A stretch of 60,885 bases of DNA from the IMG/VR virus record IMGVR_UViG_3300048591_000686, positions 1 through 60,885 of that record, one strand, 5' to 3'. How positions within the stretch are numbered: position 1 is the first letter of the stretch; each line of letters starts with the position of its first letter. Positions 1 through 60,885 of this stretch are shown here, one piece after another. This stretch comes from a virus (taxonomy: Duplodnaviria; Caudoviricetes). The notes under the pieces are model-generated. The model was not told the DNA's origin, did no database searches, and saw only the letters and a program-made list of their open reading frames with translations. The position numbers and the translations under genes were made by a program.

Positions 1-678
1 GCCGGCGTCGTCGAGCAGCTCCGCGGCGGCCTCCTGGCGACTTTTGGTCCACCCCGCCGCCTGCGCCCTGGGACGGCTCCACCACTCCCCGCGGCGCTGG
101 CCCGCGGCGTCCGGCTCGCCCAGCGTGGCAAACCAGTGCTCCAGGATTTTGCCCGCGTCGCCCACCACCCCCGCCGCCACGTTGCTGCGCGTGGTGTAGT
201 TGGGGCTGCGCTGCGCCTCCTGGTAGCGGTTGTTCTCGGCGCGCAGCGTTTTATTGTCGTTGCGCAGCTCCTGGTTGGCGTGCTGCCACTGGGTAATCTC
301 CGCTGCGTGCGCCGCCTCCAGGCGCTCGATCGCCCGGTACGCCTCTTCCTTGCGCGCCCGCTCCGCCCTGATGGTCGCATCCCAGCGCCGGCGCTCCTGC
401 CACGCCCGCCGCTTGTCGCCGGGGATGATGCGCAGCGCGCCCGCGATGCCGGCGAAGATCATGCCGGAGGTCAGCGCAATTTGCATGACGACTTCGCCCG
501 GCGCCTGCAACAGCGTCATCACGCCGCCAAAACCCAGCGCCGCAAAGCCGCCCACCATCAGCGCCTGCGCCATCTGCGCGCCGACATCGCCCACCGTCGT
601 ACGCTCGGGTTGGCGGGTCTCGCGCTCAGACTGGCGCAGAATGGCGCTGATTTCGTTGGCGTCCAGCGGGCGGGGCAT
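1..678 (-). CDS. Membrane protein (2 TM + coiled coil + possible C-terminal winged helix), truncated at window edge
   Basis: Manual translation from ATG 678: MPRPLDANEISAIL...ALMVGGFAALGFGGVMTLL...IALTSGMIFAGIAGALRII...WWSRPRAQAAGWTKSRQEAAAELLDDAG. Open to base 1; not in the ORF track. Confidence 0.75.
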   Translation of the reverse strand, partial: MPRPLDANEISAILRQSERETRQPERTTVGDVGAQMAQALMVGGFAALGFGGVMTLLQAPGEVVMQIALTSGMIFAGIAGALRIIPGDKRRAWQERRRWDATIRAERARKEEAYRAIERLEAAHAAEITQWQHANQELRNDNKTLRAENNRYQEAQRSPNYTTRSNVAAGVVGDAGKILEHWFATLGEPDAAGQRRGEWWSRPRAQAAGWTKSRQEAAAELLDDAG

Positions 679-687
679 GGGTGGCTC

Positions 688-810
688 CTAGCGGCGCGCC
701 CGCACGTAGACGGCGGCCGCCGCCGCGCCGCTCAGCGCGCCCAACACGGCGCACAGGGTCGCCGCGTGCAGCAGGATGATGATGATGGGGGTGTGCAGCA
801 CGTAGTCCAC
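688..810 (-). CDS. Small hydrophobic membrane peptide
   Basis: GTG 810 overlaps the upstream stop; VDYVLHTPIIIILLHAATLCAVLGALSGAAAAAVYVRARR. Confidence 0.55.
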   Translation of the reverse strand: MDYVLHTPIIIILLHAATLCAVLGALSGAAAAAVYVRARR

Positions 811-896
811 TATGCGCCCCCTAGCAGTGCCAGCGCGGCCATCAGCACGCCCAGCCCGCCGAATCCCACGGCCAACGCTTGAAGAATTTTCAGCAT
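810..896 (-). CDS. 28-aa single-TM peptide
   Basis: GGGGGAG SD, then MLKILQALAVGFGGLGVLMAALALLGGA*; stop overlaps the next start. Confidence 0.5.
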   Translation of the reverse strand: MLKILQALAVGFGGLGVLMAALALLGGA

Positions 897-910
897 CGTC
901 ACGCTCCCCC

Positions 911-1111
911 TTACCGCATAATCTGCGACACTTCGAGCAGGGCGTTGTAGTCCGCCATGCTCTCCACAGCGTGCACGAGCCCATCTTCCAGCTTAACGAT
1001 CTTGCACGCCCATTTCTTCGCACCGTCCTCCAGTGCCTCGGTGTGCTTCCGGTAAACCTTGTGCTTACCCTTCCACTGCAACTTAATCTCCGGTTTCCGT
1101 TGAGATGCCAT
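911..1111 (-). CDS. Hypothetical protein (66 aa)
   Basis: GGAGGG SD upstream; protein-like composition. Confidence 0.65.
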   Translation of the reverse strand: MASQRKPEIKLQWKGKHKVYRKHTEALEDGAKKWACKIVKLEDGLVHAVESMADYNALLEVSQIMR

Positions 1112-1144
1112 GTGTCACCCTCCCCGCCCATGTGGGCACTAAAC

Positions 1145-1175
1145 AAAAAACACCCCGCCGACTGTGGCGAGGTGT
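1145..1175 (-). terminator. Intrinsic terminator
   Basis: Minus strand: ACACCTCGCC-acagtc-GGCGGGGTGT followed by TTTTT. Confidence 0.7.
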
Positions 1176-1282
1176 GCGCGTAGGCTATGCTATCATTAGC
1201 AAAGGCACGCGGCGCGTTCTCGCCGATGTTGCTCAGGGGCGGCCTAGGTCGTCATACCGAAGCCGCCCCGCTTATATCGTCC

Positions 1283-1311
1283 AGGATACCACATACCGGT
1301 CACAGTTTCAA
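1283..1311 (-). promoter_or_regulatory. Sigma70-type promoter
   Basis: TTGAAA-17 nt-TATCCT with TG extended -10, minus strand. Confidence 0.6.
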
Positions 1312-1320
1312 TCCCCCTGT

Positions 1321-2079
1321 TTATCGCACCAGATGCGCGACGCGGCCATCCGGCAGCGTTCGCTCCCCGCACACCGTCAGGCCGTAACCGCCGTAACGCT
1401 CGTGCTCCAGCGTCCGCGCCTCCCAGCGCCGGATGGCCGCCTCATCCACAACGGCCTGCGCTGCGCTGTCCAGCGGGTCTGCGGGGCGAGACGTGCGACC
1501 AGTCGTAGTGCGCCGCACGGTGCGCCGCGCTGGGGTGAGGCCGAACCGCGCCAGCACGTCGCCCCACCGTTCGCTGCCGGCGTAGCCCAACAAGATGTCG
1601 GCGTTGGGCAGCGTCGGCTCCTGGTGCTCCCGGTAATCGCGGTAGATGCTGAATCCGACGCCCTCGCCCGGCGCGCACCCCGCCGTCAGCGCGGCCAGCA
1701 CCGCCGCGTGCACCGTTGGGTTGTGGGGGCAGACTGCGACGTGCGAGGACAGGCGATTGACGGTCATCTGCGTAGCGCAGTGGGGGCACGCCGGCAGCGC
1801 ATTGCCGGGCGATATCAGCCCGTAGTGCTCGCAGACCGCGGCCCATGTGCCCCCGTAGTGGCGATAGAGCGTAATCGCGGTGGGCAGGTGGCGCTGGCCC
1901 GCGGCGATGCGGGCGACGTCGTAGGTGCGGACGTCAAGCCCTACGCCGGGATAGTCGGGATCGGGGAGGATGCGCCCGATAGCGTCGTGGGTCGTTGGCT
2001 CGGCAGGGCAGTTGGTGGCGAAATGGCGGTTGCCCACCATGCGCCCACAGTGCGGGCAGGGGCGGCGGGTGTGGGTCAC
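1321..2079 (-). CDS. Protein with two Zn-finger + homing-endonuclease-associated-repeat-like modules
   Basis: CPHC...HFATNC and CPHC...HVAVC, each followed by P.....R.(Y)GG.W...L..(Y/F)GL-like helical repeats; GTG start after GGAGG. Confidence 0.6.
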   Translation of the reverse strand: MTHTRRPCPHCGRMVGNRHFATNCPAEPTTHDAIGRILPDPDYPGVGLDVRTYDVARIAAGQRHLPTAITLYRHYGGTWAAVCEHYGLISPGNALPACPHCATQMTVNRLSSHVAVCPHNPTVHAAVLAALTAGCAPGEGVGFSIYRDYREHQEPTLPNADILLGYAGSERWGDVLARFGLTPARRTVRRTTTGRTSRPADPLDSAAQAVVDEAAIRRWEARTLEHERYGGYGLTVCGERTLPDGRVAHLVR

Positions 2080-2180
2080 TGCCCCACCTCCAGGAACACC
2101 GGACCACGCCACGCCAGGCGCATGGCGACGGCGGCCGGCAGCGCGACGATGGCGGCGCAGAGGATGATGAGGCGGGTCAT
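2076..2180 (-). CDS. Small membrane peptide
   Basis: MTRLIILCAAIVALPAAVAMRLAWRG..; 4-nt overlaps with both neighbours. Confidence 0.55.
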   Translation of the reverse strand: MTRLIILCAAIVALPAAVAMRLAWRGPVFLEVGQ

Positions 2181-2545
2181 GGTTGGGCCGCCCGTACTGC
2201 GTCGGAAAGCGTGTCGCCAATGCCGCCGCCGTTTTTTACGCCGACACTCCATTCCCCGTGCGAATGGAGTGCAATACCCAGCACGCCGGCGCTCACCATT
2301 GCTTGCTGCACCTGTTCCCACGTGGGACCGGTCGCGTACAATGCCGCAATGTCCCTGCGCGCGTCGGCCAGATCGTCGCGCAACGCATCACGCTCTTTCA
2401 GCAGCGCATCACGCTCCCCTGACACCACCGCCAGCGATTCGCGCGACGCGTGCGCATCGGCCAGCGCCGCCCCGATCTGCGCCGTCAGTGCCGCCACCCG
2501 GCCCGCCAGCACATCCACCGCCACCGCCAAATCGTCCATCATCAT
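2177..2545 (-). CDS. Coiled-coil hypothetical protein
   Basis: MMMDDLAVAV..ERDALLKERDALRDDLADARRD; overlaps neighbours. Confidence 0.65.
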   Translation of the reverse strand: MMMDDLAVAVDVLAGRVAALTAQIGAALADAHASRESLAVVSGERDALLKERDALRDDLADARRDIAALYATGPTWEQVQQAMVSAGVLGIALHSHGEWSVGVKNGGGIGDTLSDAVRAAQP

Positions 2546-3021
2546 TTTTGCACCGCCTTCCATTTTGCTTGCAGCCGCGCGTGCTCGTCGCGCAGCAGAT
2601 CCATCGGATGGCCGAAATGAGCCGCGTATTGCACCCAGTAGCCCAGCGCCTTGCGCAGCGGCTGCTCCCCGTTGCGCCCGTCGGCGAGGGCCTCGATTGC
2701 ATAGCCCAACTCGCGCATCACGCAGCCGAGCAGCCGCGTCTCCAGGTCGCGCACTTGCGCCGGGTCGGTGTCGAGCAGCGCGGTGCAAATCATCATGCCC
2801 AACTGCGCCGCCTCGCGCGTGGGTTCCGGCGTGCGTGCGTTGTTGCGCAGCCACGTCTCACTGCTGCGCAGGTCCGCATCGCAGCACTCGCCCGCCTCGC
2901 TGCCGGCAAACTTGGCGGCATCCAGGCGCAGGGGCGTCGGCCACACGCCGCGCATGGCCGCACGGAACGCCGCCTCCTCGCGCAGCAGTGCGTTCTGAAA
3001 TGCGATGTCGGTGTCAGTCAT
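2542..3021 (-). CDS. Hypothetical protein
   Basis: 159-aa ORF tightly packed in the operon. Confidence 0.7.
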   Translation of the reverse strand: MTDTDIAFQNALLREEAAFRAAMRGVWPTPLRLDAAKFAGSEAGECCDADLRSSETWLRNNARTPEPTREAAQLGMMICTALLDTDPAQVRDLETRLLGCVMRELGYAIEALADGRNGEQPLRKALGYWVQYAAHFGHPMDLLRDEHARLQAKWKAVQK

Positions 3022-3592
3022 TGCGGTGCTCGCTTTCCAGGGCGCACAGCCCTTTTTCGATGATGTCAGACCATTTCACACCCAACGCCTCGCGGCGCTT
3101 ATTCTGGGCCTCAGACGCTGTGGGGCGTGTGCGGTGCCTTTGCGGCGGTCTCGCTGCGCCTTGCCCGTTGTAACCGTTGTTACGGGGCATTTGCGCAGCG
3201 TCGTCAACGACACTCACTGCGCCGTTAACGTGCAGCGTGATGGCTTGCGCTGCCTGCGGCGTTGTCACCATGATTACATGCTCTGCCGGACCGTCGCCCA
3301 CTTGCCATACCGCCGCGTCGGGCGATGCGCTGGCGGTGGCTTCGGCGACGGTGGGCGGTAGTTCGGGCATACCGTAGTAGCGGCGCAATTCGTTACGCTG
3401 GTTACGGTTGGGCGGCGCCTCGCCTTTCTCGACCTTCGCCCACAGCGGCTTGCTGTACTGGCTGCCCAGCACCTGGATCAATTTGTCGAGCGACAATGTG
3501 GTGCGCAGGTCCTGTACCATGTCCTGGTAGTCGGACAGGCTCAGGTTGTCGAGGGTGGCGTCTTTCGTAATCATTGTTACGGGTTGTGTCAT
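3014..3592 (-). CDS. Putative DNA-binding protein (XRE-like HTH at N-terminus)
   Basis: LSLDKLIQVLGSQYSKPLWAKVEKGEAPP resembles an HTH; packed in the operon. Confidence 0.55.
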   Translation of the reverse strand: MTQPVTMITKDATLDNLSLSDYQDMVQDLRTTLSLDKLIQVLGSQYSKPLWAKVEKGEAPPNRNQRNELRRYYGMPELPPTVAEATASASPDAAVWQVGDGPAEHVIMVTTPQAAQAITLHVNGAVSVVDDAAQMPRNNGYNGQGAARPPQRHRTRPTASEAQNKRREALGVKWSDIIEKGLCALESEHRND

Positions 3593-4116
3593 GCGTCACC
3601 GCCTTCCTCATTCGTACCGCTGCCCGCATCGCGCCCCGCCAGTACATCGTCGATCGTTTCGCCGGTCGGCGTATGATCGGGGTCATCACTGCGCGCCGGC
3701 CGGCGGTCGATAGGCCCCACCGGCAATGCATACCGCACCATACTGCGCCACTCCTCCGCGAGCTCGATTGCCCAGCGCACCAATTGCGCCGACGTGCCAC
3801 CATAGCGGGTGGTGACGCGGCGATCCGAGGCCAGCACGCGCAACGGCTCGCCTTTCGGCAGGTACTGGTTGCCACCGTCGGCGAAGATGACCGACTGCAC
3901 GCACAGGCTGAAACCGTACCGTTCACAGTAAAGCGCCGTGGTTTCGGCGATCACTGGGTAGCGGATGGTTTCGCCCGTCTGCGCCTCCTGGTCGAATGCG
4001 AGCTGCGCCGGGGAAGGTGGGTGGATCACAGTGAACTTGCCCACCGTGGCGTCTTGGTTGGTGTCATGGAAGAAGCGGAGGAGGTCCGCTTTGTCGAAGG
4101 TCTTTTCCTGTGCCAT
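3589..4116 (-). CDS. Hypothetical protein
   Basis: GGGAG SD; ATGA overlap with the downstream gene. Confidence 0.75.
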   Translation of the reverse strand: MAQEKTFDKADLLRFFHDTNQDATVGKFTVIHPPSPAQLAFDQEAQTGETIRYPVIAETTALYCERYGFSLCVQSVIFADGGNQYLPKGEPLRVLASDRRVTTRYGGTSAQLVRWAIELAEEWRSMVRYALPVGPIDRRPARSDDPDHTPTGETIDDVLAGRDAGSGTNEEGGDA

Positions 4117-4158
4117 TCTCCCTGTCCTTTCGTTGGCTGAATTGATTGATGGTGTTGC

Positions 4159-4461
4159 CTAGTTGCGAGAAAACCGGTCGCGCAGGTCGCCACCTAAATG
4201 CAGCGCCGGTGCGTGCCCATGCACCTGCTGCGTGGCGGATTGCGTGGTCGCGGCGAGGGCTTGCAGGTGGAGCGCCGCCGCGTCGCGCTCGCGCTGCAAT
4301 GCCAGCAGGCGGCACTGGGTGCGGTCGTGGCGCTTGCACTCGGCATAGTAGTTGCGCTCCCAGTCGTCGGCGCGGCGCTGGTAGTCGCGCAGCACGACGG
4401 CGACAATGGCGAGTGTGGCGAGCATCCCAGCGGCGAAAGTGATCAGCGCGGGCATGGTCAC
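4159..4461 (-). CDS. N-terminal TM + coiled-coil protein
   Basis: ALITFAAGMLATLAIVAVVL, then a heptad-rich segment. Confidence 0.65.
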   Translation of the reverse strand: MTMPALITFAAGMLATLAIVAVVLRDYQRRADDWERNYYAECKRHDRTQCRLLALQRERDAAALHLQALAATTQSATQQVHGHAPALHLGGDLRDRFSRN

Positions 4462-4925
4462 TGCCCTGCCTTGCGCCGCACGTAGTCGGCAATCTCGCCC
4501 ACGTGGGCGTCGTCAACCTGCCCCGTCGCCAGGCGCAGCACGGTATAGCCCAGCATCGCCGCCGCGTTGTACTTTTCGCAGTCGCCCCGAAAGCCCGCGG
4601 CCTGCGTGTGGCGCCCCCCGTTGTAAATTCCCCCCTCCAACTCAATGATGGTCTTGGTGGGCAGGTGGCAGTAGTCGGCGCGCCATTTGCGGGCGGGGTG
4701 GAACCGGTACTCCCGACGCAGGTCGGGGCCGCCCCACGTCTGCCACAGCGCCTCGAAGCGCTGCGCCAGTGCGTTGACGGGCGTAACCGCCGTTACGGGC
4801 GTGGCGCCGCCCCTGGCCAGCATCTGTTCCAGTTGCGCCGCCGTCGCCGCGCCGGGGTCGTCGGCCACCACCAGTTCGGGGTTGCCGGCCAACATCGCTT
4901 TGTACTCGCGCTCGCTGATGCCCAT
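4458..4925 (-). CDS. Vsr/DUF559-like PD-(D/E)XK endonuclease
   Basis: EYRFHPARKWRADY...IIELEGGIY..GRH....F.GD.EKYNAA.MLGY.VLR signature. Confidence 0.85.
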   Translation of the reverse strand: MGISEREYKAMLAGNPELVVADDPGAATAAQLEQMLARGGATPVTAVTPVNALAQRFEALWQTWGGPDLRREYRFHPARKWRADYCHLPTKTIIELEGGIYNGGRHTQAAGFRGDCEKYNAAAMLGYTVLRLATGQVDDAHVGEIADYVRRKAGQ

Positions 4926-4928
4926 GCC

Positions 4929-5561
4929 CTATTCCTCCCCGGGATACAATGCGGCGCGCCAGTTGGGGGGCACGTCCGCCGCCTTGCACGCGGCTTCGTA
5001 GGCGCGGCCGGCGCTGTAGATGGTGCGCAGCGCTGCCCACATCTTGTCCCGCCCCGTCTCCGTGTCGCAGGCGGCGATGATGTCCAGCAGCGGGCAGTCG
5101 CCCGACGTGGGGGCCAGCAGCCGGTAGAGCGCATCGCTGTAGCGCCCGCGTGCCTCGTTGTGGTCGTGGTGGGCCGCGGCTGCCTTGCACCCCACGCACG
5201 TGCAAGCGCCGGGGTAGACGCTCTGCGGGTCCGCCGCGCTGCCGGCCGCCGCTGCCATCGCCGCCCAGTCGGACGCCGCGCGTTCCGCCGTCGCCAGTGC
5301 GTCGTTGGCCTGCGCTTCCAGCCCCCGGATGGCGGCGGTGATCGTGGCGACGGCCGCCGCGTCCTTCGCCCTGCGCGCCGCGGCGAGCCGTTCGTAACCG
5401 CGGGCGATGCGCCCATGCCAGCACAGGTGCAGCGTCGAGCCGTCCGGCTGGGCGATGGGCTGCGGTGCGTAGGCTGCGTTGAGCGCCGCCACCGCCGCGC
5501 CGCGTGCGGCCTCGATCTTGCTGGGTGTCACTGTTTCGCGTTGCTTTGTGAGTACTGCCAT
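4929..5561 (-). CDS. Hypothetical protein
   Basis: ATG 5561 after GAGGG; contains CTCVGC. Confidence 0.65.
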   Translation of the reverse strand: MAVLTKQRETVTPSKIEAARGAAVAALNAAYAPQPIAQPDGSTLHLCWHGRIARGYERLAAARRAKDAAAVATITAAIRGLEAQANDALATAERAASDWAAMAAAAGSAADPQSVYPGACTCVGCKAAAAHHDHNEARGRYSDALYRLLAPTSGDCPLLDIIAACDTETGRDKMWAALRTIYSAGRAYEAACKAADVPPNWRAALYPGEE

Positions 5562-5980
5562 AATTCCCTCGCTTTCGGCAAATCGCCTACCATCATCGCC
5601 TTGAACCGTCCGCCCCACTGCCCCCCGAGCGCCGCCAGTACCTGCCAGTGCGCCGCATCGCCTCCGTAGCCCACATCCACCCATTCGCCGCGGCTGTAGA
5701 AGATGCGCTGCGTCTGCGCCGGCGGCGGGGGCGCAAACGGCGGACTCAGCGCCCGCACCAGGTCGCCGGCGTTGGTGAGGATGACCACCGCCTCCGCCCC
5801 CATCAGCGCCGCCTGCGCCAAAGCCTGTGCAAGGATTGTCCAGGGTTGGCCGGTAAGCGCCAGCGCGTCGGCGATGGCCTCCCCCTGCCAGTCGCGGAGG
5901 GTCGCGGTAAGCGCCGCGTGGCCGTCCGCGGCCCATAGGCCAAGGGTCAGGGTGCCGGCGTCGGTGGGCAGGGGGGTCAC
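5528..5980 (-). CDS. Hypothetical protein, possibly degenerate RNase H-like fold
   Basis: LTATLRDWQGE..LAQALAQAALMGAEAVVILTNAGDLVRAL resembles the RNase HI core without a clear catalytic acid set. Confidence 0.45.
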   Translation of the reverse strand: MTPLPTDAGTLTLGLWAADGHAALTATLRDWQGEAIADALALTGQPWTILAQALAQAALMGAEAVVILTNAGDLVRALSPPFAPPPPAQTQRIFYSRGEWVDVGYGGDAAHWQVLAALGGQWGGRFKAMMVGDLPKARELWQYSQSNAKQ

Positions 5981-6010
5981 GCGACACCCCCAAAAACGGC
6001 CAAAGAGGGC

Positions 6011-6290
6011 GCGGTAACTGAAGTAACTGCCTTTTTCCGCGATAGAGAGATTTTTAGAAAGACAAAAACATATACATATATTTGAAGGGTCACACGCGAT
6101 GGTTCTCTATCATGTAAAAAGTCAGTTACTTCAGTTACTATAGTTACTACATATACTTGTTTTGTCGTCCTCCAGTGTACGAAGCGACTTGGCCTGCTTG
6201 CATGGGCGGCAAAATGGCCGTTTTGCGGTAACTGAAGTTCAGTTACCGCGCCGCAAAAGTCAGTTACCGCGAGGTGATTTTCAGTTACTA
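6011..6290. promoter_or_regulatory. Putative replication origin with GTAACT/AGTTAC iterons around an AT-rich core
   Basis: GTAACT at 6014, 6023, 6228; AGTTAC at 6124, 6133, 6142, 6241, 6262, 6283. AT-rich 6040-6165. Lies immediately downstream of the primase-helicase. Confidence 0.75.
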
Positions 6291-9086
6291 TAGGCCAGTT
6301 GCTGCGCATGCCGCCTCGCTTTCGTCCATCGTGTCGATGCCGTCCGCGTTCGCGTCCAGGATGGCCGGCGTCAAATGCAGCACACGCTGCTTTTCGCCGC
6401 CAATGGATACCAGCCGCGTCGTTTGATCCCCGCCTGTCGTGGCAAGCCAACCCAACTGCTGCATCTGCCCGTACAACGTTTGTGGGGAGATTAGCAACTG
6501 GGTAGGCCCTAGCAGGCGCTTGACCGCGGCGAGGGCAATGGCCGGCAGCAAATACACCCCGCTGCCATCCACCCAGCCCAACACGCGGTCGCGCTCGAAA
6601 TTGTCCGGCTTGCCGAGGCTGCGGTCGATCAACTTATACTGCCCGCTGCCGATCAACTCACGCAGTGCATTGCGGTACTGGAGCGCCTCCATCGCCTCCA
6701 CCGTCGATTTCGCCATGGTGCGGGCAATGGCACGCAGCCCTATGGCGTGCTCCTGGCTATACGAAAGCAGCGCAGGTCCGATGGTGGGATGTTCGCAGGC
6801 GAGGCGCCAGGCCAGTTCATTGACAGCGAGATTCGACGCGACGCGGGCAATGTTGGCGCTGTCCTTTTCGATGCGGCTCAGGCGCGCCGCCCACTCAGAG
6901 CGCAGGCGGGGGAATGTGCGTCCGGCAGCCTTGGCGGCGCTGCGCCCATCATCGGATTGCAGCCACGTGATCCAGGCCCAGCCGACGGCGCATAGATGTT
7001 CGCTCAGGTCCTGCGCACTGGTCAGCAGGTCGTTGGGTTCGCCGCGCTGCCAGTCGAACGTCACGAGCAGGATGCGGGCGATGCTGGCCGCGTCGTCGCG
7101 CGGCAGGTCCTCGCCCGTTACGACGGGGATGCAGCGCACCAGCTTTGTCTCGCGCAGCTCCCCGTCGCGGCTGCTGCGCTTGCGGTCGCCGCCTTCGAGT
7201 ATGTTGTGAATCAGGTTGACGAAATCGTGTTTGCCGTTGCCGGTGTTGGGCTTGTAATTGTCAATCAGCAGCGGTAGATCGTGAGCGTGCGCTGCAAATG
7301 CCATGATGGCGTTACGGGTCGCACCCTCGCCCAGTTTGAGCAGGTTGTCATTCGACGCAAACCCCGGCCCGTAGAGGCACATGGCCGCCTGCGTCCACGA
7401 CGTCTTGAGGCTGCCGGTCCGGCCGGCGATGAAGATGGCTACCCGCTCATTGCCCAGCCCTGCCGGACGCAGCATGGGCGGCATCAGCAGCGAGGCGATA
7501 ATGGGCGTCGTCAATCTCGGCTGCATTGCATCGATGAGGTTTGTCAAGGCTAGCAGCCCCGTCTCCAACTCGTGGCCCGGCTTCGGTGCGGCATAGGCGA
7601 TCTGGCGCGGCACGCTGATGAGCGTCGAATCGTCCATGCCGGGCATCAGAAACGACGTATAGCTATCGTCCTCCCAGCCGGTGCGGTAGTAGCGCACGCG
7701 TTGGGGCCGGTCGGCCTCCGTCGTCAGCTTGCCGATAGCGGGACGCAGGTGGGCTGACATGCCGTTGTATACCACGTCAATCCCACCGGTGGCGGCGGTC
7801 AGGCACGCCAGCAGCCGCACGTCCGATCCAAAATCCTGCCCGCTGATTTCGCAGCGAAACGCCCCGCGCCGCAATCCTCGCCCTGCCAGCACCAGGTGGC
7901 TGTTACCATTTTCATCTACGATTTCTTCGGCGATGGTCACGCAGAAATCGGCGATGGGCTTCGACTCCACCCCGTCGCGTGTCTCATACAGCAGCACCAT
8001 TTTCCCGCCCTTGACTGCGTAGGGCCACGTCTGGTGCTTGACGGCCGCCGCCTCCGCACTGTCCGGCAGCGCCTCCAAATCGAGCGGGTCCGGCAGCACC
8101 GCCGCGAACCCATACTCATACGGCGCGAATCCGTTTTCCCCGCTGCCGTTCAGCGCCACCACGCGCGGCTTGGCAATGCCGCTGCGCAGCCCACTGCGAA
8201 TCGTGGCGATGGCCTCGCCTTCGCCCTGCCCGACGTCTAGCGCCGCACTCAGCAGCGCCTGCTCGACCTCGCCTTCAGTGAGCAGCCCCGCACCCACCAG
8301 TTGCCCCAACGAGTGCGCCGCCTTGTTCACGGCGTTATTGTGCGTATGGGGAGCGGACGTGCGAATGAGTTGCAATTCCTCATCCAGGGCTTTCTGCGCG
8401 TACCCCTGCGGCGGCACATGGGGCGCGCTGCCGTTGGTGCCGTTGCGGTGCGTAACCGGCGTTACGGACTTAACCTCGGGCTCTTTTGTTACCGCAGCGT
8501 AGGCCAGCAGCAGCGCGTCACGGTCGACGGGCGCCGGCGCTCCCACCGGCTCGCCGTGCGCCCAGGCGTACACGCCGCCCGATGGGTGCACGGACCCCGG
8601 CAGCGCGGCATAGTGCCCCGTCCATCGCAATTCGATGTGCCCGCCGCCGTCACGCGCGGGGCGATCTTCCTTCCCCTTCTCAATCTCCAACCCCTCGCAG
8701 CGCAGCCACACATGCGCGCCGCCGCCGGGCGTTTTGACCGTCCAGTGATAGTTGACGGGCAATCCTGCAGCGCCGAGAAACTCGCTAACCATGGCCGGCG
8801 CGGTCGCATCGAAATCGATGCACACCACATCGCCGCTGACCGGGCCGCACACGCCGCCCAACCCACCGACGCTCACCCACCATTCATGTTTTTTTATCTG
8901 CGCCCAATGCGCGTCCGTTTGTTTTGTCTGCTGCCAGTCGTCCCAGCGGAACCGCATAATGCTGCCTGATGGGGAGACGCCCGTCTCGACCGGCCGTTTG
9001 TCGGCCCCGAGCGGCACGAGGTTGAAACCCAGTGCCCGATATTTCGCCGCCAGTTGGCGGTATTCTTTCGCCGTTTCAACCGTCAT
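6288..9086 (-). CDS. Bifunctional primase/polymerase (Prim-Pol) fused to DUF927-like P-loop helicase
   Basis: GFNLVPL..DKRP, CIDFD, TVKTPGGGAHVW, LPGSVHPSGGVYAW (Prim-Pol); GRTGSLKTS Walker A-like and LLIDN Walker B; ATG 9086. Confidence 0.9.
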   Translation of the reverse strand: MTVETAKEYRQLAAKYRALGFNLVPLGADKRPVETGVSPSGSIMRFRWDDWQQTKQTDAHWAQIKKHEWWVSVGGLGGVCGPVSGDVVCIDFDATAPAMVSEFLGAAGLPVNYHWTVKTPGGGAHVWLRCEGLEIEKGKEDRPARDGGGHIELRWTGHYAALPGSVHPSGGVYAWAHGEPVGAPAPVDRDALLLAYAAVTKEPEVKSVTPVTHRNGTNGSAPHVPPQGYAQKALDEELQLIRTSAPHTHNNAVNKAAHSLGQLVGAGLLTEGEVEQALLSAALDVGQGEGEAIATIRSGLRSGIAKPRVVALNGSGENGFAPYEYGFAAVLPDPLDLEALPDSAEAAAVKHQTWPYAVKGGKMVLLYETRDGVESKPIADFCVTIAEEIVDENGNSHLVLAGRGLRRGAFRCEISGQDFGSDVRLLACLTAATGGIDVVYNGMSAHLRPAIGKLTTEADRPQRVRYYRTGWEDDSYTSFLMPGMDDSTLISVPRQIAYAAPKPGHELETGLLALTNLIDAMQPRLTTPIIASLLMPPMLRPAGLGNERVAIFIAGRTGSLKTSWTQAAMCLYGPGFASNDNLLKLGEGATRNAIMAFAAHAHDLPLLIDNYKPNTGNGKHDFVNLIHNILEGGDRKRSSRDGELRETKLVRCIPVVTGEDLPRDDAASIARILLVTFDWQRGEPNDLLTSAQDLSEHLCAVGWAWITWLQSDDGRSAAKAAGRTFPRLRSEWAARLSRIEKDSANIARVASNLAVNELAWRLACEHPTIGPALLSYSQEHAIGLRAIARTMAKSTVEAMEALQYRNALRELIGSGQYKLIDRSLGKPDNFERDRVLGWVDGSGVYLLPAIALAAVKRLLGPTQLLISPQTLYGQMQQLGWLATTGGDQTTRLVSIGGEKQRVLHLTPAILDANADGIDTMDESEAACAATGL

Positions 9087-9322
9087 TCGAGATACTCCCC
9101 ACGCAGCGCGGCCCCGAGTTGCTCCGACGTTTGCAGCGACAGCTCGCGCACATCGCCCAACAGAATCATCGCTACGCCCATGTTGCCGCCCACCAGCGCC
9201 TGCTGCGCCTCGCGCGCCTTGGCGCGAATTGTGACCTCGCGCGCCAATACATCCTCCGCCACATGGCGCGCCTTCGTGGGCCATTCCCGCGGCTGGCGAG
9301 CGTTGCCGCGTGCGCTATTCAC
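9083..9322 (-). CDS. Hypothetical protein
   Basis: GTG 9322 overlaps the upstream gene; ATGA overlap with the primase. Confidence 0.55.
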   Translation of the reverse strand: MNSARGNARQPREWPTKARHVAEDVLAREVTIRAKAREAQQALVGGNMGVAMILLGDVRELSLQTSEQLGAALRGEYLE

Positions 9323-9614
9323 CACGCTTCGGCTCCATTTGCCGGCGCTGCGCTTCACGGTGCGCCTTCCACATGCGCCATAGCGATTCCAGCACAATCG
9401 GCAGTCCCGTCGCCCCAAAAAACAACGCGGCCATCCGCGCCGCGTGCTGGTCAACAATAGCTATGCAGACAATGGTCAGCCCTACGCCGACCACTACCGT
9501 CAGCCACGTCAACTCCTGGCGCAGCCACAGGCCAAAGTCGGTCATGGCAAGAAATGCCGCGTACAGACCGGAAAGTAACAATGCCAGGACTAAAGCCAGG
9601 TTAAGCGTTATCAT
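9315..9614 (-). CDS. Three-TM membrane protein
   Basis: Three hydrophobic segments and a basic C-terminal tail. Confidence 0.7.
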   Translation of the reverse strand: MITLNLALVLALLLSGLYAAFLAMTDFGLWLRQELTWLTVVVGVGLTIVCIAIVDQHAARMAALFFGATGLPIVLESLWRMWKAHREAQRRQMEPKRGE

Positions 9615-9773
9615 AGGCAGATTTTTTGCAGATTTTGCGCCATCGGGCGCAAGGTGGTTTACAATGGGGCCATGACACCTACCGCGCCGATGACGCCGCC
9701 GCAGATGTCGCCGCCTCACCAATCGCCGCAGGTCCGTTCCGAGCGCCGGAGGATTCGCCCCCTCCGGCGCACT

Positions 9774-10043
9774 CTATTTTCCCGTCAACCCAGGAGCCAC
9801 AGCATGAGCCAACGCAGCCGCCGCATCCTGCCCTGCCGCCACACTGCTCCGCACCGCCAGTCCCGCGCCCTGCCGCGCCAGCAGCCGGTCCGCCGCCGGC
9901 AGCGCACGACACGCGAACGCGCTCAAATCGCCGCGCACCGTCACCCGCACCGGCACTACCTGGCCCGGCACGTCGTGCACCGCCACCAGACGCAGCCCAT
10001 CGGCGTGCCCGGCGTGGTCATCATCTGGGCGTGAACCGGTCAC
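9774..10043 (-). CDS. Hypothetical protein
   Basis: GTGA overlap with the RHH gene stop. Confidence 0.4.
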   Translation of the reverse strand: MTGSRPDDDHAGHADGLRLVAVHDVPGQVVPVRVTVRGDLSAFACRALPAADRLLARQGAGLAVRSSVAAGQDAAAALAHAVAPGLTGK

Positions 10044-10240
10044 GGCTGCACCGCCGTGCGCTCTTTGCCCGCTTGACCATTACGCCCGGCGCCGCCCGGC
10101 TGTGTGGCAGAGTTCTTAACCAACGCATCCCGCAGCGATGTTTCAGCCTCAGCGGCGATACTGGTGCGCTTCAAAAATGCTAATTCGCGTAGCATTTCGT
10201 GTAAATCTTCGGGAATCCAAATCAACTTTTTGGTTGCCAT
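10040..10240 (-). CDS. Ribbon-helix-helix (Arc/CopG-like) regulator in Cro position
   Basis: KKLIWIPEDLHEMLRELAFLKRTSIAAEAETSLRDAL; divergent from the repressor. Confidence 0.8.
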   Translation of the reverse strand: MATKKLIWIPEDLHEMLRELAFLKRTSIAAEAETSLRDALVKNSATQPGGAGRNGQAGKERTAVQP

Positions 10241-10290
10241 GTAATCTCCCCCTCTCAACCCTCAGAGTGCTTTGTAAATCGCTAGATTCA

Positions 10291-10320
10291 ATTATAGCCC
10301 TAAATAGCTATAGATGTCAA
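10291..10320 (-). promoter_or_regulatory. Consensus leftward early promoter
   Basis: TTGACA-18 nt-TATAAT on the minus strand. Confidence 0.85.
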
Positions 10321-10395
10321 CAGGATAATTAATCAATGGATATACATTGCGATCAGGTGGTTAAATGGCGCGGGGGAGAGATTTACACTGAGGGT

Positions 10396-10893
10396 ATGCC
10401 AGAGCTGAAGACGTTTGGGGAACGCGTCGCGTTTCTTTTGAAGCGCCGCCGTATGGCGGATCAGGATATGTCCTCGCAAAAGGAACTCGCCGCCGCGATG
10501 GGGGTATCGCCGCAGTTCCTGAACGCGCTGCTGAATGGCCGCCGCAGACCCAACGTAGAGCACTTGATCAGCGCTGCGGCGGCACTGGAAACATCGGTGT
10601 CGTTTTTAGCGCTGACCAGCAACGATCCATCGCCGGAGGCCGTGGCATCCGATCCGAATAGCTACATGTCCGATGAGGCTGATGAGGCAGCGCAACTGGT
10701 GGACAGCATGTCGGCGGAACTGCGAGGCATTGCGCTGGATGTGCTGCGCGTGCTGGCCATGCACGACACCGAGGGCGAGGGCGAAGGCGCCCCGGCCCCC
10801 GGCACCGGCGGACGATTAATTCTTGGAAAACTCGTCTCTAACCTGAAAAAGAGTACTGAACGAGGTAGGGTCCCAGGTTCGCCGCTCAAATGA
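10396..10893 (+). CDS. XRE-family HTH repressor (CI-like)
   Basis: FGERVAFLL..SQKELAAAMGVSPQFLNALLNGRRRPNVEHLISAAAALETSVSFL; no S24 peptidase domain seen. Confidence 0.88.
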   Translation: MPELKTFGERVAFLLKRRRMADQDMSSQKELAAAMGVSPQFLNALLNGRRRPNVEHLISAAAALETSVSFLALTSNDPSPEAVASDPNSYMSDEADEAAQLVDSMSAELRGIALDVLRVLAMHDTEGEGEGAPAPGTGGRLILGKLVSNLKKSTERGRVPGSPLK

Positions 10894-11201
10894 TTGTGCG
10901 TACTGGATGGTGAGATAGACGACGTTTGCCATTACCATATCGAGCGCATGGCCTTCAGCGCGGGCGCGTTCGTCGTCATTATTCGGTTGTTGCTGATGCG
11001 GCGTAGGTCGCATGGCGGGGCGAAACCTTTCTATAAACGGGGTCGGGGGGAATGGGAAGCTCACTATCGTGCCACTTTAACAGAACCTGAACACGGTTGT
11101 TATGATACATACGATTTGCCTACGCTGTCACCATCCCTATGACCAGGATACAGGACGCGCCATCCTGACAATTACCTTGCAGCCCCGCAGGAACTCCCAT
11201 C

Positions 11202-12698
11202 GTGCCCGGTAAAACTTTTCTCATCTGGCGCGCCGTCTCCAGCAAAGAGCAGGCAGAGAAAGTCAGCCCTGAACTCCAGGAGCAGATGGCGCGCGACCAC
11301 GTCGCCAAATGGGGTGGCACGGTGCTGGACGTGCTGGACGTGGCTGAGAGCCGCGACATCGTATTGCTCAGTGACGCTGAGGCGACGATCCCCGCCTACG
11401 CCAGGCTGCACGACTATATCCAGCGTCGCGCGTTTGACGTGCTCATCTGCTACGACCTGGGCCGCCTGGGCCGCGCCTACCCCCTCGCCACCGCCATCGT
11501 CGAACTGTGCCGGCGCGCGTCCATCCTCATTTACGAACTGGACAACCCGCCCGCCGACCTGGAGCCGCGCGGCACCTATGACGAAATTCTGATTCGCGGC
11601 ATCAAAGCCATGGGCTACCAGCACGAGACGATGAAAACGCGCGAGCGGATGCGCTACGGGCGCGAGGGCCGCGCCAAGGGCGGCAGCCTGCCCGCGACGC
11701 CCCCTTACGGCTACCGCTGGCAGTACCACGCCGGCGGCGAACGCACGGTGGAGATCGACCCCGAGGCGGCGGCCGTCGTCCGCGACATCGCCGCCCGCTA
11801 CCTCGCAGGCAGCGGCGTGGCAGGCATCGCGATGGACCTCACCGCCCGCGGCATACCCACCCCCAGCGGCGGCGCCACATGGCTAAAAAACTCCGTCGCG
11901 CGCATCCTGGAACGCGCGTGGACCTATGCCGGGTACGCGGAGTTCTATCGCCAGCGGCGCACCGGCTACATCCGCGCCCGCGGGGTGTGGGAGCCACTGT
12001 GGGATGAGGCCACCGCGGAACGCATCGAAGCCGAGCGCGCCGCCCGCGCCGCCAACCGCCGCATCAGCAACACGCCCAGCCGCCTCACCGGCATCGTGCG
12101 CTGCGTCGATTGCGGCCGGAGCATGTGGCAGGTGCTCAACGAGGGCGGCCAAATCCGCGACCGCCGCGGCGAGCACGCCACCGTGCCCCGCCGCGCCAAA
12201 TTCTACTGTCAGCCCTACCACGCGGGCGGCAGCGTATCCACCCGGCGCGTGCTGGCGGCGCTGGCGGCGGCGCTTGACGATTTGGCCCACGCCGACCTGA
12301 GCAGCATCCCCGACGACGATGCCGACCGCGCCGCCCAGCTCGCCGCGCAGCTCGCCGCCCATGATGCCGCCATCGCCCGCCACGCCGCCGCACTGCGCCG
12401 CGCCGACGATGCCTATGTGGGCGGTGTGATGGACATCGACCGCTACAAAGCGCAGGTGGAACGGCTGCGCGCCGCCATCGAAGCGGAGCAAAGCGCCCGC
12501 ACCGCAGCCGAGGCCGCCGCCGCCGCCAACGCCCAGCGCGGCAGCCGGGCAGACATGTTGCGCCGCATCGCCGCGCAAGGCCCGGCTATGCTCATCACCG
12601 AGAACACCGCCGCGGCCAACGTGTGGCTGCGCCAACACGTGCGCGCCTACGTCCAGGGGAACGCCGTGGTCGAGGTCCGCTTCGACTACTATACATAG
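11202..12698 (+). CDS. int: Large serine integrase
   Basis: RAVSSKEQ catalytic Ser, YDLGRLGR, PPYGY, recombinase domain, CVDCG Zn ribbon and coiled coil. Confidence 0.93.
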   Translation: MPGKTFLIWRAVSSKEQAEKVSPELQEQMARDHVAKWGGTVLDVLDVAESRDIVLLSDAEATIPAYARLHDYIQRRAFDVLICYDLGRLGRAYPLATAIVELCRRASILIYELDNPPADLEPRGTYDEILIRGIKAMGYQHETMKTRERMRYGREGRAKGGSLPATPPYGYRWQYHAGGERTVEIDPEAAAVVRDIAARYLAGSGVAGIAMDLTARGIPTPSGGATWLKNSVARILERAWTYAGYAEFYRQRRTGYIRARGVWEPLWDEATAERIEAERAARAANRRISNTPSRLTGIVRCVDCGRSMWQVLNEGGQIRDRRGEHATVPRRAKFYCQPYHAGGSVSTRRVLAALAAALDDLAHADLSSIPDDDADRAAQLAAQLAAHDAAIARHAAALRRADDAYVGGVMDIDRYKAQVERLRAAIEAEQSARTAAEAAAAANAQRGSRADMLRRIAAQGPAMLITENTAAANVWLRQHVRAYVQGNAVVEVRFDYYT

Positions 12699-12735
12699 TG
12701 GTAATGGTCTAACTACAGCATCTGACCACTGTAGG
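12690..12735. other. Candidate attP site
   Basis: Imperfect inverted repeat (CATAGTGGT...ACCACTGTA) overlapping the 3' end of the integrase. Confidence 0.4.
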
Positions 12736-12765
12736 CGCAACATAATCGCATAGCCCACCCCACCC

Positions 12766-12797
12766 GCCCCGCCCTGCTGACACGGCGGGGCTTTTTG
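12766..12797 (+). terminator. Intrinsic terminator after integrase
   Basis: GCCCCGCC-ctgctgacac-GGCGGGGC followed by TTTTTG. Confidence 0.8.
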
Positions 12798-12842
12798 TTG
12801 CCCATCTTTGTAAATCTATTGATGCATTTTCTAAATTGATGC

Positions 12843-12872
12843 TTGACATTTTTATATCTATAGGTTTATAAT
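12843..12872 (+). promoter_or_regulatory. Consensus rightward early promoter
   Basis: TTGACA-18 nt-TATAAT. Confidence 0.85.
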
Positions 12873-12965
12873 GTGGATGTAGGTTGATTTGCCAACACGC
12901 AAACGCCCCGCAGGTGTCTCACCACCTCGGGGCACGGTCCACAAGACAAGGACAAGGGAAACCTC

Positions 12966-13334
12966 ATGGACACCAACAGTTTACCACAAACCCGCTACGA
13001 ATTGAAGTTTTTCGCCGGCGAACCCCGCGCCCCGTGGTATGGCGTGCGGGTGGAAGGCCACACCTGCGAGCGTGTGACCTTCGGTTTCCGCGAGCCCATC
13101 GCCGCCGCCGAGGAGGTCATGGACGCGGCCCGCAGCGAGGGCCTGCCCGTCGTGATGCCCCAGCACCTCAAGGAATCGCTCATCGCCGAGTGGCAGCAGC
13201 GGGGCATCAACCTTTATCACCGGGGCATCGGGCGGGAGTGGTGCGGGAACAACTACATCGCCAACGGCTGGGACGTGGCCCACGCCGCGGATTTCGAGCC
13301 GTACCGCAGCCGGGCGATGCTGGTCGCAGCGTAA
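12966..13334 (+). CDS. Hypothetical protein
   Basis: First ORF after the promoter; AAGGGA SD. Confidence 0.75.
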   Translation: MDTNSLPQTRYELKFFAGEPRAPWYGVRVEGHTCERVTFGFREPIAAAEEVMDAARSEGLPVVMPQHLKESLIAEWQQRGINLYHRGIGREWCGNNYIANGWDVAHAADFEPYRSRAMLVAA

Positions 13335-13391
13335 CTAATCCATCGTTCGCCGGGGGCTGCGCATCCACCCAACACGCAGGAAAGGCACCAC

Positions 13392-13886
13392 ATGCAGAAA
13401 CAGTTGATCGAGACCTACACCGACCTGATGACCAAGCTGGCGCAATTGCCGGCCGCCATCGAGCAGGTGCAGATCGAACTCACCGCCGCCAAGCTCGACT
13501 TGGAGCGCGATGAGAAGTCGGCGAAGGAAATCGAAGCCACCACGCGCGGCGAGGGCAAGAACGACGATGAGCGCAAGGCGGCCAAGCTGGTAGCACTCAA
13601 GGCTGATGCGGTTTACGTTCGGTTCGCCAAGGCCGTCGAAGCGGGCCGCCGCGACGTGGCAGTGCTGGGCGACCAGGTGGAGAGCCTGACCCGGCAGTAC
13701 GGCGCCGTCACCTACCAGGCCAAGCTGCACGCGGCAATGCTGGAAATGGTCACGGGCGCGGGTCTGACCGGGCAGGACGTCAACTTTTACACCCCGGCGC
13801 AACTGGCCGCCACCGTCCCGGCCACCTACGCACACGTCAACGGCGGCACCGCAACGGCTGCCGACGCCGCAGACCTGGGCCTGTAG
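13392..13886 (+). CDS. Coiled-coil hypothetical protein
   Basis: SD AGGAAAGG; long helical heptads. Confidence 0.8.
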   Translation: MQKQLIETYTDLMTKLAQLPAAIEQVQIELTAAKLDLERDEKSAKEIEATTRGEGKNDDERKAAKLVALKADAVYVRFAKAVEAGRRDVAVLGDQVESLTRQYGAVTYQAKLHAAMLEMVTGAGLTGQDVNFYTPAQLAATVPATYAHVNGGTATAADAADLGL

Positions 13887-13954
13887 TCGAGTACATCGGA
13901 CACCACTGTTCAACGAACATTCAACAACGTTTTAAGCCCGCAGGGAGGCATACC

Positions 13955-14905
13955 ATGAGCGAATTGCTCAATCAGGACGCAGGACAAGATTTTGACCCCG
14001 ACGCCATCGACAGCATCGACCAGTCCACGGTCGAGGGCGGCGGCCCCAGTTTCCCGCTGATCCAGTGGGTCCTGGGCGATCTCAAAGCCAAAAAGTACCC
14101 GACGTCGATGGAGTACCTGGGCGGCCTGTTCGTCAAGGCCGAGCGCGTCGACGCGGCCACGATGGAGGCGGCGGGCTGGACCCGCACCAACCGCACGTTT
14201 GAGAACGGCGGCGAGGAAGAGGGTTTTTGGAAGCGCGAGGCGGCCATCAGCATCATCGCCGAGCGCAAGCGGTGGGAGGTCAACCAGGACGGCAACCGGC
14301 AGGCGTTCCCCTGGGACAAGTTCGACGCTGCCAAGGCCGCGGGCAAGGCCACCGGCCGCACCCAGTACCTCGTGCTGGTCAAGGGTTTGGAAGCTGCCGG
14401 CCCCTTCGTTCTCACCATGAAGGGCGCAGCGGGCGCGGCGTTCGAGTCGTTCCGCGACGCGAACAGCGTCATTTCCCGCTTCGCCAACACCGTGATCGCC
14501 GCCGCCAACGCCGCGAGCGACGCGGCCGCCAAGAAGGCGGGCAAGTCCGCCGGCAAGCGCTGGGCCTACCGTGCGTTCTGGCTGCCGGTGGGCGCGGCCC
14601 GCGACGATAAGGGCAACCCGGTTTACAAGGAGGTGGGCAAGGCGCCAAACACGACCAACGTCGTGCTGCCCGTCGCCCTGGGCCTGCCCGAAAAGGCGGC
14701 ACAGGTGGAACTCAAGCGGTTCTACGTCGGCAACGATTTGCTGACCACCGTTAATGAGTTGTTTGAGCAGAGCGCAGACTGGCGCGCCGCCTGGGCCAAC
14801 ATCGCGCCGGGCAGCGCCACCGACGCCGGGAGCAACGGCGCAGCCGAAGCCGCCGCCGCCGCCAACGAAGCGGAGTCCGCCGCCCTCGCCGCGGCCGGGC
14901 TCTGA
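13955..14905 (+). CDS. Hypothetical protein, possibly ssDNA-binding/recombination (positional)
   Basis: GGAGG SD; strong GC3 bias; lies upstream of the helicase. Confidence 0.6.
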   Translation: MSELLNQDAGQDFDPDAIDSIDQSTVEGGGPSFPLIQWVLGDLKAKKYPTSMEYLGGLFVKAERVDAATMEAAGWTRTNRTFENGGEEEGFWKREAAISIIAERKRWEVNQDGNRQAFPWDKFDAAKAAGKATGRTQYLVLVKGLEAAGPFVLTMKGAAGAAFESFRDANSVISRFANTVIAAANAASDAAAKKAGKSAGKRWAYRAFWLPVGAARDDKGNPVYKEVGKAPNTTNVVLPVALGLPEKAAQVELKRFYVGNDLLTTVNELFEQSADWRAAWANIAPGSATDAGSNGAAEAAAAANEAESAALAAAGL

Positions 14906-14973
14906 TACCAGTCAACCGAATAACGGGGGCGGCGGGTGACGACGCCGCCCCCAGCTTTCACAAGGGCCCAACT

Positions 14974-17900
14974 ATGCCTGACTACAAAACCCTGATGATC
15001 GACCTCTGGCAGAGCGCCTGCCAGGACAAGCCCAAGCGACCCAGCGCGCAGGTGCTGGATGGTTATTTCGTGCTGACCATCAACGGCAACCGCGGCGCAT
15101 GGGCCGACATTGTGCAGGCGGCGGGGGTGCCGGCGCACGCCACGCAGGTTATCGAGGGCGACACGCTGACCGCCCGCTGGCCCAGCGTCGGCGATGCAAT
15201 CTTTGGGCCGGGCGGCGACATCGCCCAGCGGCTGCCGGGCTACGAGTGCCGCGCGCCGCAATTGCACATGGCGCGCCTGATTCAGCGCAGCATCGAAATG
15301 GGCACGCCGGCAGTGGTCGAGGCGGGCACTGGAACCGGCAAGTGCCTGCACCCCGACACTTTGATTTCTATGTCTGACGGTACGCTGCGGCGCATTGCAG
15401 ATCTGGTAGGGCAGCATCCAAATGTCGTGAGTCTTGGGTCTGGCTTGCTTCTTTCTCATGGTAGCGTGGCCCGCTGCTGGGCAAGTGGTGAGAAGCAAAC
15501 TTACCGCATGGTCACGCGACTTGGTCGCGAAATCAAGGCGAGTCAAGATCATCGCTTTCTGACGGTTACTGGATGGAAGCGATTGGAAGAATTAGTGCCA
15601 GGGGATCGCATTGCGTCACCGCGTCGACTACCAGCGCCGGTACAGTCATGCTCTATGCCCGAACATGAGATTGTGTTTTTGGCACACATGATTACTGACG
15701 GCACATGCAGTGCCGCTGGCTATAGGGGAGCCGTAACCTATACCAAAAGCGATTCTGCATTAGTGGAAGATGTGCGAATAGCTGCAAATGCGATGGGATG
15801 CACCCTCGTTCGTCGCGGCAAGTACGGTTACGGAATTTGTCGCCAAAAGCAGGGCAGAAGCGGGCGCAACGTCGCCATCCTTTTGCTGGAACAGCACGGA
15901 TTAACAGCAAAGGATTCCTACGGAAAATTCGTGCCGGACGCCATCTTCCGATTGCCTGACCGCGAACTGGCATTGTTTTTGGGACGGCTATTCAGTGGTG
16001 ACGGCAGCGTAGATGCAGATCGCAGTGTTGTCGAGTACAGCACTGTGTCGCGGCGCTTGGCAGAGCAAGTGCAGCACCTACTGTTGCGCTTTGGCATAGT
16101 AGCATCGCTTTCGCTAAAAAACGGCCGTTACCTGGGGCAACGGCATGTATCGTGGCGGTTGACGGTTTCCGGCAAGCAAAACGTCGAAGCATTCAACGAG
16201 CATTTGGGGCCGTTCGTTGTTGGCGACAAGGCCAAGCGCTTGATGGCTGCTACGCGCCGACTGATGCGCACCAAGAGCAATCCGAATTACGACGTCATTC
16301 CGCGCGAGATCATGCCCGCAGTTATGGATGCACTGACTGCTACAGGTCTCAATGATGCCGCTTTGCGCCGGGAAGGAATTCGGATTCGGCTTGGGCACAA
16401 AGGTATTTCGCGGCGCAACATGCGAACTATCGGGACTATCACCAACAGTCCGCTCTTGGCTTGCTTGTCGCGTTCGGACATCTACTGGGACGAAATCATC
16501 GCTATAGAGCCTGCGGAGTTTACTCAGACGTATGACATTGAAATGGTAGGCGAACCGAACTTTGTAGCAGATGATTTCATCGTTCACAACAGTTACAGTT
16601 ACGCCGCAGTGTGCATGGCGATGAATAAGAAAGTCATCATCAGCACGTCCAACAAGGCGTTGCAGATGCAGCTCATCGACAAGGACCTGCCATTTCTCCA
16701 ACGCATCTGGCCGGACAAGCGCGTCGCGGTGTCAGTGGGTAAGGGCAACTATGCGTGCCGCCTCAAATGCGACCACATGGGGGAGAGCGGCGCCAACATC
16801 GCCGACCCCGACCTATACGACTGGTACGCCAACACCGCGACGGGCAACACCGAAGAAATCCTGTTTGCGGTCGATTTCAAGGCGTTGAAACCCATCACCG
16901 TTGACGATGATTGCGCCGGCCGCCACTGCCCGCTGTACGCGGATTGTTTTTATTACCGGGCCCGCGCCGCGCTGCAAGGCGCTGACGTGGTAGTCACCAA
17001 CCATGCGCTGCTCTGTCTCGACCAGGTGGCGGAGGGCAACATACTACCGCCTGCCGACGTGGTGGTGGTGGACGAAGCGCACAAGCTGGCCGACTACATG
17101 CGCAGCGCCAGGGGGTGCGAGATCAGCGTGCCGCAGGTGCTGCGGGCCATCGGTCTGGCGGAGGGGTACGCTGACCCGGACAAAGTATCCGACGCGGAGG
17201 ATGCGCTGCTGCTCCTGGAACGGGGCATCGCCGTCCACACCAACAACACCGACGATGCGCAGGTGTCCATCGGCAAGGACGAGCCGCTGCAAGGCGCGGA
17301 CACCCTGGCGCTGCAACTGCTGGCGCTAGCGGAGGATGTGCGGCCAGAGGATGAACTGCCTGCCGACGCTGACGAGAAGAAGCTCGCGCGCAAGGCGCAG
17401 CGTATCTGCACCATGGCCGGCAAACTGGCGATGATGTCCGGTCCCACGCGCGACGGCTACGTGCGCTGGATCGACCAGGGGCGCGGCGGCGAACCCGCCA
17501 AGCTGTGCTCGCAGCCGTTCGACGTAAGCCACTGGATCGCCCAGCTCGCCGGCGTCAATGCGCAGCCTGCGGCAGTGCAGCCCGATTACACCCGCTGCGA
17601 ACGCTGCCGCCGCACCCTGACCGCAGAGAAGGTCGCCATCCTGGACCGCAAACCCTACGGCCCCGATTGCATTCACCATGTGGACGTTTTCGGCGATGCG
17701 GAGACGGTCAATCTTGCAGAGTGGCTGGCCCTGGACCGCAGCGAAACGCCGCTGCTGACCTACAGCGCCAAGGCCACCATCTTCTGCTCCGCCACTCTCG
17801 CCGCGCCCGACATGGCCCATTTCCTGCGCACTGCGGGCCTGCCGCAGGCGCTGCAAATGCAGGCGGCAAGCCCCTTCGACTACGCCGCCAACGCGCTGCT

Positions 17901-18675
17901 CTACCTGCCCAGCGGCGCGGCCCCCGCCCCCAACGCGCAGGGGTGGCTGGCCTGGGCAGTGGATGAGATGCGCCAGTTGGTGCTGGCTGCGAACGGCGGC
18001 GCGTTCCTCCTGTTCACGTCCTACAGCGCCATGAACACCGCGGTGCAGACGCTGGCCCGCACCTTCACCGCCCGCGGCCTCACCGTGCTGGTGCAGGGCG
18101 AGATGCCCAAAGCCGAAATCGCCAAGCGCTTCAAGGCCGACGGGTCCGCGGTGCTCTTTGCGACCAAGAGCTTTTTCGAGGGCGTCTCAATCGACGGCGC
18201 GGCGCTGCGGTTGGTGGTGGTGGACAAGATGCCGTTCGAGGCGCCAACCCCGCTCACTCAGGCAATGGAGGCCGACCTGCTCGACAAGGCGCGGGCGGCG
18301 GGCCTGACCGGTAAGACGCTGGAGATGTACCCGTTCAACGCGCTGCGGGTGCCGCGCATGATTATCGAGTTGAAGCAGGGGCTGGGCCGCCTCATCAGGA
18401 CGCAGACGGACCAGGGCGTCATGGCAGTGCTCGACAGCCGCATCCGCAGCGCACAGTACGGGCGCAGCGCCGTGATCCCCAGTTTGCCGCCCGCGGCCCT
18501 GTGCAGCCGCATCGAACTGGTACAGGCGTTCTACGGCACACTGCCGCCGCTGCCCGCCAAGCTCCTGGCCCCGCCCGCCGAAGTGCGCGAGGAAAAGGCC
18601 GCGACCAAGGCAAAGCGCGCCGCGGCGGTAATGCCCAACTACATTGCCCTCAGCGGCGAAGAAATTCCGTTCTAA
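14974..18675 (+). CDS. DinG/YoaA-family Fe-S SF2 helicase containing a LAGLIDADG intein
   Basis: EAGTGTGK|C..HN|S Walker A, Cys cluster (CRLKC, CAGRHC, CFY), VVDEAH, SATL, LFTSY, FFEGVS, QGLGRLIR. Confidence 0.92.
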   Translation: MPDYKTLMIDLWQSACQDKPKRPSAQVLDGYFVLTINGNRGAWADIVQAAGVPAHATQVIEGDTLTARWPSVGDAIFGPGGDIAQRLPGYECRAPQLHMARLIQRSIEMGTPAVVEAGTGTGKCLHPDTLISMSDGTLRRIADLVGQHPNVVSLGSGLLLSHGSVARCWASGEKQTYRMVTRLGREIKASQDHRFLTVTGWKRLEELVPGDRIASPRRLPAPVQSCSMPEHEIVFLAHMITDGTCSAAGYRGAVTYTKSDSALVEDVRIAANAMGCTLVRRGKYGYGICRQKQGRSGRNVAILLLEQHGLTAKDSYGKFVPDAIFRLPDRELALFLGRLFSGDGSVDADRSVVEYSTVSRRLAEQVQHLLLRFGIVASLSLKNGRYLGQRHVSWRLTVSGKQNVEAFNEHLGPFVVGDKAKRLMAATRRLMRTKSNPNYDVIPREIMPAVMDALTATGLNDAALRREGIRIRLGHKGISRRNMRTIGTITNSPLLACLSRSDIYWDEIIAIEPAEFTQTYDIEMVGEPNFVADDFIVHNSYSYAAVCMAMNKKVIISTSNKALQMQLIDKDLPFLQRIWPDKRVAVSVGKGNYACRLKCDHMGESGANIADPDLYDWYANTATGNTEEILFAVDFKALKPITVDDDCAGRHCPLYADCFYYRARAALQGADVVVTNHALLCLDQVAEGNILPPADVVVVDEAHKLADYMRSARGCEISVPQVLRAIGLAEGYADPDKVSDAEDALLLLERGIAVHTNNTDDAQVSIGKDEPLQGADTLALQLLALAEDVRPEDELPADADEKKLARKAQRICTMAGKLAMMSGPTRDGYVRWIDQGRGGEPAKLCSQPFDVSHWIAQLAGVNAQPAAVQPDYTRCERCRRTLTAEKVAILDRKPYGPDCIHHVDVFGDAETVNLAEWLALDRSETPLLTYSAKATIFCSATLAAPDMAHFLRTAGLPQALQMQAASPFDYAANALLYLPSGAAPAPNAQGWLAWAVDEMRQLVLAANGGAFLLFTSYSAMNTAVQTLARTFTARGLTVLVQGEMPKAEIAKRFKADGSAVLFATKSFFEGVSIDGAALRLVVVDKMPFEAPTPLTQAMEADLLDKARAAGLTGKTLEMYPFNALRVPRMIIELKQGLGRLIRTQTDQGVMAVLDSRIRSAQYGRSAVIPSLPPAALCSRIELVQAFYGTLPPLPAKLLAPPAEVREEKAATKAKRAAAVMPNYIALSGEEIPF
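15343..16590 (+). mobile_element. Intein (416 aa) with in-frame LAGLIDADG endonuclease
   Basis: Starts CLHPDT; block B ASQDHRF; FLAHMITDG and FLGRLFSGDG motifs; ends TYDIEM..NFVADDFIVHN/S; visibly lower GC. Confidence 0.93.
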
Positions 18676-18692
18676 CGAAAGGACAAACAACC

Positions 18693-19157
18693 ATGACATA
18701 CGCAACAATCAGTCGTATCGCACAGATGCTCATCGACAGCCCCGACGTGCCCGTGGCAGAGCGCGATGCGCAGGACTTCCCCAACCCCGACGCCGTGGCG
18801 GATGGCGTTGGCTTTGCGCTGGATTTGCTGACGAACGCGCGCAATGACCAGCGGTCAGCGATCACGGCTCTGTGCGCCGCCAACGAGTGTAACGACAAGC
18901 TGACCGAAGAGGTGGCGAACCTGGAACACCGCTTGTCCTTGCTCAACACCGCCTGGACGGCGGACTGCGACGAGTTCAGGCGGGTGCGGGCAGAGTTGAA
19001 CGAGGCGAGCCAGCGGATTACCCAGTTGGAGAGCGATGTGCGGGCGGCGAAGCGCAAAGAGGCCGAGTGGTACGACGTGTCGCAGCGCTGGCAGGCACGC
19101 TACGAGGGGATGCGTGAGGCGTTGGGCATCGTGTTGGCAGCGAAAGGCGGGGCGTGA
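18693..19157 (+). CDS. Coiled-coil hypothetical protein
   Basis: AAAGGA SD, ATG 18693. Confidence 0.75.
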   Translation: MTYATISRIAQMLIDSPDVPVAERDAQDFPNPDAVADGVGFALDLLTNARNDQRSAITALCAANECNDKLTEEVANLEHRLSLLNTAWTADCDEFRRVRAELNEASQRITQLESDVRAAKRKEAEWYDVSQRWQARYEGMREALGIVLAAKGGA

Positions 19158-19264
19158 TGGAACTTATCTTAGGTGGCTTCATTCTGTTCCTGGTGCTGTT
19201 CCTTTCCGGCGCACTGCGCGTGTCTGGTGACACCGACGACCGGAACGGGCATGGTGAGGGATGA
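19157..19264 (+). CDS. Small single-TM peptide
   Basis: TGATG overlap; MELILGGFILFLVLFLSGALRV.. Confidence 0.5.
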   Translation: MELILGGFILFLVLFLSGALRVSGDTDDRNGHGEG

Positions 19265-19265
19265 C

Positions 19266-19418
19266 ATGGAATCACGTCGGCGGCTTACTGTGCGTCGCCC
19301 TGCTCATCATTGCCGCATGGTTCGGTGGGTGAGCAACACGGCCCCGCAATTCTACTGCGGGGAGTGCGGGTGGTCTGGTCAGTGGTGGGGCACGCGCTGC
19401 CCCAGGTGCGGCATGTAG
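19266..19418 (+). CDS. Small Zn-ribbon protein (RadA N-terminal-like)
   Basis: FYCGECGW..W...CPRCG. Confidence 0.55.
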   Translation: MESRRRLTVRRPAHHCRMVRWVSNTAPQFYCGECGWSGQWWGTRCPRCGM

Positions 19419-19526
19419 CAGCCTAGCGCCGGGCGGATCGGCGTAACGCGTAGATGCGGGTGGGGTGACGGGCAACGGGCTGCACCGTGTCACCCCACCT
19501 GATGATGAGGGGGAGGGGAAATTACA

Positions 19527-22154
19527 ATGGACTTCAACGAATTTGCACGGACCTACGCCGAATGGTTGGCGACCAACAAGATCGACATCCAGAGCGCGTC
19601 GGGACTCAACGTTCAGCGGCGGGATCTGCACCCGCGCCTTTTTGAGTACCAGAAAGACGCGGTGCTGTGGGCGCTGCGCCGGGGGCATGGCCTTTTGGCC
19701 GAACGTTTCGGCATGGGCAAGACGACGCAGCAGATCGAAATTTTGCGCCAGGTGCACGCGGCCACCGGCGGCGGTCAACTGGTCATTTGCCCGTTGGGCG
19801 TGCGCACCCAGTTTGTGCACGAAGATGGCCCGGCGATGGGCGTCGAATTTGTCTACGTGCGCACCGACGCTGAAGCGGCGCAGGCCCTGGAACGCACGCC
19901 GTACCTCATCACGAACTATGAGAGGGTGCGCGATGGCGACATCAGCGCCGAATGGCTGACCGCCAACGTGACCGGCGTCTGTCTCGATGAGGCCGCCATC
20001 CTGGGCAACCTGGGCACAAAAACGCAGGACCAGTTTCGCCTGATTTTCGACAGCATCGAATACAAATGGGCGGCCACTGCGACGCCGGCGCCGAACGACT
20101 ACCGGCAGCTCATCTACTTCGGCGATTTCTTTGACGAGCTGGATGCTGGCCAGGCGCTGACCCGTTGGTTTGGCCGCAACCCCGACAAAGCAGGCGATCT
20201 GCAGCTATTGCCCCACATGGAACATGAGTTCTGGATGTGGGTGGCGTCGTGGGCGCTCTTTGTCGAAAAGCCAAGCGACCTCGGCGCAAACTACAGCGAT
20301 GCCGGTTTCGAGATGCCCGAGATCAACATCGTCTGGCACCGGTTGACCTCCGACCACACGAAGATTTGGGACGCCACCGACAACCACGGGCAGCATTTTC
20401 TACTCAAAGACACGACGGCCGGCGTCACCCAGGCGGCGCGGGAGAAGCGCGACAGCCTCGACATTCGCATCGCCGAAGCCGCCCGCATCATCGAAGGCGC
20501 ACCGGACAAGCACTGGATCGTGTGGCACCATCTGGAGGACGAACGCCGGGCCATCAGCCGCCTGATTCCGAACGTTTCAGCGGTATGGGGCGCGCAGGAC
20601 CTGGAAGAGCGCGAGCAGACGATTCTCGACTTCTCGCATGGCAAGCTCCCGATCCTGGCCACCAAGCCCGAATTAAGTGGCAGTGGCTGCAATTTCCAGT
20701 ATCACTGCGCCGACGCCATCTACGTGGGCCTGAGCTTCAAATTCCGTGACTTCATCCAGTCGGTGCACCGCATCCACCGCTACGGGCAGACGCAGCCGGT
20801 GACGATCCACATCATCCACACCGACGCAGAGGATGCCGTGCGCGATGCCCTGATGCGCAAGTGGCGACAACACGACGAACTGATGGAGCGGATGCGGGCC
20901 ATCGTCAAAGAGCATGGCCTTACCCGCGAAAGCCTGGTCACGGGCCTGCGCAGATCCATCGGCGTCACCCGGCAGGAGGCCAGCGGCGAAGCGTGGCAGG
21001 TGGCGCTCAATGACACAGTGCTGGAGTGCTACGGCCTGCCCGACAATTCGATCGACGCCATCGTAACGTCGATCCCGTTCGGAAATCATTACGAATACAG
21101 CGCCAACCGCAACGACTTCGGCTTTAACGACACCGACGCCAGCTTTTGGAATCAGATGGATTTCTTGATTCCGAGTCTCTACCGGGCGCTTAAGCCGGGG
21201 CGCATGGCGTGCATCCACGTCAAGGATCGGCTGCTCTACGGGCACCAGACGCCCCACGGCATGATGGAAGTGGACTACTTCTCTGACGACTGCAACCGGG
21301 CGTTTCGCAAACACGGTTTCGTCAGCTACGGCCGGATCACAATCCCGACCGACGTCGTGCGTGAGAACGGGTCAACCAACCGCCTCGGCTGGACGGAGAA
21401 TAGCAAAGACTCTACGAAGATGGGTGTGGGGATGCCCGAATACGTGCTGCTGTTCCGCAAACCGCAGACGGACAAGTCGCGCAGCTACGCCGACGAACCG
21501 GTGCGGAAAGACAAGGCGACCTACACCCGTGGCCGCTGGCAGACCGACGCGCACCAACTCTGGCGCACCAACGGGCACGCCATCAGCGAACATGCACCGC
21601 TGCTAACGCAAGACGAGATCAATGGCATGGACGGCGCGCAGCTTTACCGCTGGTGGCGCGAGCGGATGCGCAGCGGGGCACCCTACGATCACGAAGAGCA
21701 CGTCAAGCTGTGCGAGATGGTAGGCGACCGCCTGCCGGCCAAATTTATGCTGTTCCCGACGATGGTCAGCGCAGACAGTGACGAATACGTCTGGACGGAT
21801 GTGCTGTTCATGCGCACCTTGAACATGCAAAACGCCCGCCGCCGCCTCGCCAAGCACGTCTGCCCGTTCCCGTTGGACATCCCGCGCCGCCTCGTGGTGC
21901 GCTACACCAACCCCGGTGACCTGGTGTTGGACCCGTTTAGCGGCCTAGGCACGGTGGGCTACGTGGCCTTGCAGGAGGGGCGGCGCTACCTGGGCGCGGA
22001 ACTCAACCGCGACTACTGGCAGATTTCGATCAACTATCTCACCGAACTGGAGATCACGGCGCACGCCCCAACGCTGTTTGACATGCCGGATGCGACCCAG
22101 GCAGACGACGATGCGGTGGATATGCCCGAGCTTGAACTAATGGCGGCGGACTGA
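19527..22154 (+). CDS. SNF2-type helicase fused to N4/N6 DNA methyltransferase
   Basis: GMGKT, LDEA, ATATPAPND, QSVHRIHRYGQ; then VTSIPF (motif IV variant), HVCPFP and VLDPFSGLGT (motif I). Confidence 0.9.
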   Translation: MDFNEFARTYAEWLATNKIDIQSASGLNVQRRDLHPRLFEYQKDAVLWALRRGHGLLAERFGMGKTTQQIEILRQVHAATGGGQLVICPLGVRTQFVHEDGPAMGVEFVYVRTDAEAAQALERTPYLITNYERVRDGDISAEWLTANVTGVCLDEAAILGNLGTKTQDQFRLIFDSIEYKWAATATPAPNDYRQLIYFGDFFDELDAGQALTRWFGRNPDKAGDLQLLPHMEHEFWMWVASWALFVEKPSDLGANYSDAGFEMPEINIVWHRLTSDHTKIWDATDNHGQHFLLKDTTAGVTQAAREKRDSLDIRIAEAARIIEGAPDKHWIVWHHLEDERRAISRLIPNVSAVWGAQDLEEREQTILDFSHGKLPILATKPELSGSGCNFQYHCADAIYVGLSFKFRDFIQSVHRIHRYGQTQPVTIHIIHTDAEDAVRDALMRKWRQHDELMERMRAIVKEHGLTRESLVTGLRRSIGVTRQEASGEAWQVALNDTVLECYGLPDNSIDAIVTSIPFGNHYEYSANRNDFGFNDTDASFWNQMDFLIPSLYRALKPGRMACIHVKDRLLYGHQTPHGMMEVDYFSDDCNRAFRKHGFVSYGRITIPTDVVRENGSTNRLGWTENSKDSTKMGVGMPEYVLLFRKPQTDKSRSYADEPVRKDKATYTRGRWQTDAHQLWRTNGHAISEHAPLLTQDEINGMDGAQLYRWWRERMRSGAPYDHEEHVKLCEMVGDRLPAKFMLFPTMVSADSDEYVWTDVLFMRTLNMQNARRRLAKHVCPFPLDIPRRLVVRYTNPGDLVLDPFSGLGTVGYVALQEGRRYLGAELNRDYWQISINYLTELEITAHAPTLFDMPDATQADDDAVDMPELELMAAD

Positions 22155-22363
22155 TGGATACGCCCCGCCTGCGCGACATCCCCGACGATGCGCCTTGCAC
22201 GGCCTTTGCCCCGTGCCCCGTGAGCGCGTACAACCGGGGGCTGGAGGATAGGCGTTACGACGGCTGCTATTTCAACCCGTACCGGCGCGGCAGTGCGGAG
22301 TGGTGGGAGTACGAGGCGGGACAGAGAGATGCCGCGCGCGAGGCGATGGGGAGGGCATTGTGA
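22154..22363 (+). CDS. Hypothetical protein
   Basis: TGATG overlap; AYNRG..NPY..W.EYEAG. Confidence 0.6.
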   Translation: MDTPRLRDIPDDAPCTAFAPCPVSAYNRGLEDRRYDGCYFNPYRRGSAEWWEYEAGQRDAAREAMGRAL

Positions 22364-22650
22364 CCACCGCCACCCTCATCGCCCAACTGCGCGACCATCT
22401 GGCCGCCACCGCCCGCCCCGGCCTCGCCGGTGTGCAGGCACGCGACGCCGCCCACGCCACCCTCGACCAACTGGCCGACGCGGTGCGGCTCATGGAGCAG
22501 CGGTGGGCCGACCGGGAGGCGCAGCGGTTCGGGGCGATGCTGCGGCACATGGGCACGCCGGAGGACATCTATGCGGCAGAACGCGCGGCAAGGCAGAGCA
22601 ACCCGGAGTTGTGGGAGGGGAGACTACCCTCCCCATCATCAACGAACTGA
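22360..22650 (+). CDS. Hypothetical protein
   Basis: GTGA overlap with SD GGAGG. Confidence 0.55.
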   Translation: MTTATLIAQLRDHLAATARPGLAGVQARDAAHATLDQLADAVRLMEQRWADREAQRFGAMLRHMGTPEDIYAAERAARQSNPELWEGRLPSPSSTN

Positions 22651-22662
22651 AAGGAGCACACC

Positions 22663-22953
22663 ATGATCCACCCAACCACGCCCGGCAAAACCACGCCCGC
22701 CGCCACACTGCTGGCCGACCTCGCCGCCCGCGCCGAGCACGATGCGCACGACGATGAACCCATGACCTACGCCCCCGTCGTCACCGCCGCGGACGTGCGC
22801 AGCGACCTCTACGCCCTCTACACCTACGCCACATGGTTGCTCACGCTGCTGCCCGCGGAGGCAGTGCAGGCCAACGAACCGTGGCTGGACAGCCGCGTGG
22901 CCGACATCCATGCCATCGCCGCCCGGCACGGATTTACGGGGGCGGGGCGATGA
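22663..22953 (+). CDS. Hypothetical protein
   Basis: AAGGAG SD. Confidence 0.65.
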   Translation: MIHPTTPGKTTPAATLLADLAARAEHDAHDDEPMTYAPVVTAADVRSDLYALYTYATWLLTLLPAEAVQANEPWLDSRVADIHAIAARHGFTGAGR

Positions 22954-23213
22954 ACGCACAGACTGTCATTGCAGGCGCGTTCGCGGGCGCCATGGCGGGG
23001 GGTGCTGATGTGGGCCCTGTTCCTGTGGGCGCGGCGATGAAGCGGCGCGCCTGGCGCATCGTGCCGGACCTGCCACCGGTGGGGCACGTGGTGCGCATCT
23101 GGTGGTGGGGCGAGGGGGAGATCGCCGCCGCCTTCGACGGAGCACAGTGGCGCGATGAGCAGGGCCGCGTCGTGCGGGGGCCGATCACCCACTGGCGCGA
23201 GGCGACTACATGA
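22950..23213 (+). CDS. Hypothetical protein (DUF551-like, 'ITHWR' end)
   Basis: WRIVPDLPP...ITHWRE; ATGA overlap. Confidence 0.5.
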   Translation: MNAQTVIAGAFAGAMAGGADVGPVPVGAAMKRRAWRIVPDLPPVGHVVRIWWWGEGEIAAAFDGAQWRDEQGRVVRGPITHWREATT

Positions 23214-23402
23214 CAACCACGCGTGCGCGCAGCACTGCCAAGAGCCGCCGGCGGGGGAGCATAGACCCCCGAAAATCCTTTCGGTGCGCCGCCCTGGTGA
23301 GTCCGAGCGCAGACAGGGCGGCAAGCGCGGCGTGATACCTGGGGGCGGGGGCCGGTGTGGACGGTTCCCCGCCCTATTTTGTGAGGCGAGAGGCGAGACA
23401 GA

Positions 23403-23651
23403 GTGAGCATCATCCAGACTCCCGAAATTACAACCGAGCGTGTGGCGGTAATCGTTTACTTGTTGGCGCGGGGGCGGCGCTTTCGCACGTCGGAGGTTGC
23501 CGACCTATGCGGCGTGACGCAGCGCGGGGCCTACGCAATCATGGCACGCATCAGTCGCGTAGTGCCACTGACCCTGGACGGCGGCGAATGGACAGAGTAT
23601 CGCCCGCCCGCTGACGACAATGGAGAAACTGACGGTAAACCTGACGAATAG
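23403..23651 (+). CDS. Winged-HTH DNA-binding protein (possible late regulator)
   Basis: FRTSEVADLCGVTQRGAYAIMARIS; directly upstream of the late operon. Confidence 0.7.
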   Translation: MSIIQTPEITTERVAVIVYLLARGRRFRTSEVADLCGVTQRGAYAIMARISRVVPLTLDGGEWTEYRPPADDNGETDGKPDE

Positions 23652-23726
23652 AGGAACACAGTGTTCCTCACCCCATGCTACGCTGTCCATATCGGGCGGC
23701 GATTTTTGCGTTTCAGGGAGGCGAGA

Positions 23727-24035
23727 GTGAGCAGAGAACCGGTAGTCAGTGCGCAGGCGATTGCAGCGGCGGTGCAGGCTGCTATCATGGCGATTGTGGC
23801 GATGGCGGCGTCTTTGGGGTGGATCGCCATTAACCCCGAACAGATGGGCGCGGTGGAACGGGCGCTCGCCGCGTTGGGCGCGCTGGCCGTGTTGGTTGTG
23901 CCGCAGATTCTAGCGGCTGTGTGGGCGCGCAATCAGGTCACGCCGGTCGCCAACCCGCGCACGGAGGACGGGCAGGCAGGCGTGATTGTGCCGGTGGCCG
24001 TGGCGCAGGCGTCCGGTATGTTGGAGTTGGAATAG
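23727..24035 (+). CDS. Holin-like membrane protein
   Basis: REPV..two TM segments..WARNQVTP, typical of phage holin-like proteins; GGAGG SD. Confidence 0.65.
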   Translation: MSREPVVSAQAIAAAVQAAIMAIVAMAASLGWIAINPEQMGAVERALAALGALAVLVVPQILAAVWARNQVTPVANPRTEDGQAGVIVPVAVAQASGMLELE

Positions 24036-24045
24036 GCGATGCGGC

Positions 24046-24285
24046 ATGGCTAAAACCGCACAGCGCCGTCACCAACAGCAGCGACACCTGGCGCGCCGTC
24101 TGCGTTATCCCATTTGGGCGTGGGTGCAGCGCGTTGTCGATCCCACCGACCGCGCCGCATGGTGCAGCCGCGCAAGCCGCCACAGCGTGCCGTGTAGCTG
24201 CCCATGGTGCGCAACACGTCGTCAGTGGTATGGCCCAACAGTGCAGGAGCGCCGCGCAGTGCAGGAGGCGAACGCGTATGCATGA
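24046..24285 (+). CDS. Small basic Cys-containing protein
   Basis: PCSCPWC..RR..TVQERRA. Confidence 0.55.
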   Translation: MAKTAQRRHQQQRHLARRLRYPIWAWVQRVVDPTDRAAWCSRASRHSVPCSCPWCATRRQWYGPTVQERRAVQEANAYA

Positions 24286-24481
24286 CACACCCACCGCACC
24301 GAAGGCGCTGGCCCCTCACGAACTGCGCACGGTGGCGATGCCGGACCTGCGCACGCCGGACCAGCGCCACGCCGACGACATGGCCGCGCTGACGGCGCGC
24401 ATTGATTTACTGGAGGCGGCCATCGTGCGGCAAGCGGATGTGTTGCAGGTGCTGATGTTGCGCCTGGATGATAGGACGTAG
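24278..24481 (+). CDS. Hypothetical protein
   Basis: AGGAGG SD; coiled-coil C-terminus. Confidence 0.55.
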   Translation: MHDTPTAPKALAPHELRTVAMPDLRTPDQRHADDMAALTARIDLLEAAIVRQADVLQVLMLRLDDRT

Positions 24482-24485
24482 GGCG

Positions 24486-24857
24486 ATGGCGCGGCGGGAA
24501 TACAGCGACGAACTAAAGGCGCAGGTCATGGCGGCATTGCTGGCTGGCCAGAGCGTTTCGTCCACCGCGCAGGCGTACAAGATCCCAAAAGGCACAGTGA
24601 GCAGTTGGCGCAAGGCAGCCTTGGGCAAGGTCGCGGAGGGTGCGGTCGAATCCGACGCGACCCAAAAAAGCACAACGCTAGACGATCTGCTGCAAGGCTA
24701 CGTTGAAACAAACCTGGTAACGTTACGTGAACAGTCTCAGTTCTTCCGAGATAAAGAGTGGCTCAAACGGCAGCAGGCGTCCGAGCTTGCAGTCCTTCAC
24801 GGGGTGCTTGCCGACAAAACAGTTCGGATTCTCGAAGCATACGGCAATGCAGGATAG
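24486..24857 (+). CDS. terS: Terminase small subunit (HTH)
   Basis: YSDELKAQ..GQSVSSTAQAYKIPKGTVSSW HTH; overlaps the terL start. Confidence 0.75.
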   Translation: MARREYSDELKAQVMAALLAGQSVSSTAQAYKIPKGTVSSWRKAALGKVAEGAVESDATQKSTTLDDLLQGYVETNLVTLREQSQFFRDKEWLKRQQASELAVLHGVLADKTVRILEAYGNAG

Positions 24858-27495
24858 TAGGGGCAAAGCTGAGGATGACGCCTGTTCCAGCCTCCTGGCC
24901 TTCACCCTCTACACCTACCCCACCTACCAGGTCAATTGGCACCACCGTGTTATCTGTGAACATTTAGACGATTTTGTAGCTGGCAAAATTAAGCGGCTGA
25001 TGGTTTTTGCGCCTCCCCGCAGTGGCAAGTCGGAACTCGTGTCGAGGCGGCTGCCGGCGTTCATCCTAGGGCAAAGACCCGACACAACAATTATCGCTAC
25101 CAGTTACGGTGCGGACCTGGCCAGGCGCATGAATCGCGACGTTCAGCGCATTATGGATGAAGATGCTTACCGCAAACTGTTCCCCGATACGAAGCTGTGG
25201 GGTAAGAACGTGCGTTCCGACGCGCAGGGCTCATGGCTGCGCAATTCTGATATGTTTGAGGTGGTAGGCCATCGGGGCTACTACCTGGGGACGGGCGTTG
25301 GGGGGAGCATAACGGGCAGTGGTGCGCATTGTTTAACGGGAGAAACTAGCGTAAGAACTGAAATGGGTAACATTGCTATAAGTAACCTATTCATGTTACA
25401 ATACCATCCAAGGGTGTGGGCATTCGACCACGAATCAAATGCTCCCGTCTTGCGAAGGATTGTGGCGGTCAAGGAGAGCTATAGCGATGACATCCTCGAA
25501 ATCGTTACCGTCAGTGGAAGAAGTATTAAAGCAACTGCCGAGCACCGTTTCTACGTACATGGACGCGGATACCAAGAGGCGGCGCTTCTCTGTCCAGGGG
25601 ACCAAATCCAAGCTGTCGAGATCGAACAAGACGTGTGGGATTTGCGGAAAGACCAAGGGAACGGAAAGCCGCGGCACGATGTGCAAAGATTGCTACATGC
25701 GAATCAGGGCCATCAAGGTATCATTGGCCTGCGCATGGTGCGGCAAGGAGTTCGAGCGCCCTTTGTACGTACACGAAAAGTCCTTAAAGCACGGAAGGCA
25801 AGAGGCTTTCTGCTCCAAGGCTTGTCTGTGCGCCAACAACAATTACAAGAAGGCCGTTGCGGCAAATCGCACCTGCCTTCATTGCGGTACTCTCTTGGTT
25901 GCTACGCGCGGCCGATACTGTTCAGCAGCCTGCAAGGCGGCCTCAGCAAAGAAGAGGAAAGAGTTAGAGGATCGTACTTGCCCTTGGTGCGGAGCAACGT
26001 TTTCGCCGGCAACAAGTCGCAGGCAGTATTGTTCCAGGGCGTGCGCGAATGCCGCTCATTCAGTACGGATGCGCGGCAGGGGAAACTCGCACTTCAAAAC
26101 GGGGACCAGCTACGCGAAATGGTTTGCGGAAATGCGCCCGTTGATTATGGAGCGCGACGAGCATCGTTGCGTGGTGTGCCAGACGTCGGAACGGATGAAC
26201 GTCGTTACGTGGAAGGACCAAGAAGTAGATCGCTCGAACCTAATTATTCATCACATCAACGAAGACCCCACCGACAATACCCCCCAGAATCTGGTCACGC
26301 TGTGCAAGACTTGCCATGCCGTGCACCACAAGTCGGCACAGACACCGTGGCCGTGGTTAGGCGTCTATGCACAGGTAAAATCCCAGTCTATGACATCCAA
26401 GTGGAAGGGACTCACAACTTCTTTGCGGAAGGTGTACTCACCCACAACTGCGTAATCATCGACGATCCTGTTAAGAACCGCAAAGAGGCCAATTCACCCA
26501 CCTACCGGCAATCCGTCTTTGAGTGGTATACCTCTACCCTATACACCCGCCTGACTCCTGACGGGCAAATCCTGCTGACCGTGACCAGATGGTCAGAAGA
26601 TGACCTGGCAGGCCGCCTACTGGCGCTCTCTAAATCCGACCCCGAAGCTGACCAGTGGACCACGCTGATATTGCCGGCGGTTTCCGAAGAACCTATCGCC
26701 CCCTACGATGAACGCAAAGAGGCCGGCAAGCCGTTGTGGGCAGACCGTTGGGGTATCGACAAGCTGCGCACCATCGAACGCACCGTCGGCTCCCGCGACT
26801 GGGCCAGCCTCTACCAACAGCGCCCCGCACCGGACGAGGGCGAGATCTTCAAACGCCACCACTGGCGCTACTGGCAGCCGCGTGGGGCCAACCTGCCGCC
26901 GGTCACGGTGACGATGGGGGACGGGTCCGTCATCGAAGTGGAGCCGGTGGAGCTGCCGGCCCGTTTTGACGAGCTGCTGCAATCCTGGGACATGGCGTTC
27001 AAGGACACGGCCGGCTCCGACTTTGTGGCCGGCATGGTGCTGGGGCGTTTGGGTGCGGATAAATTCATACTCGACTACGCCAACGACCGCATGGACATCG
27101 TGGCATCTATGGACGCCGTGACGCACTGGGCGATCAAGTGGCCCAAAGCCATCGCCAAGCTGATCGAGGACAAAGCCAACGGGCCGGCGGTCATCCAGAT
27201 GTTGCGAAAGAAGATGGCGGGATTGATCCCGCGCGAACCCCAGGGCGGCAAAGTCAGCCGCGCCTACGCTGCACAGCCCGAGGTGCAAAGCGGTAACGTG
27301 TACCTACCCCACCCCCACATCGCCCCCTGGACGGCGCAATTCATCGCCAACGCCGCCGCCTTTCCCAACGCGGCCCACGACGACGACGTAGACGCATTTA
27401 CGCAGGCGATCATCTACTGGCAGGAGGCCGGGTCAGTCGCCACGGCCCCGGCGCAGGTCACGAGTCAGGCGACGATACAGGAGATGTTTGGATGA
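24847..27495 (+). CDS. terL: Terminase large subunit containing an intein
   Basis: PPRSGKS Walker A, TSYG, IIDDP Walker B, TRW..DDL.G, YQQRP, SWDMA, IEDKANG, FP...HDDDVDAFTQ. Confidence 0.95.
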   Translation: MQDSRGKAEDDACSSLLAFTLYTYPTYQVNWHHRVICEHLDDFVAGKIKRLMVFAPPRSGKSELVSRRLPAFILGQRPDTTIIATSYGADLARRMNRDVQRIMDEDAYRKLFPDTKLWGKNVRSDAQGSWLRNSDMFEVVGHRGYYLGTGVGGSITGSGAHCLTGETSVRTEMGNIAISNLFMLQYHPRVWAFDHESNAPVLRRIVAVKESYSDDILEIVTVSGRSIKATAEHRFYVHGRGYQEAALLCPGDQIQAVEIEQDVWDLRKDQGNGKPRHDVQRLLHANQGHQGIIGLRMVRQGVRAPFVRTRKVLKARKARGFLLQGLSVRQQQLQEGRCGKSHLPSLRYSLGCYARPILFSSLQGGLSKEEERVRGSYLPLVRSNVFAGNKSQAVLFQGVRECRSFSTDARQGKLALQNGDQLREMVCGNAPVDYGARRASLRGVPDVGTDERRYVEGPRSRSLEPNYSSHQRRPHRQYPPESGHAVQDLPCRAPQVGTDTVAVVRRLCTGKIPVYDIQVEGTHNFFAEGVLTHNCVIIDDPVKNRKEANSPTYRQSVFEWYTSTLYTRLTPDGQILLTVTRWSEDDLAGRLLALSKSDPEADQWTTLILPAVSEEPIAPYDERKEAGKPLWADRWGIDKLRTIERTVGSRDWASLYQQRPAPDEGEIFKRHHWRYWQPRGANLPPVTVTMGDGSVIEVEPVELPARFDELLQSWDMAFKDTAGSDFVAGMVLGRLGADKFILDYANDRMDIVASMDAVTHWAIKWPKAIAKLIEDKANGPAVIQMLRKKMAGLIPREPQGGKVSRAYAAQPEVQSGNVYLPHPHIAPWTAQFIANAAAFPNAAHDDDVDAFTQAIIYWQEAGSVATAPAQVTSQATIQEMFG
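25330..26448 (+). mobile_element. Intein (373 aa) in TerL
   Basis: GAH|CLTGET; block B ATAEHRF; VYDIQVEGTHNFFAEGVLTHN|C, immediately before Walker B. Confidence 0.93.
25487..26455 (+). CDS. HNH homing endonuclease with Zn-finger repeats, overprinted in the +1 frame within the TerL intein
   Basis: AAGGAG SD at 25471; CxxCG..(F/Y)CS..C repeats; ERD..RCVVC..IIHHI..D..DN...NLVTLCKTCHAVHH. Confidence 0.88.
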   Translation: MTSSKSLPSVEEVLKQLPSTVSTYMDADTKRRRFSVQGTKSKLSRSNKTCGICGKTKGTESRGTMCKDCYMRIRAIKVSLACAWCGKEFERPLYVHEKSLKHGRQEAFCSKACLCANNNYKKAVAANRTCLHCGTLLVATRGRYCSAACKAASAKKRKELEDRTCPWCGATFSPATSRRQYCSRACANAAHSVRMRGRGNSHFKTGTSYAKWFAEMRPLIMERDEHRCVVCQTSERMNVVTWKDQEVDRSNLIIHHINEDPTDNTPQNLVTLCKTCHAVHHKSAQTPWPWLGVYAQVKSQSMTSKWKGLTTSLRKVYSPTTA

Positions 27496-27713
27496 TACTC
27501 AGACCGCCCAGGATGGGAACAGAAGAAAATGAAGTAGCGACAGCGATTGTCTCCGCAATTCGCACGGCCAAGGCGTACAAGCCCAGCAACCGCACCGAAC
27601 TGGACCGTGTTTATGCCGTGACAATAACCGAACTGGAAAAGACTTACGCCTACTTCGCGACCTTCGCTCCTCCTCTTACAGAGCCGTTTATGGCGTCGCC
27701 GGAACCGGAGTAA
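27492..27713 (+). CDS. Hypothetical protein
   Basis: ATGA overlap with terL. Confidence 0.6.
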   Translation: MILRPPRMGTEENEVATAIVSAIRTAKAYKPSNRTELDRVYAVTITELEKTYAYFATFAPPLTEPFMASPEPE

Positions 27714-27718
27714 CCAAC

Positions 27719-29095
27719 ATGCCCACCATCCTAGACCGCATCACATCCCTCTGGCAGCGCCGCGCCACGCCGCCCACCGTCACCGCACCACCCGCAGCCG
27801 CGCCCACCGCACAGGCGACGTTCAGCGCCGCCGCCTTCACCACCCAGCGCGACCGGCGCAGCAAGATCGCCGACTGCCGGCAGATGGTGGAAGACGACCC
27901 GCGGCCCAAGCAGATCCTGGCGACGCTGGCCCGCGACGCCACCAAGGGCGGCTTCACGCTGCAACTGACCGGCCCGCGCGCCGCCGCCGCCCAAGTCATC
28001 GCCGATGCGCTGTTTGCCCGCATCAAGCTCAACACGCGCCTGGATGACTGGGCGCGGCTGACCTTCCGCGACGGCGACACGTTCCTGGAGCTAGGCGTTG
28101 CGGCCAACGGGGAGATTGTCGAGATCACCCGCAAGCCCAGCTTAGAAATGTATCGCTGGTCGGACGACTTTGACCGCTTTTTCGACCCCGCCGCCGCCTT
28201 CTACTGGACGGACCAACCCACGGCCGCCAACACGCCCCCGCCCGGTGCGACGCTGTTCCCCGAGTGGCAGATCGTGCACGCCCGCTGGGACCGCGACGAG
28301 GGCTCACGCTACGGCACACCGCTACTGGCCAGCGCACGCCGTGCGTACAAGAGGATGACGCAGGGGGAGTTGGACATCGCCATCCGGCGCAAAACGCGGG
28401 CCGGCCTGCGCTACCTGCACATCCTGGAGGGCGCGAGCCCCGCAGAGATAGAGGCATACAGGGCGATGAACGCGCCTGCGCTGGGCGACAACTTCGCCGC
28501 GGTCAGTGACTTCTTCAGCAACAAGGCCGGCGGCATCCAACTGCTGCAGGGCGACGCCAACCTCAGCCAAATTGACGACGTGCTGCACCACGTGGACACG
28601 TTCGGCGTGGCGTCGCTGGTGCCGCTGGAACTCATCGGTTACGGGCGCAACCTGAACAGGGATGTGCTCGAACAGAAAAAGGAGCAATACGACGAAGCGG
28701 TAGGCAGCGTGCGCGGCTGGCTGGTGGCTGAATTTATCCTGCCTATCCTGGAGCGCCAGTGGCTGATGCTTGGTATCTGGCCCGACGCGCTAGAGGTCGA
28801 TGTCCAGTGGAAGGCTAAGAAGGAAGCGACGCCGCTGGAACTCAAGGACATGGCAGCGTTCGCCACGGCGGTCAAGGCTGCCAGCATCCTCACCGACCCG
28901 ACACTGCTGCGCATCCTGGCGACGCGGCTGCCGGACTTCGACGTCGACGCGGAGATTGCTGCGCTGGAAGGCGAGGCCGCAGAGCGCGAGGCGGCGGACC
29001 GGCTGGAAATGCAGCGCATGGCAGTCAACGCGCAGGCGGCCGCGCAGGATGGGGGTGACGGTGACGATGATGCCGACCAGGAGGCGCAGCCATAA
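27719..29095 (+). CDS. Portal protein
   Basis: Size and position after terL; RDGDTF, QIVHAR, YGTPLL..ARR motifs. Confidence 0.85.
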   Translation: MPTILDRITSLWQRRATPPTVTAPPAAAPTAQATFSAAAFTTQRDRRSKIADCRQMVEDDPRPKQILATLARDATKGGFTLQLTGPRAAAAQVIADALFARIKLNTRLDDWARLTFRDGDTFLELGVAANGEIVEITRKPSLEMYRWSDDFDRFFDPAAAFYWTDQPTAANTPPPGATLFPEWQIVHARWDRDEGSRYGTPLLASARRAYKRMTQGELDIAIRRKTRAGLRYLHILEGASPAEIEAYRAMNAPALGDNFAAVSDFFSNKAGGIQLLQGDANLSQIDDVLHHVDTFGVASLVPLELIGYGRNLNRDVLEQKKEQYDEAVGSVRGWLVAEFILPILERQWLMLGIWPDALEVDVQWKAKKEATPLELKDMAAFATAVKAASILTDPTLLRILATRLPDFDVDAEIAALEGEAAEREAADRLEMQRMAVNAQAAAQDGGDGDDDADQEAQP

Positions 29096-30267
29096 TGCCC
29101 CCCTTCGTCACCCTGCGCAATGCCGACCGCATCCAACACGTCGCAGTGTCCCGCCTGCAGATTTACGTCGCCGGCCGCGTCCATGCGCTTATCTACCCGT
29201 TCCAAGCGTGGCTCTTGCGCGAGGTGGCCGCCGCCGCCGACGGTGAGGGTATGACCGACGCGGGCCAACTGGCAGGCGTGGTGCGCGCCGCGGAACCGCG
29301 CTGGCGGGCGGTGGTCGAGGACTACACCGCGCTGCTGGCCAGGGCGCGGCAGCAGGCGGGTGACATCGCCTATACGCCGTGGCGACTCAAGCACAACCAC
29401 CTCATCCGGCAGCCCATCGAGCGCATCCAGGAGACGTTTACCCCGTCACTCGACGACTACGCCAAGCTGGTCGAGATGTGGGTCAAGCGCCGCAACTACG
29501 CCCTCCAGGCGGCACAGTCGCGCGTCTACAGCGACGGCCTGAACCTCTCGCAGCGCATCTGGCGGCTGGAACAGGGCGGGATGCAGACCATCCGCAACAC
29601 CATCGCCACCGGCATGGCCGAGCGCACCAACGCCTGGGACCTCGCCGAACGGTTGGAGGGGCAGCTCGCAGCCGGGCAGGACTGGCCCAAATGGAGCGAA
29701 ACGCGGCTGAGCAGGATGGACGCCCGGCAGCGGCTGGCGAGCAAAGAGGGTCTGTGGCGCAACGCCGACGAAATGCGCCGCGGCAATCCCGACGTGACCG
29801 GGCTGCTGACACCGCCGGCCGGCATCAGTTACAACGCACTGCGGCTGGCACGCAACGAGATTCAGGCGGCCAACCATGCGGTGACGAGCGACATTGCGCA
29901 GAATTTCCCCGGCATCGTGGGGCGCAAGGTGGTGCTGAGTCCGGCGCATCCGAAGTCGGACATCTGCGACGATGTGGCGGCGGGCGGGCCGTATGACAAG
30001 AGCTACAACGCACTTCCTTTACATAGCCAATGCCTTTGCCGCTACGAAGAAGTCCTCATGTCGCGCGCTGACTTCACCAAACAGGCGAGCGCATGGGCGC
30101 GGGGGGAAGGCGACTTCCTGGACGGCTATTCGTCCTGGCTGGGCGTGCGCTCCCTGTTCCCGGTCGGCGCGGACGCGGCAGGGCTTTTGGAACTGGCGGC
30201 CACGTTGGATCTGTGGCTTGGTAATGACGTAGACGGCATGGCGACGGTGTTGGATTTGGGGCGGTGA
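29095..30267 (+). CDS. Head morphogenesis (MuF-like) protein
   Basis: LSQRIW, RLARNE, SPAHP..DICD, PLHSQCLC. Confidence 0.8.
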   Translation: MPPFVTLRNADRIQHVAVSRLQIYVAGRVHALIYPFQAWLLREVAAAADGEGMTDAGQLAGVVRAAEPRWRAVVEDYTALLARARQQAGDIAYTPWRLKHNHLIRQPIERIQETFTPSLDDYAKLVEMWVKRRNYALQAAQSRVYSDGLNLSQRIWRLEQGGMQTIRNTIATGMAERTNAWDLAERLEGQLAAGQDWPKWSETRLSRMDARQRLASKEGLWRNADEMRRGNPDVTGLLTPPAGISYNALRLARNEIQAANHAVTSDIAQNFPGIVGRKVVLSPAHPKSDICDDVAAGGPYDKSYNALPLHSQCLCRYEEVLMSRADFTKQASAWARGEGDFLDGYSSWLGVRSLFPVGADAAGLLELAATLDLWLGNDVDGMATVLDLGR

Positions 30268-30350
30268 TGGGCGGTCATTTTGAGGCGGCGCATTATACCA
30301 CTGTTTTTGTGCCGCATTGTTCCTCATTGCGGGGCGACGTTAGGGGATAA

Positions 30351-30551
30351 ATGGAAACTGGCGGGACAGTACAGGGGGCAAGGCGGCGCGTGAAGTGCCG
30401 GTACGTTCCAGTCGTGGTGAACGGGCGGCTCGCCTTCCGTTACGATCCGCTGCGCCAGATTGTCGAATGGCAGTATCGTGGCGAGAAGCACTACATAGAT
30501 CTGGCATCTATCGAGGTAGACGAGCAAGGTATAGACAAGTCAGTAAGTTAG
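30351..30551 (+). CDS. Small hypothetical protein
   Basis: GRLAFRYDP..IVEW..RGEKHYIDL. Confidence 0.55.
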   Translation: METGGTVQGARRRVKCRYVPVVVNGRLAFRYDPLRQIVEWQYRGEKHYIDLASIEVDEQGIDKSVS

Positions 30552-30591
30552 TGCTACACTACTTCTAGCACTTAATCAAAAATGTAAGCGC

Positions 30592-30645
30592 AAGAGGCGC
30601 ATTCTGTAAGCGGCAAGACCGCCGCCAGAGTGCGCCTCTTTTTGT
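30592..30645 (+). terminator. Terminator-like hairpin in the capsid-gene leader
   Basis: AAGAGGCGCATTCTG...CAGAGTGCGCCTCTT followed by TTT; downstream of a TAGACA/TACACT promoter-like sequence at ~30532-30559. Confidence 0.6.
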
Positions 30646-30671
30646 TGCCCTGAACCGGCGAGGCGTGACCC

Positions 30672-33260
30672 ATGCAACTGACAGAACAACAATTCGTAGC
30701 GGCAGTGCTCAGACACTTCGGGCTGACTGAGTCGCTGACCGAGGCGCTGCGCAGCGATGCGAGCATGGAGGCGCAGAAAGCCGAGCTAGCGCAGGCCCTG
30801 CGCACCTGGGCGGGCCGTCCAGCGAACGACGTACACGTCGTTTTCACCTTTGCCGACCGCCTGATCGCCTACTCCTGGGCAGAGAGCGACGCCTACAGCG
30901 GGCAGGCGGCATGGGAGATTCCCTGGCAGCGCAACGAGGCCGGCGTGATTGTTTTCGGGCTGCCGGTCCAGGTGAAGGTGATCGAGACATTTGAACCCGT
31001 CACCGAAAGCGTCACCGAATCCGCCGCCCCCGGCAAGCCCCCACGCGGCCAGCGGCTGCAAGAGACGGTCGAACAGACGCTCACCGTCACCGAATCCAAG
31101 AGTGACGGTGGCCCGCGCAAAATCAAGGCCATCGGCATCACCGCCGACGTGGTCAACGGCAACGGGCGGCGCTACCCGCGTCGCGTCCTGGCAGAAGCGG
31201 TGGCCCGGCTCAACGGCCATCTGCATGAGAGCAATGGGCAGGGTCAATTCATCGCGACGGGCGAGGCGGAACATCCGTCCGACAAGGGCCAGCGCGCCAA
31301 CATCCTGGAAACGGTAGTCAAGTGGCAGACGGCATCCCTGGACGCACCTGGACGGGTGCTGCTGGAAGGCGTCATTCTGCCCACCGCTAAGGGGCGCGAC
31401 GTGCAGGTGCTGGTCGAGGCCGGCGTTCCTATCGGCGTTTCGATGCGTGGATATGGGTCATCCCGCGCCATCCAGTTGGACGGAGAGAGCGTGCAGGAAG
31501 TGACCGAGTTAACGATCAAGGGCTTCGACCTGGTGGCGCAACCCAGTGACCCCAACGGGGCCATCACGGAAACGGCGCAACCGGTCGAGGCGAACAAACT
31601 ACAGGAGGCACAACGAATGACCGAGGAAGAGCGCAAGGCACTGGAGGAAGCGAACCGCAAGCTCCAGGCAGATTTAGAGGAATCGCGCAAGCTCCAGGCC
31701 GACCAGGCTAAGAGCTTGGAGGAGGCGCAGAAGGCGCAGACCGAACTGGCAGAGCGCAAGGCGCGCGAGGCGGTGGAAGCGGCAATCACCGAGGCGACTA
31801 AGGATCTCAAGTACGGCGATGCGCTGAACCTGAGCTTTGCCGAGTCGCTGCGGGCCGCCAAGCCTGCCGACGCTGCGGCTGTCAAGGCGCTGGTGGAAGC
31901 CAAGCGCGCCGAGTACGACAGCATCGTCGCCGCCATTCGCCTGGGTGGCATGGGCAAGGATGTCAGGGTCGTGGGACCGACGTTTGAGCGCGAAACTGGA
32001 CGGCCGGAGTTCACCCGCGCCGCCTACGAACTGAGCGAGTCGCTGGTCAAGTCCGGCGAGGGGCAGCGCCGCGACTTCGGGCGCAACGACGCCAGCCGCG
32101 GCGAACTGTTCACTGCTCAGGTGCTGGAGCGCTTTGACCGCATCAATCAGCGCCACTTGCTGGCAGAGGCGCGGGCGTTCGAGGAAGCCGAAACCACGTC
32201 GGATCTGTCGCTGCCCTACAGTGTGTCCCGTATGATTATCGAGCAGGCTTACCCTGAGTTGGTGGCGGCCAACGTCTACGACTTCGGCGTGACCGACGTC
32301 AGTCCGGCTAAGATTTTCTACGAAGCCTACGCGGGCGAGTCCGGCGCGAGCGCGACCGTCACCGACGAAGTGGTCGCGGCGTCGCTAGCAGGCTGGGTGC
32401 AACTCGCCAACAAGCGCATCCGTCCCGGCACGGTGGTGCTGACCCACACGTCCGGCTCCCCGACCTATGTCGAGGGCACGGATTACGTGATGGATTACGA
32501 AGAAGGCAAAGTACTCGCCATCGCCACGATCACCGAAGCGCAGTCGCTGAAAATCGACTACGTGGCCGACCTGTTCCGCCGCGGTGAGAATGTCGCCATC
32601 CAGCGGGCCAAGAACACGCTGTCCGATGCGCTGGTCACAATGGCTGCCGACCGGCTTGCCACCCAGATCACCAAGGAGGCCATCGTTTTCAGCCGCTCGC
32701 AGTTGGGCTACGACGCGGTGACGCGCACCCTGGGCAACCTGGCGCGGCTGCTGCGGCGCAAGATTGACAAGGACATCCTGTGGAAGGGCTTGACCTATGC
32801 CCTCAAGCAGGCCAACAACAGCGGCGGCACTTGGACGGCGAGCAGCGATGCAATCAGCATCCTGGCGACCTACATCGGTATCGCCAAGACGAAGATTTAC
32901 AACCGCTACTACATGCCTACGGCCATCGTGATGAGCGCGACCAACGCCGACCGCCTGAGCAACTGGACGGACGGCTTCAAGCGCGACGGCTTCCCCAATG
33001 CGACGCTCAACGCGGCCGGGTTTGCGGGCGGTGTCAAGGGCCTGCCGATCTTCACCTCGACGGAGTTCCCGGACGGCTACATTCAGATCGTCAACCGCGA
33101 GCTGGTGGCGCACCGGGTCATGCAGCCGATGACCATCTTCGGGCCGTTCCCGTCCTACGAAAACGGGCTGCTGGTCGCGGCTGACCAGTACTACATGGAG
33201 GAGTTCAACGGCTCCTACGTGCCGGTCGAGCAGAAGACGTCCTACGTCAAGGTGGCGTAA
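30672..33260 (+). CDS. Prohead protease-scaffold-major capsid polyprotein
   Basis: T4 gp21-like NGNGRRYP, GEAEHP, GVSMRGYGS, FDLVAQPS; coiled-coil scaffold; capsid-like C-terminus. Confidence 0.88.
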   Translation: MQLTEQQFVAAVLRHFGLTESLTEALRSDASMEAQKAELAQALRTWAGRPANDVHVVFTFADRLIAYSWAESDAYSGQAAWEIPWQRNEAGVIVFGLPVQVKVIETFEPVTESVTESAAPGKPPRGQRLQETVEQTLTVTESKSDGGPRKIKAIGITADVVNGNGRRYPRRVLAEAVARLNGHLHESNGQGQFIATGEAEHPSDKGQRANILETVVKWQTASLDAPGRVLLEGVILPTAKGRDVQVLVEAGVPIGVSMRGYGSSRAIQLDGESVQEVTELTIKGFDLVAQPSDPNGAITETAQPVEANKLQEAQRMTEEERKALEEANRKLQADLEESRKLQADQAKSLEEAQKAQTELAERKAREAVEAAITEATKDLKYGDALNLSFAESLRAAKPADAAAVKALVEAKRAEYDSIVAAIRLGGMGKDVRVVGPTFERETGRPEFTRAAYELSESLVKSGEGQRRDFGRNDASRGELFTAQVLERFDRINQRHLLAEARAFEEAETTSDLSLPYSVSRMIIEQAYPELVAANVYDFGVTDVSPAKIFYEAYAGESGASATVTDEVVAASLAGWVQLANKRIRPGTVVLTHTSGSPTYVEGTDYVMDYEEGKVLAIATITEAQSLKIDYVADLFRRGENVAIQRAKNTLSDALVTMAADRLATQITKEAIVFSRSQLGYDAVTRTLGNLARLLRRKIDKDILWKGLTYALKQANNSGGTWTASSDAISILATYIGIAKTKIYNRYYMPTAIVMSATNADRLSNWTDGFKRDGFPNATLNAAGFAGGVKGLPIFTSTEFPDGYIQIVNRELVAHRVMQPMTIFGPFPSYENGLLVAADQYYMEEFNGSYVPVEQKTSYVKVA

Positions 33261-33327
33261 CCCTAGTTACGCAGAGCAACAGCACAGCAGGGGAGGCGAT
33301 AAACCTCCCCTTTCCCTTGGAGGAAAC

Positions 33328-33822
33328 GTGAACGCAAAACAAGTTTCAATGATGGCTGCGGGTCTGATGCTGGCGTTGGCGTTGTTCGTCGTGGCCCAAC
33401 CCGCTCCCGCGCCCGCCGCTGCGCAGGATGCGCCGTCCAGCCAGTTGACGGTGGATGTGTTGAACGCCACCTACATCGCGACCAGCACCGTCAACACCGC
33501 CGCCCCCAACGTAGACGTGCAGGGGCGCGACGTGAGCAAGACCGCCGGCTGGAAGTCGGTTGACATCTTCGTGACCGGCGATGTGTCCGGCACGGCCTGG
33601 CTGACCGCTACGGCCCAGGTGAGCGCCGACGGGGTGAACTGGACCAACGCCGATTACGAATACTGGACCGGCAGCGCCATCGCATCGAAAACGCACGCGC
33701 GCTCGCTAAACGCCGACGGCTCCGAGTACATGACACTGCCCCTCGCGGGCGAGTTCTGGCGCCTGAGCGTGCAGACCACGGGCGGCGTTACGACCACAGT
33801 CAAGGCGACACTGCGCCGCTAG
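33328..33822 (+). CDS. Signal-peptide-bearing beta-sandwich protein
   Basis: MNAKQ + hydrophobic stretch + AAA-Q; beta-rich with QVSADGVNW. Confidence 0.75.
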   Translation: MNAKQVSMMAAGLMLALALFVVAQPAPAPAAAQDAPSSQLTVDVLNATYIATSTVNTAAPNVDVQGRDVSKTAGWKSVDIFVTGDVSGTAWLTATAQVSADGVNWTNADYEYWTGSAIASKTHARSLNADGSEYMTLPLAGEFWRLSVQTTGGVTTTVKATLRR

Positions 33823-33830
33823 GAGGCACG

Positions 33831-34112
33831 ATGCTGACAGTCCAGTATATCGGCAAAGGCGAACGCACCATCGGCACGCAGGTGGCCTATCCTGGCGAGA
33901 TGCTGACCACGACGCCCAACATGCTTGCGGCATGGCGGGCGCAGTATGGCGACGTGTTCGCCGTGCCGGGTGAAGCCGCACCGGAACAGGCACCGGAACA
34001 GGCACCGGCAGACGAAGCCGCGCCGGGTGAAGCCGCACCGGAACAGGCACCGGAACAGGCACCGGCAGACGAAGCCGCGCCCAAGGCTCCCCGGAGCAAG
34101 GCCGCCAAATGA
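33831..34112 (+). CDS. Small head-module protein with AP/EQ repeats
   Basis: AGGAGG SD; low-complexity tail. Confidence 0.7.
   Translation: MLTVQYIGKGERTIGTQVAYPGEMLTTTPNMLAAWRAQYGDVFAVPGEAAPEQAPEQAPADEAAPGEAAPEQAPEQAPADEAAPKAPRSKAAK
33965..34080. repeat. 57-bp tandem duplication containing 12-bp subrepeats
   Basis: GCCGGGTGAAGCCGCACCGGAACAGGCACCGGAACAGGCACCGGCAGACGAAGCCGC x2. Confidence 0.9.
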
Positions 34113-34765
34113 CCATCTCCCTCGCCACCCTTGCCGACCGGCTGCAACGCAGCGCGCCACAGCGTAACGGCGTACCCAGCGACTACGAACAATTGTGCCG
34201 CGATGCCGTGGCGCAGTTGTCGCAGGACCTGCCCGTCATCACGACCGCTACCATCCAGGTAACTGCGGGCGTGGCGAGCTATGCGCTGCCGGCGGATTTC
34301 CTCAGTGTCATCGAACTGGGAGGCGTGGGGTGGGGCGGCGGCGTGATCGTAGGCGACAACGGGCTGATTCCGGTCGGCAACGGCTGGCAGGAGGCGCACT
34401 ACATCGAAGGCGACAGTATCCGCCTTGACCCCGTGCCGGCCTACACTGCCGCTCGCACGCTGCGCTACGCGGCGCGGCATGTGGCCGCGGCAGGCATCTA
34501 CGGGCGGCTCAGTGAGAACGGGGCGCGTGTGGCGCTGCTGTATGCACAGTACCTGGCGCTGATGGAACAGGCGAACGCGGTGGCCGGCGACGGTTGGAGC
34601 TACAAGATCGGCGACGAATCGGTGGACAAGCGCGGCGTGGGCGCGGCCATCCAGGCGCAGGCAGCGCAGGCGCTCACCGGCTATCACAACGCCGTGCGCC
34701 CGCTGCAAGGCTATGGGTCGCGCTACCGGGCAAATCCGTTCAGCGCCGCGGCAATGGAGGTCTGA
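34109..34765 (+). CDS. Head-tail adaptor
   Basis: Position; YALPADF and YKIGDESVDK motifs. Confidence 0.7.
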   Translation: MTISLATLADRLQRSAPQRNGVPSDYEQLCRDAVAQLSQDLPVITTATIQVTAGVASYALPADFLSVIELGGVGWGGGVIVGDNGLIPVGNGWQEAHYIEGDSIRLDPVPAYTAARTLRYAARHVAAAGIYGRLSENGARVALLYAQYLALMEQANAVAGDGWSYKIGDESVDKRGVGAAIQAQAAQALTGYHNAVRPLQGYGSRYRANPFSAAAMEV

Positions 34766-35091
34766 TGCTTACCGAAGCTGACCGCAACCAAATCACCGCC
34801 GACCTGCTGGCCATCCGCAACGAACGGCCCCAGAGCATCGCCATCCGGCGCGGCAACCAGACGCTCGTCGCGCAGACGGTGCGCATCGCCCGCGGGGGCA
34901 ACATCCAGGCCGGCACGTCGGACCTGGAGGCCATCCAGGCGGCAGTGGGCGCGGCCATCGTGGTGGGTGACGCGGCGCTCAATATTCAGCCCGGCGATCG
35001 CTTCACGGTGGGGGCAATGCTCTACGAGGTGACGGCCATCCACCCCAACCGCGACCACGGCACGCAGGCGCAGGCGAGGCAGGTGCACTAA
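34765..35091 (+). CDS. Head closure/stopper protein
   Basis: IQPGDRFTVG..YEVTAI. Confidence 0.7.
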   Translation: MLTEADRNQITADLLAIRNERPQSIAIRRGNQTLVAQTVRIARGGNIQAGTSDLEAIQAAVGAAIVVGDAALNIQPGDRFTVGAMLYEVTAIHPNRDHGTQAQARQVH

Positions 35092-35465
35092 TGCCTACGC
35101 AGACCTCCGGTATCCGCTGGCAGCGCCCACCGAGCGAGCTGGCGACGGCCATCGAACGCTACGGCGACCGCGTGCTGCGGACCGTGGCGGCCATCGCGCA
35201 GTACACCGCTACGCAGATGCAGAACGACGCCAAGAATAACGCGCCCTGGACGGACAGGACCGGCAATGCGCGGACAGGCCTGTTCGGGACGAGCGAGGCC
35301 GACTTTGCGGCGAAGGTGGTGACGATCTACCTGAGTCACGGGGCGACTATAAATTATGGTGTTTGGCTCGAACTCGCGAATTCGTCCAGGTATGCGTGCA
35401 TCATGCCTGCAATGCAATCCCACTACGAGCCCCTGATGCAGATGCTGCGGGAGGCGTTCGCGTGA
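35091..35465 (+). CDS. HK97 gp10-like neck protein
   Basis: AKNNAPWTDRTGNAR..YGVWLE. Confidence 0.8.
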   Translation: MPTQTSGIRWQRPPSELATAIERYGDRVLRTVAAIAQYTATQMQNDAKNNAPWTDRTGNARTGLFGTSEADFAAKVVTIYLSHGATINYGVWLELANSSRYACIMPAMQSHYEPLMQMLREAFA

Positions 35466-35887
35466 GTGCCTACGCCGCCATCCTCGCAGCCCTCCAAGGC
35501 GACGCGCAGCTTGCGGCCATCCTCACCGGCGGTCTGTACGACGGTTTGACCGTGACCGACATCAGCCGGCAGGCGACGCCGCTAGCCTATGACGCCTACC
35601 AGGAGCTCAAGCCCTGCGGCCTGCTCAAGATGGAGACACAGGCGCCCACCGGCCCCCACCCCGACGGGTCGCGGCTGTTCGTAGTGCTGTGGCTGTATCA
35701 GCAGCATGGCAGTGCAGCGATCGACGCCGCGCGGGCGCGGGCCTACCACGTGCTGCACCGGCAGACGTTGGCGGGTGCGTGGGACGTCAGGCACGCTGAC
35801 GACATTCTGGGCATCGAGATTCAGGCGCTAGGCGTGCCGGCCATTATGTCGAGATACGTGGCGACGGTGAACAGGAGCGCGGGCTAA
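35462..35887 (+). CDS. Tail terminator-like protein
   Basis: AILAALQGDAQLAAILTGG N-terminus; position before the tail tube. Confidence 0.7.
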   Translation: MSAYAAILAALQGDAQLAAILTGGLYDGLTVTDISRQATPLAYDAYQELKPCGLLKMETQAPTGPHPDGSRLFVVLWLYQQHGSAAIDAARARAYHVLHRQTLAGAWDVRHADDILGIEIQALGVPAIMSRYVATVNRSAG

Positions 35888-36396
35888 TGGCAGGCTACGG
35901 CAATTACCCCTTTGGGCTGCGGCAGATTGCGCTCTACAGCAGCGACGGCACCGGCAAGGTGCTCCTGCCCGTGGCGCTGATGCTGCACGTCACCCCGCTG
36001 CTGGAGTCGGCGCGCTTCGAAGCGGATGGGCACCTCGTGGGCGCGGCGTCGTTCGTGGCGGGTGCGGAGTGGGAGTTGGAGGCGGGCGGCATCTCTTTGG
36101 AGGCGCTCGCCAAGTTGACCGGCGGCGCGGCCAACCAGGTGGGGAGCACGCCCAACCGCACGTTGACGCTCAGCCAGGACGCTGGGGCCCACATGCCCTA
36201 CCTGCGCATCGCGGGGCGGGCCGTGGCGGCCGACGGCGGGGACATCATCGCCCGGCTCTACCGCTGCAAGGTGGAGGCGCTGGAGGGCACGTTCCGCGAT
36301 GGGGAGTTTTGGGTGAGTTACGCCAAGGGGGTCGCGGTGACAAACGGCTCCCTCGTGTATGAGTTTGTGCAACAAGAGACAGTGGCCGCGCTCTAG
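35887..36396 (+). CDS. Tail tube protein paralog 1
   Basis: PFGLRQI, EWELEAGGIS, PYLRIAG, LYRCK. Confidence 0.75.
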   Translation: MAGYGNYPFGLRQIALYSSDGTGKVLLPVALMLHVTPLLESARFEADGHLVGAASFVAGAEWELEAGGISLEALAKLTGGAANQVGSTPNRTLTLSQDAGAHMPYLRIAGRAVAADGGDIIARLYRCKVEALEGTFRDGEFWVSYAKGVAVTNGSLVYEFVQQETVAAL

Positions 36397-36413
36397 CGGC
36401 AAGGAGATACATC

Positions 36414-36938
36414 ATGCCATTGACAAGCAACACCAAGCCGTTTGGTCTGCGCCAGATCACGCTGGTGCCGCTGCCCTCGGGCACCGCCGTAGTGCTGCCG
36501 GCTGCGCAGACGTTGAGCTTTAATGAATCGCTGATTTCGGGCGAGTTGCGCGGCGATGACGCGGTACAGGCCATCGCCAGCATCACAGACAAGATCGAGT
36601 GGGAGTTTGAGGCGGGCGGCATCAGCTTCGACGCTATCAAGGTGATGACGGGCCGCACCATTGCCGCGACCGGCACGACGCCCGCCCAGAAAAACACCTT
36701 GACCATCGCTGCCGGCGACACATCGCCGTACTTCAAAATCTACGGGAAGATCATCAATGACGACGGCAGCGACATCCATGTGCTGCTCTACAAGTGCAAG
36801 CTGACCGGCGGCCTAAAGGGCGAATTTGCGGACGGGGAGTTTTACATTCAGTCCTGCGAAGGCATCGCCATCACCAACGGCACGAAGATCGCAGAGATCG
36901 TCCACAACGAGACGGCGACCACGGTGCCTGCCAGCTAA
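36414..36938 (+). CDS. Major tail tube protein (paralog 2)
   Basis: PFGLRQI, EWEFEAGGIS, PYFKIYG, LYKCK; AAGGAG SD. Confidence 0.8.
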   Translation: MPLTSNTKPFGLRQITLVPLPSGTAVVLPAAQTLSFNESLISGELRGDDAVQAIASITDKIEWEFEAGGISFDAIKVMTGRTIAATGTTPAQKNTLTIAAGDTSPYFKIYGKIINDDGSDIHVLLYKCKLTGGLKGEFADGEFYIQSCEGIAITNGTKIAEIVHNETATTVPAS

Positions 36939-36958
36939 GGCAGTCAGGAGCGCGACAC

Positions 36959-37366
36959 ATGAACCTTGCAGAATGGCGCGCACGGCAAAGCCAGGGGGAG
37001 GCGTTCACCCTCCCCTCCGGCCTGGACGTGCGGCTTAAGAAAGTGACGCTAATCGACCTCGCGCACGGCGGGCAGATCCCGACGACGCTGCGGGCACCGG
37101 TGGCCGAGATGCTCAAGCGCAAGCCGGACCAACCGGTGGACCTGGGCGACGTCGAGAAATTCGGGCAGGTGCTCGACGTGGTGGCGCGGGCCTGCATTGT
37201 CGAGCCTGCGGAGTTGGACCCGGCAGAACTGCCCAGCGCCGACAAGCAGGTGATCTTCAACTGGGCGAACGCGGCGGCGGGACGCCTGGAGCCTTTTCGT
37301 GGCGAACAAGGCGCAGGCGTGGAATCTACATTCGTTGTCGGCGACGTACCACCGGCTGCCCAGTGA
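36959..37366 (+). CDS. Tail assembly chaperone (G)
   Basis: TLPSG..L..G.IP; lies between tail tube and TMP. Confidence 0.8.
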   Translation: MNLAEWRARQSQGEAFTLPSGLDVRLKKVTLIDLAHGGQIPTTLRAPVAEMLKRKPDQPVDLGDVEKFGQVLDVVARACIVEPAELDPAELPSADKQVIFNWANAAAGRLEPFRGEQGAGVESTFVVGDVPPAAQ

Positions 37367-37601
37367 GATTGTCGGTGTAGACGACGCTTGGGCGGCCTAT
37401 CAGTTGGATGTGGCGGTGATGGAGTTTGGCACGTGGGTCGAAAGCAAGTTGAACGAACGCGACGCCAAAGGCAAGCCCAAGACGACGCTCGCCAAGCTGC
37501 TGGACGACGGGTCAAGGCCGCGGGAGTATGCGCCGCTGAATATCGATGCGGCGAGCCTGCGCAGAGTGCAGGTGCGCGAGGACGGGACGTGGGAGGATTA
37601 G
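37299..37601 (+). CDS. Tail assembly chaperone extension (T)
   Basis: RLPSEIVGVDDAWAAYQLDVAV; overlaps G in the +1 frame. Confidence 0.7.
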   Translation: MANKAQAWNLHSLSATYHRLPSEIVGVDDAWAAYQLDVAVMEFGTWVESKLNERDAKGKPKTTLAKLLDDGSRPREYAPLNIDAASLRRVQVREDGTWED

Positions 37602-37604
37602 GGC

Positions 37605-40600
37605 ATGGGTGAGGGCGTAAACCTCGGCAGCGCATACGGAACCATCGAGATCGGGACCGACGGCGCGCAGCAATCCATCAACTCCCTCTCCGACACCATG
37701 CGCAAGGCGGGCGCGGCCATGTCGTTGGGCGTCACGGCCCCGCTGGTAGGCATCGCCTCCGCCGCCATCAGCAGCGCCGCTGACTTCGAGCAGTCGCTCA
37801 ACATCATGGCGCAGGTCAGCGCCGCGACCGGCGACCAGATGGCCGCGCTCCAGGCGCAGGCGCTGGAGATGGGCGCGGTGACGTCGTTCAGCGCAGGCGA
37901 GGCTGCGCAGGCGCAGTTGGAACTCGCCAAGGCAGGCATGGCCCCGGCGGACGTGATGAAAGCGCTGCCGGGCGTGCTGGACGCGGCCGCGGCGGGCGGC
38001 ATGGGGCTGGCAGAGTCGGCAACGCTGGTCAGCGGCGCGCTCAATGCGTTCGGGCTGGACGCGTCCGAGAGCGCCAGCGTTGCCAACCAGTTGGCGGCGG
38101 CGGCCAACGCATCGGCGGCGGATATGTCCGACCTGGGCGCGGGCTTGCAGCAGGGCGGCTTTGCGTTCAGTGCGGCGGGCCAGCAGTTGGACGATTTGAA
38201 CGCATCGCTCGCCATCCTCAGCAACGTCGGCCTCTCCGGTTCCGACGCCGGCACCGCGCTCAAAAACGCCATGATGCGGTTGATGAATCCCACCGCAGAG
38301 GCGGCGGGGCTGATGGAAGAACTTGGCATCAACGTCTACGACACCCAGGGCCAGATGCTGCCATGGGCCGACGTGATCCAGGTGTTCGACACCGCGCTGG
38401 CAGGGCTGACCGACGAACAGCGCAACGCGGCGCTCGGCACCATCATGCTGGGCGACGGGATGAAGGCGTTTATTCCCCTGCTCGACCAGGGCAAAGAGGG
38501 CTTTTTGGAGATGAAAGCCGCGGTCAACCAGGAGGGGTCGGCGGCGGCGACCGCGGGCGCGCGCATGAAGGGAATGCGCGGCGCGGTCGAGTACCTCATG
38601 GGCTCGATTGACAGTTTCCTCATCGGCACAGCGCTGCCGTTTCTGGACACATTTAGCGGCGTCGTGCGCATCGTGGCCGACGGCATCACGGCGTTTGGTG
38701 CGCTGCCTCGCCCCGTCATCGACGCGGCGCTGGCGTTTGCGGCGGTGCTGGCCGCGGCGGGCCCGTTAATGCTGGCCATCAGCGGCATTGCAACGGCAGC
38801 GGCGTTTTTGGCGAGTCCGCTGGGCCTGTTGGTGCTGGGCGTGGGCGCGGTCGCCGCGGGCTTCGTGATGTGGCAGCAGAACCTGGGCGGCATCCAACAG
38901 CGGGTGGCGGCGCTGGCGACCTATTTCAAGGATCTGGCCGAGTCGGTAACGGGCCTGGACTTCGACGCCATCGCCGACGGGCTGCGCAGTTTCGCCAACT
39001 ATATCGGCCTCGTGGTCGAGGACGGCGATTATCTCAACGACTGGTTGACCAACCTGCCGCCCGCCGTCCAGCCCGCAGCCGAGGCGCTGGGCCGGTTCGT
39101 GGCCGCGGTGAGCAGCCTGTTTCAGACCGGCGACTTCGGGGCCCTGGCGCAGACGCTGCGCGACGCGTTCCCCGAGGCGGCGGCGGCGGTCGACGGGGCC
39201 ATCAGCACGATCTCCGAGGCGTTCGGCAAAATCGCCGAAACGATCCAGTCGTTCCGCGAGGGCTACCTGGACGTACCCGAATTGATTTGGAACATCGCCA
39301 ACGCCCTGACCGGCGGCGGCGCTGACTACTATGTCATCCGCGATGCGGTCAACGCCATCGGCGCGGCGTGGCAGTCCATCCAGGGTGCGGCGCTGGCGCT
39401 GTGGGCGTGGCTGCAAATCGCCATCCCGCTGGCAGTGACCAGCCTGCAAGGGGCATGGGCCGCGGCGTGGCCGGCGATGCTGGAGGCGTTCGGTGCGACG
39501 TGGGATGCACTGCGCACGGGGCTCGCCGCGGCGTGGACGTGGCTCTCGATCAACATCCCGGCGGCGTTGGCATGGCTGGCCGCGGCGTGGGCGATTGCAT
39601 GGCCCGCCATGCAGGCGGCGTGGGACGCAGTGTGGCCCGCAATCCAGAGCGCCTGGGGCACGGCGCAGACGTTCCTTTCCACCGACCTGCCCGCGGCGCT
39701 TGCCACCATGCAAGAAAAATGGGATACGGTGTGGCCCGCAGCGCAGGCGACGTGGAGCGCGGTGTGGACCCCGCTTAGCGCGGCGTGGACCACGGCAAAA
39801 ACATGGCTCGACACGACGCTGCCCGCGGCGTTGACCACCCTGCAGACGGCGTGGGAGGGTGCGTGGCCCGCGCTGCAAACCGCCACGACCACGGCGTGGA
39901 CCGCCATCCAGGGCACGTTTGACAGCATCAAGGCGGCGTTTGCCGCGGTGCAGACGGGGGCGGGCAACCTGCGCACGACGTTGAGCGGCTTTGCGGCGCA
40001 GGCGGCAATTGTCGGCGGTTTGCTGGCAGCCTTTTTCGCCCCGGCGCTGGAACGGCTGCAAACCGCGTTCAACGCGCTGCCAGAAAAGCTCGCGCCGCTG
40101 CTGCCCAAGCTCCAGGAGCTGGGCGGGGCCATCGGTGGGCTGATGCAGGCGCTGGCGCCGTTTGTCGCGCTCATCGGCGTGGGGCTGGCGATTGCGGTGA
40201 ATTTCGGCATTGAGCGGTTGACGACGACGTTCGAGACGCTGCCGGGCCTGTTGGGACCCATCATCGACCAGGTGACGGCGACGATCAAGCTGATTACGGT
40301 CATTCTCACCGAAGTCGTGGCGGGGGTGCGGGCGGCGATTGACGGGGACTGGACGGCGGTGTGGGGCAGCGCCAAGCGGGTGGCAAGCGAGTTCAGCACA
40401 TTTTTCCGCGGTCTGTTCTCCCGCCTGGGCACGTTCATGCGGGCGGTGGCGCGCAACATCAGCGAACCCATCATCAACACGCTGAAAAGCCTGGGCATTG
40501 ACATCACGCCGCACCTGGAGTCGGTGCGCAAAACGTTTGAGGACATCTGGACCAAGGTCAAGGGCTACATCCAGCCGGTGATCGACATCGTGGGCACGGT

Positions 40601-40997
40601 GACGGACAAGTTCAGCGAGTTCAAAGAGTTTCTGGCTGGCCTGGAATTGCCCAACCCCTTTGCCGGGCTGGCGTCGGCAGGGCAGGCGGTGATGGATGCC
40701 ATCGGCAATCTCGGCGGCGGCGGCAACGGCGGCGCGGACGGCGACCCCTCCACCCCGGAGGCGGGCGGCACATCCTACTTCCGCGGCGGGGCGGCGCAAA
40801 TCAACGAGCGCGGCTATGAGCAGGTGGTGCTCCCCGCGGGCAGCCGCGTCTACACCAACGGGCAGACCAACAACCTGCCTACGGGCGAGGCGCGTACCAT
40901 CAACATCAATATGGGCGGCATCACGGTCAAGTCGGACCGCGATGCGCACTATGTGGTCAACACGCTGCGCGACGCGCTGGCGGGGATGGGGGCGTAG
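37605..40997 (+). CDS. Tape measure protein (TP901-type core)
   Basis: FEQSL..FSAGEAAQA..GSDAGTALK; ~11-residue periodic Trp repeats. Confidence 0.93.
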   Translation: MGEGVNLGSAYGTIEIGTDGAQQSINSLSDTMRKAGAAMSLGVTAPLVGIASAAISSAADFEQSLNIMAQVSAATGDQMAALQAQALEMGAVTSFSAGEAAQAQLELAKAGMAPADVMKALPGVLDAAAAGGMGLAESATLVSGALNAFGLDASESASVANQLAAAANASAADMSDLGAGLQQGGFAFSAAGQQLDDLNASLAILSNVGLSGSDAGTALKNAMMRLMNPTAEAAGLMEELGINVYDTQGQMLPWADVIQVFDTALAGLTDEQRNAALGTIMLGDGMKAFIPLLDQGKEGFLEMKAAVNQEGSAAATAGARMKGMRGAVEYLMGSIDSFLIGTALPFLDTFSGVVRIVADGITAFGALPRPVIDAALAFAAVLAAAGPLMLAISGIATAAAFLASPLGLLVLGVGAVAAGFVMWQQNLGGIQQRVAALATYFKDLAESVTGLDFDAIADGLRSFANYIGLVVEDGDYLNDWLTNLPPAVQPAAEALGRFVAAVSSLFQTGDFGALAQTLRDAFPEAAAAVDGAISTISEAFGKIAETIQSFREGYLDVPELIWNIANALTGGGADYYVIRDAVNAIGAAWQSIQGAALALWAWLQIAIPLAVTSLQGAWAAAWPAMLEAFGATWDALRTGLAAAWTWLSINIPAALAWLAAAWAIAWPAMQAAWDAVWPAIQSAWGTAQTFLSTDLPAALATMQEKWDTVWPAAQATWSAVWTPLSAAWTTAKTWLDTTLPAALTTLQTAWEGAWPALQTATTTAWTAIQGTFDSIKAAFAAVQTGAGNLRTTLSGFAAQAAIVGGLLAAFFAPALERLQTAFNALPEKLAPLLPKLQELGGAIGGLMQALAPFVALIGVGLAIAVNFGIERLTTTFETLPGLLGPIIDQVTATIKLITVILTEVVAGVRAAIDGDWTAVWGSAKRVASEFSTFFRGLFSRLGTFMRAVARNISEPIINTLKSLGIDITPHLESVRKTFEDIWTKVKGYIQPVIDIVGTVTDKFSEFKEFLAGLELPNPFAGLASAGQAVMDAIGNLGGGGNGGADGDPSTPEAGGTSYFRGGAAQINERGYEQVVLPAGSRVYTNGQTNNLPTGEARTININMGGITVKSDRDAHYVVNTLRDALAGMGA

Positions 40998-42275
40998 ATG
41001 CTGCTGCGACTGACCGACGGCACGACCACGCTCACCCTCAGCGGTGCGGGCGCGTACCTGGGCGCAACCTATTTCCCCAGCGGCCAACCAGGGGCGGCGC
41101 GGGTGACGGAATCGTTCCCCCTCATCCTGGAGGGCACAGAGAGCGCTATCCGCGCGGCCGTCCAGGATGTGCAGCAGATGTTCGCGCGGGCGCGTGAGCG
41201 GGAGAAGGCGCTGACCGCCCGCGTATTCGCCGAGTTCCGCCCGGTCGATTCGGGCGACATTTTCCGCTGCGAGATCTTCGACGGCGATGCCAACTACGCA
41301 CAGGCCCCGGCGGAGCGCAGCCTCTACAGCGCCACCAGTACCGTGCGCGTCACCGTCACCTGGGAGCGGGCGGCGGGCTGGGAGGGGCCGGAGGAAGAGA
41401 TGTGGCTATCCTCCTCGACGCAGACCGAGCGCACCGGCGGGGTGAGTCTCGCCATCAACGACAACGTATCAGTGCCCAACTGGGCAGGCATCGCCGCCGC
41501 CCGCGTCAAAGGCACGCGACCCGCACCGATCCGGCTGCGCGTCACCAACAACAGCGGCACCGGCATCCAGTGGCGCAACATGTTCATCGGCGTCAACGCC
41601 TTTAGCGCGCCCACCAGCGCGGACCTGTGGCTGTTGGGCAGCGAGGCCAACGCCGGGGCCGCGGCCTCGTGGGGGGCAGGCGTAACACACAGCAGCCTGC
41701 AATGGTTATTCCCCCTGTCAGCGACGTTGCTGGGGCAGGCGCAGGGGCGCACATTCCGCGTGATCGCCGCCTTCGACAGTGTGTCGTCAGGGGCGGCGTT
41801 GCGGGCGTCGGTGGGCGCCTATGTGTCCAGTGTCTACACGCCCAACCGCTACGGGCAGGAGCGGTCCAACCAGGGCGAGGTGGTGGACCTGGGCGAGTTT
41901 CCGATCCCCCCCGGCGGCTACAACGTCGCCAACGCTGCGGCGGCGCTGGCCATCACCGTGCGATCGACACTGAGCGGCTCCGGCACGCTCGATTTTGTGA
42001 TGCTGATGCCCACCGACAGCTACCGGCGGCTGCGGCAGATCGGCTACACGCTCGCCAACCTGGACAGCATCGAGGACGACGGGATCGAGGGCGGCGCGTA
42101 CTGGTTGTCGGGGTCAAGTCGCTACCCCACTGTGCGGGCGTCGGGCGCGCCGCTGATGGTGTTCCCCGAGCGCGACCAGCGCATCTACATCATGGCCGAC
42201 GAAAACGCCAACTGGACGGCAGGGCGCGCCATCCTGGTGCGGGCATGGTACAGGCCGGTGTACGACAATGTTTAA
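40998..42275 (+). CDS. Distal tail-like protein
   Basis: Directly after TMP; GTRPAPIRLRV. Confidence 0.7.
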   Translation: MLLRLTDGTTTLTLSGAGAYLGATYFPSGQPGAARVTESFPLILEGTESAIRAAVQDVQQMFARAREREKALTARVFAEFRPVDSGDIFRCEIFDGDANYAQAPAERSLYSATSTVRVTVTWERAAGWEGPEEEMWLSSSTQTERTGGVSLAINDNVSVPNWAGIAAARVKGTRPAPIRLRVTNNSGTGIQWRNMFIGVNAFSAPTSADLWLLGSEANAGAAASWGAGVTHSSLQWLFPLSATLLGQAQGRTFRVIAAFDSVSSGAALRASVGAYVSSVYTPNRYGQERSNQGEVVDLGEFPIPPGGYNVANAAAALAITVRSTLSGSGTLDFVMLMPTDSYRRLRQIGYTLANLDSIEDDGIEGGAYWLSGSSRYPTVRASGAPLMVFPERDQRIYIMADENANWTAGRAILVRAWYRPVYDNV

Positions 42276-44262
42276 TTATCCGTTCGGCGCTGAGTTCACC
42301 ACCCGGCAGGGGCAGCCGATCACCGTCCAGGCTGACCTGGAGTTTCGCCCCCTGCGGTGGAAAGCCGCGGCGCACGGCGGGCCGGTCGAATGCGACATCG
42401 CCGTGACCGGCACGCGGGCGGGGCTGAAAAGCCTGCGCGAGTGGCTGCGCTACGGGGTCAATGTCGTCAACCCCACCGGCTCGACCGTGTGGTGGGGCTA
42501 CATGCACGAGGTGGCCCTGCAGTTGGATGGTTGGGTGGTGACGTGCAGCCTCGACAACCTGCGTAACCGCGTCGCCATCACCTATTCGTCGCTGGAGGGG
42601 GCCGTCGAATCGGCGCTGACCACGGCGTGGGTTGACGACGCGGGCAGCCAGGGCGAATACGGCATTCGCGAGCATTTTGAGTCCATCGGGCAGGCGACGC
42701 CCAGCATGGCCACCACCTACCGTGACCGGCTGCTGGCCCAGGGCGCGCGACCGGCCTACGGCAAGGCACAGGCGGGCGACAACACACCGCAGGCGACGCT
42801 CAAATGCCGCGGGTGGTTCGCGGCGCTTGGCTGGCGCTACTACCTGCGCACGGATGGGCGGCTGGAACACATGCCGTCTGGCACGGAGACGCAGCCCATC
42901 GGGTGGGGCATCGCCGCGTCGAATCAAATCGGGTTCGGCGGCGCGGCCATCCACGACGCGGGCGGGCGACTGGAAGCCATCCAGACGGGGATGCTGGTGA
43001 CGGTCAGCGGATCGAGCGCCAACAACAAGACGTTCACCGTCGGCGATGGCACGTCGGAGGATGTGGACACCTATACCAACACGTCGATCCGCTTTGAACC
43101 CTCCGACGACATCATCGATTCGTGGGCGGGGATGACCATGGTCAAGTCAGACCACTGGCTGCGCGTCCAGGGGTCAGCGCTCAACAGCCGCTGGCACTGG
43201 GTGGGCAATGCCGGCGGCGACCATTTGCGCACGTCGGCGGCCGTCAGCGGGGCCATCGCCAACGAAGCGGCGGGGCCATCCATCACGCTCACGCAGGCGC
43301 AGAAATTGAGCACGGTGGACGCGGCGACCTACGAAGCGCCCGGCACCGCCGCGTCAGCCAATGTCACCCTGCACGGCCATCAGGTCGCGCAGCGCTTTAC
43401 GCTCGGGGCGGCGATGAAGATCGACCGCGTGATGGTCGAGGCGGGCACGGTGGGCACACCGACCGACAGCCTGGAGGTGCGGGTGCTGACCGACAGCGGC
43501 GGCACACTGGGCAGCCTGCTCACCAGCGGCACCCTCGCGGCGGCGGCGCTGACCGACAGCATGACCGCGGTGTGGGTGCCCGTAACCACGGTTACGCTGG
43601 CCGCGGGCAACTACTGGATTCAGGTGCGGCGTTCGGGCGCGGTGCACGGCCTCAACTACTACAACGTTGGCATGACGCCCACCGCCTACGGAGCCTGCCA
43701 GATGTGGACCGGCAGCGCCTGGGTGACGCACGTCCCCGGCTGGTTCCTGCGTTTCAAACTGTGGGCGGTCGAAGACACCGGCATCATGGCGGAGACGATG
43801 CTGGCGAGCAAGGCACAGTTTATGACGCTCGCCACCGGCTACACATCGGGCGTCAACGGCTATCCAACGATGGACCAGCAGGCGGCGGTGAGCGACGAAC
43901 TGGACCGGCTGACCAAAATCGGCGCGTCGGGCGGCGCGCGGGTGTTGGCGGATGTGTCGCCCGACCTCGTGCTGCGGCTGGCCACCCAACCCGCCGCGGT
44001 GCCCGGCGAGACGCTGCGCATGTTCGCGGCGGGAGGCAAAGTGCGGCTGACCGACGCGGCGGGTTCGCCGTGGCCAGCGGGGATGCTGCCGGCGGGGATG
44101 TGGGTGGAACTGGCCGACCTGGACAGTGACCTTGCAGGCGAGGGGGGATTGTCGCCCGCGTTTGTCGAAACCGCGGAGTACGACGCCGAATCGGGCGGCT
44201 GGCGCATCGAATTTGAAGGCGAGCGCACGCTGCTCGACATGCTGAAAGTGCAGGCGGGATAG
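42268..44262 (+). CDS. Tail tip/hub protein
   Basis: VWWG, LRNRV, SQGEYGIRE motifs; position. Confidence 0.7.
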   Translation: MFNYPFGAEFTTRQGQPITVQADLEFRPLRWKAAAHGGPVECDIAVTGTRAGLKSLREWLRYGVNVVNPTGSTVWWGYMHEVALQLDGWVVTCSLDNLRNRVAITYSSLEGAVESALTTAWVDDAGSQGEYGIREHFESIGQATPSMATTYRDRLLAQGARPAYGKAQAGDNTPQATLKCRGWFAALGWRYYLRTDGRLEHMPSGTETQPIGWGIAASNQIGFGGAAIHDAGGRLEAIQTGMLVTVSGSSANNKTFTVGDGTSEDVDTYTNTSIRFEPSDDIIDSWAGMTMVKSDHWLRVQGSALNSRWHWVGNAGGDHLRTSAAVSGAIANEAAGPSITLTQAQKLSTVDAATYEAPGTAASANVTLHGHQVAQRFTLGAAMKIDRVMVEAGTVGTPTDSLEVRVLTDSGGTLGSLLTSGTLAAAALTDSMTAVWVPVTTVTLAAGNYWIQVRRSGAVHGLNYYNVGMTPTAYGACQMWTGSAWVTHVPGWFLRFKLWAVEDTGIMAETMLASKAQFMTLATGYTSGVNGYPTMDQQAAVSDELDRLTKIGASGGARVLADVSPDLVLRLATQPAAVPGETLRMFAAGGKVRLTDAAGSPWPAGMLPAGMWVELADLDSDLAGEGGLSPAFVETAEYDAESGGWRIEFEGERTLLDMLKVQAG

Positions 44263-47200
44263 TGCAGAGACAGACGCAGCTCGCCAACGAACTATGGCCG
44301 ATTTTCCTGCCGCGCATCGAAGCGATGCTGGTGGGCGCGGGCGCGGGCGGGGGCGGCGGCGCAACCACGCTGGCAGTGCACGACCTGGGCGGGGCGAATC
44401 ACAAGGGCACGCTGCGCGACGACCAGGCCCCCCAGTTTCTGCTGCGCAATGGGGCGCGGTCGCTGACCGGCAATCTCACGGTGGAACCGGGCGTCACCAT
44501 TGACGGCGTAGACATCAGCGAGAGCATCCACCCGCGGCAGCACAACATCATTGACCCTGCCGATCACACGGTGGTGGGCAGCGCATTGCAGGTGGTGGGC
44601 CTATCGGCCACCAACGCGCTGGCACTGCTGACGCCATCCAGTGACGTTGCCACTACACCCGCCGCGGCAATCCTGCGCTCGACCAGCGGCGGCGGGGTGA
44701 CGGTCAAGCTGATTGACATCGGCACGGTGGACGAAACAACCGGCGTCGGCAATTTGAATTTCGCCGGCCACGCTGTGATCGACGTGCCGCGCTCGGCTTA
44801 CCTGTTTCTCGACTCCGACAACAACAGCACGGCGGCGGCATTTGTCATCGGGGCCAACGGCACGAACTCGACCGCCGCGACGGAGCTATTCCGGTTCACG
44901 GAGGGCGGGCGCTTTGGGGTGGGCAACGCTGCGCCTTCGTATGAGGCCGACGTCACCGGCACGCTGCGGGCGACGGTGGCCGTGCGCACAGCGGAGACGT
45001 ACAGCACGACGAAAACGCAGACGCCGCTCATCGACACTAACACCGGGCAGAGTCTCACGCTACAGCCGGCGGATGCGGTCATCCTCACGCCCGGCAACAA
45101 CCAGGTGCGGCTGAGTGACGGCAAGGCATTTCAGACCAGCAGCTTTGTCAGCGGGTTTGCGGGCAGCGGGTTCCGGCTCGACCAGGGCATCAGCAGCACG
45201 GCGCGCACGCACATGGAAGTGGACGACCTCACCGTGCGCGGGAGGCTGAGTGTTTACGAGCTGCTGATTCGCCAAATCCGCGCGACCAATGGCAGCGTGT
45301 TTGTATCGTCTACCGCCAAGGTCAAGACGGTCACGAGCTTGGGTGGCGACGATTACCGGCTGGCGTGCGACTCAGAGGACCGGCACGGGTTCCTGGTTGA
45401 CGACAAAATCAGGGCGCAGCGATTCGCCGGCAACGGCGTCTATCAGTGCGACCTCACCGTGACGGCGGTGCTCAATTCGTTTACGTTTGATGCTGATGTG
45501 GTAAGCGGCTCCATCGCCCCCCAGGTGGGTATGGAGTTTGTGCGGCTGGGGAACAGCAGCAACGCCAACCGGCGCGGGTCGGTCTACCTGACCGCCGACG
45601 ATACCAACGCGCCGTTTATCGACGTGGTGGATGGGATCGTCACCCATGCCGACTGGAACACCTCCGGCAAGGTCAAGGTGCGCGTCGGCAAACTCACCGG
45701 CATCACGGCGGTGTCGAACGAGTACGGCATGATGGCCGGCAATGGATTTGCGGCGACCGACCAGTGGATCAAGGCCAGCAGTTCGGGCGTGCTGCTCAAC
45801 AACACGCCCATCAAGCTCTACAGCGGCGCGACGCAGACGGTCAACATCGACGCCGCCGGCACAGACATCTGGGTGGGGTCATCCAGCAGTGATAGGCGAC
45901 TGACGTGGGATGGCGGCACGCTGGCGGTGCGGGGGCAGATTACCGCTGAGTCCGGCTACATCGGCACCGCGGCGGGCGGCTGGGCGATCAACACGACCAA
46001 CATTGCCAGCACCAACATCCGCCTCGTGGCCGCGCCCGGCAGCAGCAATGCTCGCATCGAGGTGGGCGATTACGCCGGGGCCAGCAACAACGTGGCAGGG
46101 GTGGGCGGTGGCGCAGGTGCGGCAACGAGCATTGCGTTTTGGGCCGGGGCCACCTATGTCAACCGCGCAACGGCTCCCTTCCGCGTGCAGCACGACGGTG
46201 CCATCGTTGCCACCAGCGCGACCATCAGCGGCGACATCACCGCCAACACCGGCTACATCGGCGGGGCGTCGGGGTGGACGATTGCCAGCGGCCTGCTGAG
46301 TAGCAGCAATGTTCGCCTTTACAGCGGCACCACAACCAACGCCCGGCTAGAACTGGGCACCGGCACCGACACCAACACGGCAGGCGTGCGCGGCGGCGAC
46401 GGGACGGCGGCAGCAGTGGCGTTCTGGGCCGGGGCAACACATGCCAACCGCGCAACGGCTCCCTTCCGCGCATACCTGGATGGCCGCGTGTTTGCGACTT
46501 CCGCCACAGTCAGCGGCGATTTCTCCGTCAACTCATCCACGTTCGGCACATCCGGCATCCAGATGCAGTACAACGGGGGCACGCCCAGGTTTTACGCGGG
46601 CAACGGGTCTGACAAGTATTTCAAGTACGAGGGGGGAAACATCACGCTGGCCGGCACGGTGGACGGCGCTCTCTATGTGACGGGCAGCGTCTACGCCGGC
46701 AATGGCAACATCCGCATCAGCACGGACGGACAGCGCATGTTGCTGGTAGACTCGACCAGCCCCAACATCCCCACCAACAGCAGCGCAGTACGGTGGTTTA
46801 CGTCGCTGACATCTGCCTGGGCTGACACGCAGAATTACGCCGGGTTCGTCACCTACCGCAACACCGACGTCGCCTATCAGGTGCTCGATCTCATCCTCAC
46901 CAGCTACGTCGGCAGCACAAATGCAGCCGACTATGATGCCCGTGTGATTCTACAGGCGGGGCACAACCGCAGCGGCACGTATGAGGATGCTACACTGGTG
47001 GTGGCCCGCAACCGTGGCACGACGGGCGGGGCCATCACGGCCAACTGCACAACGTTCACGGCCAGCAACAACGTATACGTGACCGCCAACATGTCGGCGC
47101 AGTCGATCACCGACCGCACCCCGCACTATGACGGCGATGCGCTCGCCGAGCTGCGTAATGTGGCGGGCAAGACCAACCAGGGCAAGCGCGAGATCGACCA

Positions 47201-47345
47201 TGGCAGCCTCCCGGCGTTCGCCCGCAAGAAGGTGCGGAAACCGGACGGTACGCTAGAGGAAGGGCGCGATATCGGTGCCATGATCAGCGTGCTGACCAGG
47301 GCAGTACAGCAATTAGACGCACGTTTGGACGCAATAGGAGCATAG
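44262..47345 (+). CDS. Tail fibre/spike protein
   Basis: G/S/T-rich; EVDDLTVRG; duplicated GYIG..GW.I and FWAGAT..NRATAPFR modules; C-terminal coiled coil. Confidence 0.8.
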   Translation: MQRQTQLANELWPIFLPRIEAMLVGAGAGGGGGATTLAVHDLGGANHKGTLRDDQAPQFLLRNGARSLTGNLTVEPGVTIDGVDISESIHPRQHNIIDPADHTVVGSALQVVGLSATNALALLTPSSDVATTPAAAILRSTSGGGVTVKLIDIGTVDETTGVGNLNFAGHAVIDVPRSAYLFLDSDNNSTAAAFVIGANGTNSTAATELFRFTEGGRFGVGNAAPSYEADVTGTLRATVAVRTAETYSTTKTQTPLIDTNTGQSLTLQPADAVILTPGNNQVRLSDGKAFQTSSFVSGFAGSGFRLDQGISSTARTHMEVDDLTVRGRLSVYELLIRQIRATNGSVFVSSTAKVKTVTSLGGDDYRLACDSEDRHGFLVDDKIRAQRFAGNGVYQCDLTVTAVLNSFTFDADVVSGSIAPQVGMEFVRLGNSSNANRRGSVYLTADDTNAPFIDVVDGIVTHADWNTSGKVKVRVGKLTGITAVSNEYGMMAGNGFAATDQWIKASSSGVLLNNTPIKLYSGATQTVNIDAAGTDIWVGSSSSDRRLTWDGGTLAVRGQITAESGYIGTAAGGWAINTTNIASTNIRLVAAPGSSNARIEVGDYAGASNNVAGVGGGAGAATSIAFWAGATYVNRATAPFRVQHDGAIVATSATISGDITANTGYIGGASGWTIASGLLSSSNVRLYSGTTTNARLELGTGTDTNTAGVRGGDGTAAAVAFWAGATHANRATAPFRAYLDGRVFATSATVSGDFSVNSSTFGTSGIQMQYNGGTPRFYAGNGSDKYFKYEGGNITLAGTVDGALYVTGSVYAGNGNIRISTDGQRMLLVDSTSPNIPTNSSAVRWFTSLTSAWADTQNYAGFVTYRNTDVAYQVLDLILTSYVGSTNAADYDARVILQAGHNRSGTYEDATLVVARNRGTTGGAITANCTTFTASNNVYVTANMSAQSITDRTPHYDGDALAELRNVAGKTNQGKREIDHGSLPAFARKKVRKPDGTLEEGRDIGAMISVLTRAVQQLDARLDAIGA

Positions 47346-47350
47346 GAGCA

Positions 47351-47767
47351 ATGGCTATCACACTACCGACCGACGACGAACTACCACTGTTCGAGGATTT
47401 GGAGCGGCACTACCGGACCATCAAGCCGGCTGTGCAGGGCATCTACGACATGCTGGCGACGGTGCGGCGCCTGTGGTTGTTTGGCGGCGCTGACCAGATT
47501 CTGGCCGCGACGCCGGCGGACCAGGTGCCGCTGGGTCAGGGCAACATCACGGCGGCGGAATGGCTGGAGATCCAGCGGCTGTTCCATGCCCTAGGAGAAT
47601 GGATCGTCACGCCCGTCAGCCTGGCCACCGACCCCGAGGGCACACCGCCGGGGCCGATCCCGCTGGCCGTCATCAGCCGCCGCAAGATGGCGCTGGGGTC
47701 GGCAGCGCAGGTAATGAACACCATCCCCGCGCCTGTGCGGGTAATCGAAAGTGAGGACACAGAATGA
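47351..47767 (+). CDS. Hypothetical tail-module protein
   Basis: AGGAG SD. Confidence 0.7.
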   Translation: MAITLPTDDELPLFEDLERHYRTIKPAVQGIYDMLATVRRLWLFGGADQILAATPADQVPLGQGNITAAEWLEIQRLFHALGEWIVTPVSLATDPEGTPPGPIPLAVISRRKMALGSAAQVMNTIPAPVRVIESEDTE

Positions 47768-47997
47768 GCAGCAACATTATCGCAGTACCCGACGCGTTCG
47801 CCAGCCGCATCACCGGTTACATGCGCCAGCAGGAGACGCTTAACGTCGCCGTCCAGACGGCGGTAGCGACGGCTGCCGAGATGCTGGGGGTGCCGGAAGG
47901 CTACCAGTACAACCCGGAGGCGAAGGCCTTCGTGCCTGCGCCCGCGGAGCCGACACCTGTGCCACCGCCGCCCGATGGAGCGCAAGGCGCGGCGTAA
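47764..47997 (+). CDS. Hypothetical protein
   Basis: ATGA overlap. Confidence 0.65.
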   Translation: MSSNIIAVPDAFASRITGYMRQQETLNVAVQTAVATAAEMLGVPEGYQYNPEAKAFVPAPAEPTPVPPPPDGAQGAA

Positions 47998-48082
47998 TGT
48001 CAGTTGCCGGTCAGTAACAATGATGATTACAGGAGTATGATAGAGATGCGACAATATCCAACCGAAGTGAAAGGCCTTTTGT

Positions 48083-48376
48083 ATGCGTCTCGTCATCGTC
48101 GTTTTGGTCTGTGCGCTGGCGCTGGCTGGCGTGGCTGCACTGCTGCCGCCTGCCGGTGTGGTGGGGCAGACCATCCCGCCCGTTACCACGCCCCCACCGG
48201 GGCCGACGCCACTTGTCACCCCGACACCGGACCCGAATTGCACGCCGCTATCATGCGTGCCGCGCCCCACGCCGCCGCCGCCGCCGGAGCCCACTGCGAC
48301 CCCGCAGACGGACACGGGCATTTTCCCGGCCAAGCCCAGGGTGCTGGTCTATCTGCCCTACGTGTATATGCGGTAA
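48083..48376 (+). CDS. Small secreted Pro/Thr-rich protein with Chloroflexi-type 'YLP' C-terminal motif
   Basis: MRLVIVVLVCALALAG signal; PTPPP linker; ends VLVYLPYVYMR. Confidence 0.7.
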   Translation: MRLVIVVLVCALALAGVAALLPPAGVVGQTIPPVTTPPPGPTPLVTPTPDPNCTPLSCVPRPTPPPPPEPTATPQTDTGIFPAKPRVLVYLPYVYMR

Positions 48377-51117
48377 CGACGGCGAGGCGGGCAGCAATCC
48401 TCACACTGCTCGCCATCCTCATCGCCCTTGCGCTGCTTCCCGCGGCCGCGCAGGCACAGACGCACGATTGCACCATCGCCACCGACGCGGCGGGCAATGT
48501 GACGCTGAATTGCACCCCGAAGGCCACGGCTACCCCTGAGCCGCCCCCGCCGCCGCCGCCTACCGTCACCCATACGCCCACGGCAACACCGACGCTGACA
48601 CCGACAACGCAGCCGACTGACACGCCCACGGCTACCCCTGACGCGGCTCTGACGGGCAACGTCGCCAACGTGCCCCTGCTGCTAGATGCGCGCTCCGGTG
48701 ACACGCGGCTGGATGCCAACAACATGAGCATTGTGCGTTGGGGCACGGTGTCACCCGCAGGCGGCTACGGGCAACTGCGCATTATCGGGCGCGCCGAGGG
48801 CGTCATGGCCTATTTGCAGGTAGTCTCCCCCCGCACGCGCGACACGGTGACGGTAACGCTGAACGGGCGCACCTACCCCATTGCCGCGGGCAGCGATACA
48901 TGGGACGTGCGTAACCGCTGTGACGGGGCGGGCTGTAGGGGTTGGACTGCGTTTCGTGTCATACCGTGGGCTGAACTTGGCGGCGCGCCTGCTGAGGGTG
49001 ACAGGTGGGCACTCACGGCGGGCGAATGGGCCGGCGTGCTGCGTTGGGGCCTGCCTGACTACGCGGGCGCACCTGGGCAGCATGTGGTGAGTGTGCCCCT
49101 GACTGCCGACGCTATGACGGGCGGGGGAACGGACTGCGGCGCACCGGCGCACCCTGCCTATTTCCCCACCTGGGGCACGCTGACGTGGGGCGCGTCTCCA
49201 TATGCCAACGTGCAAACGCAATGGGACATTGCCGATTGGCCGTGCTACGCGGACTATTTCGCCGCGTGGGACATGCCGCCACTGCCGGAGGGCGCAACGG
49301 TGACGGGCGCAACGCTGACCATGCACCAGTTTGGCAACCCCGGTTACGGGCCGGGCTACGCCGAGGACGGCACAAAGGACACCGTAATACAGGTGTACGA
49401 CGTGGCGACGCCGCTTGACGAACTTGGGATAGGTTGGGATAACGCGCCGCGCATGGGGGAGAACATCGCCCGCACGGTGGTGCATCCCATCCCCGCCACA
49501 TGCCCCGGTGCGTTCTGCGATCCCGCCATCCCCTACGCGTTTGACGTGACGGAGGCGGTACGCAGGGCACAGGCTGACGGGCGCGGCTCGGTGACGGTGG
49601 GGCTGTACACGGCGGCGGGGCAGTACCACAGCGGTAAGTATTTTTGGAGTCGCGAGGGCAAGACGCCGCCCGTCGTGACGATTGCCTACACGCTACCGGG
49701 GGAGGACACGACGCAATGGACGCCAACACCGACGCCGCCGCCATCCACCGCGACGGCTACACCTGTGCCCGAGGCGACGTCTGGTGCGCCTATTGCCTCG
49801 CCTACGCCACAACAGACGGGCAGGACGTACTACATCTCCCCAACGGGCAACAACACCAATGCCGGCACTACTATCAATGCGCCGCTGGGCACCTTTGCAC
49901 GGGCATGGCTGCGGCTCCAGCCCGGTGACACGCTCATCCTGCTGGACGGCACCTACACCCCCACCACAACGGGCGTCATCCAACCCAACGGGCGCAACGG
50001 CGAACCGGGTAGGCCCATCACGATCAAGGCGCTGAACGACGGCGCAGCGACGATTGACGGGCAGGGGATGGCCATCCCCGCCAAACTGGGCGACAACTGG
50101 CCGGGGCCGGTGGGCGACTGGTACGTGCTGGAGGGCGTGGTGCTGCGCAACGGGCTCGACCAGGTACTCCAGATTCGCGGCAACAACAACGTGGCGCGGC
50201 GGGTGAGCGTCTATGACGGCGACGTGAACGACAACACGACGCTGATCCAGATCATGGGGCGCAACAACCTCGTCGAGGACGTGATCGCCGCCGGCGACGG
50301 ACGCTACATGGTCAACGTCTACAACACGACCGGCAACACGGTGCGGCGCGCGTTCACGATGTGGGGCCAGTGGGACGGGCGGCACTTCTGCGGGGTGACG
50401 TGGCCCAACGGCAACCACCTGGGGGTCTATAACTCCAGCAACACGACGGTCGAGAACGTGATCGCCTACGGGCGCGCGCTGACCGGCATCTTCATCCAGG
50501 CCAACCACGAAAACGCCAGCGCCAACAACAATGCCATCCTGGGCAGCATGGCCGTCAACATCGGGCGCGACTACGGCGGCGGCGACTGGACGTTCGGGGC
50601 GCCGCAGATGTGGCCAACGTCGCGGCCAGGCCCCACCAGCGATAGGTTCACCAAGGCCGTCTGCGACAACAAATTGACCAACTGGGCAGACGGCGGCCAC
50701 CGCACCGGGTTCAGCCTATGGGGGCAGGGCACGTTGCAGGACAACGTATTCCGCGACGTGCTGGCAGTGGGCAGCTACGGCCTCGGCATGAGTGTGGCGC
50801 GGCCATCGGGGCCGGGGTCGGTGCGCACTGTGCTCGACCACCTGACGCTCTTTGGCAACGGGGCGTATGTGCTGCACTGGGAAAGCAAGCTCGGCGGGCA
50901 GATATACCTCGATGGGTCCGACGTGACCGTCACCAACAGCCGCATCGAGGGCAGCCCCTGGGCGAACCAGGGCGAGGGCGCACGGCTGCAATATCGGTAT
51001 GTCGATAGGGTGCTGACTGACACTCCACTCCTGCCCTGGCCTATGGAGGGCAGGGCGCGGGCAGAGTTGGGGGTGAGTGTGGAGAAAATCATAGAGCAGT
51101 ACGGGGGTGCGCAGTGA
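48376..51117 (+). CDS. Secreted modular protein: DNRLRE/CBM-like domain + right-handed beta-helix (polysaccharide lyase-like); start codon uncertain
   Basis: Signal RRAAILTLLAILIALALLPAAAQA; P/T linkers; LPEGATVTGATLTM; TYYISPTGNN.N.G....PLGT......LQPGDTLILLDGTY; Asn-ladder repeats. Confidence 0.78.
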   Translation, partial: TTARRAAILTLLAILIALALLPAAAQAQTHDCTIATDAAGNVTLNCTPKATATPEPPPPPPPTVTHTPTATPTLTPTTQPTDTPTATPDAALTGNVANVPLLLDARSGDTRLDANNMSIVRWGTVSPAGGYGQLRIIGRAEGVMAYLQVVSPRTRDTVTVTLNGRTYPIAAGSDTWDVRNRCDGAGCRGWTAFRVIPWAELGGAPAEGDRWALTAGEWAGVLRWGLPDYAGAPGQHVVSVPLTADAMTGGGTDCGAPAHPAYFPTWGTLTWGASPYANVQTQWDIADWPCYADYFAAWDMPPLPEGATVTGATLTMHQFGNPGYGPGYAEDGTKDTVIQVYDVATPLDELGIGWDNAPRMGENIARTVVHPIPATCPGAFCDPAIPYAFDVTEAVRRAQADGRGSVTVGLYTAAGQYHSGKYFWSREGKTPPVVTIAYTLPGEDTTQWTPTPTPPPSTATATPVPEATSGAPIASPTPQQTGRTYYISPTGNNTNAGTTINAPLGTFARAWLRLQPGDTLILLDGTYTPTTTGVIQPNGRNGEPGRPITIKALNDGAATIDGQGMAIPAKLGDNWPGPVGDWYVLEGVVLRNGLDQVLQIRGNNNVARRVSVYDGDVNDNTTLIQIMGRNNLVEDVIAAGDGRYMVNVYNTTGNTVRRAFTMWGQWDGRHFCGVTWPNGNHLGVYNSSNTTVENVIAYGRALTGIFIQANHENASANNNAILGSMAVNIGRDYGGGDWTFGAPQMWPTSRPGPTSDRFTKAVCDNKLTNWADGGHRTGFSLWGQGTLQDNVFRDVLAVGSYGLGMSVARPSGPGSVRTVLDHLTLFGNGAYVLHWESKLGGQIYLDGSDVTVTNSRIEGSPWANQGEGARLQYRYVDRVLTDTPLLPWPMEGRARAELGVSVEKIIEQYGGAQ

Positions 51118-51566
51118 CACTACACGACGAACTGACTACCGATCCGGAGGGCCTCGGCTACGCAGACATGCTCGCGGCCGGCAGCCACAACGCGGTGGCC
51201 GCGGCGCTCAACATGGCCCGCTATCCCGCGCTGAGCAGTGTGGCAATTACGCCGCTCTTAGAGTGGATGGCGGCGCACGGCATCATGGCCCGGCTGCGGG
51301 CGGCGGCGGCGGGTGAGGATGCGCAGATCGCCAGCATTGCCGAGGTGGCGCTGCTGCTGGTGGCAAATCCCAACATCCCCGCGCTCGACCTCTCACGCGA
51401 GCGCGTGCAGACGATGCTGGGTGCGCTCACGCAGGCGGGCGTGATTCCTGAGCCTGCCTACCAGGAGCTGCTGCAACTGGCGGCGGTGCAGGTCAGCCGG
51501 GCGCAGCAGTTAGGGCTGGGCACAGTCAGCGCGGACGACGTGAGCCGCGCGGTCATGGAGGCATAG
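51114..51566 (+). CDS. Hypothetical tail-associated protein
   Basis: ELTTDP.GLGY..SRAQQLGLG; GTGA overlap. Confidence 0.7.
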   Translation: MTLHDELTTDPEGLGYADMLAAGSHNAVAAALNMARYPALSSVAITPLLEWMAAHGIMARLRAAAAGEDAQIASIAEVALLLVANPNIPALDLSRERVQTMLGALTQAGVIPEPAYQELLQLAAVQVSRAQQLGLGTVSADDVSRAVMEA

Positions 51567-51567
51567 T

Positions 51568-52023
51568 ATGGCAGACATCAAGGCGAAAGCAGGGGCCATC
51601 GTCACGGTGGCGAGCACCGAACTCAATAGCCTCGCCAACAATGCGGGGGCGCTCGGGGCGGAGTACGACAACGCTACGAATCTGTACATCTCCGCGGTGT
51701 TCGAGCTCAGCGTCACGTTCGGCAGTGCGCCGACCGCAGGCAGCACGGTGGACCTGTACATCATCCCGGCGCCGGACGGGACCAACTATGACGACGCGGT
51801 GACGGGTGCGGCGGGCAGTGCGCCTGCCACCGCCTACGCGGGCGGGTTTCCGCTGCGGGCGGTGACGACGTTGCAGCGCGTGCCGCTGGGCATTGGCCTC
51901 TCGGGGCCGGTGCCGTTGCCTGCCTGCAAGTTCAAGGCGTTTTTGCTCAACAGATCGGGGCAGGCGTTTCCGGCCAGCGGCAGCACGCTGAAAATGGTGC
52001 CGTCGATGTACCAGAGCGCATAG
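51568..52023 (+). CDS. Hypothetical beta-rich virion protein
   Basis: GGAGG SD; DGTNYDD..LNRSGQAF. Confidence 0.7.
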   Translation: MADIKAKAGAIVTVASTELNSLANNAGALGAEYDNATNLYISAVFELSVTFGSAPTAGSTVDLYIIPAPDGTNYDDAVTGAAGSAPATAYAGGFPLRAVTTLQRVPLGIGLSGPVPLPACKFKAFLLNRSGQAFPASGSTLKMVPSMYQSA

Positions 52024-52035
52024 CGAGGCCGGGTC

Positions 52036-53895
52036 GTGGCGATCAGGATTATCTCGTACAGCAATCAGGTACTCTACTGGCCCGCGTCTGCTGGGCTGAG
52101 CATGAGCGAATTTACCGCCAGCGCGTGGATCAGATTCCATACGATGGCCGATTTTGCTTACCAGCAAGGCGGGCCTATTCGGGGCTCGACTCAGCCAGGC
52201 ATGGGCGTGTATCTGTTTCGGCCCAGCTCTACATACTACTGGTCACTGGGCGACAACACAAGCGATAACGCGGCGACGAGCGGCCCGCGTGTCGGCGTCT
52301 GGTATCACGTCGCCTGGACGCGCAGTGGAAACACCAACGACCGGCTCTGGATCGACGGCGCGCCGGTTGTCGGGCCGCTCAACCTGCTCGAATCTGGAGT
52401 AGATGCGCAGATGAGCCTGGGGTTTGACCCCTATGCCGCCCCTGCCAACTTTGATTTTACGGGCGTCAAAATCTGGAGTGCAGAACTCACCCAGCGGGAG
52501 ATCAACCAGGAGCGCACGCAGCTCGCACCGGTGCGGCGGGCCGGGCTGTTTGCCTGCACGCCTGCGCCGCATGTTGCCGATGTGCGCGACATCAGCGGCA
52601 GCAACCGCACGCCAACTACAACCGGCGCACTGACTACGGTCGACGGGCCCAACGTGCCCTGGACAACGGACTGGCAGCGGCGGCTGTGGATGGTGCCGTT
52701 CGTGGTGCCGGCGGGGGGCGGGGGCGGCAACGATGCGCTGACTGCCAACGACATCACGACGGGAGCGCCTGCACTGGGTGCACCTACGTTGGCCCAGACG
52801 CACGCACTCGCGGCGGTGGGTATCACAACGGGCGCGTCTGCACTGGGTGCGCCTACGTTGGCCCAGACGCACGCGCTCGCGGCGGTGGGTATCGCGACGG
52901 GCGCGCCTGTGTTGGGGGCGGCGACGCTGGCGCAGACGCACGCGCTCGCTACTGTAACGTTGGTGACGGGCGCACCGACGCTCGGCAGCCCCACCGCCAC
53001 CCAGGGGCACGCGCTGACGGCTGTAACGTTGGTGACGGGCGCACTGACGCTAGGCGCGGCGACGCTGGCGCAGGTGCACGCGCTGACGGCTGTAGCGTTG
53101 GTGACAGGTGCACCGACACTTGGCAGCCCCACCGCCACCCAGGTGCATGCGCTCGCGGCCATCGCAATCACAACCGCCGCGCCAACCATCGATGCCCCCA
53201 CCGTCACCCAGGTGCACGCACTGACTGCCAACGGTGTCACGGCAGGCGCGCCAACCATCGATGCCGCTACCATCGCACAGGTGCACGCACTCAGCGCGGC
53301 GGGTGTCGTGACAGGAGCACCAACGCTCGGCGCGGCGAGCATGGGCGGCGAGACGGCGCTAATTGCCGACGGCATTACGGCAAGCGCACCAACACTCGGC
53401 AGCCCCGCCGTCACCCAGGCGCACGCGCTCACCGTCGTAACACTGGTGACGACCGCGCCGACGTTGAGCAGCCCCACCATTACGCAGGTGCACGCACTCG
53501 CAGCGGTGGGCATCGTCACCAGTGCGCCGGTGTTGGGTGCGCCCTCCATGGTGGGCGAATCGGCGCTCATTGCGGTGGGCATCGATGCGGGGGCCGTGGT
53601 GCTGGGTGCGCCCGCCATCGGGCAGGTGCACGCGTTGGCGGCGGTGGGCATCGATGCGGGGGCGGTGGCGGTGGGCGCAACTACCATCAATCAGACCCAC
53701 ATCCTGACCGCAATCCTCCTGGTGGCAGCCGCGCCGACGTTGGGTACGCCCGCGCTGGACCGCAGCGGCACGGTGACGCCCGCCAGCAGGACCTATGTAG
53801 TCGAGTTTGAGGACCGGACCTATGTAGTCGAGTTTGAGGACCGGACCTATGTAGTCGAGTTTGAAAATCGGACCTACACAGTAACAGGAGAGTAG
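52036..53895 (+). CDS. Side fibre: LamG/concanavalin-like domain + 23-aa repeat shaft
   Basis: FTASAWI, WYHVAW, LWIDG, KIWS.EL...EI; many QxHALxAxxxxTGAPxLGxPT repeats. Confidence 0.8.
   Translation: MAIRIISYSNQVLYWPASAGLSMSEFTASAWIRFHTMADFAYQQGGPIRGSTQPGMGVYLFRPSSTYYWSLGDNTSDNAATSGPRVGVWYHVAWTRSGNTNDRLWIDGAPVVGPLNLLESGVDAQMSLGFDPYAAPANFDFTGVKIWSAELTQREINQERTQLAPVRRAGLFACTPAPHVADVRDISGSNRTPTTTGALTTVDGPNVPWTTDWQRRLWMVPFVVPAGGGGGNDALTANDITTGAPALGAPTLAQTHALAAVGITTGASALGAPTLAQTHALAAVGIATGAPVLGAATLAQTHALATVTLVTGAPTLGSPTATQGHALTAVTLVTGALTLGAATLAQVHALTAVALVTGAPTLGSPTATQVHALAAIAITTAAPTIDAPTVTQVHALTANGVTAGAPTIDAATIAQVHALSAAGVVTGAPTLGAASMGGETALIADGITASAPTLGSPAVTQAHALTVVTLVTTAPTLSSPTITQVHALAAVGIVTSAPVLGAPSMVGESALIAVGIDAGAVVLGAPAIGQVHALAAVGIDAGAVAVGATTINQTHILTAILLVAAAPTLGTPALDRSGTVTPASRTYVVEFEDRTYVVEFEDRTYVVEFENRTYTVTGE
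53789..53876. repeat. 27-bp tandem repeat (~3.3 copies) encoding RTYVVEFED
   Basis: GGACCTATGTAGTCGAGTTTGAGGACC units. Confidence 0.9.
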
Positions 53896-53898
53896 ACA

Positions 53899-54270
53899 AT
53901 GGCATATCTCAATGATCGTGTGCTTGACAATGGACTGACCGTGCTCGACACGGAGGCATCCCACCTCTACATCACGAGTGCGGAGGCGACCACCTACACG
54001 CAGGCGGCGACCACCTACGCACTCGGCGTCAAGGCGACGCCGACGGTGGGCGCACCGGCCGCGCGCGCACCCAGCGGGCGCAAGGTCACGGTGAGCGCCA
54101 TCACTGACGGCACGGTGAGCGCCACCGGCACCGCGTCGCATTATGCGTTGGTGGATCAGACCAACAGCCGGTTGCTGGCCGCGGGGCCGCTGGGTGCATC
54201 GCAGGCGGTCACGTCGGGCAACACGTTCACGCTGACCGCGTTCGACATCGGCATCCCCGGCCCGGCCTAA
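53899..54270 (+). CDS. Fibre-associated virion protein
   Basis: TGTASHYAL..GNTFTL.AFDI. Confidence 0.65.
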   Translation: MAYLNDRVLDNGLTVLDTEASHLYITSAEATTYTQAATTYALGVKATPTVGAPAARAPSGRKVTVSAITDGTVSATGTASHYALVDQTNSRLLAAGPLGASQAVTSGNTFTLTAFDIGIPGPA

Positions 54271-54281
54271 CGGAGGCGCAC

Positions 54282-54563
54282 ATGCCGCGTGCATTTACGC
54301 AGGACCCGCAGGCCGTGTTGGACTACCAGTTCGACTGGGCGGGGGAGCGCCCCTGGCTGGTGGCGGGGGACACTATCAGCGACGCAACCGTCACCGTGAC
54401 GGCCGGGCTGACGATTGAGGAAACCGTAATCGCGGCCACGACGGTCACGGTTTGGCTCAAAGGCGGCACGGTGGGCGCGTCCTACAATGTGACGTGTCAC
54501 ATCGTCACCGCGGGCGGGCGGGAGGATGAGCGCACCGCCACAGTGACGATAATGGATCGGTAA
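54282..54563 (+). CDS. Fibre-tail adaptor-like protein
   Basis: QDP.AVLDY.FDW..WL..GDTI..VWL.GG..G..Y.V.C.I.T.GGR. Confidence 0.75.
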   Translation: MPRAFTQDPQAVLDYQFDWAGERPWLVAGDTISDATVTVTAGLTIEETVIAATTVTVWLKGGTVGASYNVTCHIVTAGGREDERTATVTIMDR

Positions 54564-54587
54564 CAAGGCGCGCCGCACTCACAGGCG

Positions 54588-55562
54588 ATGGGTGCGGCGC
54601 TCATTTCGGAACGGGGCGGTATGACGAAACGGGCGGGCGCGCGGGCGAACGCGCTACAGCTAAGGACTCTGTTGATTGCGCCGCGGTCGGATTTGGCGAA
54701 CGCGGACGCAGAGATGCAGCGCATTGTGAACGCGCTGCATCCCGAATGTGTGCTGGGGACAGTCACCACGTCGGACGTGCTCGACGCGGTGCAGGCCGAC
54801 GCATACAACGTGATCTGGTTTTTGGGGCACAGCGGCGCGGATGGGCTGCAACTAGCGGATGGCACGCTCAGCGCGGCGCACCTGGCGCAGATGCTCCGGC
54901 AGGCGCCGCCGTCGCTGGTGGTGCTCAACTCCTGCAGCAGTTTCCACACGGCCATCCAACTGCATGACGACCTGCAATGCGCCATCGTGTGCACGGTGTT
55001 GGATGTGCCCGACCTCGATGCCTACATCACCGGAGCGCTGTTGGCGGGCGCGCTGGCGCAGGGCCTGGACACGGCGCAGGCGTATCAGGTGTCACGGCCC
55101 GCGGCAAACCGGCAGTATATCCTGCTCAACGGGTCGGTGCGGCTCAACGGCACGGACGAAATCGACGATACGCGGCGGCTCATCCTGCGCACAGCCGCGG
55201 AGTTGCAGCGCGGCGTCCAGGACATGCACAGCGAAATCGGCGGGGTCATTCGCACCACGTCGGAAATGCAGCGGGCGCTCGATGCCATGCGCCGCGATGT
55301 GGCGGCGGTGCGCGAGGAGCAGACGCGGGTGCGCGGGGAGTTGGCGGCGGGGCCCTCGCGCTATCAAGCCGCGCTCACCCGCCCGCGCATGTACGCGTGG
55401 CTGGTGGGCTTCGTGCTGTTTTTGGCGGGCATGGGCATCTGGGACAGCCGCGATGCCATGCACACGCCGCCCGCGGTGGCCGGTGCGTTTGCTGCGACCG
55501 TGTTTGCGCTCGCAGCGTGGGCATTTATCTACGGGATCGGGTTCCGCGTGGACAGGCGGTGA
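54588..55562 (+). CDS. CHAT (caspase/HetF-like) protease + coiled coil + two C-terminal TM helices
   Basis: DLANADAEM, NVIWFLGHS (His 54828), LVVLNSCSS (Cys 54933). Confidence 0.82.
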   Translation: MGAALISERGGMTKRAGARANALQLRTLLIAPRSDLANADAEMQRIVNALHPECVLGTVTTSDVLDAVQADAYNVIWFLGHSGADGLQLADGTLSAAHLAQMLRQAPPSLVVLNSCSSFHTAIQLHDDLQCAIVCTVLDVPDLDAYITGALLAGALAQGLDTAQAYQVSRPAANRQYILLNGSVRLNGTDEIDDTRRLILRTAAELQRGVQDMHSEIGGVIRTTSEMQRALDAMRRDVAAVREEQTRVRGELAAGPSRYQAALTRPRMYAWLVGFVLFLAGMGIWDSRDAMHTPPAVAGAFAATVFALAAWAFIYGIGFRVDRR

Positions 55563-55663
55563 GGCGGCGCGGAAACGCCCGCCATTGCTGACGGGCGTCG
55601 GGCCGGGGATGCTATCGCCGGGGTGGTAGGAGTATTCTAGCACGGCCCCGGCGCGTAGGCTGA

Positions 55664-55999
55664 TTATTCGCGGACGGTGGTTAGGGGGCGCTTAACCTCC
55701 ATACTAACGGGCGGCTCGTCAAACCATTCGGGCGTGCCAAGCCCAAAAGGATAAGTGTCCGGCTCCTGTTCGCTGGTGTCTCCGCACCGGTAATACCAAA
55801 CAGCCCCGCCCTCCTGCCGGGGAGCATACCAACCCGACCCAACCCACATAATGATGCTGTCCATTTTAATCTCCTGTTTGTAAACTCGGTCGATAACTAC
55901 AGTAAGTGTCTCTGTCTGTGACGTGCCCCACTGCTGCATTAATGCGTCCAACTGGCGGACGGTCAAATCGCTGGCTCGAAAATTGATTTGCTGCTTCAC
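55664..55999 (-). CDS. RHH-domain protein
   Basis: KQQINFRASDLTVRQLDALMQQWGTSQTETLTVVIDRVY. Confidence 0.75.
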   Translation of the reverse strand: MKQQINFRASDLTVRQLDALMQQWGTSQTETLTVVIDRVYKQEIKMDSIIMWVGSGWYAPRQEGGAVWYYRCGDTSEQEPDTYPFGLGTPEWFDEPPVSMEVKRPLTTVRE

Positions 56000-56328
56000 A
56001 CTTCTACCTCCACCTTTTCAACAATAACCGGCTCATCAGTCACCAAGAACATTGCTTCGCCGTCTGGGTACTCCGGGTCGATTACCACTTCGTAGCCGTC
56101 TGGTACGTCGAAAGAAAACACCGTGTTCATCTCCATACCCCGGTTATCTTCAGCAAACCAGATTGCATATTTCAGCGCCACGAAACCATACACGCCGGTA
56201 ACGTTCTGCCCCTGGAGCGTGTCACCCTCACCCGCCTTGCACGTTCCGTTATTGGTGCTGTTGGGGACCAAGCCATGCTCTAGGATTGATTCTTCATTGT
56301 CGATTGGGCTTACGTGGTACAGTTTCAT
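55996..56328 (-). CDS. Putative ADP-ribosyltransferase-fold protein (Tpt1/DarT-like N-terminus)
   Basis: LYHVS...N.ESILEHGL.P...GVY....A..FA. Confidence 0.6.
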   Translation of the reverse strand: MKLYHVSPIDNEESILEHGLVPNSTNNGTCKAGEGDTLQGQNVTGVYGFVALKYAIWFAEDNRGMEMNTVFSFDVPDGYEVVIDPEYPDGEAMFLVTDEPVIVEKVEVEV

Positions 56329-56370
56329 GGTTCGCTCGCTTCGTTCGTTCGTGATTGCCCTATGTCGCTA

Positions 56371-56389
56371 GTATAGCACAATGCTATAC
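56371..56389. promoter_or_regulatory. Palindromic operator over a minus-strand -10 (TATACT)
   Basis: GTATAGC-acaat-GCTATAC. Confidence 0.65.
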
Positions 56390-56418
56390 AATCTGTATCC
56401 CCCCAAAATGGAGAATTT

Positions 56419-56504
56419 ACCTTAAAATTTCGCGCCGTTCTCGCGGCACAAAAACGCCCCGGCTGCGGCGGCCGGGGCGGGGTGGGGTTGGGGGGTGGGG
56501 GCTA
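56419..56504 (-). repeat. Terminator-containing intergenic cassette, copy 1
   Basis: Near-identical to 57713-57802; minus-strand CGCCCCGGC..GCCGGGGCG-TTTTT. Confidence 0.85.
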
Positions 56505-56705
56505 TTCTCCCCTGACTACCTTCGCCACGACGCGGCGGCTACCTGTGTAACTGATGTCGTCCAGATACGCTGCCGGGATTGCCCGATGGTCCCCGTCGTT
56601 ATAGGCGACAATGAGATACACGGCGGCACTGCTGCCCCACTTGCCGGAGTGTCGCTCCTTCGCTTCTGCAATGGCTTCTTCTTTGGTCGTGATGCGCTCG
56701 CTCAT
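56502..56705 (-). CDS. Hypothetical protein
   Basis: AAGGGG SD. Confidence 0.65.
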   Translation of the reverse strand: MSERITTKEEAIAEAKERHSGKWGSSAAVYLIVAYNDGDHRAIPAAYLDDISYTGSRRVVAKVVRGE

Positions 56706-56714
56706 GATTTCCCC

Positions 56715-56957
56715 TTATCTCACCAACTTAATTGTATCGCCTGTTTCAGTGCTGCGCAGCAGGATTGCCGACCTGCTGACCTCTACGACCTGCCACAAAT
56801 CCGAAGGCCAAACGGTTTGGCCTTGCGCCGTCACCGTCGTTACGAAAAATTGGTCATCAGCCTTGACAGTAACGCGCTTGGTTGGGCGACCGGCCCCGAT
56901 GCGCGGCCCGCCAAGGCCATTGCCCGTCATGCCCTTTTTGCCTGCCATGTTACTCAC
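56715..56957 (-). CDS. Small protein with GG.R.GAGRP DNA-binding motif
   Basis: GGPRIGAGRP. Confidence 0.65.
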   Translation of the reverse strand: MSNMAGKKGMTGNGLGGPRIGAGRPTKRVTVKADDQFFVTTVTAQGQTVWPSDLWQVVEVSRSAILLRSTETGDTIKLVR

Positions 56958-57303
56958 TCATCCTATCGTAACAATCGGGGCAGCTTGTGCCCTGACTGGC
57001 ACTCATTACCAATGTGCGCTCTACACTGTGCCCGCAACTACAGCGCACCAATTGAGGCGGGGGCTGCGAGGCGCGCTTGCGACGAATGTAGCCAACGCCA
57101 TGATCGTAGTAGTAGTTGGGCGAGTCGCACCAAGCGACCTTTACCCCGTTCTGCAACATCTCGACAACCCGCGCCTCGGTGACGTTATTGCGCCGCGCCG
57201 CCGCTGCGATTGCGGCGTTCAGTGTTTCAACTGCGGCGGGCTTGTAGCTGATTCCGAAACTGCCGACATACCCATCAGTGATTTCATATTCGCTGGCGTT
57301 CAT
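56950..57303 (-). CDS. Protein with C-terminal Zn finger
   Basis: CSCGH...CPDCY. Confidence 0.7.
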   Translation of the reverse strand: MNASEYEITDGYVGSFGISYKPAAVETLNAAIAAAARRNNVTEARVVEMLQNGVKVAWCDSPNYYYDHGVGYIRRKRASQPPPQLVRCSCGHSVERTLVMSASQGTSCPDCYDRMSE

Positions 57304-57306
57304 CTG

Positions 57307-57627
57307 TTATTTCCCCCATCGGCTGCGGTGGCCTGCGTTGCGGCGGTTCAAATATGCGTTGACCTGCTGAATTGCGGCGTCTACGTTGTCAAACCCGATC
57401 TTGCCCATCTGCCCGCTGAACGCTGCGCCGGTCATGCGCTGGAGTTCTGCCAGAATCGCATAGTCGCGGGCGTAGCGGTTGACCAGTTCGGGGGCGGGAG
57501 ATGCGTGCCCCATGCGCTGCAAGGTCGCGACTGCGGCGGCGGTGTCGGGTTGGGCAGCGGCAATTGCATCATTTACCAACTGCGCTATGTCGTGTTTCTC
57601 GCCTCGGATTGTTCGCTTGGTGGTCAT
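57307..57627 (-). CDS. Hypothetical protein
   Basis: AAAGGGG SD, downstream of a promoter. Confidence 0.7.
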   Translation of the reverse strand: MTTKRTIRGEKHDIAQLVNDAIAAAQPDTAAAVATLQRMGHASPAPELVNRYARDYAILAELQRMTGAAFSGQMGKIGFDNVDAAIQQVNAYLNRRNAGHRSRWGK

Positions 57628-57675
57628 TGTTCGTCCCCTTTGCTAATGATTCGTGATTGCCTGTCTATGTTTCTG

Positions 57676-57704
57676 ATTTTAGCACAATTCAGAATAAGTT
57701 GCAA
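57676..57704 (-). promoter_or_regulatory. Sigma70 promoter with flanking TTCTGA/TCAGAA inverted repeat
   Basis: TTGCAA-17 nt-TAAAAT, TG-extended. Confidence 0.7.
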
Positions 57705-57712
57705 TAGGGCTA

Positions 57713-57802
57713 ACCTTAAATTTTCGCGCCGTTCTGCGGCAACAAAAACGCCCCGGCTGCGGCGGCCGGGGCGGGGTGGGGGGTGGGGCGGGGTGGGGGC
57801 TA
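57713..57802 (-). repeat. Terminator-containing intergenic cassette, copy 2
   Basis: Near-identical to 56419-56504. Confidence 0.85.
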
Positions 57803-58090
57803 GATCAACCCTTGCGCTTCCAGTCGCTGCCGAAACCATTGCGAGTACGTAGTCCCCGGCGCTGGTTTGGGTAGCTGCGCATCCATCATCGACACCAGCA
57901 TGTCGAGCTGGCTGTACGCTAGTTCAAGTTCGTTGATGCGCGCCTCTGCCGTTTCGGCGCGCTGGCGCATCCGCTCGTACTCGTCAGCCTCGACGGGGGC
58001 CTCCGTGCTGGTGTAGTTAAACTGCGCATTGTGCGGTGGCGGGTCTTCCGTGTTTGCTGCCAGCGCGTACCAAGTTATGGGTATTCCCAT
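57800..58090 (-). CDS. Hypothetical protein
   Basis: AAAGGA SD; coiled coil. Confidence 0.65.
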   Translation of the reverse strand: MGIPITWYALAANTEDPPPHNAQFNYTSTEAPVEADEYERMRQRAETAEARINELELAYSQLDMLVSMMDAQLPKPAPGTTYSQWFRQRLEAQGLI

Positions 58091-58148
58091 GATCGCAATT
58101 CCTTTCGAGTGAGTATGCCGTTTATGCGCGGAGGTGTTTTCTTTCGTA

Positions 58149-58361
58149 CTAAGAGACACTCAGACCTGCGTGAGTCATGGAGACAACAACAGTTTGGCCA
58201 AAGATCTCTGATGACAATTCGATGTAATTGATAGGGGTATCGGAAGGCAGTTCATTGTCGCGCAGGAACTGATTCACAATGTCACTCAATGCCTGCCAGG
58301 TTAACTCACCGACAACTTGGTATTCATCAGCAATGCCGTTCCGCCTTTGGTCTGTGTCCAT
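58149..58361 (-). CDS. Hypothetical protein
   Basis: AGGAGG SD before ATG 58361. Confidence 0.6.
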   Translation of the reverse strand: MDTDQRRNGIADEYQVVGELTWQALSDIVNQFLRDNELPSDTPINYIELSSEIFGQTVVVSMTHAGLSVS

Positions 58362-58477
58362 TACACTATCCTCCTGCTGTGATATACTGCATCTATGAAT
58401 CCGAATACCGGCCATCCGGCGCAGTAGGATTCACCCGGCCCCGGCTAGTCCGGGGCTTTGCTTTACAGCCTCTCCAT

Positions 58478-58849
58478 TTACGTGACTGCGCCAAGTTGCC
58501 GCCTCATGTGTTCGAGCGTAGCAAAAATTTCTTTGTCGCTCTCGGTCGGCTCGATAGGTCGGCAGTAGATGCACGTCCGCCAATCTACGCCCGTCATATC
58601 GTGAAGGTACCCGTAGGGAGTAGAGCCGCCGTCCCACCCCCAGGACTCACCATCTACAAATGGTTCCTTCTCGAAGTAGTGCCCGGCCCCGTTAGCATCG
58701 ATAGCGTACCAGTTATCGATTTGTAGATTTACGAACGAGAATAGCTGCTCAACCGTTAATACAACTTGTGGATGCGGGTAAATCTTACTCGATGGTGGAA
58801 TGGTCTTGTTTGTCATCTCCATATCTCCGCGTGTAACTGTTATTCTCAT
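58478..58849 (-). CDS. Hypothetical protein
   Basis: WYAIDANG..YFEKEP..W..DWR pattern common in phage small proteins. Confidence 0.6.
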   Translation of the reverse strand: MRITVTRGDMEMTNKTIPPSSKIYPHPQVVLTVEQLFSFVNLQIDNWYAIDANGAGHYFEKEPFVDGESWGWDGGSTPYGYLHDMTGVDWRTCIYCRPIEPTESDKEIFATLEHMRRQLGAVT

Positions 58850-58977
58850 TCGGGGGAGGACGGTCCTCCCCCGCTTTCCCTACCGCCGCACCTGCCCATC
58901 CACCAGCGCGAGCATGACGATTAGCACCACCAGCATGGCGATCTGTTTGTGGTCCTGGGTGGCGTAAATGGTGCGTT

Positions 58978-59658
58978 TCATAGGTCGCCTTCCCACTCCT
59001 GCGTCTCGCCTGTGATCCGAAACACGCGCCTGGTTTCTTGTTCCTCGCCATCCCGCGGCATTGCCAGCACAATTATAGGTGGCTGATAGTAGGGCGGTGG
59101 GCCTGACGGCACGTTAATTGTCTGCGGCTCTCGCCGGGCCAGTTTCGTGGATACCGCGACCGGCAGCAGACCACGCTCGTCCAGCCACGCAGCGGCGGTG
59201 GCCTCCGGTATCCACTGGCGGCGGCTGTAGTCGGCAATGCCGCGCACGCCGTTGCGGGTCTCGATGCGGGCGGTGGCATTGTCGCCCAGCACCTGTGTTA
59301 TATAGAGTCGCAGCACGTCGCACGTTAGCTCGTGGCGGCGCGTCGTGTGCGTCTCGGTGGACGCGTGGCGCTTGCTGCGTTCCTCCTGCCAGCGCACCAC
59401 GGCCCACCCGCCGATCCCCACCACGGCCACGGCGCTGAGGCCGCCCATGCCCCACATGCCCCAGGTGCGGGCAGTCTCGCCCCACTGCGCCGCCTGCACG
59501 CGCTGCGTCTCCTGGCGCGCCTGCTCTATCGCGGTTTTGGCCTGCGTGTACGCCCTGTACTGGGCGGTCATCTCGGGCGACGTGATGGCGTTGGCAAATA
59601 TGGCATAGATCGCCACACCAAACAGGGTAACAAAGGCCATGTATGTCGCGCTTCTCAC
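58978..59658 (-). CDS. Two-TM membrane protein
   Basis: GTG 59658; two hydrophobic segments separated by a helical region. Confidence 0.7.
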   Translation of the reverse strand: MRSATYMAFVTLFGVAIYAIFANAITSPEMTAQYRAYTQAKTAIEQARQETQRVQAAQWGETARTWGMWGMGGLSAVAVVGIGGWAVVRWQEERSKRHASTETHTTRRHELTCDVLRLYITQVLGDNATARIETRNGVRGIADYSRRQWIPEATAAAWLDERGLLPVAVSTKLARREPQTINVPSGPPPYYQPPIIVLAMPRDGEEQETRRVFRITGETQEWEGDL

Positions 59659-60278
59659 TTGCCTCTCCCCTTTCCCTGTACCCAAATGACAAAGGCCATC
59701 AGGGCCACACTCACGAGGACGATGCCGCCCGCGGTGACGGCGGTTTTGATGCCCTCCACCGTGTCGTCAACGCGCTGCCGCGCCGCGTCCCACGGCATTT
59801 CGGCGCCCTCGAACGACGGCCACTGCCAGCCCGTCGCCTCTACGACCGGCTCCCCAGGAGCGGACTTGGCGGCCGGCGCTTTCGGCGCATCCTCCCACGG
59901 CAGCCGCACCGCGTCGATACGGTCCCACAATGACGGCTCGCCGGCCTGCGTGGTCTGCGTCGGCTTGCCGGTCTGTGGGACGGTGACGAACAGATAGCCG
60001 ATGCTCACCACGATCACCCCCAGCATCAGCCAGGAGATAAGCCCCCGCATGTTGATGGCGGGGGGCCACGATGCGCTGCGCGGGCGGGGCCGCGGCTGCG
60101 CGGGCGGGGCGCTGCGCCAGTCGGGCGCGGGGGCCGCGTCGCCGGGCAGATTCAACACGATCACTGTGATGTTGGGCTGCGTCGGGTGCGGTCCGTAGCC
60201 TGCCACCGGCACGCCGAGGCGCGCATAGTTGCGCAGTGCCCAGTCTGTCTGCCAGCTCTCTACCTCTTCGGTTCTCAA
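59655..60278 (-). CDS. Two-TM membrane protein
   Basis: TTG start after GGAGG; GLISWLMLGVIVVSIGYLFV and GGIVLVSVALMAFVIW. Confidence 0.7.
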   Translation of the reverse strand: MRTEEVESWQTDWALRNYARLGVPVAGYGPHPTQPNITVIVLNLPGDAAPAPDWRSAPPAQPRPRPRSASWPPAINMRGLISWLMLGVIVVSIGYLFVTVPQTGKPTQTTQAGEPSLWDRIDAVRLPWEDAPKAPAAKSAPGEPVVEATGWQWPSFEGAEMPWDAARQRVDDTVEGIKTAVTAGGIVLVSVALMAFVIWVQGKGRGK

Positions 60279-60823
60279 AATGCCACCTCCATTGCTTCGA
60301 TATTGCGCACAGTTGGCGAGGGCGACGCGTAGCCCATGCCCGCCGGCCGCCGCGTGCGCGGGGGTGCGACCTCCGTCCAGCCGTCCAGGGTGCCGCGCAT
60401 GTCGGCGCGCTCCGTGTCGGCGCGCAGCGGGCCGATCACCGGGCCGGGATTTTGCAGCGCGTGCCATGCGATGTAGGCGAGCGCCAGCCCGCCCGCGAGG
60501 ATGCCGATCCACCACAGCAGATTCGACGCGCCGAGCAGCAGCGCGGCGAGAAAACAGACGGTGGACGCGGCGAGCAGGGCGGTGGATGCCAGCATGTCCC
60601 GCATCAACCACGCCGGCGCAGTGGCGCGGTTGATGCGCCGCACGGCTGCAAACCACAGTGCCCATCCCACTACCTGCTCTATGCCTGCAATGATTGTTGC
60701 GTCGATGTTGGCCTCCCGTTTTCCCTCTACTGCCCTGCCCCGAAATGCGCCTGACTTGCCCTCTACCTCTGGACTTGCCCACTTGCCGGACAAGGGGCAA
60801 GTGTTTTTAATCATCATCTTCAT
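60275..60823 (-). CDS. Three-TM membrane protein (start uncertain)
   Basis: Three hydrophobic segments; TTGA overlap with the next gene. Confidence 0.65.
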   Translation of the reverse strand: MKMMIKNTCPLSGKWASPEVEGKSGAFRGRAVEGKREANIDATIIAGIEQVVGWALWFAAVRRINRATAPAWLMRDMLASTALLAASTVCFLAALLLGASNLLWWIGILAGGLALAYIAWHALQNPGPVIGPLRADTERADMRGTLDGWTEVAPPRTRRPAGMGYASPSPTVRNIEAMEVAF

Positions 60824-60885
60824 TCGACATAACCATCTGACGGCGGGGCATATCCGGTTCCGCCGCCGCCGCCGCGCAGTATTTG

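Follow-up and report, generated by a model that had tools for sequence, protein, structure and literature searches.

The large terminase gene (terL) of an uncultured phage, known from a metagenomic assembly (IMGVR_UViG_3300048591_000686), is interrupted by an intein, and the same DNA read one base later is open over the length of an HNH endonuclease gene. The locus poses the question of whether both frames are coding and, if so, how the two products would be made and whether the element is mobile. The window is the whole record of 60,885 nucleotides (60.9-kb), ~61% complete according to CheckV. We favour a class 1 intein in terL that is mobile, or was so until recently, with a separately translated +1 HNH nuclease that homes into intein-less alleles, and consider this explanation probable. 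An initial annotation, made from the sequence of the window, had proposed an intein with an overprinted, independently translated endonuclease; it is partly supported, in that comparative evidence upholds its mechanistic core.

Genetic composition of the terL locus

The predicted features are as follows, all on the + strand.

24847..27495 (+), terL, encoding the large terminase with the intein inside it; Pfam matches to Terminase_6N (E 1.7e-7) and to Terminase_6C (E 6.9e-12)
25330..26448 (+), class 1 intein of 373 aa, Cys1...His-Asn, then Cys+1; Intein_splicing match and Hint fold
25330..25626 (+), frame-0 N-terminal splicing domain (residues 1-99), which contains block B T69xxH72; pLDDT 94-98
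25471..25476 (+), AAGGAG, a motif resembling a Shine-Dalgarno site for the +1 ORF; frame 0 reads it as Lys-Glu
25487..26455 (+), +1-frame ORF for an HNH endonuclease of 322 aa, counted from ATG 25487; phrog_1271 match, AF2 model and homologues
25627..26319 (+), frame-0 "linker", intein residues 100-330, stop-free, poorly conserved at the protein level and predicted to be disordered; the same DNA is the HNH gene body in +1
25634..26044 (+), Cys-rich zinc-finger/ribbon array of the HNH protein, C66 to C202; invariant Cys
26096..26404 (+), HNH nuclease domain, protein residues ~220-322; invariant residues, structure alignment and Pfam HNH
26249-26329 (+), HNH core H271-H272...N284...H293...H297; invariant residues
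26341..26448 (+), frame-0 C-terminal splicing domain with blocks F and G; in +1 the same DNA encodes the C-terminal helices of the HNH protein
26453..26455 (+), stop codon (TAA) that ends the HNH ORF, made of extein codons +2 and +3 (GTA ATC)

The TerL-frame ORF (24727..27495) is a single open frame of 922 codons with zero stops. The terL start (ATG 24847) was picked by reading the sequence and overlaps the stop of an upstream ORF (24468..24857); it predicts a precursor of 882 aa and, once spliced, a TerL of 509 aa. The intein lies between GSGAH and CVIIDDP, directly ahead of the Walker B aspartates. The AAGGAG motif is 10 nt from ATG 25487, the HNH TAA ends 7 nt beyond the splice junction, and the +1 frame is open back to 25439 or further (ORF 25439..26455). 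The coordinates given in the initial annotation (25330-26455, ATG 25487), its length of 322 aa for the ORF and its +7 nt stop are exact. Low GC was considered as a sign of foreign origin (0.50-0.57 over 24500-26600, 0.61-0.68 downstream) and rejected, as the N-extein is also low. A second intein, of canonical type, is found at about 15364-16590 in a helicase-like gene and carries in-frame LAGLIDADG-like motifs identified by eye.

Profile matches separate cleanly between the two frames, with Hint in frame 0 alone and HNH in +1 alone, as had been predicted. Frame 0 matches Terminase_6N, Terminase_6C and Intein_splicing, the last with 40.9 bits against a cut-off of 35.8 (43.3 bits in another search), and a PHROG search with the frame-0 intein matched no family. 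The nucleophiles are Cys1 (25330-25332), invariant in 26 family inteins, and Cys+1 (26449-26451). T69, H72, H372 and N373 are invariant in the 26-intein alignment and present in the analysed copy as ATAEH...LTHN/C (slash, splice junction). In an AlphaFold model of frame 0, residues 1-99 and 331-373 have pLDDT >83 (83-97 in the C-terminal domain), and residues 100-330 are coil without secondary structure (pLDDT 34-53). Foldseek matched this model to the Ssp DnaB mini-intein (E 6.8e-7, probability 1.00, rmsd 1.5 A over 99 columns). Frame 0 is thus modelled as a Hint fold interrupted by a disordered linker of ~230 aa. Nucleophiles, block B TxxH, His-Asn, profile and fold all place it in the class 1 inteins, and because the catalytic residues are intact and the role of TerL is essential, the precursor is likely to be spliced.

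The +1 frame matches Pfam HNH_3 and HNH, both weakly, and phrog_1271 "HNH endonuclease" (E 1.1e-29); 17 more of the 23 PHROG families matched carry the same name. Whole-ORF Pfam scores are under the cut-offs (HNH 19.1 against 21.4, HNH_3 20.7 against 24.8). A six-frame search located HNH at 26225-26332 with 20.8 bits, or 21.7 "with its neighbours", which was flagged as over the cut-off. A Pfam scan of the +1 ORF at E<=0.1 listed HNH_3, HNH and HNH_2 and no Endonuclease_7. In an alignment of 24 HNH sequences, 28 residues are invariant and the analysed copy retains 28/28. They include C98, C101, C125, C129, C146, C149, C161, C165, C181, C184, C198 and C202 of the Cys-rich array, which is presumed to be the DNA-recognition part. 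H271, H272, N284, H293, H297, C244, C247 and C289 are also invariant and, from general knowledge of the HNH motif, presumably catalytic or metal-binding.

The AF2 model of the +1 protein has a mean pLDDT of 82.9, reaching about 90-95 in the C-terminal helices (307-316 and 320-333). With residues 220-322, VIA-align gave ScoMcrA (Z 8.2, rmsd 3.4, 93 aligned), Cap5 (8.1), EcoKMcrA (8.0) and IscB (7.9); Z around 8 is moderate by the tool's own caveat, and most of the top rows are HNH-domain proteins. Foldseek with the whole HNH model found no match at E<=0.001, and the HNH profile retrieved zinc-finger noise alone (best E 0.01) from the sequences of solved structures. The +1 model is that of a confidently predicted HNH protein.

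Stop avoidance and frame-specific selection

The TerL frame is open across the HNH gene more than chance would allow. Over the intein there are 0 stops in frame 0, 16 in +2, and 3 in +1, all upstream of the HNH ORF. A TerL-frame stop arises when a T-ending codon precedes a codon beginning AA, AG or GA. Among the 246 HNH-only codons, T-ending codons occupy 0/63 such stop-prone sites and 41/182 sites elsewhere, and 46 of the 63 stop-prone codons have a T-ending synonym. Synonymous resampling or permutation predicts 8.4-11.1 stops, with 0/20000 runs left open in each of three schemes, and in the equivalent frame other genes of the record contain 4.8-15.3 stops per 246 codons. These shuffles and control genes rule out chance openness in GC-rich DNA.

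The same avoidance is seen throughout the family. In all, 83 homologous HNH clusters (50% identity) at E<=1e-30 and 59 IMG/VR loci were found, so the description of the arrangement as "in any case rare" does not hold. Five weak loci (L059-L063, 25-28% identity), which have an HNH match without a TerL or intein match, were dropped before the frames were counted. In the remaining 59 rows, the analysed sequence and 58 loci that carry both HNH and TerL matches, HNH is +1 relative to TerL in 59/59, and TerL-frame stops across HNH number 0 in every row (3-20 in the third frame). For the 53 non-redundant rows, T-ending codons were counted at 0/2858 stop-prone sites and at 1714/8632 (19.9%) of other sites, where a median of 6.7 stops would be expected per locus. 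Stop avoidance is therefore absolute. All 53 share the insertion site ahead of Walker B. HNH identity to the analysed copy drops to about 30% within this set. The isolate phages in it, such as Gordonia phage Clown, Synechococcus phage S-EIVl, Ralstonia phage RS-CA1 and the brucellaphages, infect Actinobacteria, Cyanobacteria, Alpha- and Betaproteobacteria.

Intein boundaries were not set by pattern in 7 of the 53 rows (L003, L004, L025, L055-L058), and stop offsets and selection were counted over the other 46. Within frame 0, the least conserved codon position is position 3 across alignment columns 0-99 and 340-360, and position 1, the wobble position of the +1 frame, across columns 100-339. 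Selection thus acts on frame 0 where the splicing domains are encoded and on +1 over the ~240 codons in the centre. Over the final ~36 codons of the intein, frame-0 synonymous sites are nearly frozen (Val-31 is GTT in 39/39 and Tyr-20 is TAT in 35/38), so that both frames appear to be constrained as protein. The proposal that the intein frame is kept open only for splicing fits the central linker, which is stop-free and structure-less, and is too simple for this dual-constrained 3' end. The HNH stop falls +7 nt from the intein end in 29/46 loci and +10 nt in 6/46.

It is an even call whether the +1 overprint is an old, evolutionarily stable architecture rather than a short-lived accident after invasion by a free-standing nuclease gene. 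The former is indicated by the uniform phase in 53 diverse members, by the dual-coding last ~36 codons and by the lack of a fully in-frame TerL-HNH protein of ~900 aa among the 150 relatives listed, of which the longest is 641 aa. The stop codon that the nuclease takes from extein codons +2 and +3 is part of the Walker-B strand. If this reading is correct, the nuclease gene is physically bound to the intein as well as to the homing site.

Proposed mechanism and alternatives

In the mechanism that we favour, a two-part Hint domain of about 140 aa would be read in the terL frame. The ~230 codons between its parts are stop-free and predicted to be disordered, and a full-length precursor could therefore be made and spliced to active TerL. 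One base later, the same DNA would give the 322-aa protein with a zinc-finger array followed by the HNH nuclease domain. This protein would be translated separately from the internal Shine-Dalgarno and ATG (25471/25487), which fall within the stretch coding for the N-terminal splicing domain, with the stop codon supplied by the extein. The nuclease most likely cleaves the intein-less terL of co-infecting relatives, and repair would then copy the intein together with the nuclease gene (homing).

The distribution of the intein is sporadic. It is absent from 80/80 of the nearest TerL loci kept from IMG/VR (C-extein identity 83-41%), and the two nearest relatives (L065 and L066), 81-83% identical in the exteins, have the empty site GSGAH/VAIIDDP. 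Because its nearest TerL relatives are without the intein, mobility by homing is suggested, and the absence also fits loss as well as gain.

Independent translation of the endonuclease, as first proposed, is favoured by the alignment of start sites, although initiation may not be uniform across the family. A start codon occupies the column of ATG 25487 in 21/52 loci (ATG in 17), and an SD-like motif lies upstream in 16 of these 21, against a background rate of 0.15. The +1 frame has many stops upstream of this column and few downstream. Non-uniform initiation is indicated by the 31/52 relatives with no start codon exactly in the column and the 11/52 with none within 3-4 codons. A role for RNA structure in hiding or exposing the internal start was also considered and dropped, as 25445-25530 folds no better than its shuffles (z 0.12; 104/200 fold as well).

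Of the alternatives, a fixed relic, in which the intein still splices but HNH has lost its expression or activity, leaving a residual openness of the +1 frame, is unlikely. Such stages are predicted by the homing cycle, and the HNH ORFs of L047 (166 aa) and L052 (189 aa) are truncated. The analysed copy, however, keeps all 28 of the family-invariant Cys, His and Asn residues in an intact ORF with its SD, ATG and confidently predicted fold, and purifying selection acts on the +1 frame family-wide.

We find it decidedly improbable that the protein has been domesticated as a terminase-associated HNH that aids cos cleavage and packaging and is no longer selfish. The +1 ORF is the sole Pfam HNH match in the record and is located within terL, and a functional link with terminase is a speculation in the available text of a 2015 brucellaphage paper (PMC4422536). 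However, the record is incomplete, so another HNH may lie outside it, and all 80 nearest TerL relatives do without HNH at this site. The ORF is also confined to an intein at a classic homing site, and L002, L023 and L047 have stops inside the HNH-homologous region with terL still open, as expected of a dispensable selfish gene.

There is very little probability that HNH is instead reached by a +1 shift of the terL ribosomes, or in an indel-fused form, to give an N-extein/N-intein/HNH fusion in which the Hint half aids DNA binding. A fused product is at least predicted in some relatives: the database proteins P0039 (444 aa) and P0143 (605 aa) have N-extein, intein blocks A-B and HNH together in one frame, with the usual "...TTA" tail, and the 11 loci without a nearby start codon would also suit a fusion. 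These two proteins may nevertheless be assembly indels or decayed copies. When viral contigs were searched with them, P0039 found no relative and P0143 found two weak, unrelated loci. The shared ATG column with its SD-like motifs further counts against a fusion, and a non-systematic look for slippery sites found frame 0 without a stop or known hungry-codon context for a +1 shift.

An assembly artefact, with two compensating indels moving an in-frame HNH out of frame, has in its favour only the metagenomic source and is effectively refuted by the shared phase and zero TerL-frame stops of 53 non-redundant, independent sequences that include isolate phages, by the 0/63 stop avoidance, which indels could not produce, and by the lack of the ~900-aa in-frame form among the 150 relatives listed.

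Relationship to known systems

The novelty of an out-of-frame intein endonuclease, flagged for checking in the initial annotation, is answered by GenBank brucellaphage records that annotate a nested HNH CDS, by the 2015 paper and by a 2025 preprint. The available text of the former (PMC4422536) states that the HNH of the brucellaphage terL intein is out of frame. The account given there takes up a single paragraph and tests neither stop avoidance nor frame-specific selection nor how broad the family is. In the brucellaphages (Tb, Pr, Fz, Wb, R/C and others; Perisivirus), a homologous HNH was found by tblastn in 41 records (36.6% identity, query residues 179-299, E 9e-15 to 1e-14), in the same +1 phase to terL and at the same insertion site (GNRAD/C...VHN/CVIIDDP). 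GenBank marks terL "intein present" and includes an overlapping HNH CDS. The brucellaphage intein differs in being shorter (332 aa), its HNH is annotated with 228 aa and has fewer zinc-finger modules, and the HNH stop precedes the intein end by 8 nt, where the one described here follows it by 7 nt. By homology, phase and Walker-B site, the element described here belongs to this brucellaphage-type TerL intein/HNH family.

The preprint (Gosselin, Arsenault & Gogarten, bioRxiv 10.1101/2025.01.02.630785) describes, in the text available, "non-canonical" actinophage inteins with the endonuclease in another frame or on the opposite strand. As here, the nuclease ORF occupies the region where an intein endonuclease normally sits but is read in another frame than the extein and splicing domain, which share theirs, and terL is a main host gene; the origin proposed there is a free-standing nuclease gene invading the intein. 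The TerL intein of Gordonia phage Clown is homologous to the one described here (42% HNH identity); it measures 385 aa in the present analysis and, with that length, tops the class 1 inteins of the preprint. However, the same-strand case in the available text is endonuclease VII-like and in "frame 3", whereas a multi-zinc-finger HNH in frame 2 (+1), with no Endonuclease_7 match at E<=0.1, is found here. Such forms are treated in that text as rare and probably transitional, whereas the +1 phase is universal across this diverse family. The element is thus analogous to the preprint's group, sharing a nuclease on the same strand in another frame, but is not a member of it.

In the ShiLan domain of a mycobacteriophage DNA methylase, an HNH is also overprinted in a host gene kept stop-free and, according to the accessible part of that report (PMC11855218), the translation route of the hidden HNH is an open question, as it is here. 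No splicing domain is described there and the insert stays in the host protein, whereas here a Hint domain would remove the linker. Its authors propose leaderless or GTG initiation with no detectable RBS, whereas an SD and ATG are present here. In fractured genes (Dassa et al. 2009, PMC2677866, as far as that text is available), the endonuclease is likewise a separate translation unit between intein halves, but the host gene is in two ORFs and is trans-spliced, whereas here stop avoidance maintains one continuous ORF, which would be spliced in cis. The single 922-codon open frame excludes the element from the fractured gene/split intein class.

No further papers on this HNH family or its stop avoidance were found in literature outside subscription journals and supplements, and the statistics across the family, like the dual coding of the C-terminus, seem to be new. 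Gene callers that forbid long same-strand overlaps report terL or HNH, seldom both, and the GenBank entries of Clown, S-EIVl and RS-CA1 annotate terL only, with no HNH. One DNA stretch would here specify two proteins under different rules, a frame 0 kept stop-free and floppy for splicing and a +1 frame encoding a folded nuclease, which bears on how inteins gain endonucleases and on the "splicing first, nuclease invades later" model. A mini-intein tolerating a disordered insert of ~230 aa is a possible part for protein engineering, and a compact multi-zinc-finger HNH with a putative target in terL is one for phage genome editing.

Canonical inteins share with this element the Hint fold, insertion in a conserved active-site motif and the logic of homing. 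Their nuclease is a domain of the intein polypeptide and is hence made 1:1 with the host protein; the arrangement described here, if it is indeed an old and stable one, would suggest that an uncoupling of nuclease dosage from TerL dosage is under selection.

Reading frames of terL, the intein and the HNH ORF

The window, a virus record from IMG/VR, is linear, with an estimated completeness of 61% (CheckV). The gene for the large terminase (terL) carries a class 1 intein, and an HNH ORF lies over it in the +1 frame, one base later than the terL frame (frame 0).

24727..27495, + strand: terL open frame, 922 codons (Pfam Terminase_6N and Terminase_6C)
25330-26448, + strand: class 1 intein in terL, 373 aa, from Cys 25330 to Asn 26448 (hallmark residues and Pfam)
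25439..26455, + strand: HNH ORF, +1 frame (open frame; 322 aa counted from ATG 25487)

Reading of the sequence places the likely terL start at ATG 24847. A 129-aa ORF (24468-24857, + strand) adjoins terL upstream, overlapping the proposed start by 11 nt, and judged by its position is probably a small terminase or DNA-binding partner. The intein is inserted between GSGAH and CVIIDDP, immediately 5′ of the Walker B aspartates, and has the class 1 hallmarks Cys1, block B T69xxH72, a terminal His-Asn and Cys+1; Pfam Intein_splicing scores 40.9 bits on the insert (cut-off 35.8). The sequence AAGGAG is found 10 nt 5′ of ATG 25487, and the TAA stop of the HNH ORF ends 7 nt beyond the splice junction. 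All coordinates in the initial annotation, which had proposed a TerL intein with an overprinted endonuclease, were correct on ORF and sequence reading, and the arrangement is confirmed by ORFs, HMMs, predicted folds and stop avoidance.

Hint and terminase HMMs match frame 0 only, and phrog_1271 'HNH endonuclease' (E 1.1e-29) and, weakly and below their cut-offs, Pfam HNH_3 and HNH match the +1 frame only, the division of domains that had been predicted. No match was found between the frame-0 intein and PHROG families. The AlphaFold2 model of the frame-0 intein (26 family sequences) is ordered over residues 1-99 (pLDDT 94-98) and 331-373 (83-97), with coil at residues 100-330 (34-53), and its ordered part resembles mini-inteins (Ssp DnaB, E 6.8e-7, rmsd 1.5 Å). 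The model of the +1 protein (24 sequences, mean pLDDT 82.9) is confident from approximately residue 60 to 335. Its residues 220-322 align with the HNH nuclease domains of ScoMcrA (Z 8.2), Cap5 (Z 8.1) and EcoKMcrA (Z 8.0), and upstream of them lies a series of Cys4-type fingers whose cysteines are invariant.

A second intein (15364-16590, + strand) was found within a helicase-like ORF of 1233 aa (14974..18675), with junctions ...GTGK/CLHPDTLI ... FIVHN/SYSY, Pfam Intein_splicing matches at both ends (E 1.9e-11 and 6.6e-8) and, by eye, LAGLIDADG-like motifs in frame. Its layout resembles the canonical, in-frame type, next to the non-canonical one in terL.

Constraint on the overlapping frames

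A T-ending codon of the HNH frame creates a stop in the terL frame whenever the next codon begins with AA, AG or GA. Over the 246 codons where HNH alone looks like protein, T-ending codons occupy 0 of 63 stop-prone sites (a T-ending option existed at 46) and 41 of the remaining 182. Three synonymous randomisation schemes predict 8.4-11.1 stops in the terL frame, and none of 20000 runs under each left it open. Read in the geometrically matching frame, ordinary window genes, used as a control, contain 4.8-15.3 stops per 246 codons, and the third frame of the intein contains 16. IMG/VR yielded 59 loci of the family, in each of which N-extein, N-intein, HNH and C-intein/C-extein were placed by tblastn; both an HNH and a TerL match were obtained in 59 rows (the window and 58 loci), or 53 once 6 duplicates were removed, and five weak loci without any TerL match were left out of frame counts. 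Pooled over the 53 rows, T-ending codons number 0/2858 at stop-prone sites versus 1714/8632 elsewhere.

In a frame-0 codon alignment of 46 inteins, position 3 is the least conserved in columns 0-99 and 340-360 (the splicing domains), and position 1, the wobble position of the +1 frame, is the least conserved in columns 100-339. Protein-level selection therefore changes frame exactly where the folds change, acting in frame 0 in the splicing domains and in +1 in the centre. Over the HNH leader (~residues 1-50, over the N-intein), predicted with low confidence by AlphaFold2, frame-0 position-3 identity is 0.34-0.35 versus 0.29-0.30 further upstream, and the overlap adds little extra constraint.

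Synonymous choice in frame 0 is nearly fixed family-wide over the last 36 intein codons, whose +1 reading is predicted to form two helices (pLDDT ~90-95).

Frozen frame-0 codons, with positions numbered from the intein end and each compared with that codon's share in the exteins
Codon, family count, extein share
Val-31, GTT 39/39, 0.16
Val-21, GTC 42/45, 0.38
Tyr-20, TAT 35/38, 0.35
Gln-17, CAA 31/39, 0.25
Phe-9, TTT 40/43, 0.33
Leu-4, CTC 36/44, 0.28

We interpret the 3′ end as genuinely dual-coding, for Hint blocks F and G in one frame and for the nuclease C-terminus in the other; a constraint at the DNA or RNA level that has gone unrecognised might also freeze these codons. The boldest interpretation that survives treats the overprint as an ancient and stable arrangement, truly dual-coding at its 3′ end, and not as an accident of transition.

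Conserved phase, probable mobility and possible decay

Among clusters at 50% identity the HNH protein has 3016 relatives with E<=1e-3, of which 83 reach E<=1e-30, and the best matches are mostly ~300-320 aa long and share the C-terminus '...TTA'; no in-frame TerL-HNH fusion of ~900 aa occurs among the 150 relatives listed. The HNH phase relative to terL is +1 in 59/59 rows, with 0 terL-frame stops across HNH in every row and 3-20 in the third frame. Wherever boundaries could be set (46/53 rows) the insertion site is constant, G.G../C ... VHN/C[LMIV]I[IV]DDP, and the HNH stop codon ends at +7 nt from the intein end in 29 loci and at +10 nt in 6. Compensating assembly frameshifts, named initially as a possible refutation, and with them an assembly artefact, are excluded: all 53 non-redundant rows share the +1 phase, the stop-free terL frame and stop avoidance, and, where boundaries could be set, the insertion site.

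Extein matches are split in L017 (3837-4187 / 4884-5594), L025 (941-1183 / 1928-2746) and L019 (1413-1577 / 2583-2843), and the gaps of ~0.7-1.0 kb, across which the frame is unchanged, suggest extra inteins elsewhere in terL of some family members.

The intein is absent from all of the best 80 of 202 confirmed TerL relatives in IMG/VR (C-extein identity 83% to 41%), in each of which the N-extein match runs directly up to the C-extein match. In the two nearest, L065 and L066, the sequence is GSGAH/VAIIDDP, a candidate homing site, versus GSGAH/intein/CVIIDDP in the window; thus the Cys+1 and HNH-stop codons travel with the element. Intein-bearing loci nearest the window in N-extein identity are L029 (64%) and L053 (61%), but in HNH they are L042, L006 and L013 (~49-50%), a mismatch in pairwise identities that hints at transfer. 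In L097, another intein-less relative, a stretch ~1.6 kb 3′ of terL (6016-6378) matches the zinc fingers of the HNH protein (core query residues 42-157, 30% identity) and may be a free-standing nuclease relative.

HNH-frame ORFs are shortened or interrupted (166-252 aa) with terL fully open in L002 (Brucella phage Pr), L023, L047, L052 and L040, the first three with a stop within the HNH-homologous region. Such a pattern fits loss of the nuclease with retention of the intein, as expected of a selfish gene in decay.

Initiation of the nuclease and known out-of-frame cases

When +1-frame codons were mapped onto aligned N-inteins, the column of the window's ATG held a start codon in 21/52 loci (ATG in 17), and other columns mostly held 0-5, several 7-20 (column 93, 20). 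Stops in the +1 frame are frequent 5′ of this column and rare 3′ of it, and an SD-like motif lies 5-17 nt upstream in 16 of the 21 starting loci, against a rate of 0.15 in random 13-nt windows. Members with high GC tend to carry TTG, accompanied by a nearby GAGG or GGAG. No RNA structure stood out around the HNH start. The initial annotation held that the endonuclease is translated independently; the conserved column and SD-like motifs support internal, independent initiation as the probable mode in the subfamily containing the window. A start codon is present somewhere in columns 88-94 in 41/52 loci and absent there in 11/52. The mechanism proposed there is largely supported.

Two database relatives, P0039 (444 aa) and P0143 (605 aa), have N-extein, N-intein (blocks A-B) and HNH in one frame and retain the '...TTA' tail, a predicted fused form that might reflect intermediates shifted only half-way, genes that have been split, or indels of assembly. 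P0143 carries at its start the tail of a LAGLIDADG-type intein, so a terL with two inteins is implied.

Among GenBank phages, tblastn found HNH inside terL in 45 records (41 Brucella phages, Gordonia phage Clown (2), Synechococcus phage S-EIVl and Ralstonia phage RS-CA1). In the Clown, S-EIVl and RS-CA1 records (L001, L003, L004) terL is annotated and the nested +1 HNH ORF is not, and metagenome protein sets often show the opposite, the HNH ORF called alone (~310 aa). In NC_019447 (Brucella phage Pr) terL bears the annotation 'intein present', and an HNH CDS overlaps it, +1 by coordinates.

Kelley et al. 2016 (PMC5050341) noted an insertion site in TerL at Walker B; its main text does not use the phrase 'out of frame', and the portion available yielded no mention of an out-of-frame nuclease. 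In open-access text no published account was found of the constant +1 phase across the family, of stop avoidance in quantitative terms, of a conserved start column, of a stop codon supplied by the extein or of frozen 3′ synonymous sites. Excerpts of a preprint (bioRxiv 10.1101/2025.01.02.630785) propose that free-standing nuclease genes invade inteins and list the Clown TerL intein (385 aa) as the largest of class 1, and a methylase without an intein is described as holding a hidden out-of-frame HNH (PMC11855218). Given the NC_019447 annotation and published out-of-frame cases, the phenomenon is of a kind already known, and the window element is a further example of it.

Follow-up and report, generated by a model that had tools for sequence, protein, structure and literature searches.

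A family of predicted membrane-anchored CHAT proteases encoded in the late and structural regions of tailed phages

Introduction

We describe a short CHAT protease, encoded at the end of the late block of a temperate phage, that appears to be tethered to the cytoplasmic membrane by its own C-terminal helices. Short CHAT proteins of this kind form a large, unannotated and mostly viral family. The protein is securely identified through its CHAT fold, its catalytic dyad and the prediction of its anchor; no such certainty attaches to its role. On the usual view, tailed phages depend on a muralytic endolysin that a holin releases or activates. Members of the family described here often sit in the endolysin's place beside holin-like genes, and in most of these genomes no endolysin was recognised, though the likely hosts build peptidoglycan. 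Because of this combination of genomic slot, holin-like partner and missing endolysins, we tentatively favour a function as a lysis-cassette protease that works together with holin-like proteins, while rating its probability slightly below even.

The phage genome and the position of the CHAT gene

The window, by which we mean the whole stretch of 60,885 nucleotides that was analysed, is a linear IMG/VR virus record (IMGVR_UViG_3300048591_000686) and is a temperate siphovirus-type genome. Besides a serine integrase (Table 1), Pfam and PHROGs searches identified an HTH repressor-like gene, a set of replication-type genes (a Prim-Pol/DUF927 primase, an intein-bearing helicase and an SNF2-methylase), structural genes for a portal, a MuF-like head protein, two major tail proteins and a tape measure, and a fibre region with large fibre and depolymerase-like proteins. 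The capsid gene is fused to a prohead protease (Peptidase_S77, Pfam).

CheckV estimates the completeness of the record at 61%. Homologues of the ORFs at the two ends of the window (1-678 and 59658-60800) are, however, adjacent in two relatives (contig G001:C68 and G563), so the missing piece should amount to a few hundred bases, well under 1 kb, despite the CheckV value. Synteny thus shows what appears to be a nearly complete genome. The truncated ORF 1-678 is PIG-L-like, with a weak match below the cut-off (E 0.0046); we rejected it as a lysin candidate, since PIG-L is not a lysin family.

Table 1. Features of the window and positions of the CHAT gene across 22 genomic contexts. Coordinates refer to the window.
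Feature	Coordinates	Strand	Loci	Evidence or comment
Serine integrase	11202-12698		Window	Pfam/PHROGs
Holin-like candidate ORF	23661..24035	+	Window	Upstream of small terminase gene; 2 predicted TM segments
Small terminase (HTH_23/DUF1804-like) and intein-bearing large terminase	24468..27495	+	Window	Start of late block; Pfam/PHROGs
123-aa late protein	53899..54270	+	Window	Two genes upstream of CHAT gene; conserved
Gp77-like fibre-tail adaptor protein, 93 aa	54282..54563	+	Window	PF23148, E 1.7e-26; directly upstream of CHAT gene
Tail-anchored mini-CHAT protease gene (anchor predicted)	54588..55562	+	Window	324 aa; ORF call, Pfam CHAT, family alignment, AF2 model
CHAT/caspase-fold domain, aa 25-184	54660..55139	+	Window	His81 codon 54828-54830; Cys116 codon 54933-54935
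Long helix, aa 191-253	55158..55346	+	Window	Stalk or possible coiled coil; AF2 secondary structure
C-terminal membrane hairpin, aa 265-317 (predicted)	55380..55538	+	Window	Two TM helices and short basic tail RVDRR
CHAT gene at end of tail-fibre block (7/22)			Window, L004, L008/L010, L049, G563, L069, L079
CHAT gene just upstream of TerS/TerL (6/22)			L071, L078, L086, L090, L091, L092
CHAT gene among head-tail connector genes (3/22)			L067/L068, L087, L089
CHAT gene between tape measure and distal tail genes (2/22)			L081, L088
CHAT gene directly after TerL (1/22)			L002/L003
CHAT gene in other positions (3/22)			L070, L083, L085
Small gene with at least 2 TM segments directly downstream of CHAT gene			L049, G563, L071, L078, L079, L083, L085, L088, L090, L091

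The CHAT gene (GC3 0.84) is the last plus-strand gene of the late block, and the genes beyond it converge on the minus strand; a preliminary description of this DNA, made from its letters alone, had likewise placed it at the end of the late operon. Its true start may be the second ATG, at 54618 (Met11), because the N-termini of relatives align near this residue. The order of adaptor gene and CHAT gene is conserved in the closest relatives (L004 and L049), with 63% identity between the window adaptor and the L049 copy, and the 123-aa late protein is 80% identical to a protein encoded at the equivalent position (L049:10572-10985).

A promoter/terminator scan found no promoter-like site in 53800-56400 around the CHAT gene and one terminator-like site, which lies within the CHAT gene and was not above shuffled sequences. 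GC-rich hairpins 3' of the stop codon were not significant either (z -1.2). The gap between the upstream stop codon and the CHAT gene start is 24 nt in the window, and in two other loci (L002 and L067) the CHAT gene begins within, or right at the end of, the late gene that precedes it. This tight packing argues for late rather than lysogenic expression.

Fold, catalytic dyad and membrane anchor

The window protein matches the Pfam CHAT family (PF12770) with 27.1 bits, which exceeds the curated cut-off of 24 bits (E 3.4e-6; aa 34-128), and its relatives score 35-42 bits. An AlphaFold2 (AF2) model built on 27 relatives (mean pLDDT 84.4) contains a complete caspase-type alpha/beta domain at aa 27-180. 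When this model was compared with known structures by VIA-align, the closest was SAVED-CHAT (8tl0_D; Z 17.2, rmsd 2.1 A over 158 residues, 22% identity), against Z 11-12 for caspases, DdvA, Craspase, separase and legumain; the aligned region was aa 24-183. Foldseek was in agreement (E 3.9e-8), and 8tl0 was also the only PDB sequence match for the CHAT domain (E 5e-4).

The dyad motifs are WFLGHSG, which contains His81, and VLNSCSS, which contains Cys116. In the family profile alignment, WFLGHSG and LVVLNSC fall onto FIGHG and VVLNAC of 8tl0, and the aligned 8tl0 residues have a His-to-Cys spacing of 47, equal to that of H375 and C422. According to the SAVED-CHAT report, mutation of the H375/C422 pair abolishes activity (10.1101/2023.06.23.546230). 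His81 and Cys116 are invariant in all 27 aligned close relatives (alignment A1), and across 130 diverse representatives (alignment A2) the only invariant residues are H81, G86, N114 and C116. Of 191 family proteins, 187 have both dyad residues, and the other four are N-terminally truncated fragments that show gaps and no substitutions. The CHAT fold and the intact His-Cys dyad that had been recognised from the sequence are therefore borne out by model, profile and conservation, and we conclude that the window protein is a minimal CHAT protease, predicted to be catalytically competent. It consists of the CHAT domain, a helix and TM segments only; the sensor domains (SAVED, TPR and NTPase) that are fused to or partnered with defence-type CHAT effectors (SAVED-CHAT, Craspase TPR-CHAT and EAD/STAND-CHAT) are absent.

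For the long helix that follows the CHAT domain, weak similarity was seen to Lpp and other coiled-coil proteins (E 0.07-0.19) and also to phrog_27574 (E 0.0055). A homodimer prediction for the CHAT protein scored 0.07, which gives no answer either way. For the C-terminal hairpin, AF2 places the helices at 265-286 and 295-317, and a hydropathy scan places the TM cores at 268-286 and 296-314. From the preliminary description's coiled coil and two TM helices, the TM pair was recovered by both approaches, and the coiled coil stands as a predicted long helix only.

Across the 27 relatives, the hairpin carries about two basic residues on each outer side versus about one in the loop, and analysis of hydropathy and charge found no N-terminal signal-like segment apart from the first beta strand of the CHAT protein. 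Because there is no signal peptide and the charges are distributed in this way, we infer that the hairpin is N-in/C-in, with the CHAT domain held in the cytoplasm on a helical stalk. On the same basis, the earlier suggestion that the protease cuts envelope proteins from the outside appears unlikely.

At least one C-terminal TM segment is predicted in 180 of the 191 family proteins. Variant architectures follow the same topological scheme. One variant ends in just one TM helix and a few residues after it, resembling a classic tail anchor; another (L070) has one TM helix followed by a Pro/Thr-rich tail; and a third (L071) is permuted, so that three TM helices come first, then a helix, and the CHAT domain stands at the C-terminus.

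The family and its distribution

A word-indexed search returned 43 relatives of about 300 aa that are 35-62% identical, and an exhaustive profile search returned 1379 cluster representatives at E <= 1e-3, including 178 at E <= 1e-30. Among the 150 of the 1379 representatives listed, lengths range from 159 to 358 aa. The nearest ESM-Atlas clusters comprise short CHAT proteins of 156-310 aa, with members that are 71-100% viral, and include soluble, CHAT-only proteins of 156-179 aa. The best BFVD match is an unnamed viral protein of 264 aa.

In cellular genomes, the short form was found in one of 401 sampled Chloroflexota genomes, and in six of 151 genomes from the order of the Candidatus Caldilinea saccharophila MAG, each time inside phage-like DNA. 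Searches by tblastn with the window protein and two relatives found no match in 50,697 GenBank phage records, and IMG/VR scans with the single proteins P0027 and P0005 returned nothing; a 10-sequence sub-alignment (A3) was used for the locus scan. Actinobacterial and other matches of about 350 aa or 540-1100 aa (L012-L025, L027-L043 and L050-L056) were rejected as family members, as they have other CHAT architectures without the C-terminal anchor, and were left out of the context counts.

Full-text literature searches listed nothing on a membrane-anchored CHAT protease of phages and nothing on protease-based lysis by tailed phages. One preprint mentions a mycobacteriophage gene with a CHAT-domain annotation (10.1101/2023.05.30.542743).

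Genomic contexts

We grouped the loci into 22 independent contexts, some loci being nonetheless related to each other. All 22 are phage late or structural regions, in line with the proposal in the preliminary description. Classic lysis-cassette slots (post-fibre or pre-terminase) account for 13 of the 22, and the remaining nine are not lysis slots (Table 1). For example, one CHAT gene lies between the head closure and tail terminator genes (L089), and those of L067/L068 and L087 lie near adaptor and Neck1 genes.

These contexts bear on the possibility that the gene is a moron for superinfection exclusion or abortive infection, whose protease and small membrane partner would form a toxin/immunity-like or entry-blocking pair that guards the lysogen or infected cell. 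Morons typically take the form of two-gene membrane modules and lie where an operon ends and early genes adjoin, the window phage is temperate by its integrase and repressor-like genes, and CHAT proteases are typical of conflict systems. Against this, PADLOC gave no match for the window CHAT protein, no promoter-like site was found around the gene, and none of the 22 contexts is a cellular defence island. We consider such a moron quite unlikely. The same absence of PADLOC matches and defence-island context, together with tight packing into late operons, lends no support to the prophage defence effector that had been offered as one option at the outset.

Six of the 22 contexts lie inside structural modules (L089, L067/L068, L087, L081, L088 and L002/L003), and in the window the CHAT gene follows the gene for a fibre-tail adaptor. 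The protein could conceivably be a virion-associated or morphogenetic protease, either packaged or tail-associated with a hairpin that would insert into the target membrane on ejection, or a membrane-bound factor in tail or connector assembly or maturation. Hydrophobic segments do occur in ejection and tape-measure proteins. The window, however, already has a prohead protease in its capsid fusion, the CHAT protein shows no similarity to PHROG structural families, and neither the holin-like partner nor the pre-terminase positions would be explained. We regard a virion or assembly function as highly improbable.

In 10 of the 22 contexts, the next same-strand gene is small and encodes a protein with two or three predicted TM segments and a short basic tail, and it often overlaps the CHAT stop codon. 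Small ORFs with at least two TM segments make up 16 of 441 called ORFs (3.6%) in 21 loci, and nine of these 16 are CHAT neighbours. The enrichment (9/21 loci against the 16/441 background) corresponds to a crude binomial P of ~2e-8, a value that overstates independence because several of the loci are related. The small TM neighbours fall into several unrelated or barely related groups, a diversity that is likewise seen among holins, and PHROGs matched none of them to a holin family. Where the CHAT protein itself has two TM helices (the window, L004, L008, L067/L068 and L087), a small TM neighbour is lacking. A calcineurin-like phosphoesterase (phrog_7339) is the second frequent neighbour (L004, L008/L010, L085, L086 and L092), which we read as regional co-location.

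In the window itself, the holin-like ORF is not adjacent to the CHAT gene and lies about 31 kb away. It is the sole small ORF with at least two TM segments among the 68 called ORFs, it corresponds to the holin-like gene noted near 23727 in the preliminary description, and it matches no Pfam or PHROGs family. A homologue with 61% identity is found at the equivalent pre-terminase position in G563.

Another reading of the family is that of a counter-defence or host-takeover protease that, late in infection or on entry, would cut host proteins at the inner leaflet and so prevent abortion of the infection before virions are finished; possible targets are immune effectors located at the membrane, or else programmed-death proteases and the proteins that these cut. 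Immune components that phages have copied from their hosts are often turned against immunity, and the closest structural relative is the host immune protease SAVED-CHAT, well ahead of all others (Z ~12). The mostly viral make-up of the family, its soluble CHAT-only members and the varying position of the gene within late operons, as for accessory genes, are in keeping with this reading. It would nevertheless leave unexplained the recurrent, often overlapping downstream gene with two or three TM segments and the preference for lysis slots, and there is no match to a known anti-defence family and no identifiable target. A counter-defence function therefore seems to us rather unlikely. The placement of a holin-like gene directly downstream of the CHAT gene in 10 of the 22 contexts strengthens the case for a lysis-cassette protease.

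Search for endolysins

No lysin family was matched in the window by Pfam, even at E 0.1 (64 called ORFs and 105 further ones that include all frames across gaps), or by PHROGs at E 0.1 (64 and 35 ORFs). The absence of a visible endolysin that had been reported from the sequence alone therefore holds under profile searches, in a window from which well under 1 kb should be missing. Likewise, no lysin Pfam family was found in the 53.5-kb contig G001:C68, no lysin was found by Pfam or PHROGs in the integrase-bounded G463 prophage of about 28 kb, and five IMG/VR records with a CHAT gene had no match to 13 common lysin families. The families tested were Amidase_2, Amidase_3, GH25, GH19, Phage_lysozyme, Muramidase, SLT, M15_4, VanY, M23, NlpC/P60, CHAP and Glucosaminidase, a set that is not exhaustive. 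As a positive control, the Muramidase domain (PF11860) was recovered in L085, where PHROGs also had it; GH19 was without a positive control. In total, a recognisable endolysin is absent from seven CHAT-bearing phage genomes, four of which (all IMG/VR records) are rated 100% complete.

L085 is the exception to a strict mutual exclusion of CHAT genes and endolysins, which the preliminary description had proposed as a test and which fails in this one locus. It has a canonical muramidase-type endolysin two genes upstream of CHAT (phrog_1224, E 8.9e-39; PDB endolysin 7rum, E 7e-19). The CHAT gene of this locus is broken into two ORFs, one of 172 aa with the CHAT domain and one of 114 aa with the helix and TM part.

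Several further candidates for a hidden lysin were considered and set aside. The 192-aa ORF at 3017-3592 had only HTH-like leads in the Atlas, and two enzyme-sized ORFs that adjoin holin-like genes in relatives had no PDB sequence match. The match of the window tape-measure protein to phrog_971, labelled 'endolysin', concerns a protein without a lysin Pfam domain, and we attribute it to the tape-measure component of phrog_971.

Undetected endolysins may simply be the rule for phages of these hosts. A second phage contig in the same MAG (G001:C50) was considered as a control and rejected, being only 12.9 kb long. Similarly, a relative with no CHAT match (G564) cannot be counted as CHAT-free, because it ends inside the fibre gene, where a CHAT gene would follow.

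The suggestion that the hosts might have little or no peptidoglycan did not survive inspection of the genomes. Three Caldilineales genomes with relatives of the CHAT protein, the Candidatus Caldilinea saccharophila MAG among them, each have 4-7 PBP transpeptidase matches and 4-5 Mur-ligase matches, and in G001 and G463 PBP and Mur-ligase matches occur on one contig. Genes for making peptidoglycan are thus present in the likely hosts, members of the Caldilineales, and lysis requires some means of breaking the wall.

A possible role in lysis

If the CHAT protein is a lysis-cassette protease, it would accumulate at the inner leaflet of the membrane during late gene expression. The C-terminal hairpin would tie it to the cytoplasmic face, and the helix of about 60 residues would hold the protease domain off the membrane. 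Together with a holin-like protein, the protease would then execute or time the breakdown of the envelope by cleaving a target close to the membrane. The holin-like partner in the window would probably be the ORF upstream of the small terminase gene, acting in trans, or its part could be taken by the second TM helix of the CHAT protein itself. The target could be the holin-like partner, which would make a protease-gated pore, or a host protein of wall synthesis or autolysin control, or wall peptides after the membrane has been breached.

Several observations argue for caution over a role in lysis: the predicted cytoplasmic orientation, the members that lie in structural modules, the endolysin of L085 and the missing CHAT-free control. 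Furthermore, we know of no caspase-fold enzyme that cuts peptidoglycan, and the separation of the window's only holin-like candidate from the CHAT gene also counts against this role.

A stronger form of the proposal is that a widespread group of tailed phages, the present one included, has swapped the muralytic endolysin for a tail-anchored caspase-like protease and a holin-like protein, so that lysis of a walled host would be driven by proteolysis. The protease would here activate a pore-former, destroy a membrane-bound protein of wall synthesis or autolysin control, or cut wall peptides after a breach. We hold such a full replacement to be doubtful. Were it true, phage lysis would have a third route, in addition to the holin-endolysin pathway and to the lysis proteins that small phages encode in a single gene.

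Should the protease act in lysis in the more general sense, phage egress would gain a proteolytic step, or even an entirely new route, and a connection to the caspase-type death proteases that operate in bacterial immunity, and the protease would offer a new kind of lytic agent. If it serves counter-defence or exclusion instead, the family would still be the first of its kind borne by phages to have a gene partner that is clear and open to testing.

Comparison with known systems

The protease domain has its best structural match in SAVED-CHAT (8tl0), which belongs to a proteolytic cascade of type III CRISPR/CBASS, and the dyad aligns with H375/C422 of that protein. Unlike SAVED-CHAT, the phage protein has no SAVED sensor domain or defence locus, is one third the size, is encoded in a late operon and is predicted to be membrane-tethered by a C-terminal hairpin. 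DdvA (8rot/8rw5; Z 11.9) is, like the phage protein, a membrane-anchored CHAT protein. DdvA is described as a protein of about 1000 aa that combines an anti-sigma domain in the cytoplasm, a single TM helix and a periplasmic TPR-CHAT region with an incomplete active site (PMC11506125). The phage protein lacks both the TPR and the anti-sigma domain, and it carries its CHAT domain at the N-terminus, on the predicted cytoplasmic side.

The core fold and class of dyad geometry are also common to Craspase (Csx29 TPR-CHAT), separase, caspases and legumain (clan CD), whereas the phage protein has no TPR or prodomains and is a bare fold plus an anchor.

In bacterial gasdermin systems, a caspase-like or CHAT protease is encoded beside the membrane pore-former that it activates, a concept shared with the pairing of CHAT genes and membrane partners described here. 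Pfam found no gasdermin family among the 169 window ORFs (64 and 105). The partners of the phage proteins are small TM proteins of helical type, in a viral system that is probably expressed late.

Holin-endolysin cassettes occupy the same slots and likewise place an enzyme-sized gene beside that of a small, diverse protein with two or three TM segments and a basic tail. In contrast to these cassettes, the enzyme-sized gene here encodes a caspase-fold protease with a predicted anchor of its own and no muralytic fold, and in the window the holin-like gene stands apart from it.

Variant CHAT genes in related loci

Two relatives of the window CHAT gene depart from its layout. At locus L071, where the permuted gene is followed by a gene for a protein with two transmembrane (TM) helices and then by the terminase genes, the domain order is reversed, the same parts having been put together independently. 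L085 is the one record that has a canonical endolysin close by, and its CHAT gene is divided between two frames; the match in a second assembly, L084, is likewise confined to the first 162 residues of the query. The cellular copy closest to the window gene (78% identity over the best segment) lies on a 5.3-kb contig (L026, contig C58) of the Candidatus Caldilinea saccharophila MAG and is broken across four frames; either indels arose in the assembly, or the copy belongs to a prophage in decay.

Features of the window phage and of variant CHAT loci
Feature	Location	Strand	Description
DEAD_2/Helicase_C_2 helicase with intein	14974-18675		Intein_splicing match and LAGLIDADG domain
Large terminase with intein	24727-27495		Intein_splicing match
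T4-type prohead protease (Peptidase_S77) fusion	30672-33260		862 aa; capsid-like part and Ig-like segment
Protein with signal-peptide-like segment	33328-33822		164 aa; N-terminal hydrophobic segment; between capsid gene and SU10-type adaptor
Tail protein	48004-51117		1037 aa; CBM96 domain and weak beta-helix (Chondroitinase_B) match
Fibre protein	52036-53895		LamG-like domain at N-terminus, then repeats
Block of small ORFs	55664-58900	-	G+C 0.57-0.60 vs about 0.65
PIG-L/LmbE-like deacetylase	1-678	-	Truncated at contig end; weak match, E 0.0046
Permuted CHAT family member	L071:9764-10747	-	Three N-terminal TM helices, helix, C-terminal CHAT domain
Split CHAT gene	L085:3252-4114		172-aa CHAT ORF and 114-aa helix-TM ORF in different frames

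Genome completeness and accessory region

The counterparts of the two window ends, 1-678 (-) and 58981-60800 (-), adjoin each other in both the CHAT-bearing phage contig of the Caldilinea MAG (G001:C68) and the relative G563. Because of this adjacency we infer that the window genome is nearly complete, notwithstanding the CheckV estimate of 61%. The deacetylase-like end gene is kept at 58-60% identity in both of these relatives. The block of small minus-strand ORFs has the look of an accessory region gained recently: its G+C content is lower, its ORFs match no family, and the close relatives lack homologues of them.

Structural genes and inteins

Peptidase_S77 is fused to a partner that seems to be the capsid protein; the fusion shares 59-79% identity with its copies in G563 and in G564, a relative without a CHAT match. 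The 164-aa protein, also kept in both, is oddly placed for a secreted-looking product, amid head genes. The terminases of these two phages are shorter (518 and 547 aa) and apparently intein-free; of the two window inteins, a LAGLIDADG domain was noted in that of the helicase. In the fibre protein, a unit of about 19 residues containing ..TLAQTHALAAVGITTGAP.. recurs in many copies, and the C-terminal end consists of three copies of RTYVVEFED; the fibre repeats are shared with the C68 fibre. Its domain matches make the 1037-aa tail protein a likely polysaccharide depolymerase.

Neighbouring and separate families

In five of the context groups (L004, L008/L010, L085, L086 and L092), the CHAT gene has a neighbour that encodes a calcineurin-like phosphoesterase (phrog_7339, labelled "DNA repair exonuclease"), of which the window has no copy. 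The proteins of L027-L043, from Actinomycetota and other genomes, form a separate family. These proteins of about 350 aa carry a Lys/Arg/Glu-rich N-terminal coiled coil and a minimal C-terminal CHAT domain, without a TM helix, and the family is widespread among Actinomycetota genomes.
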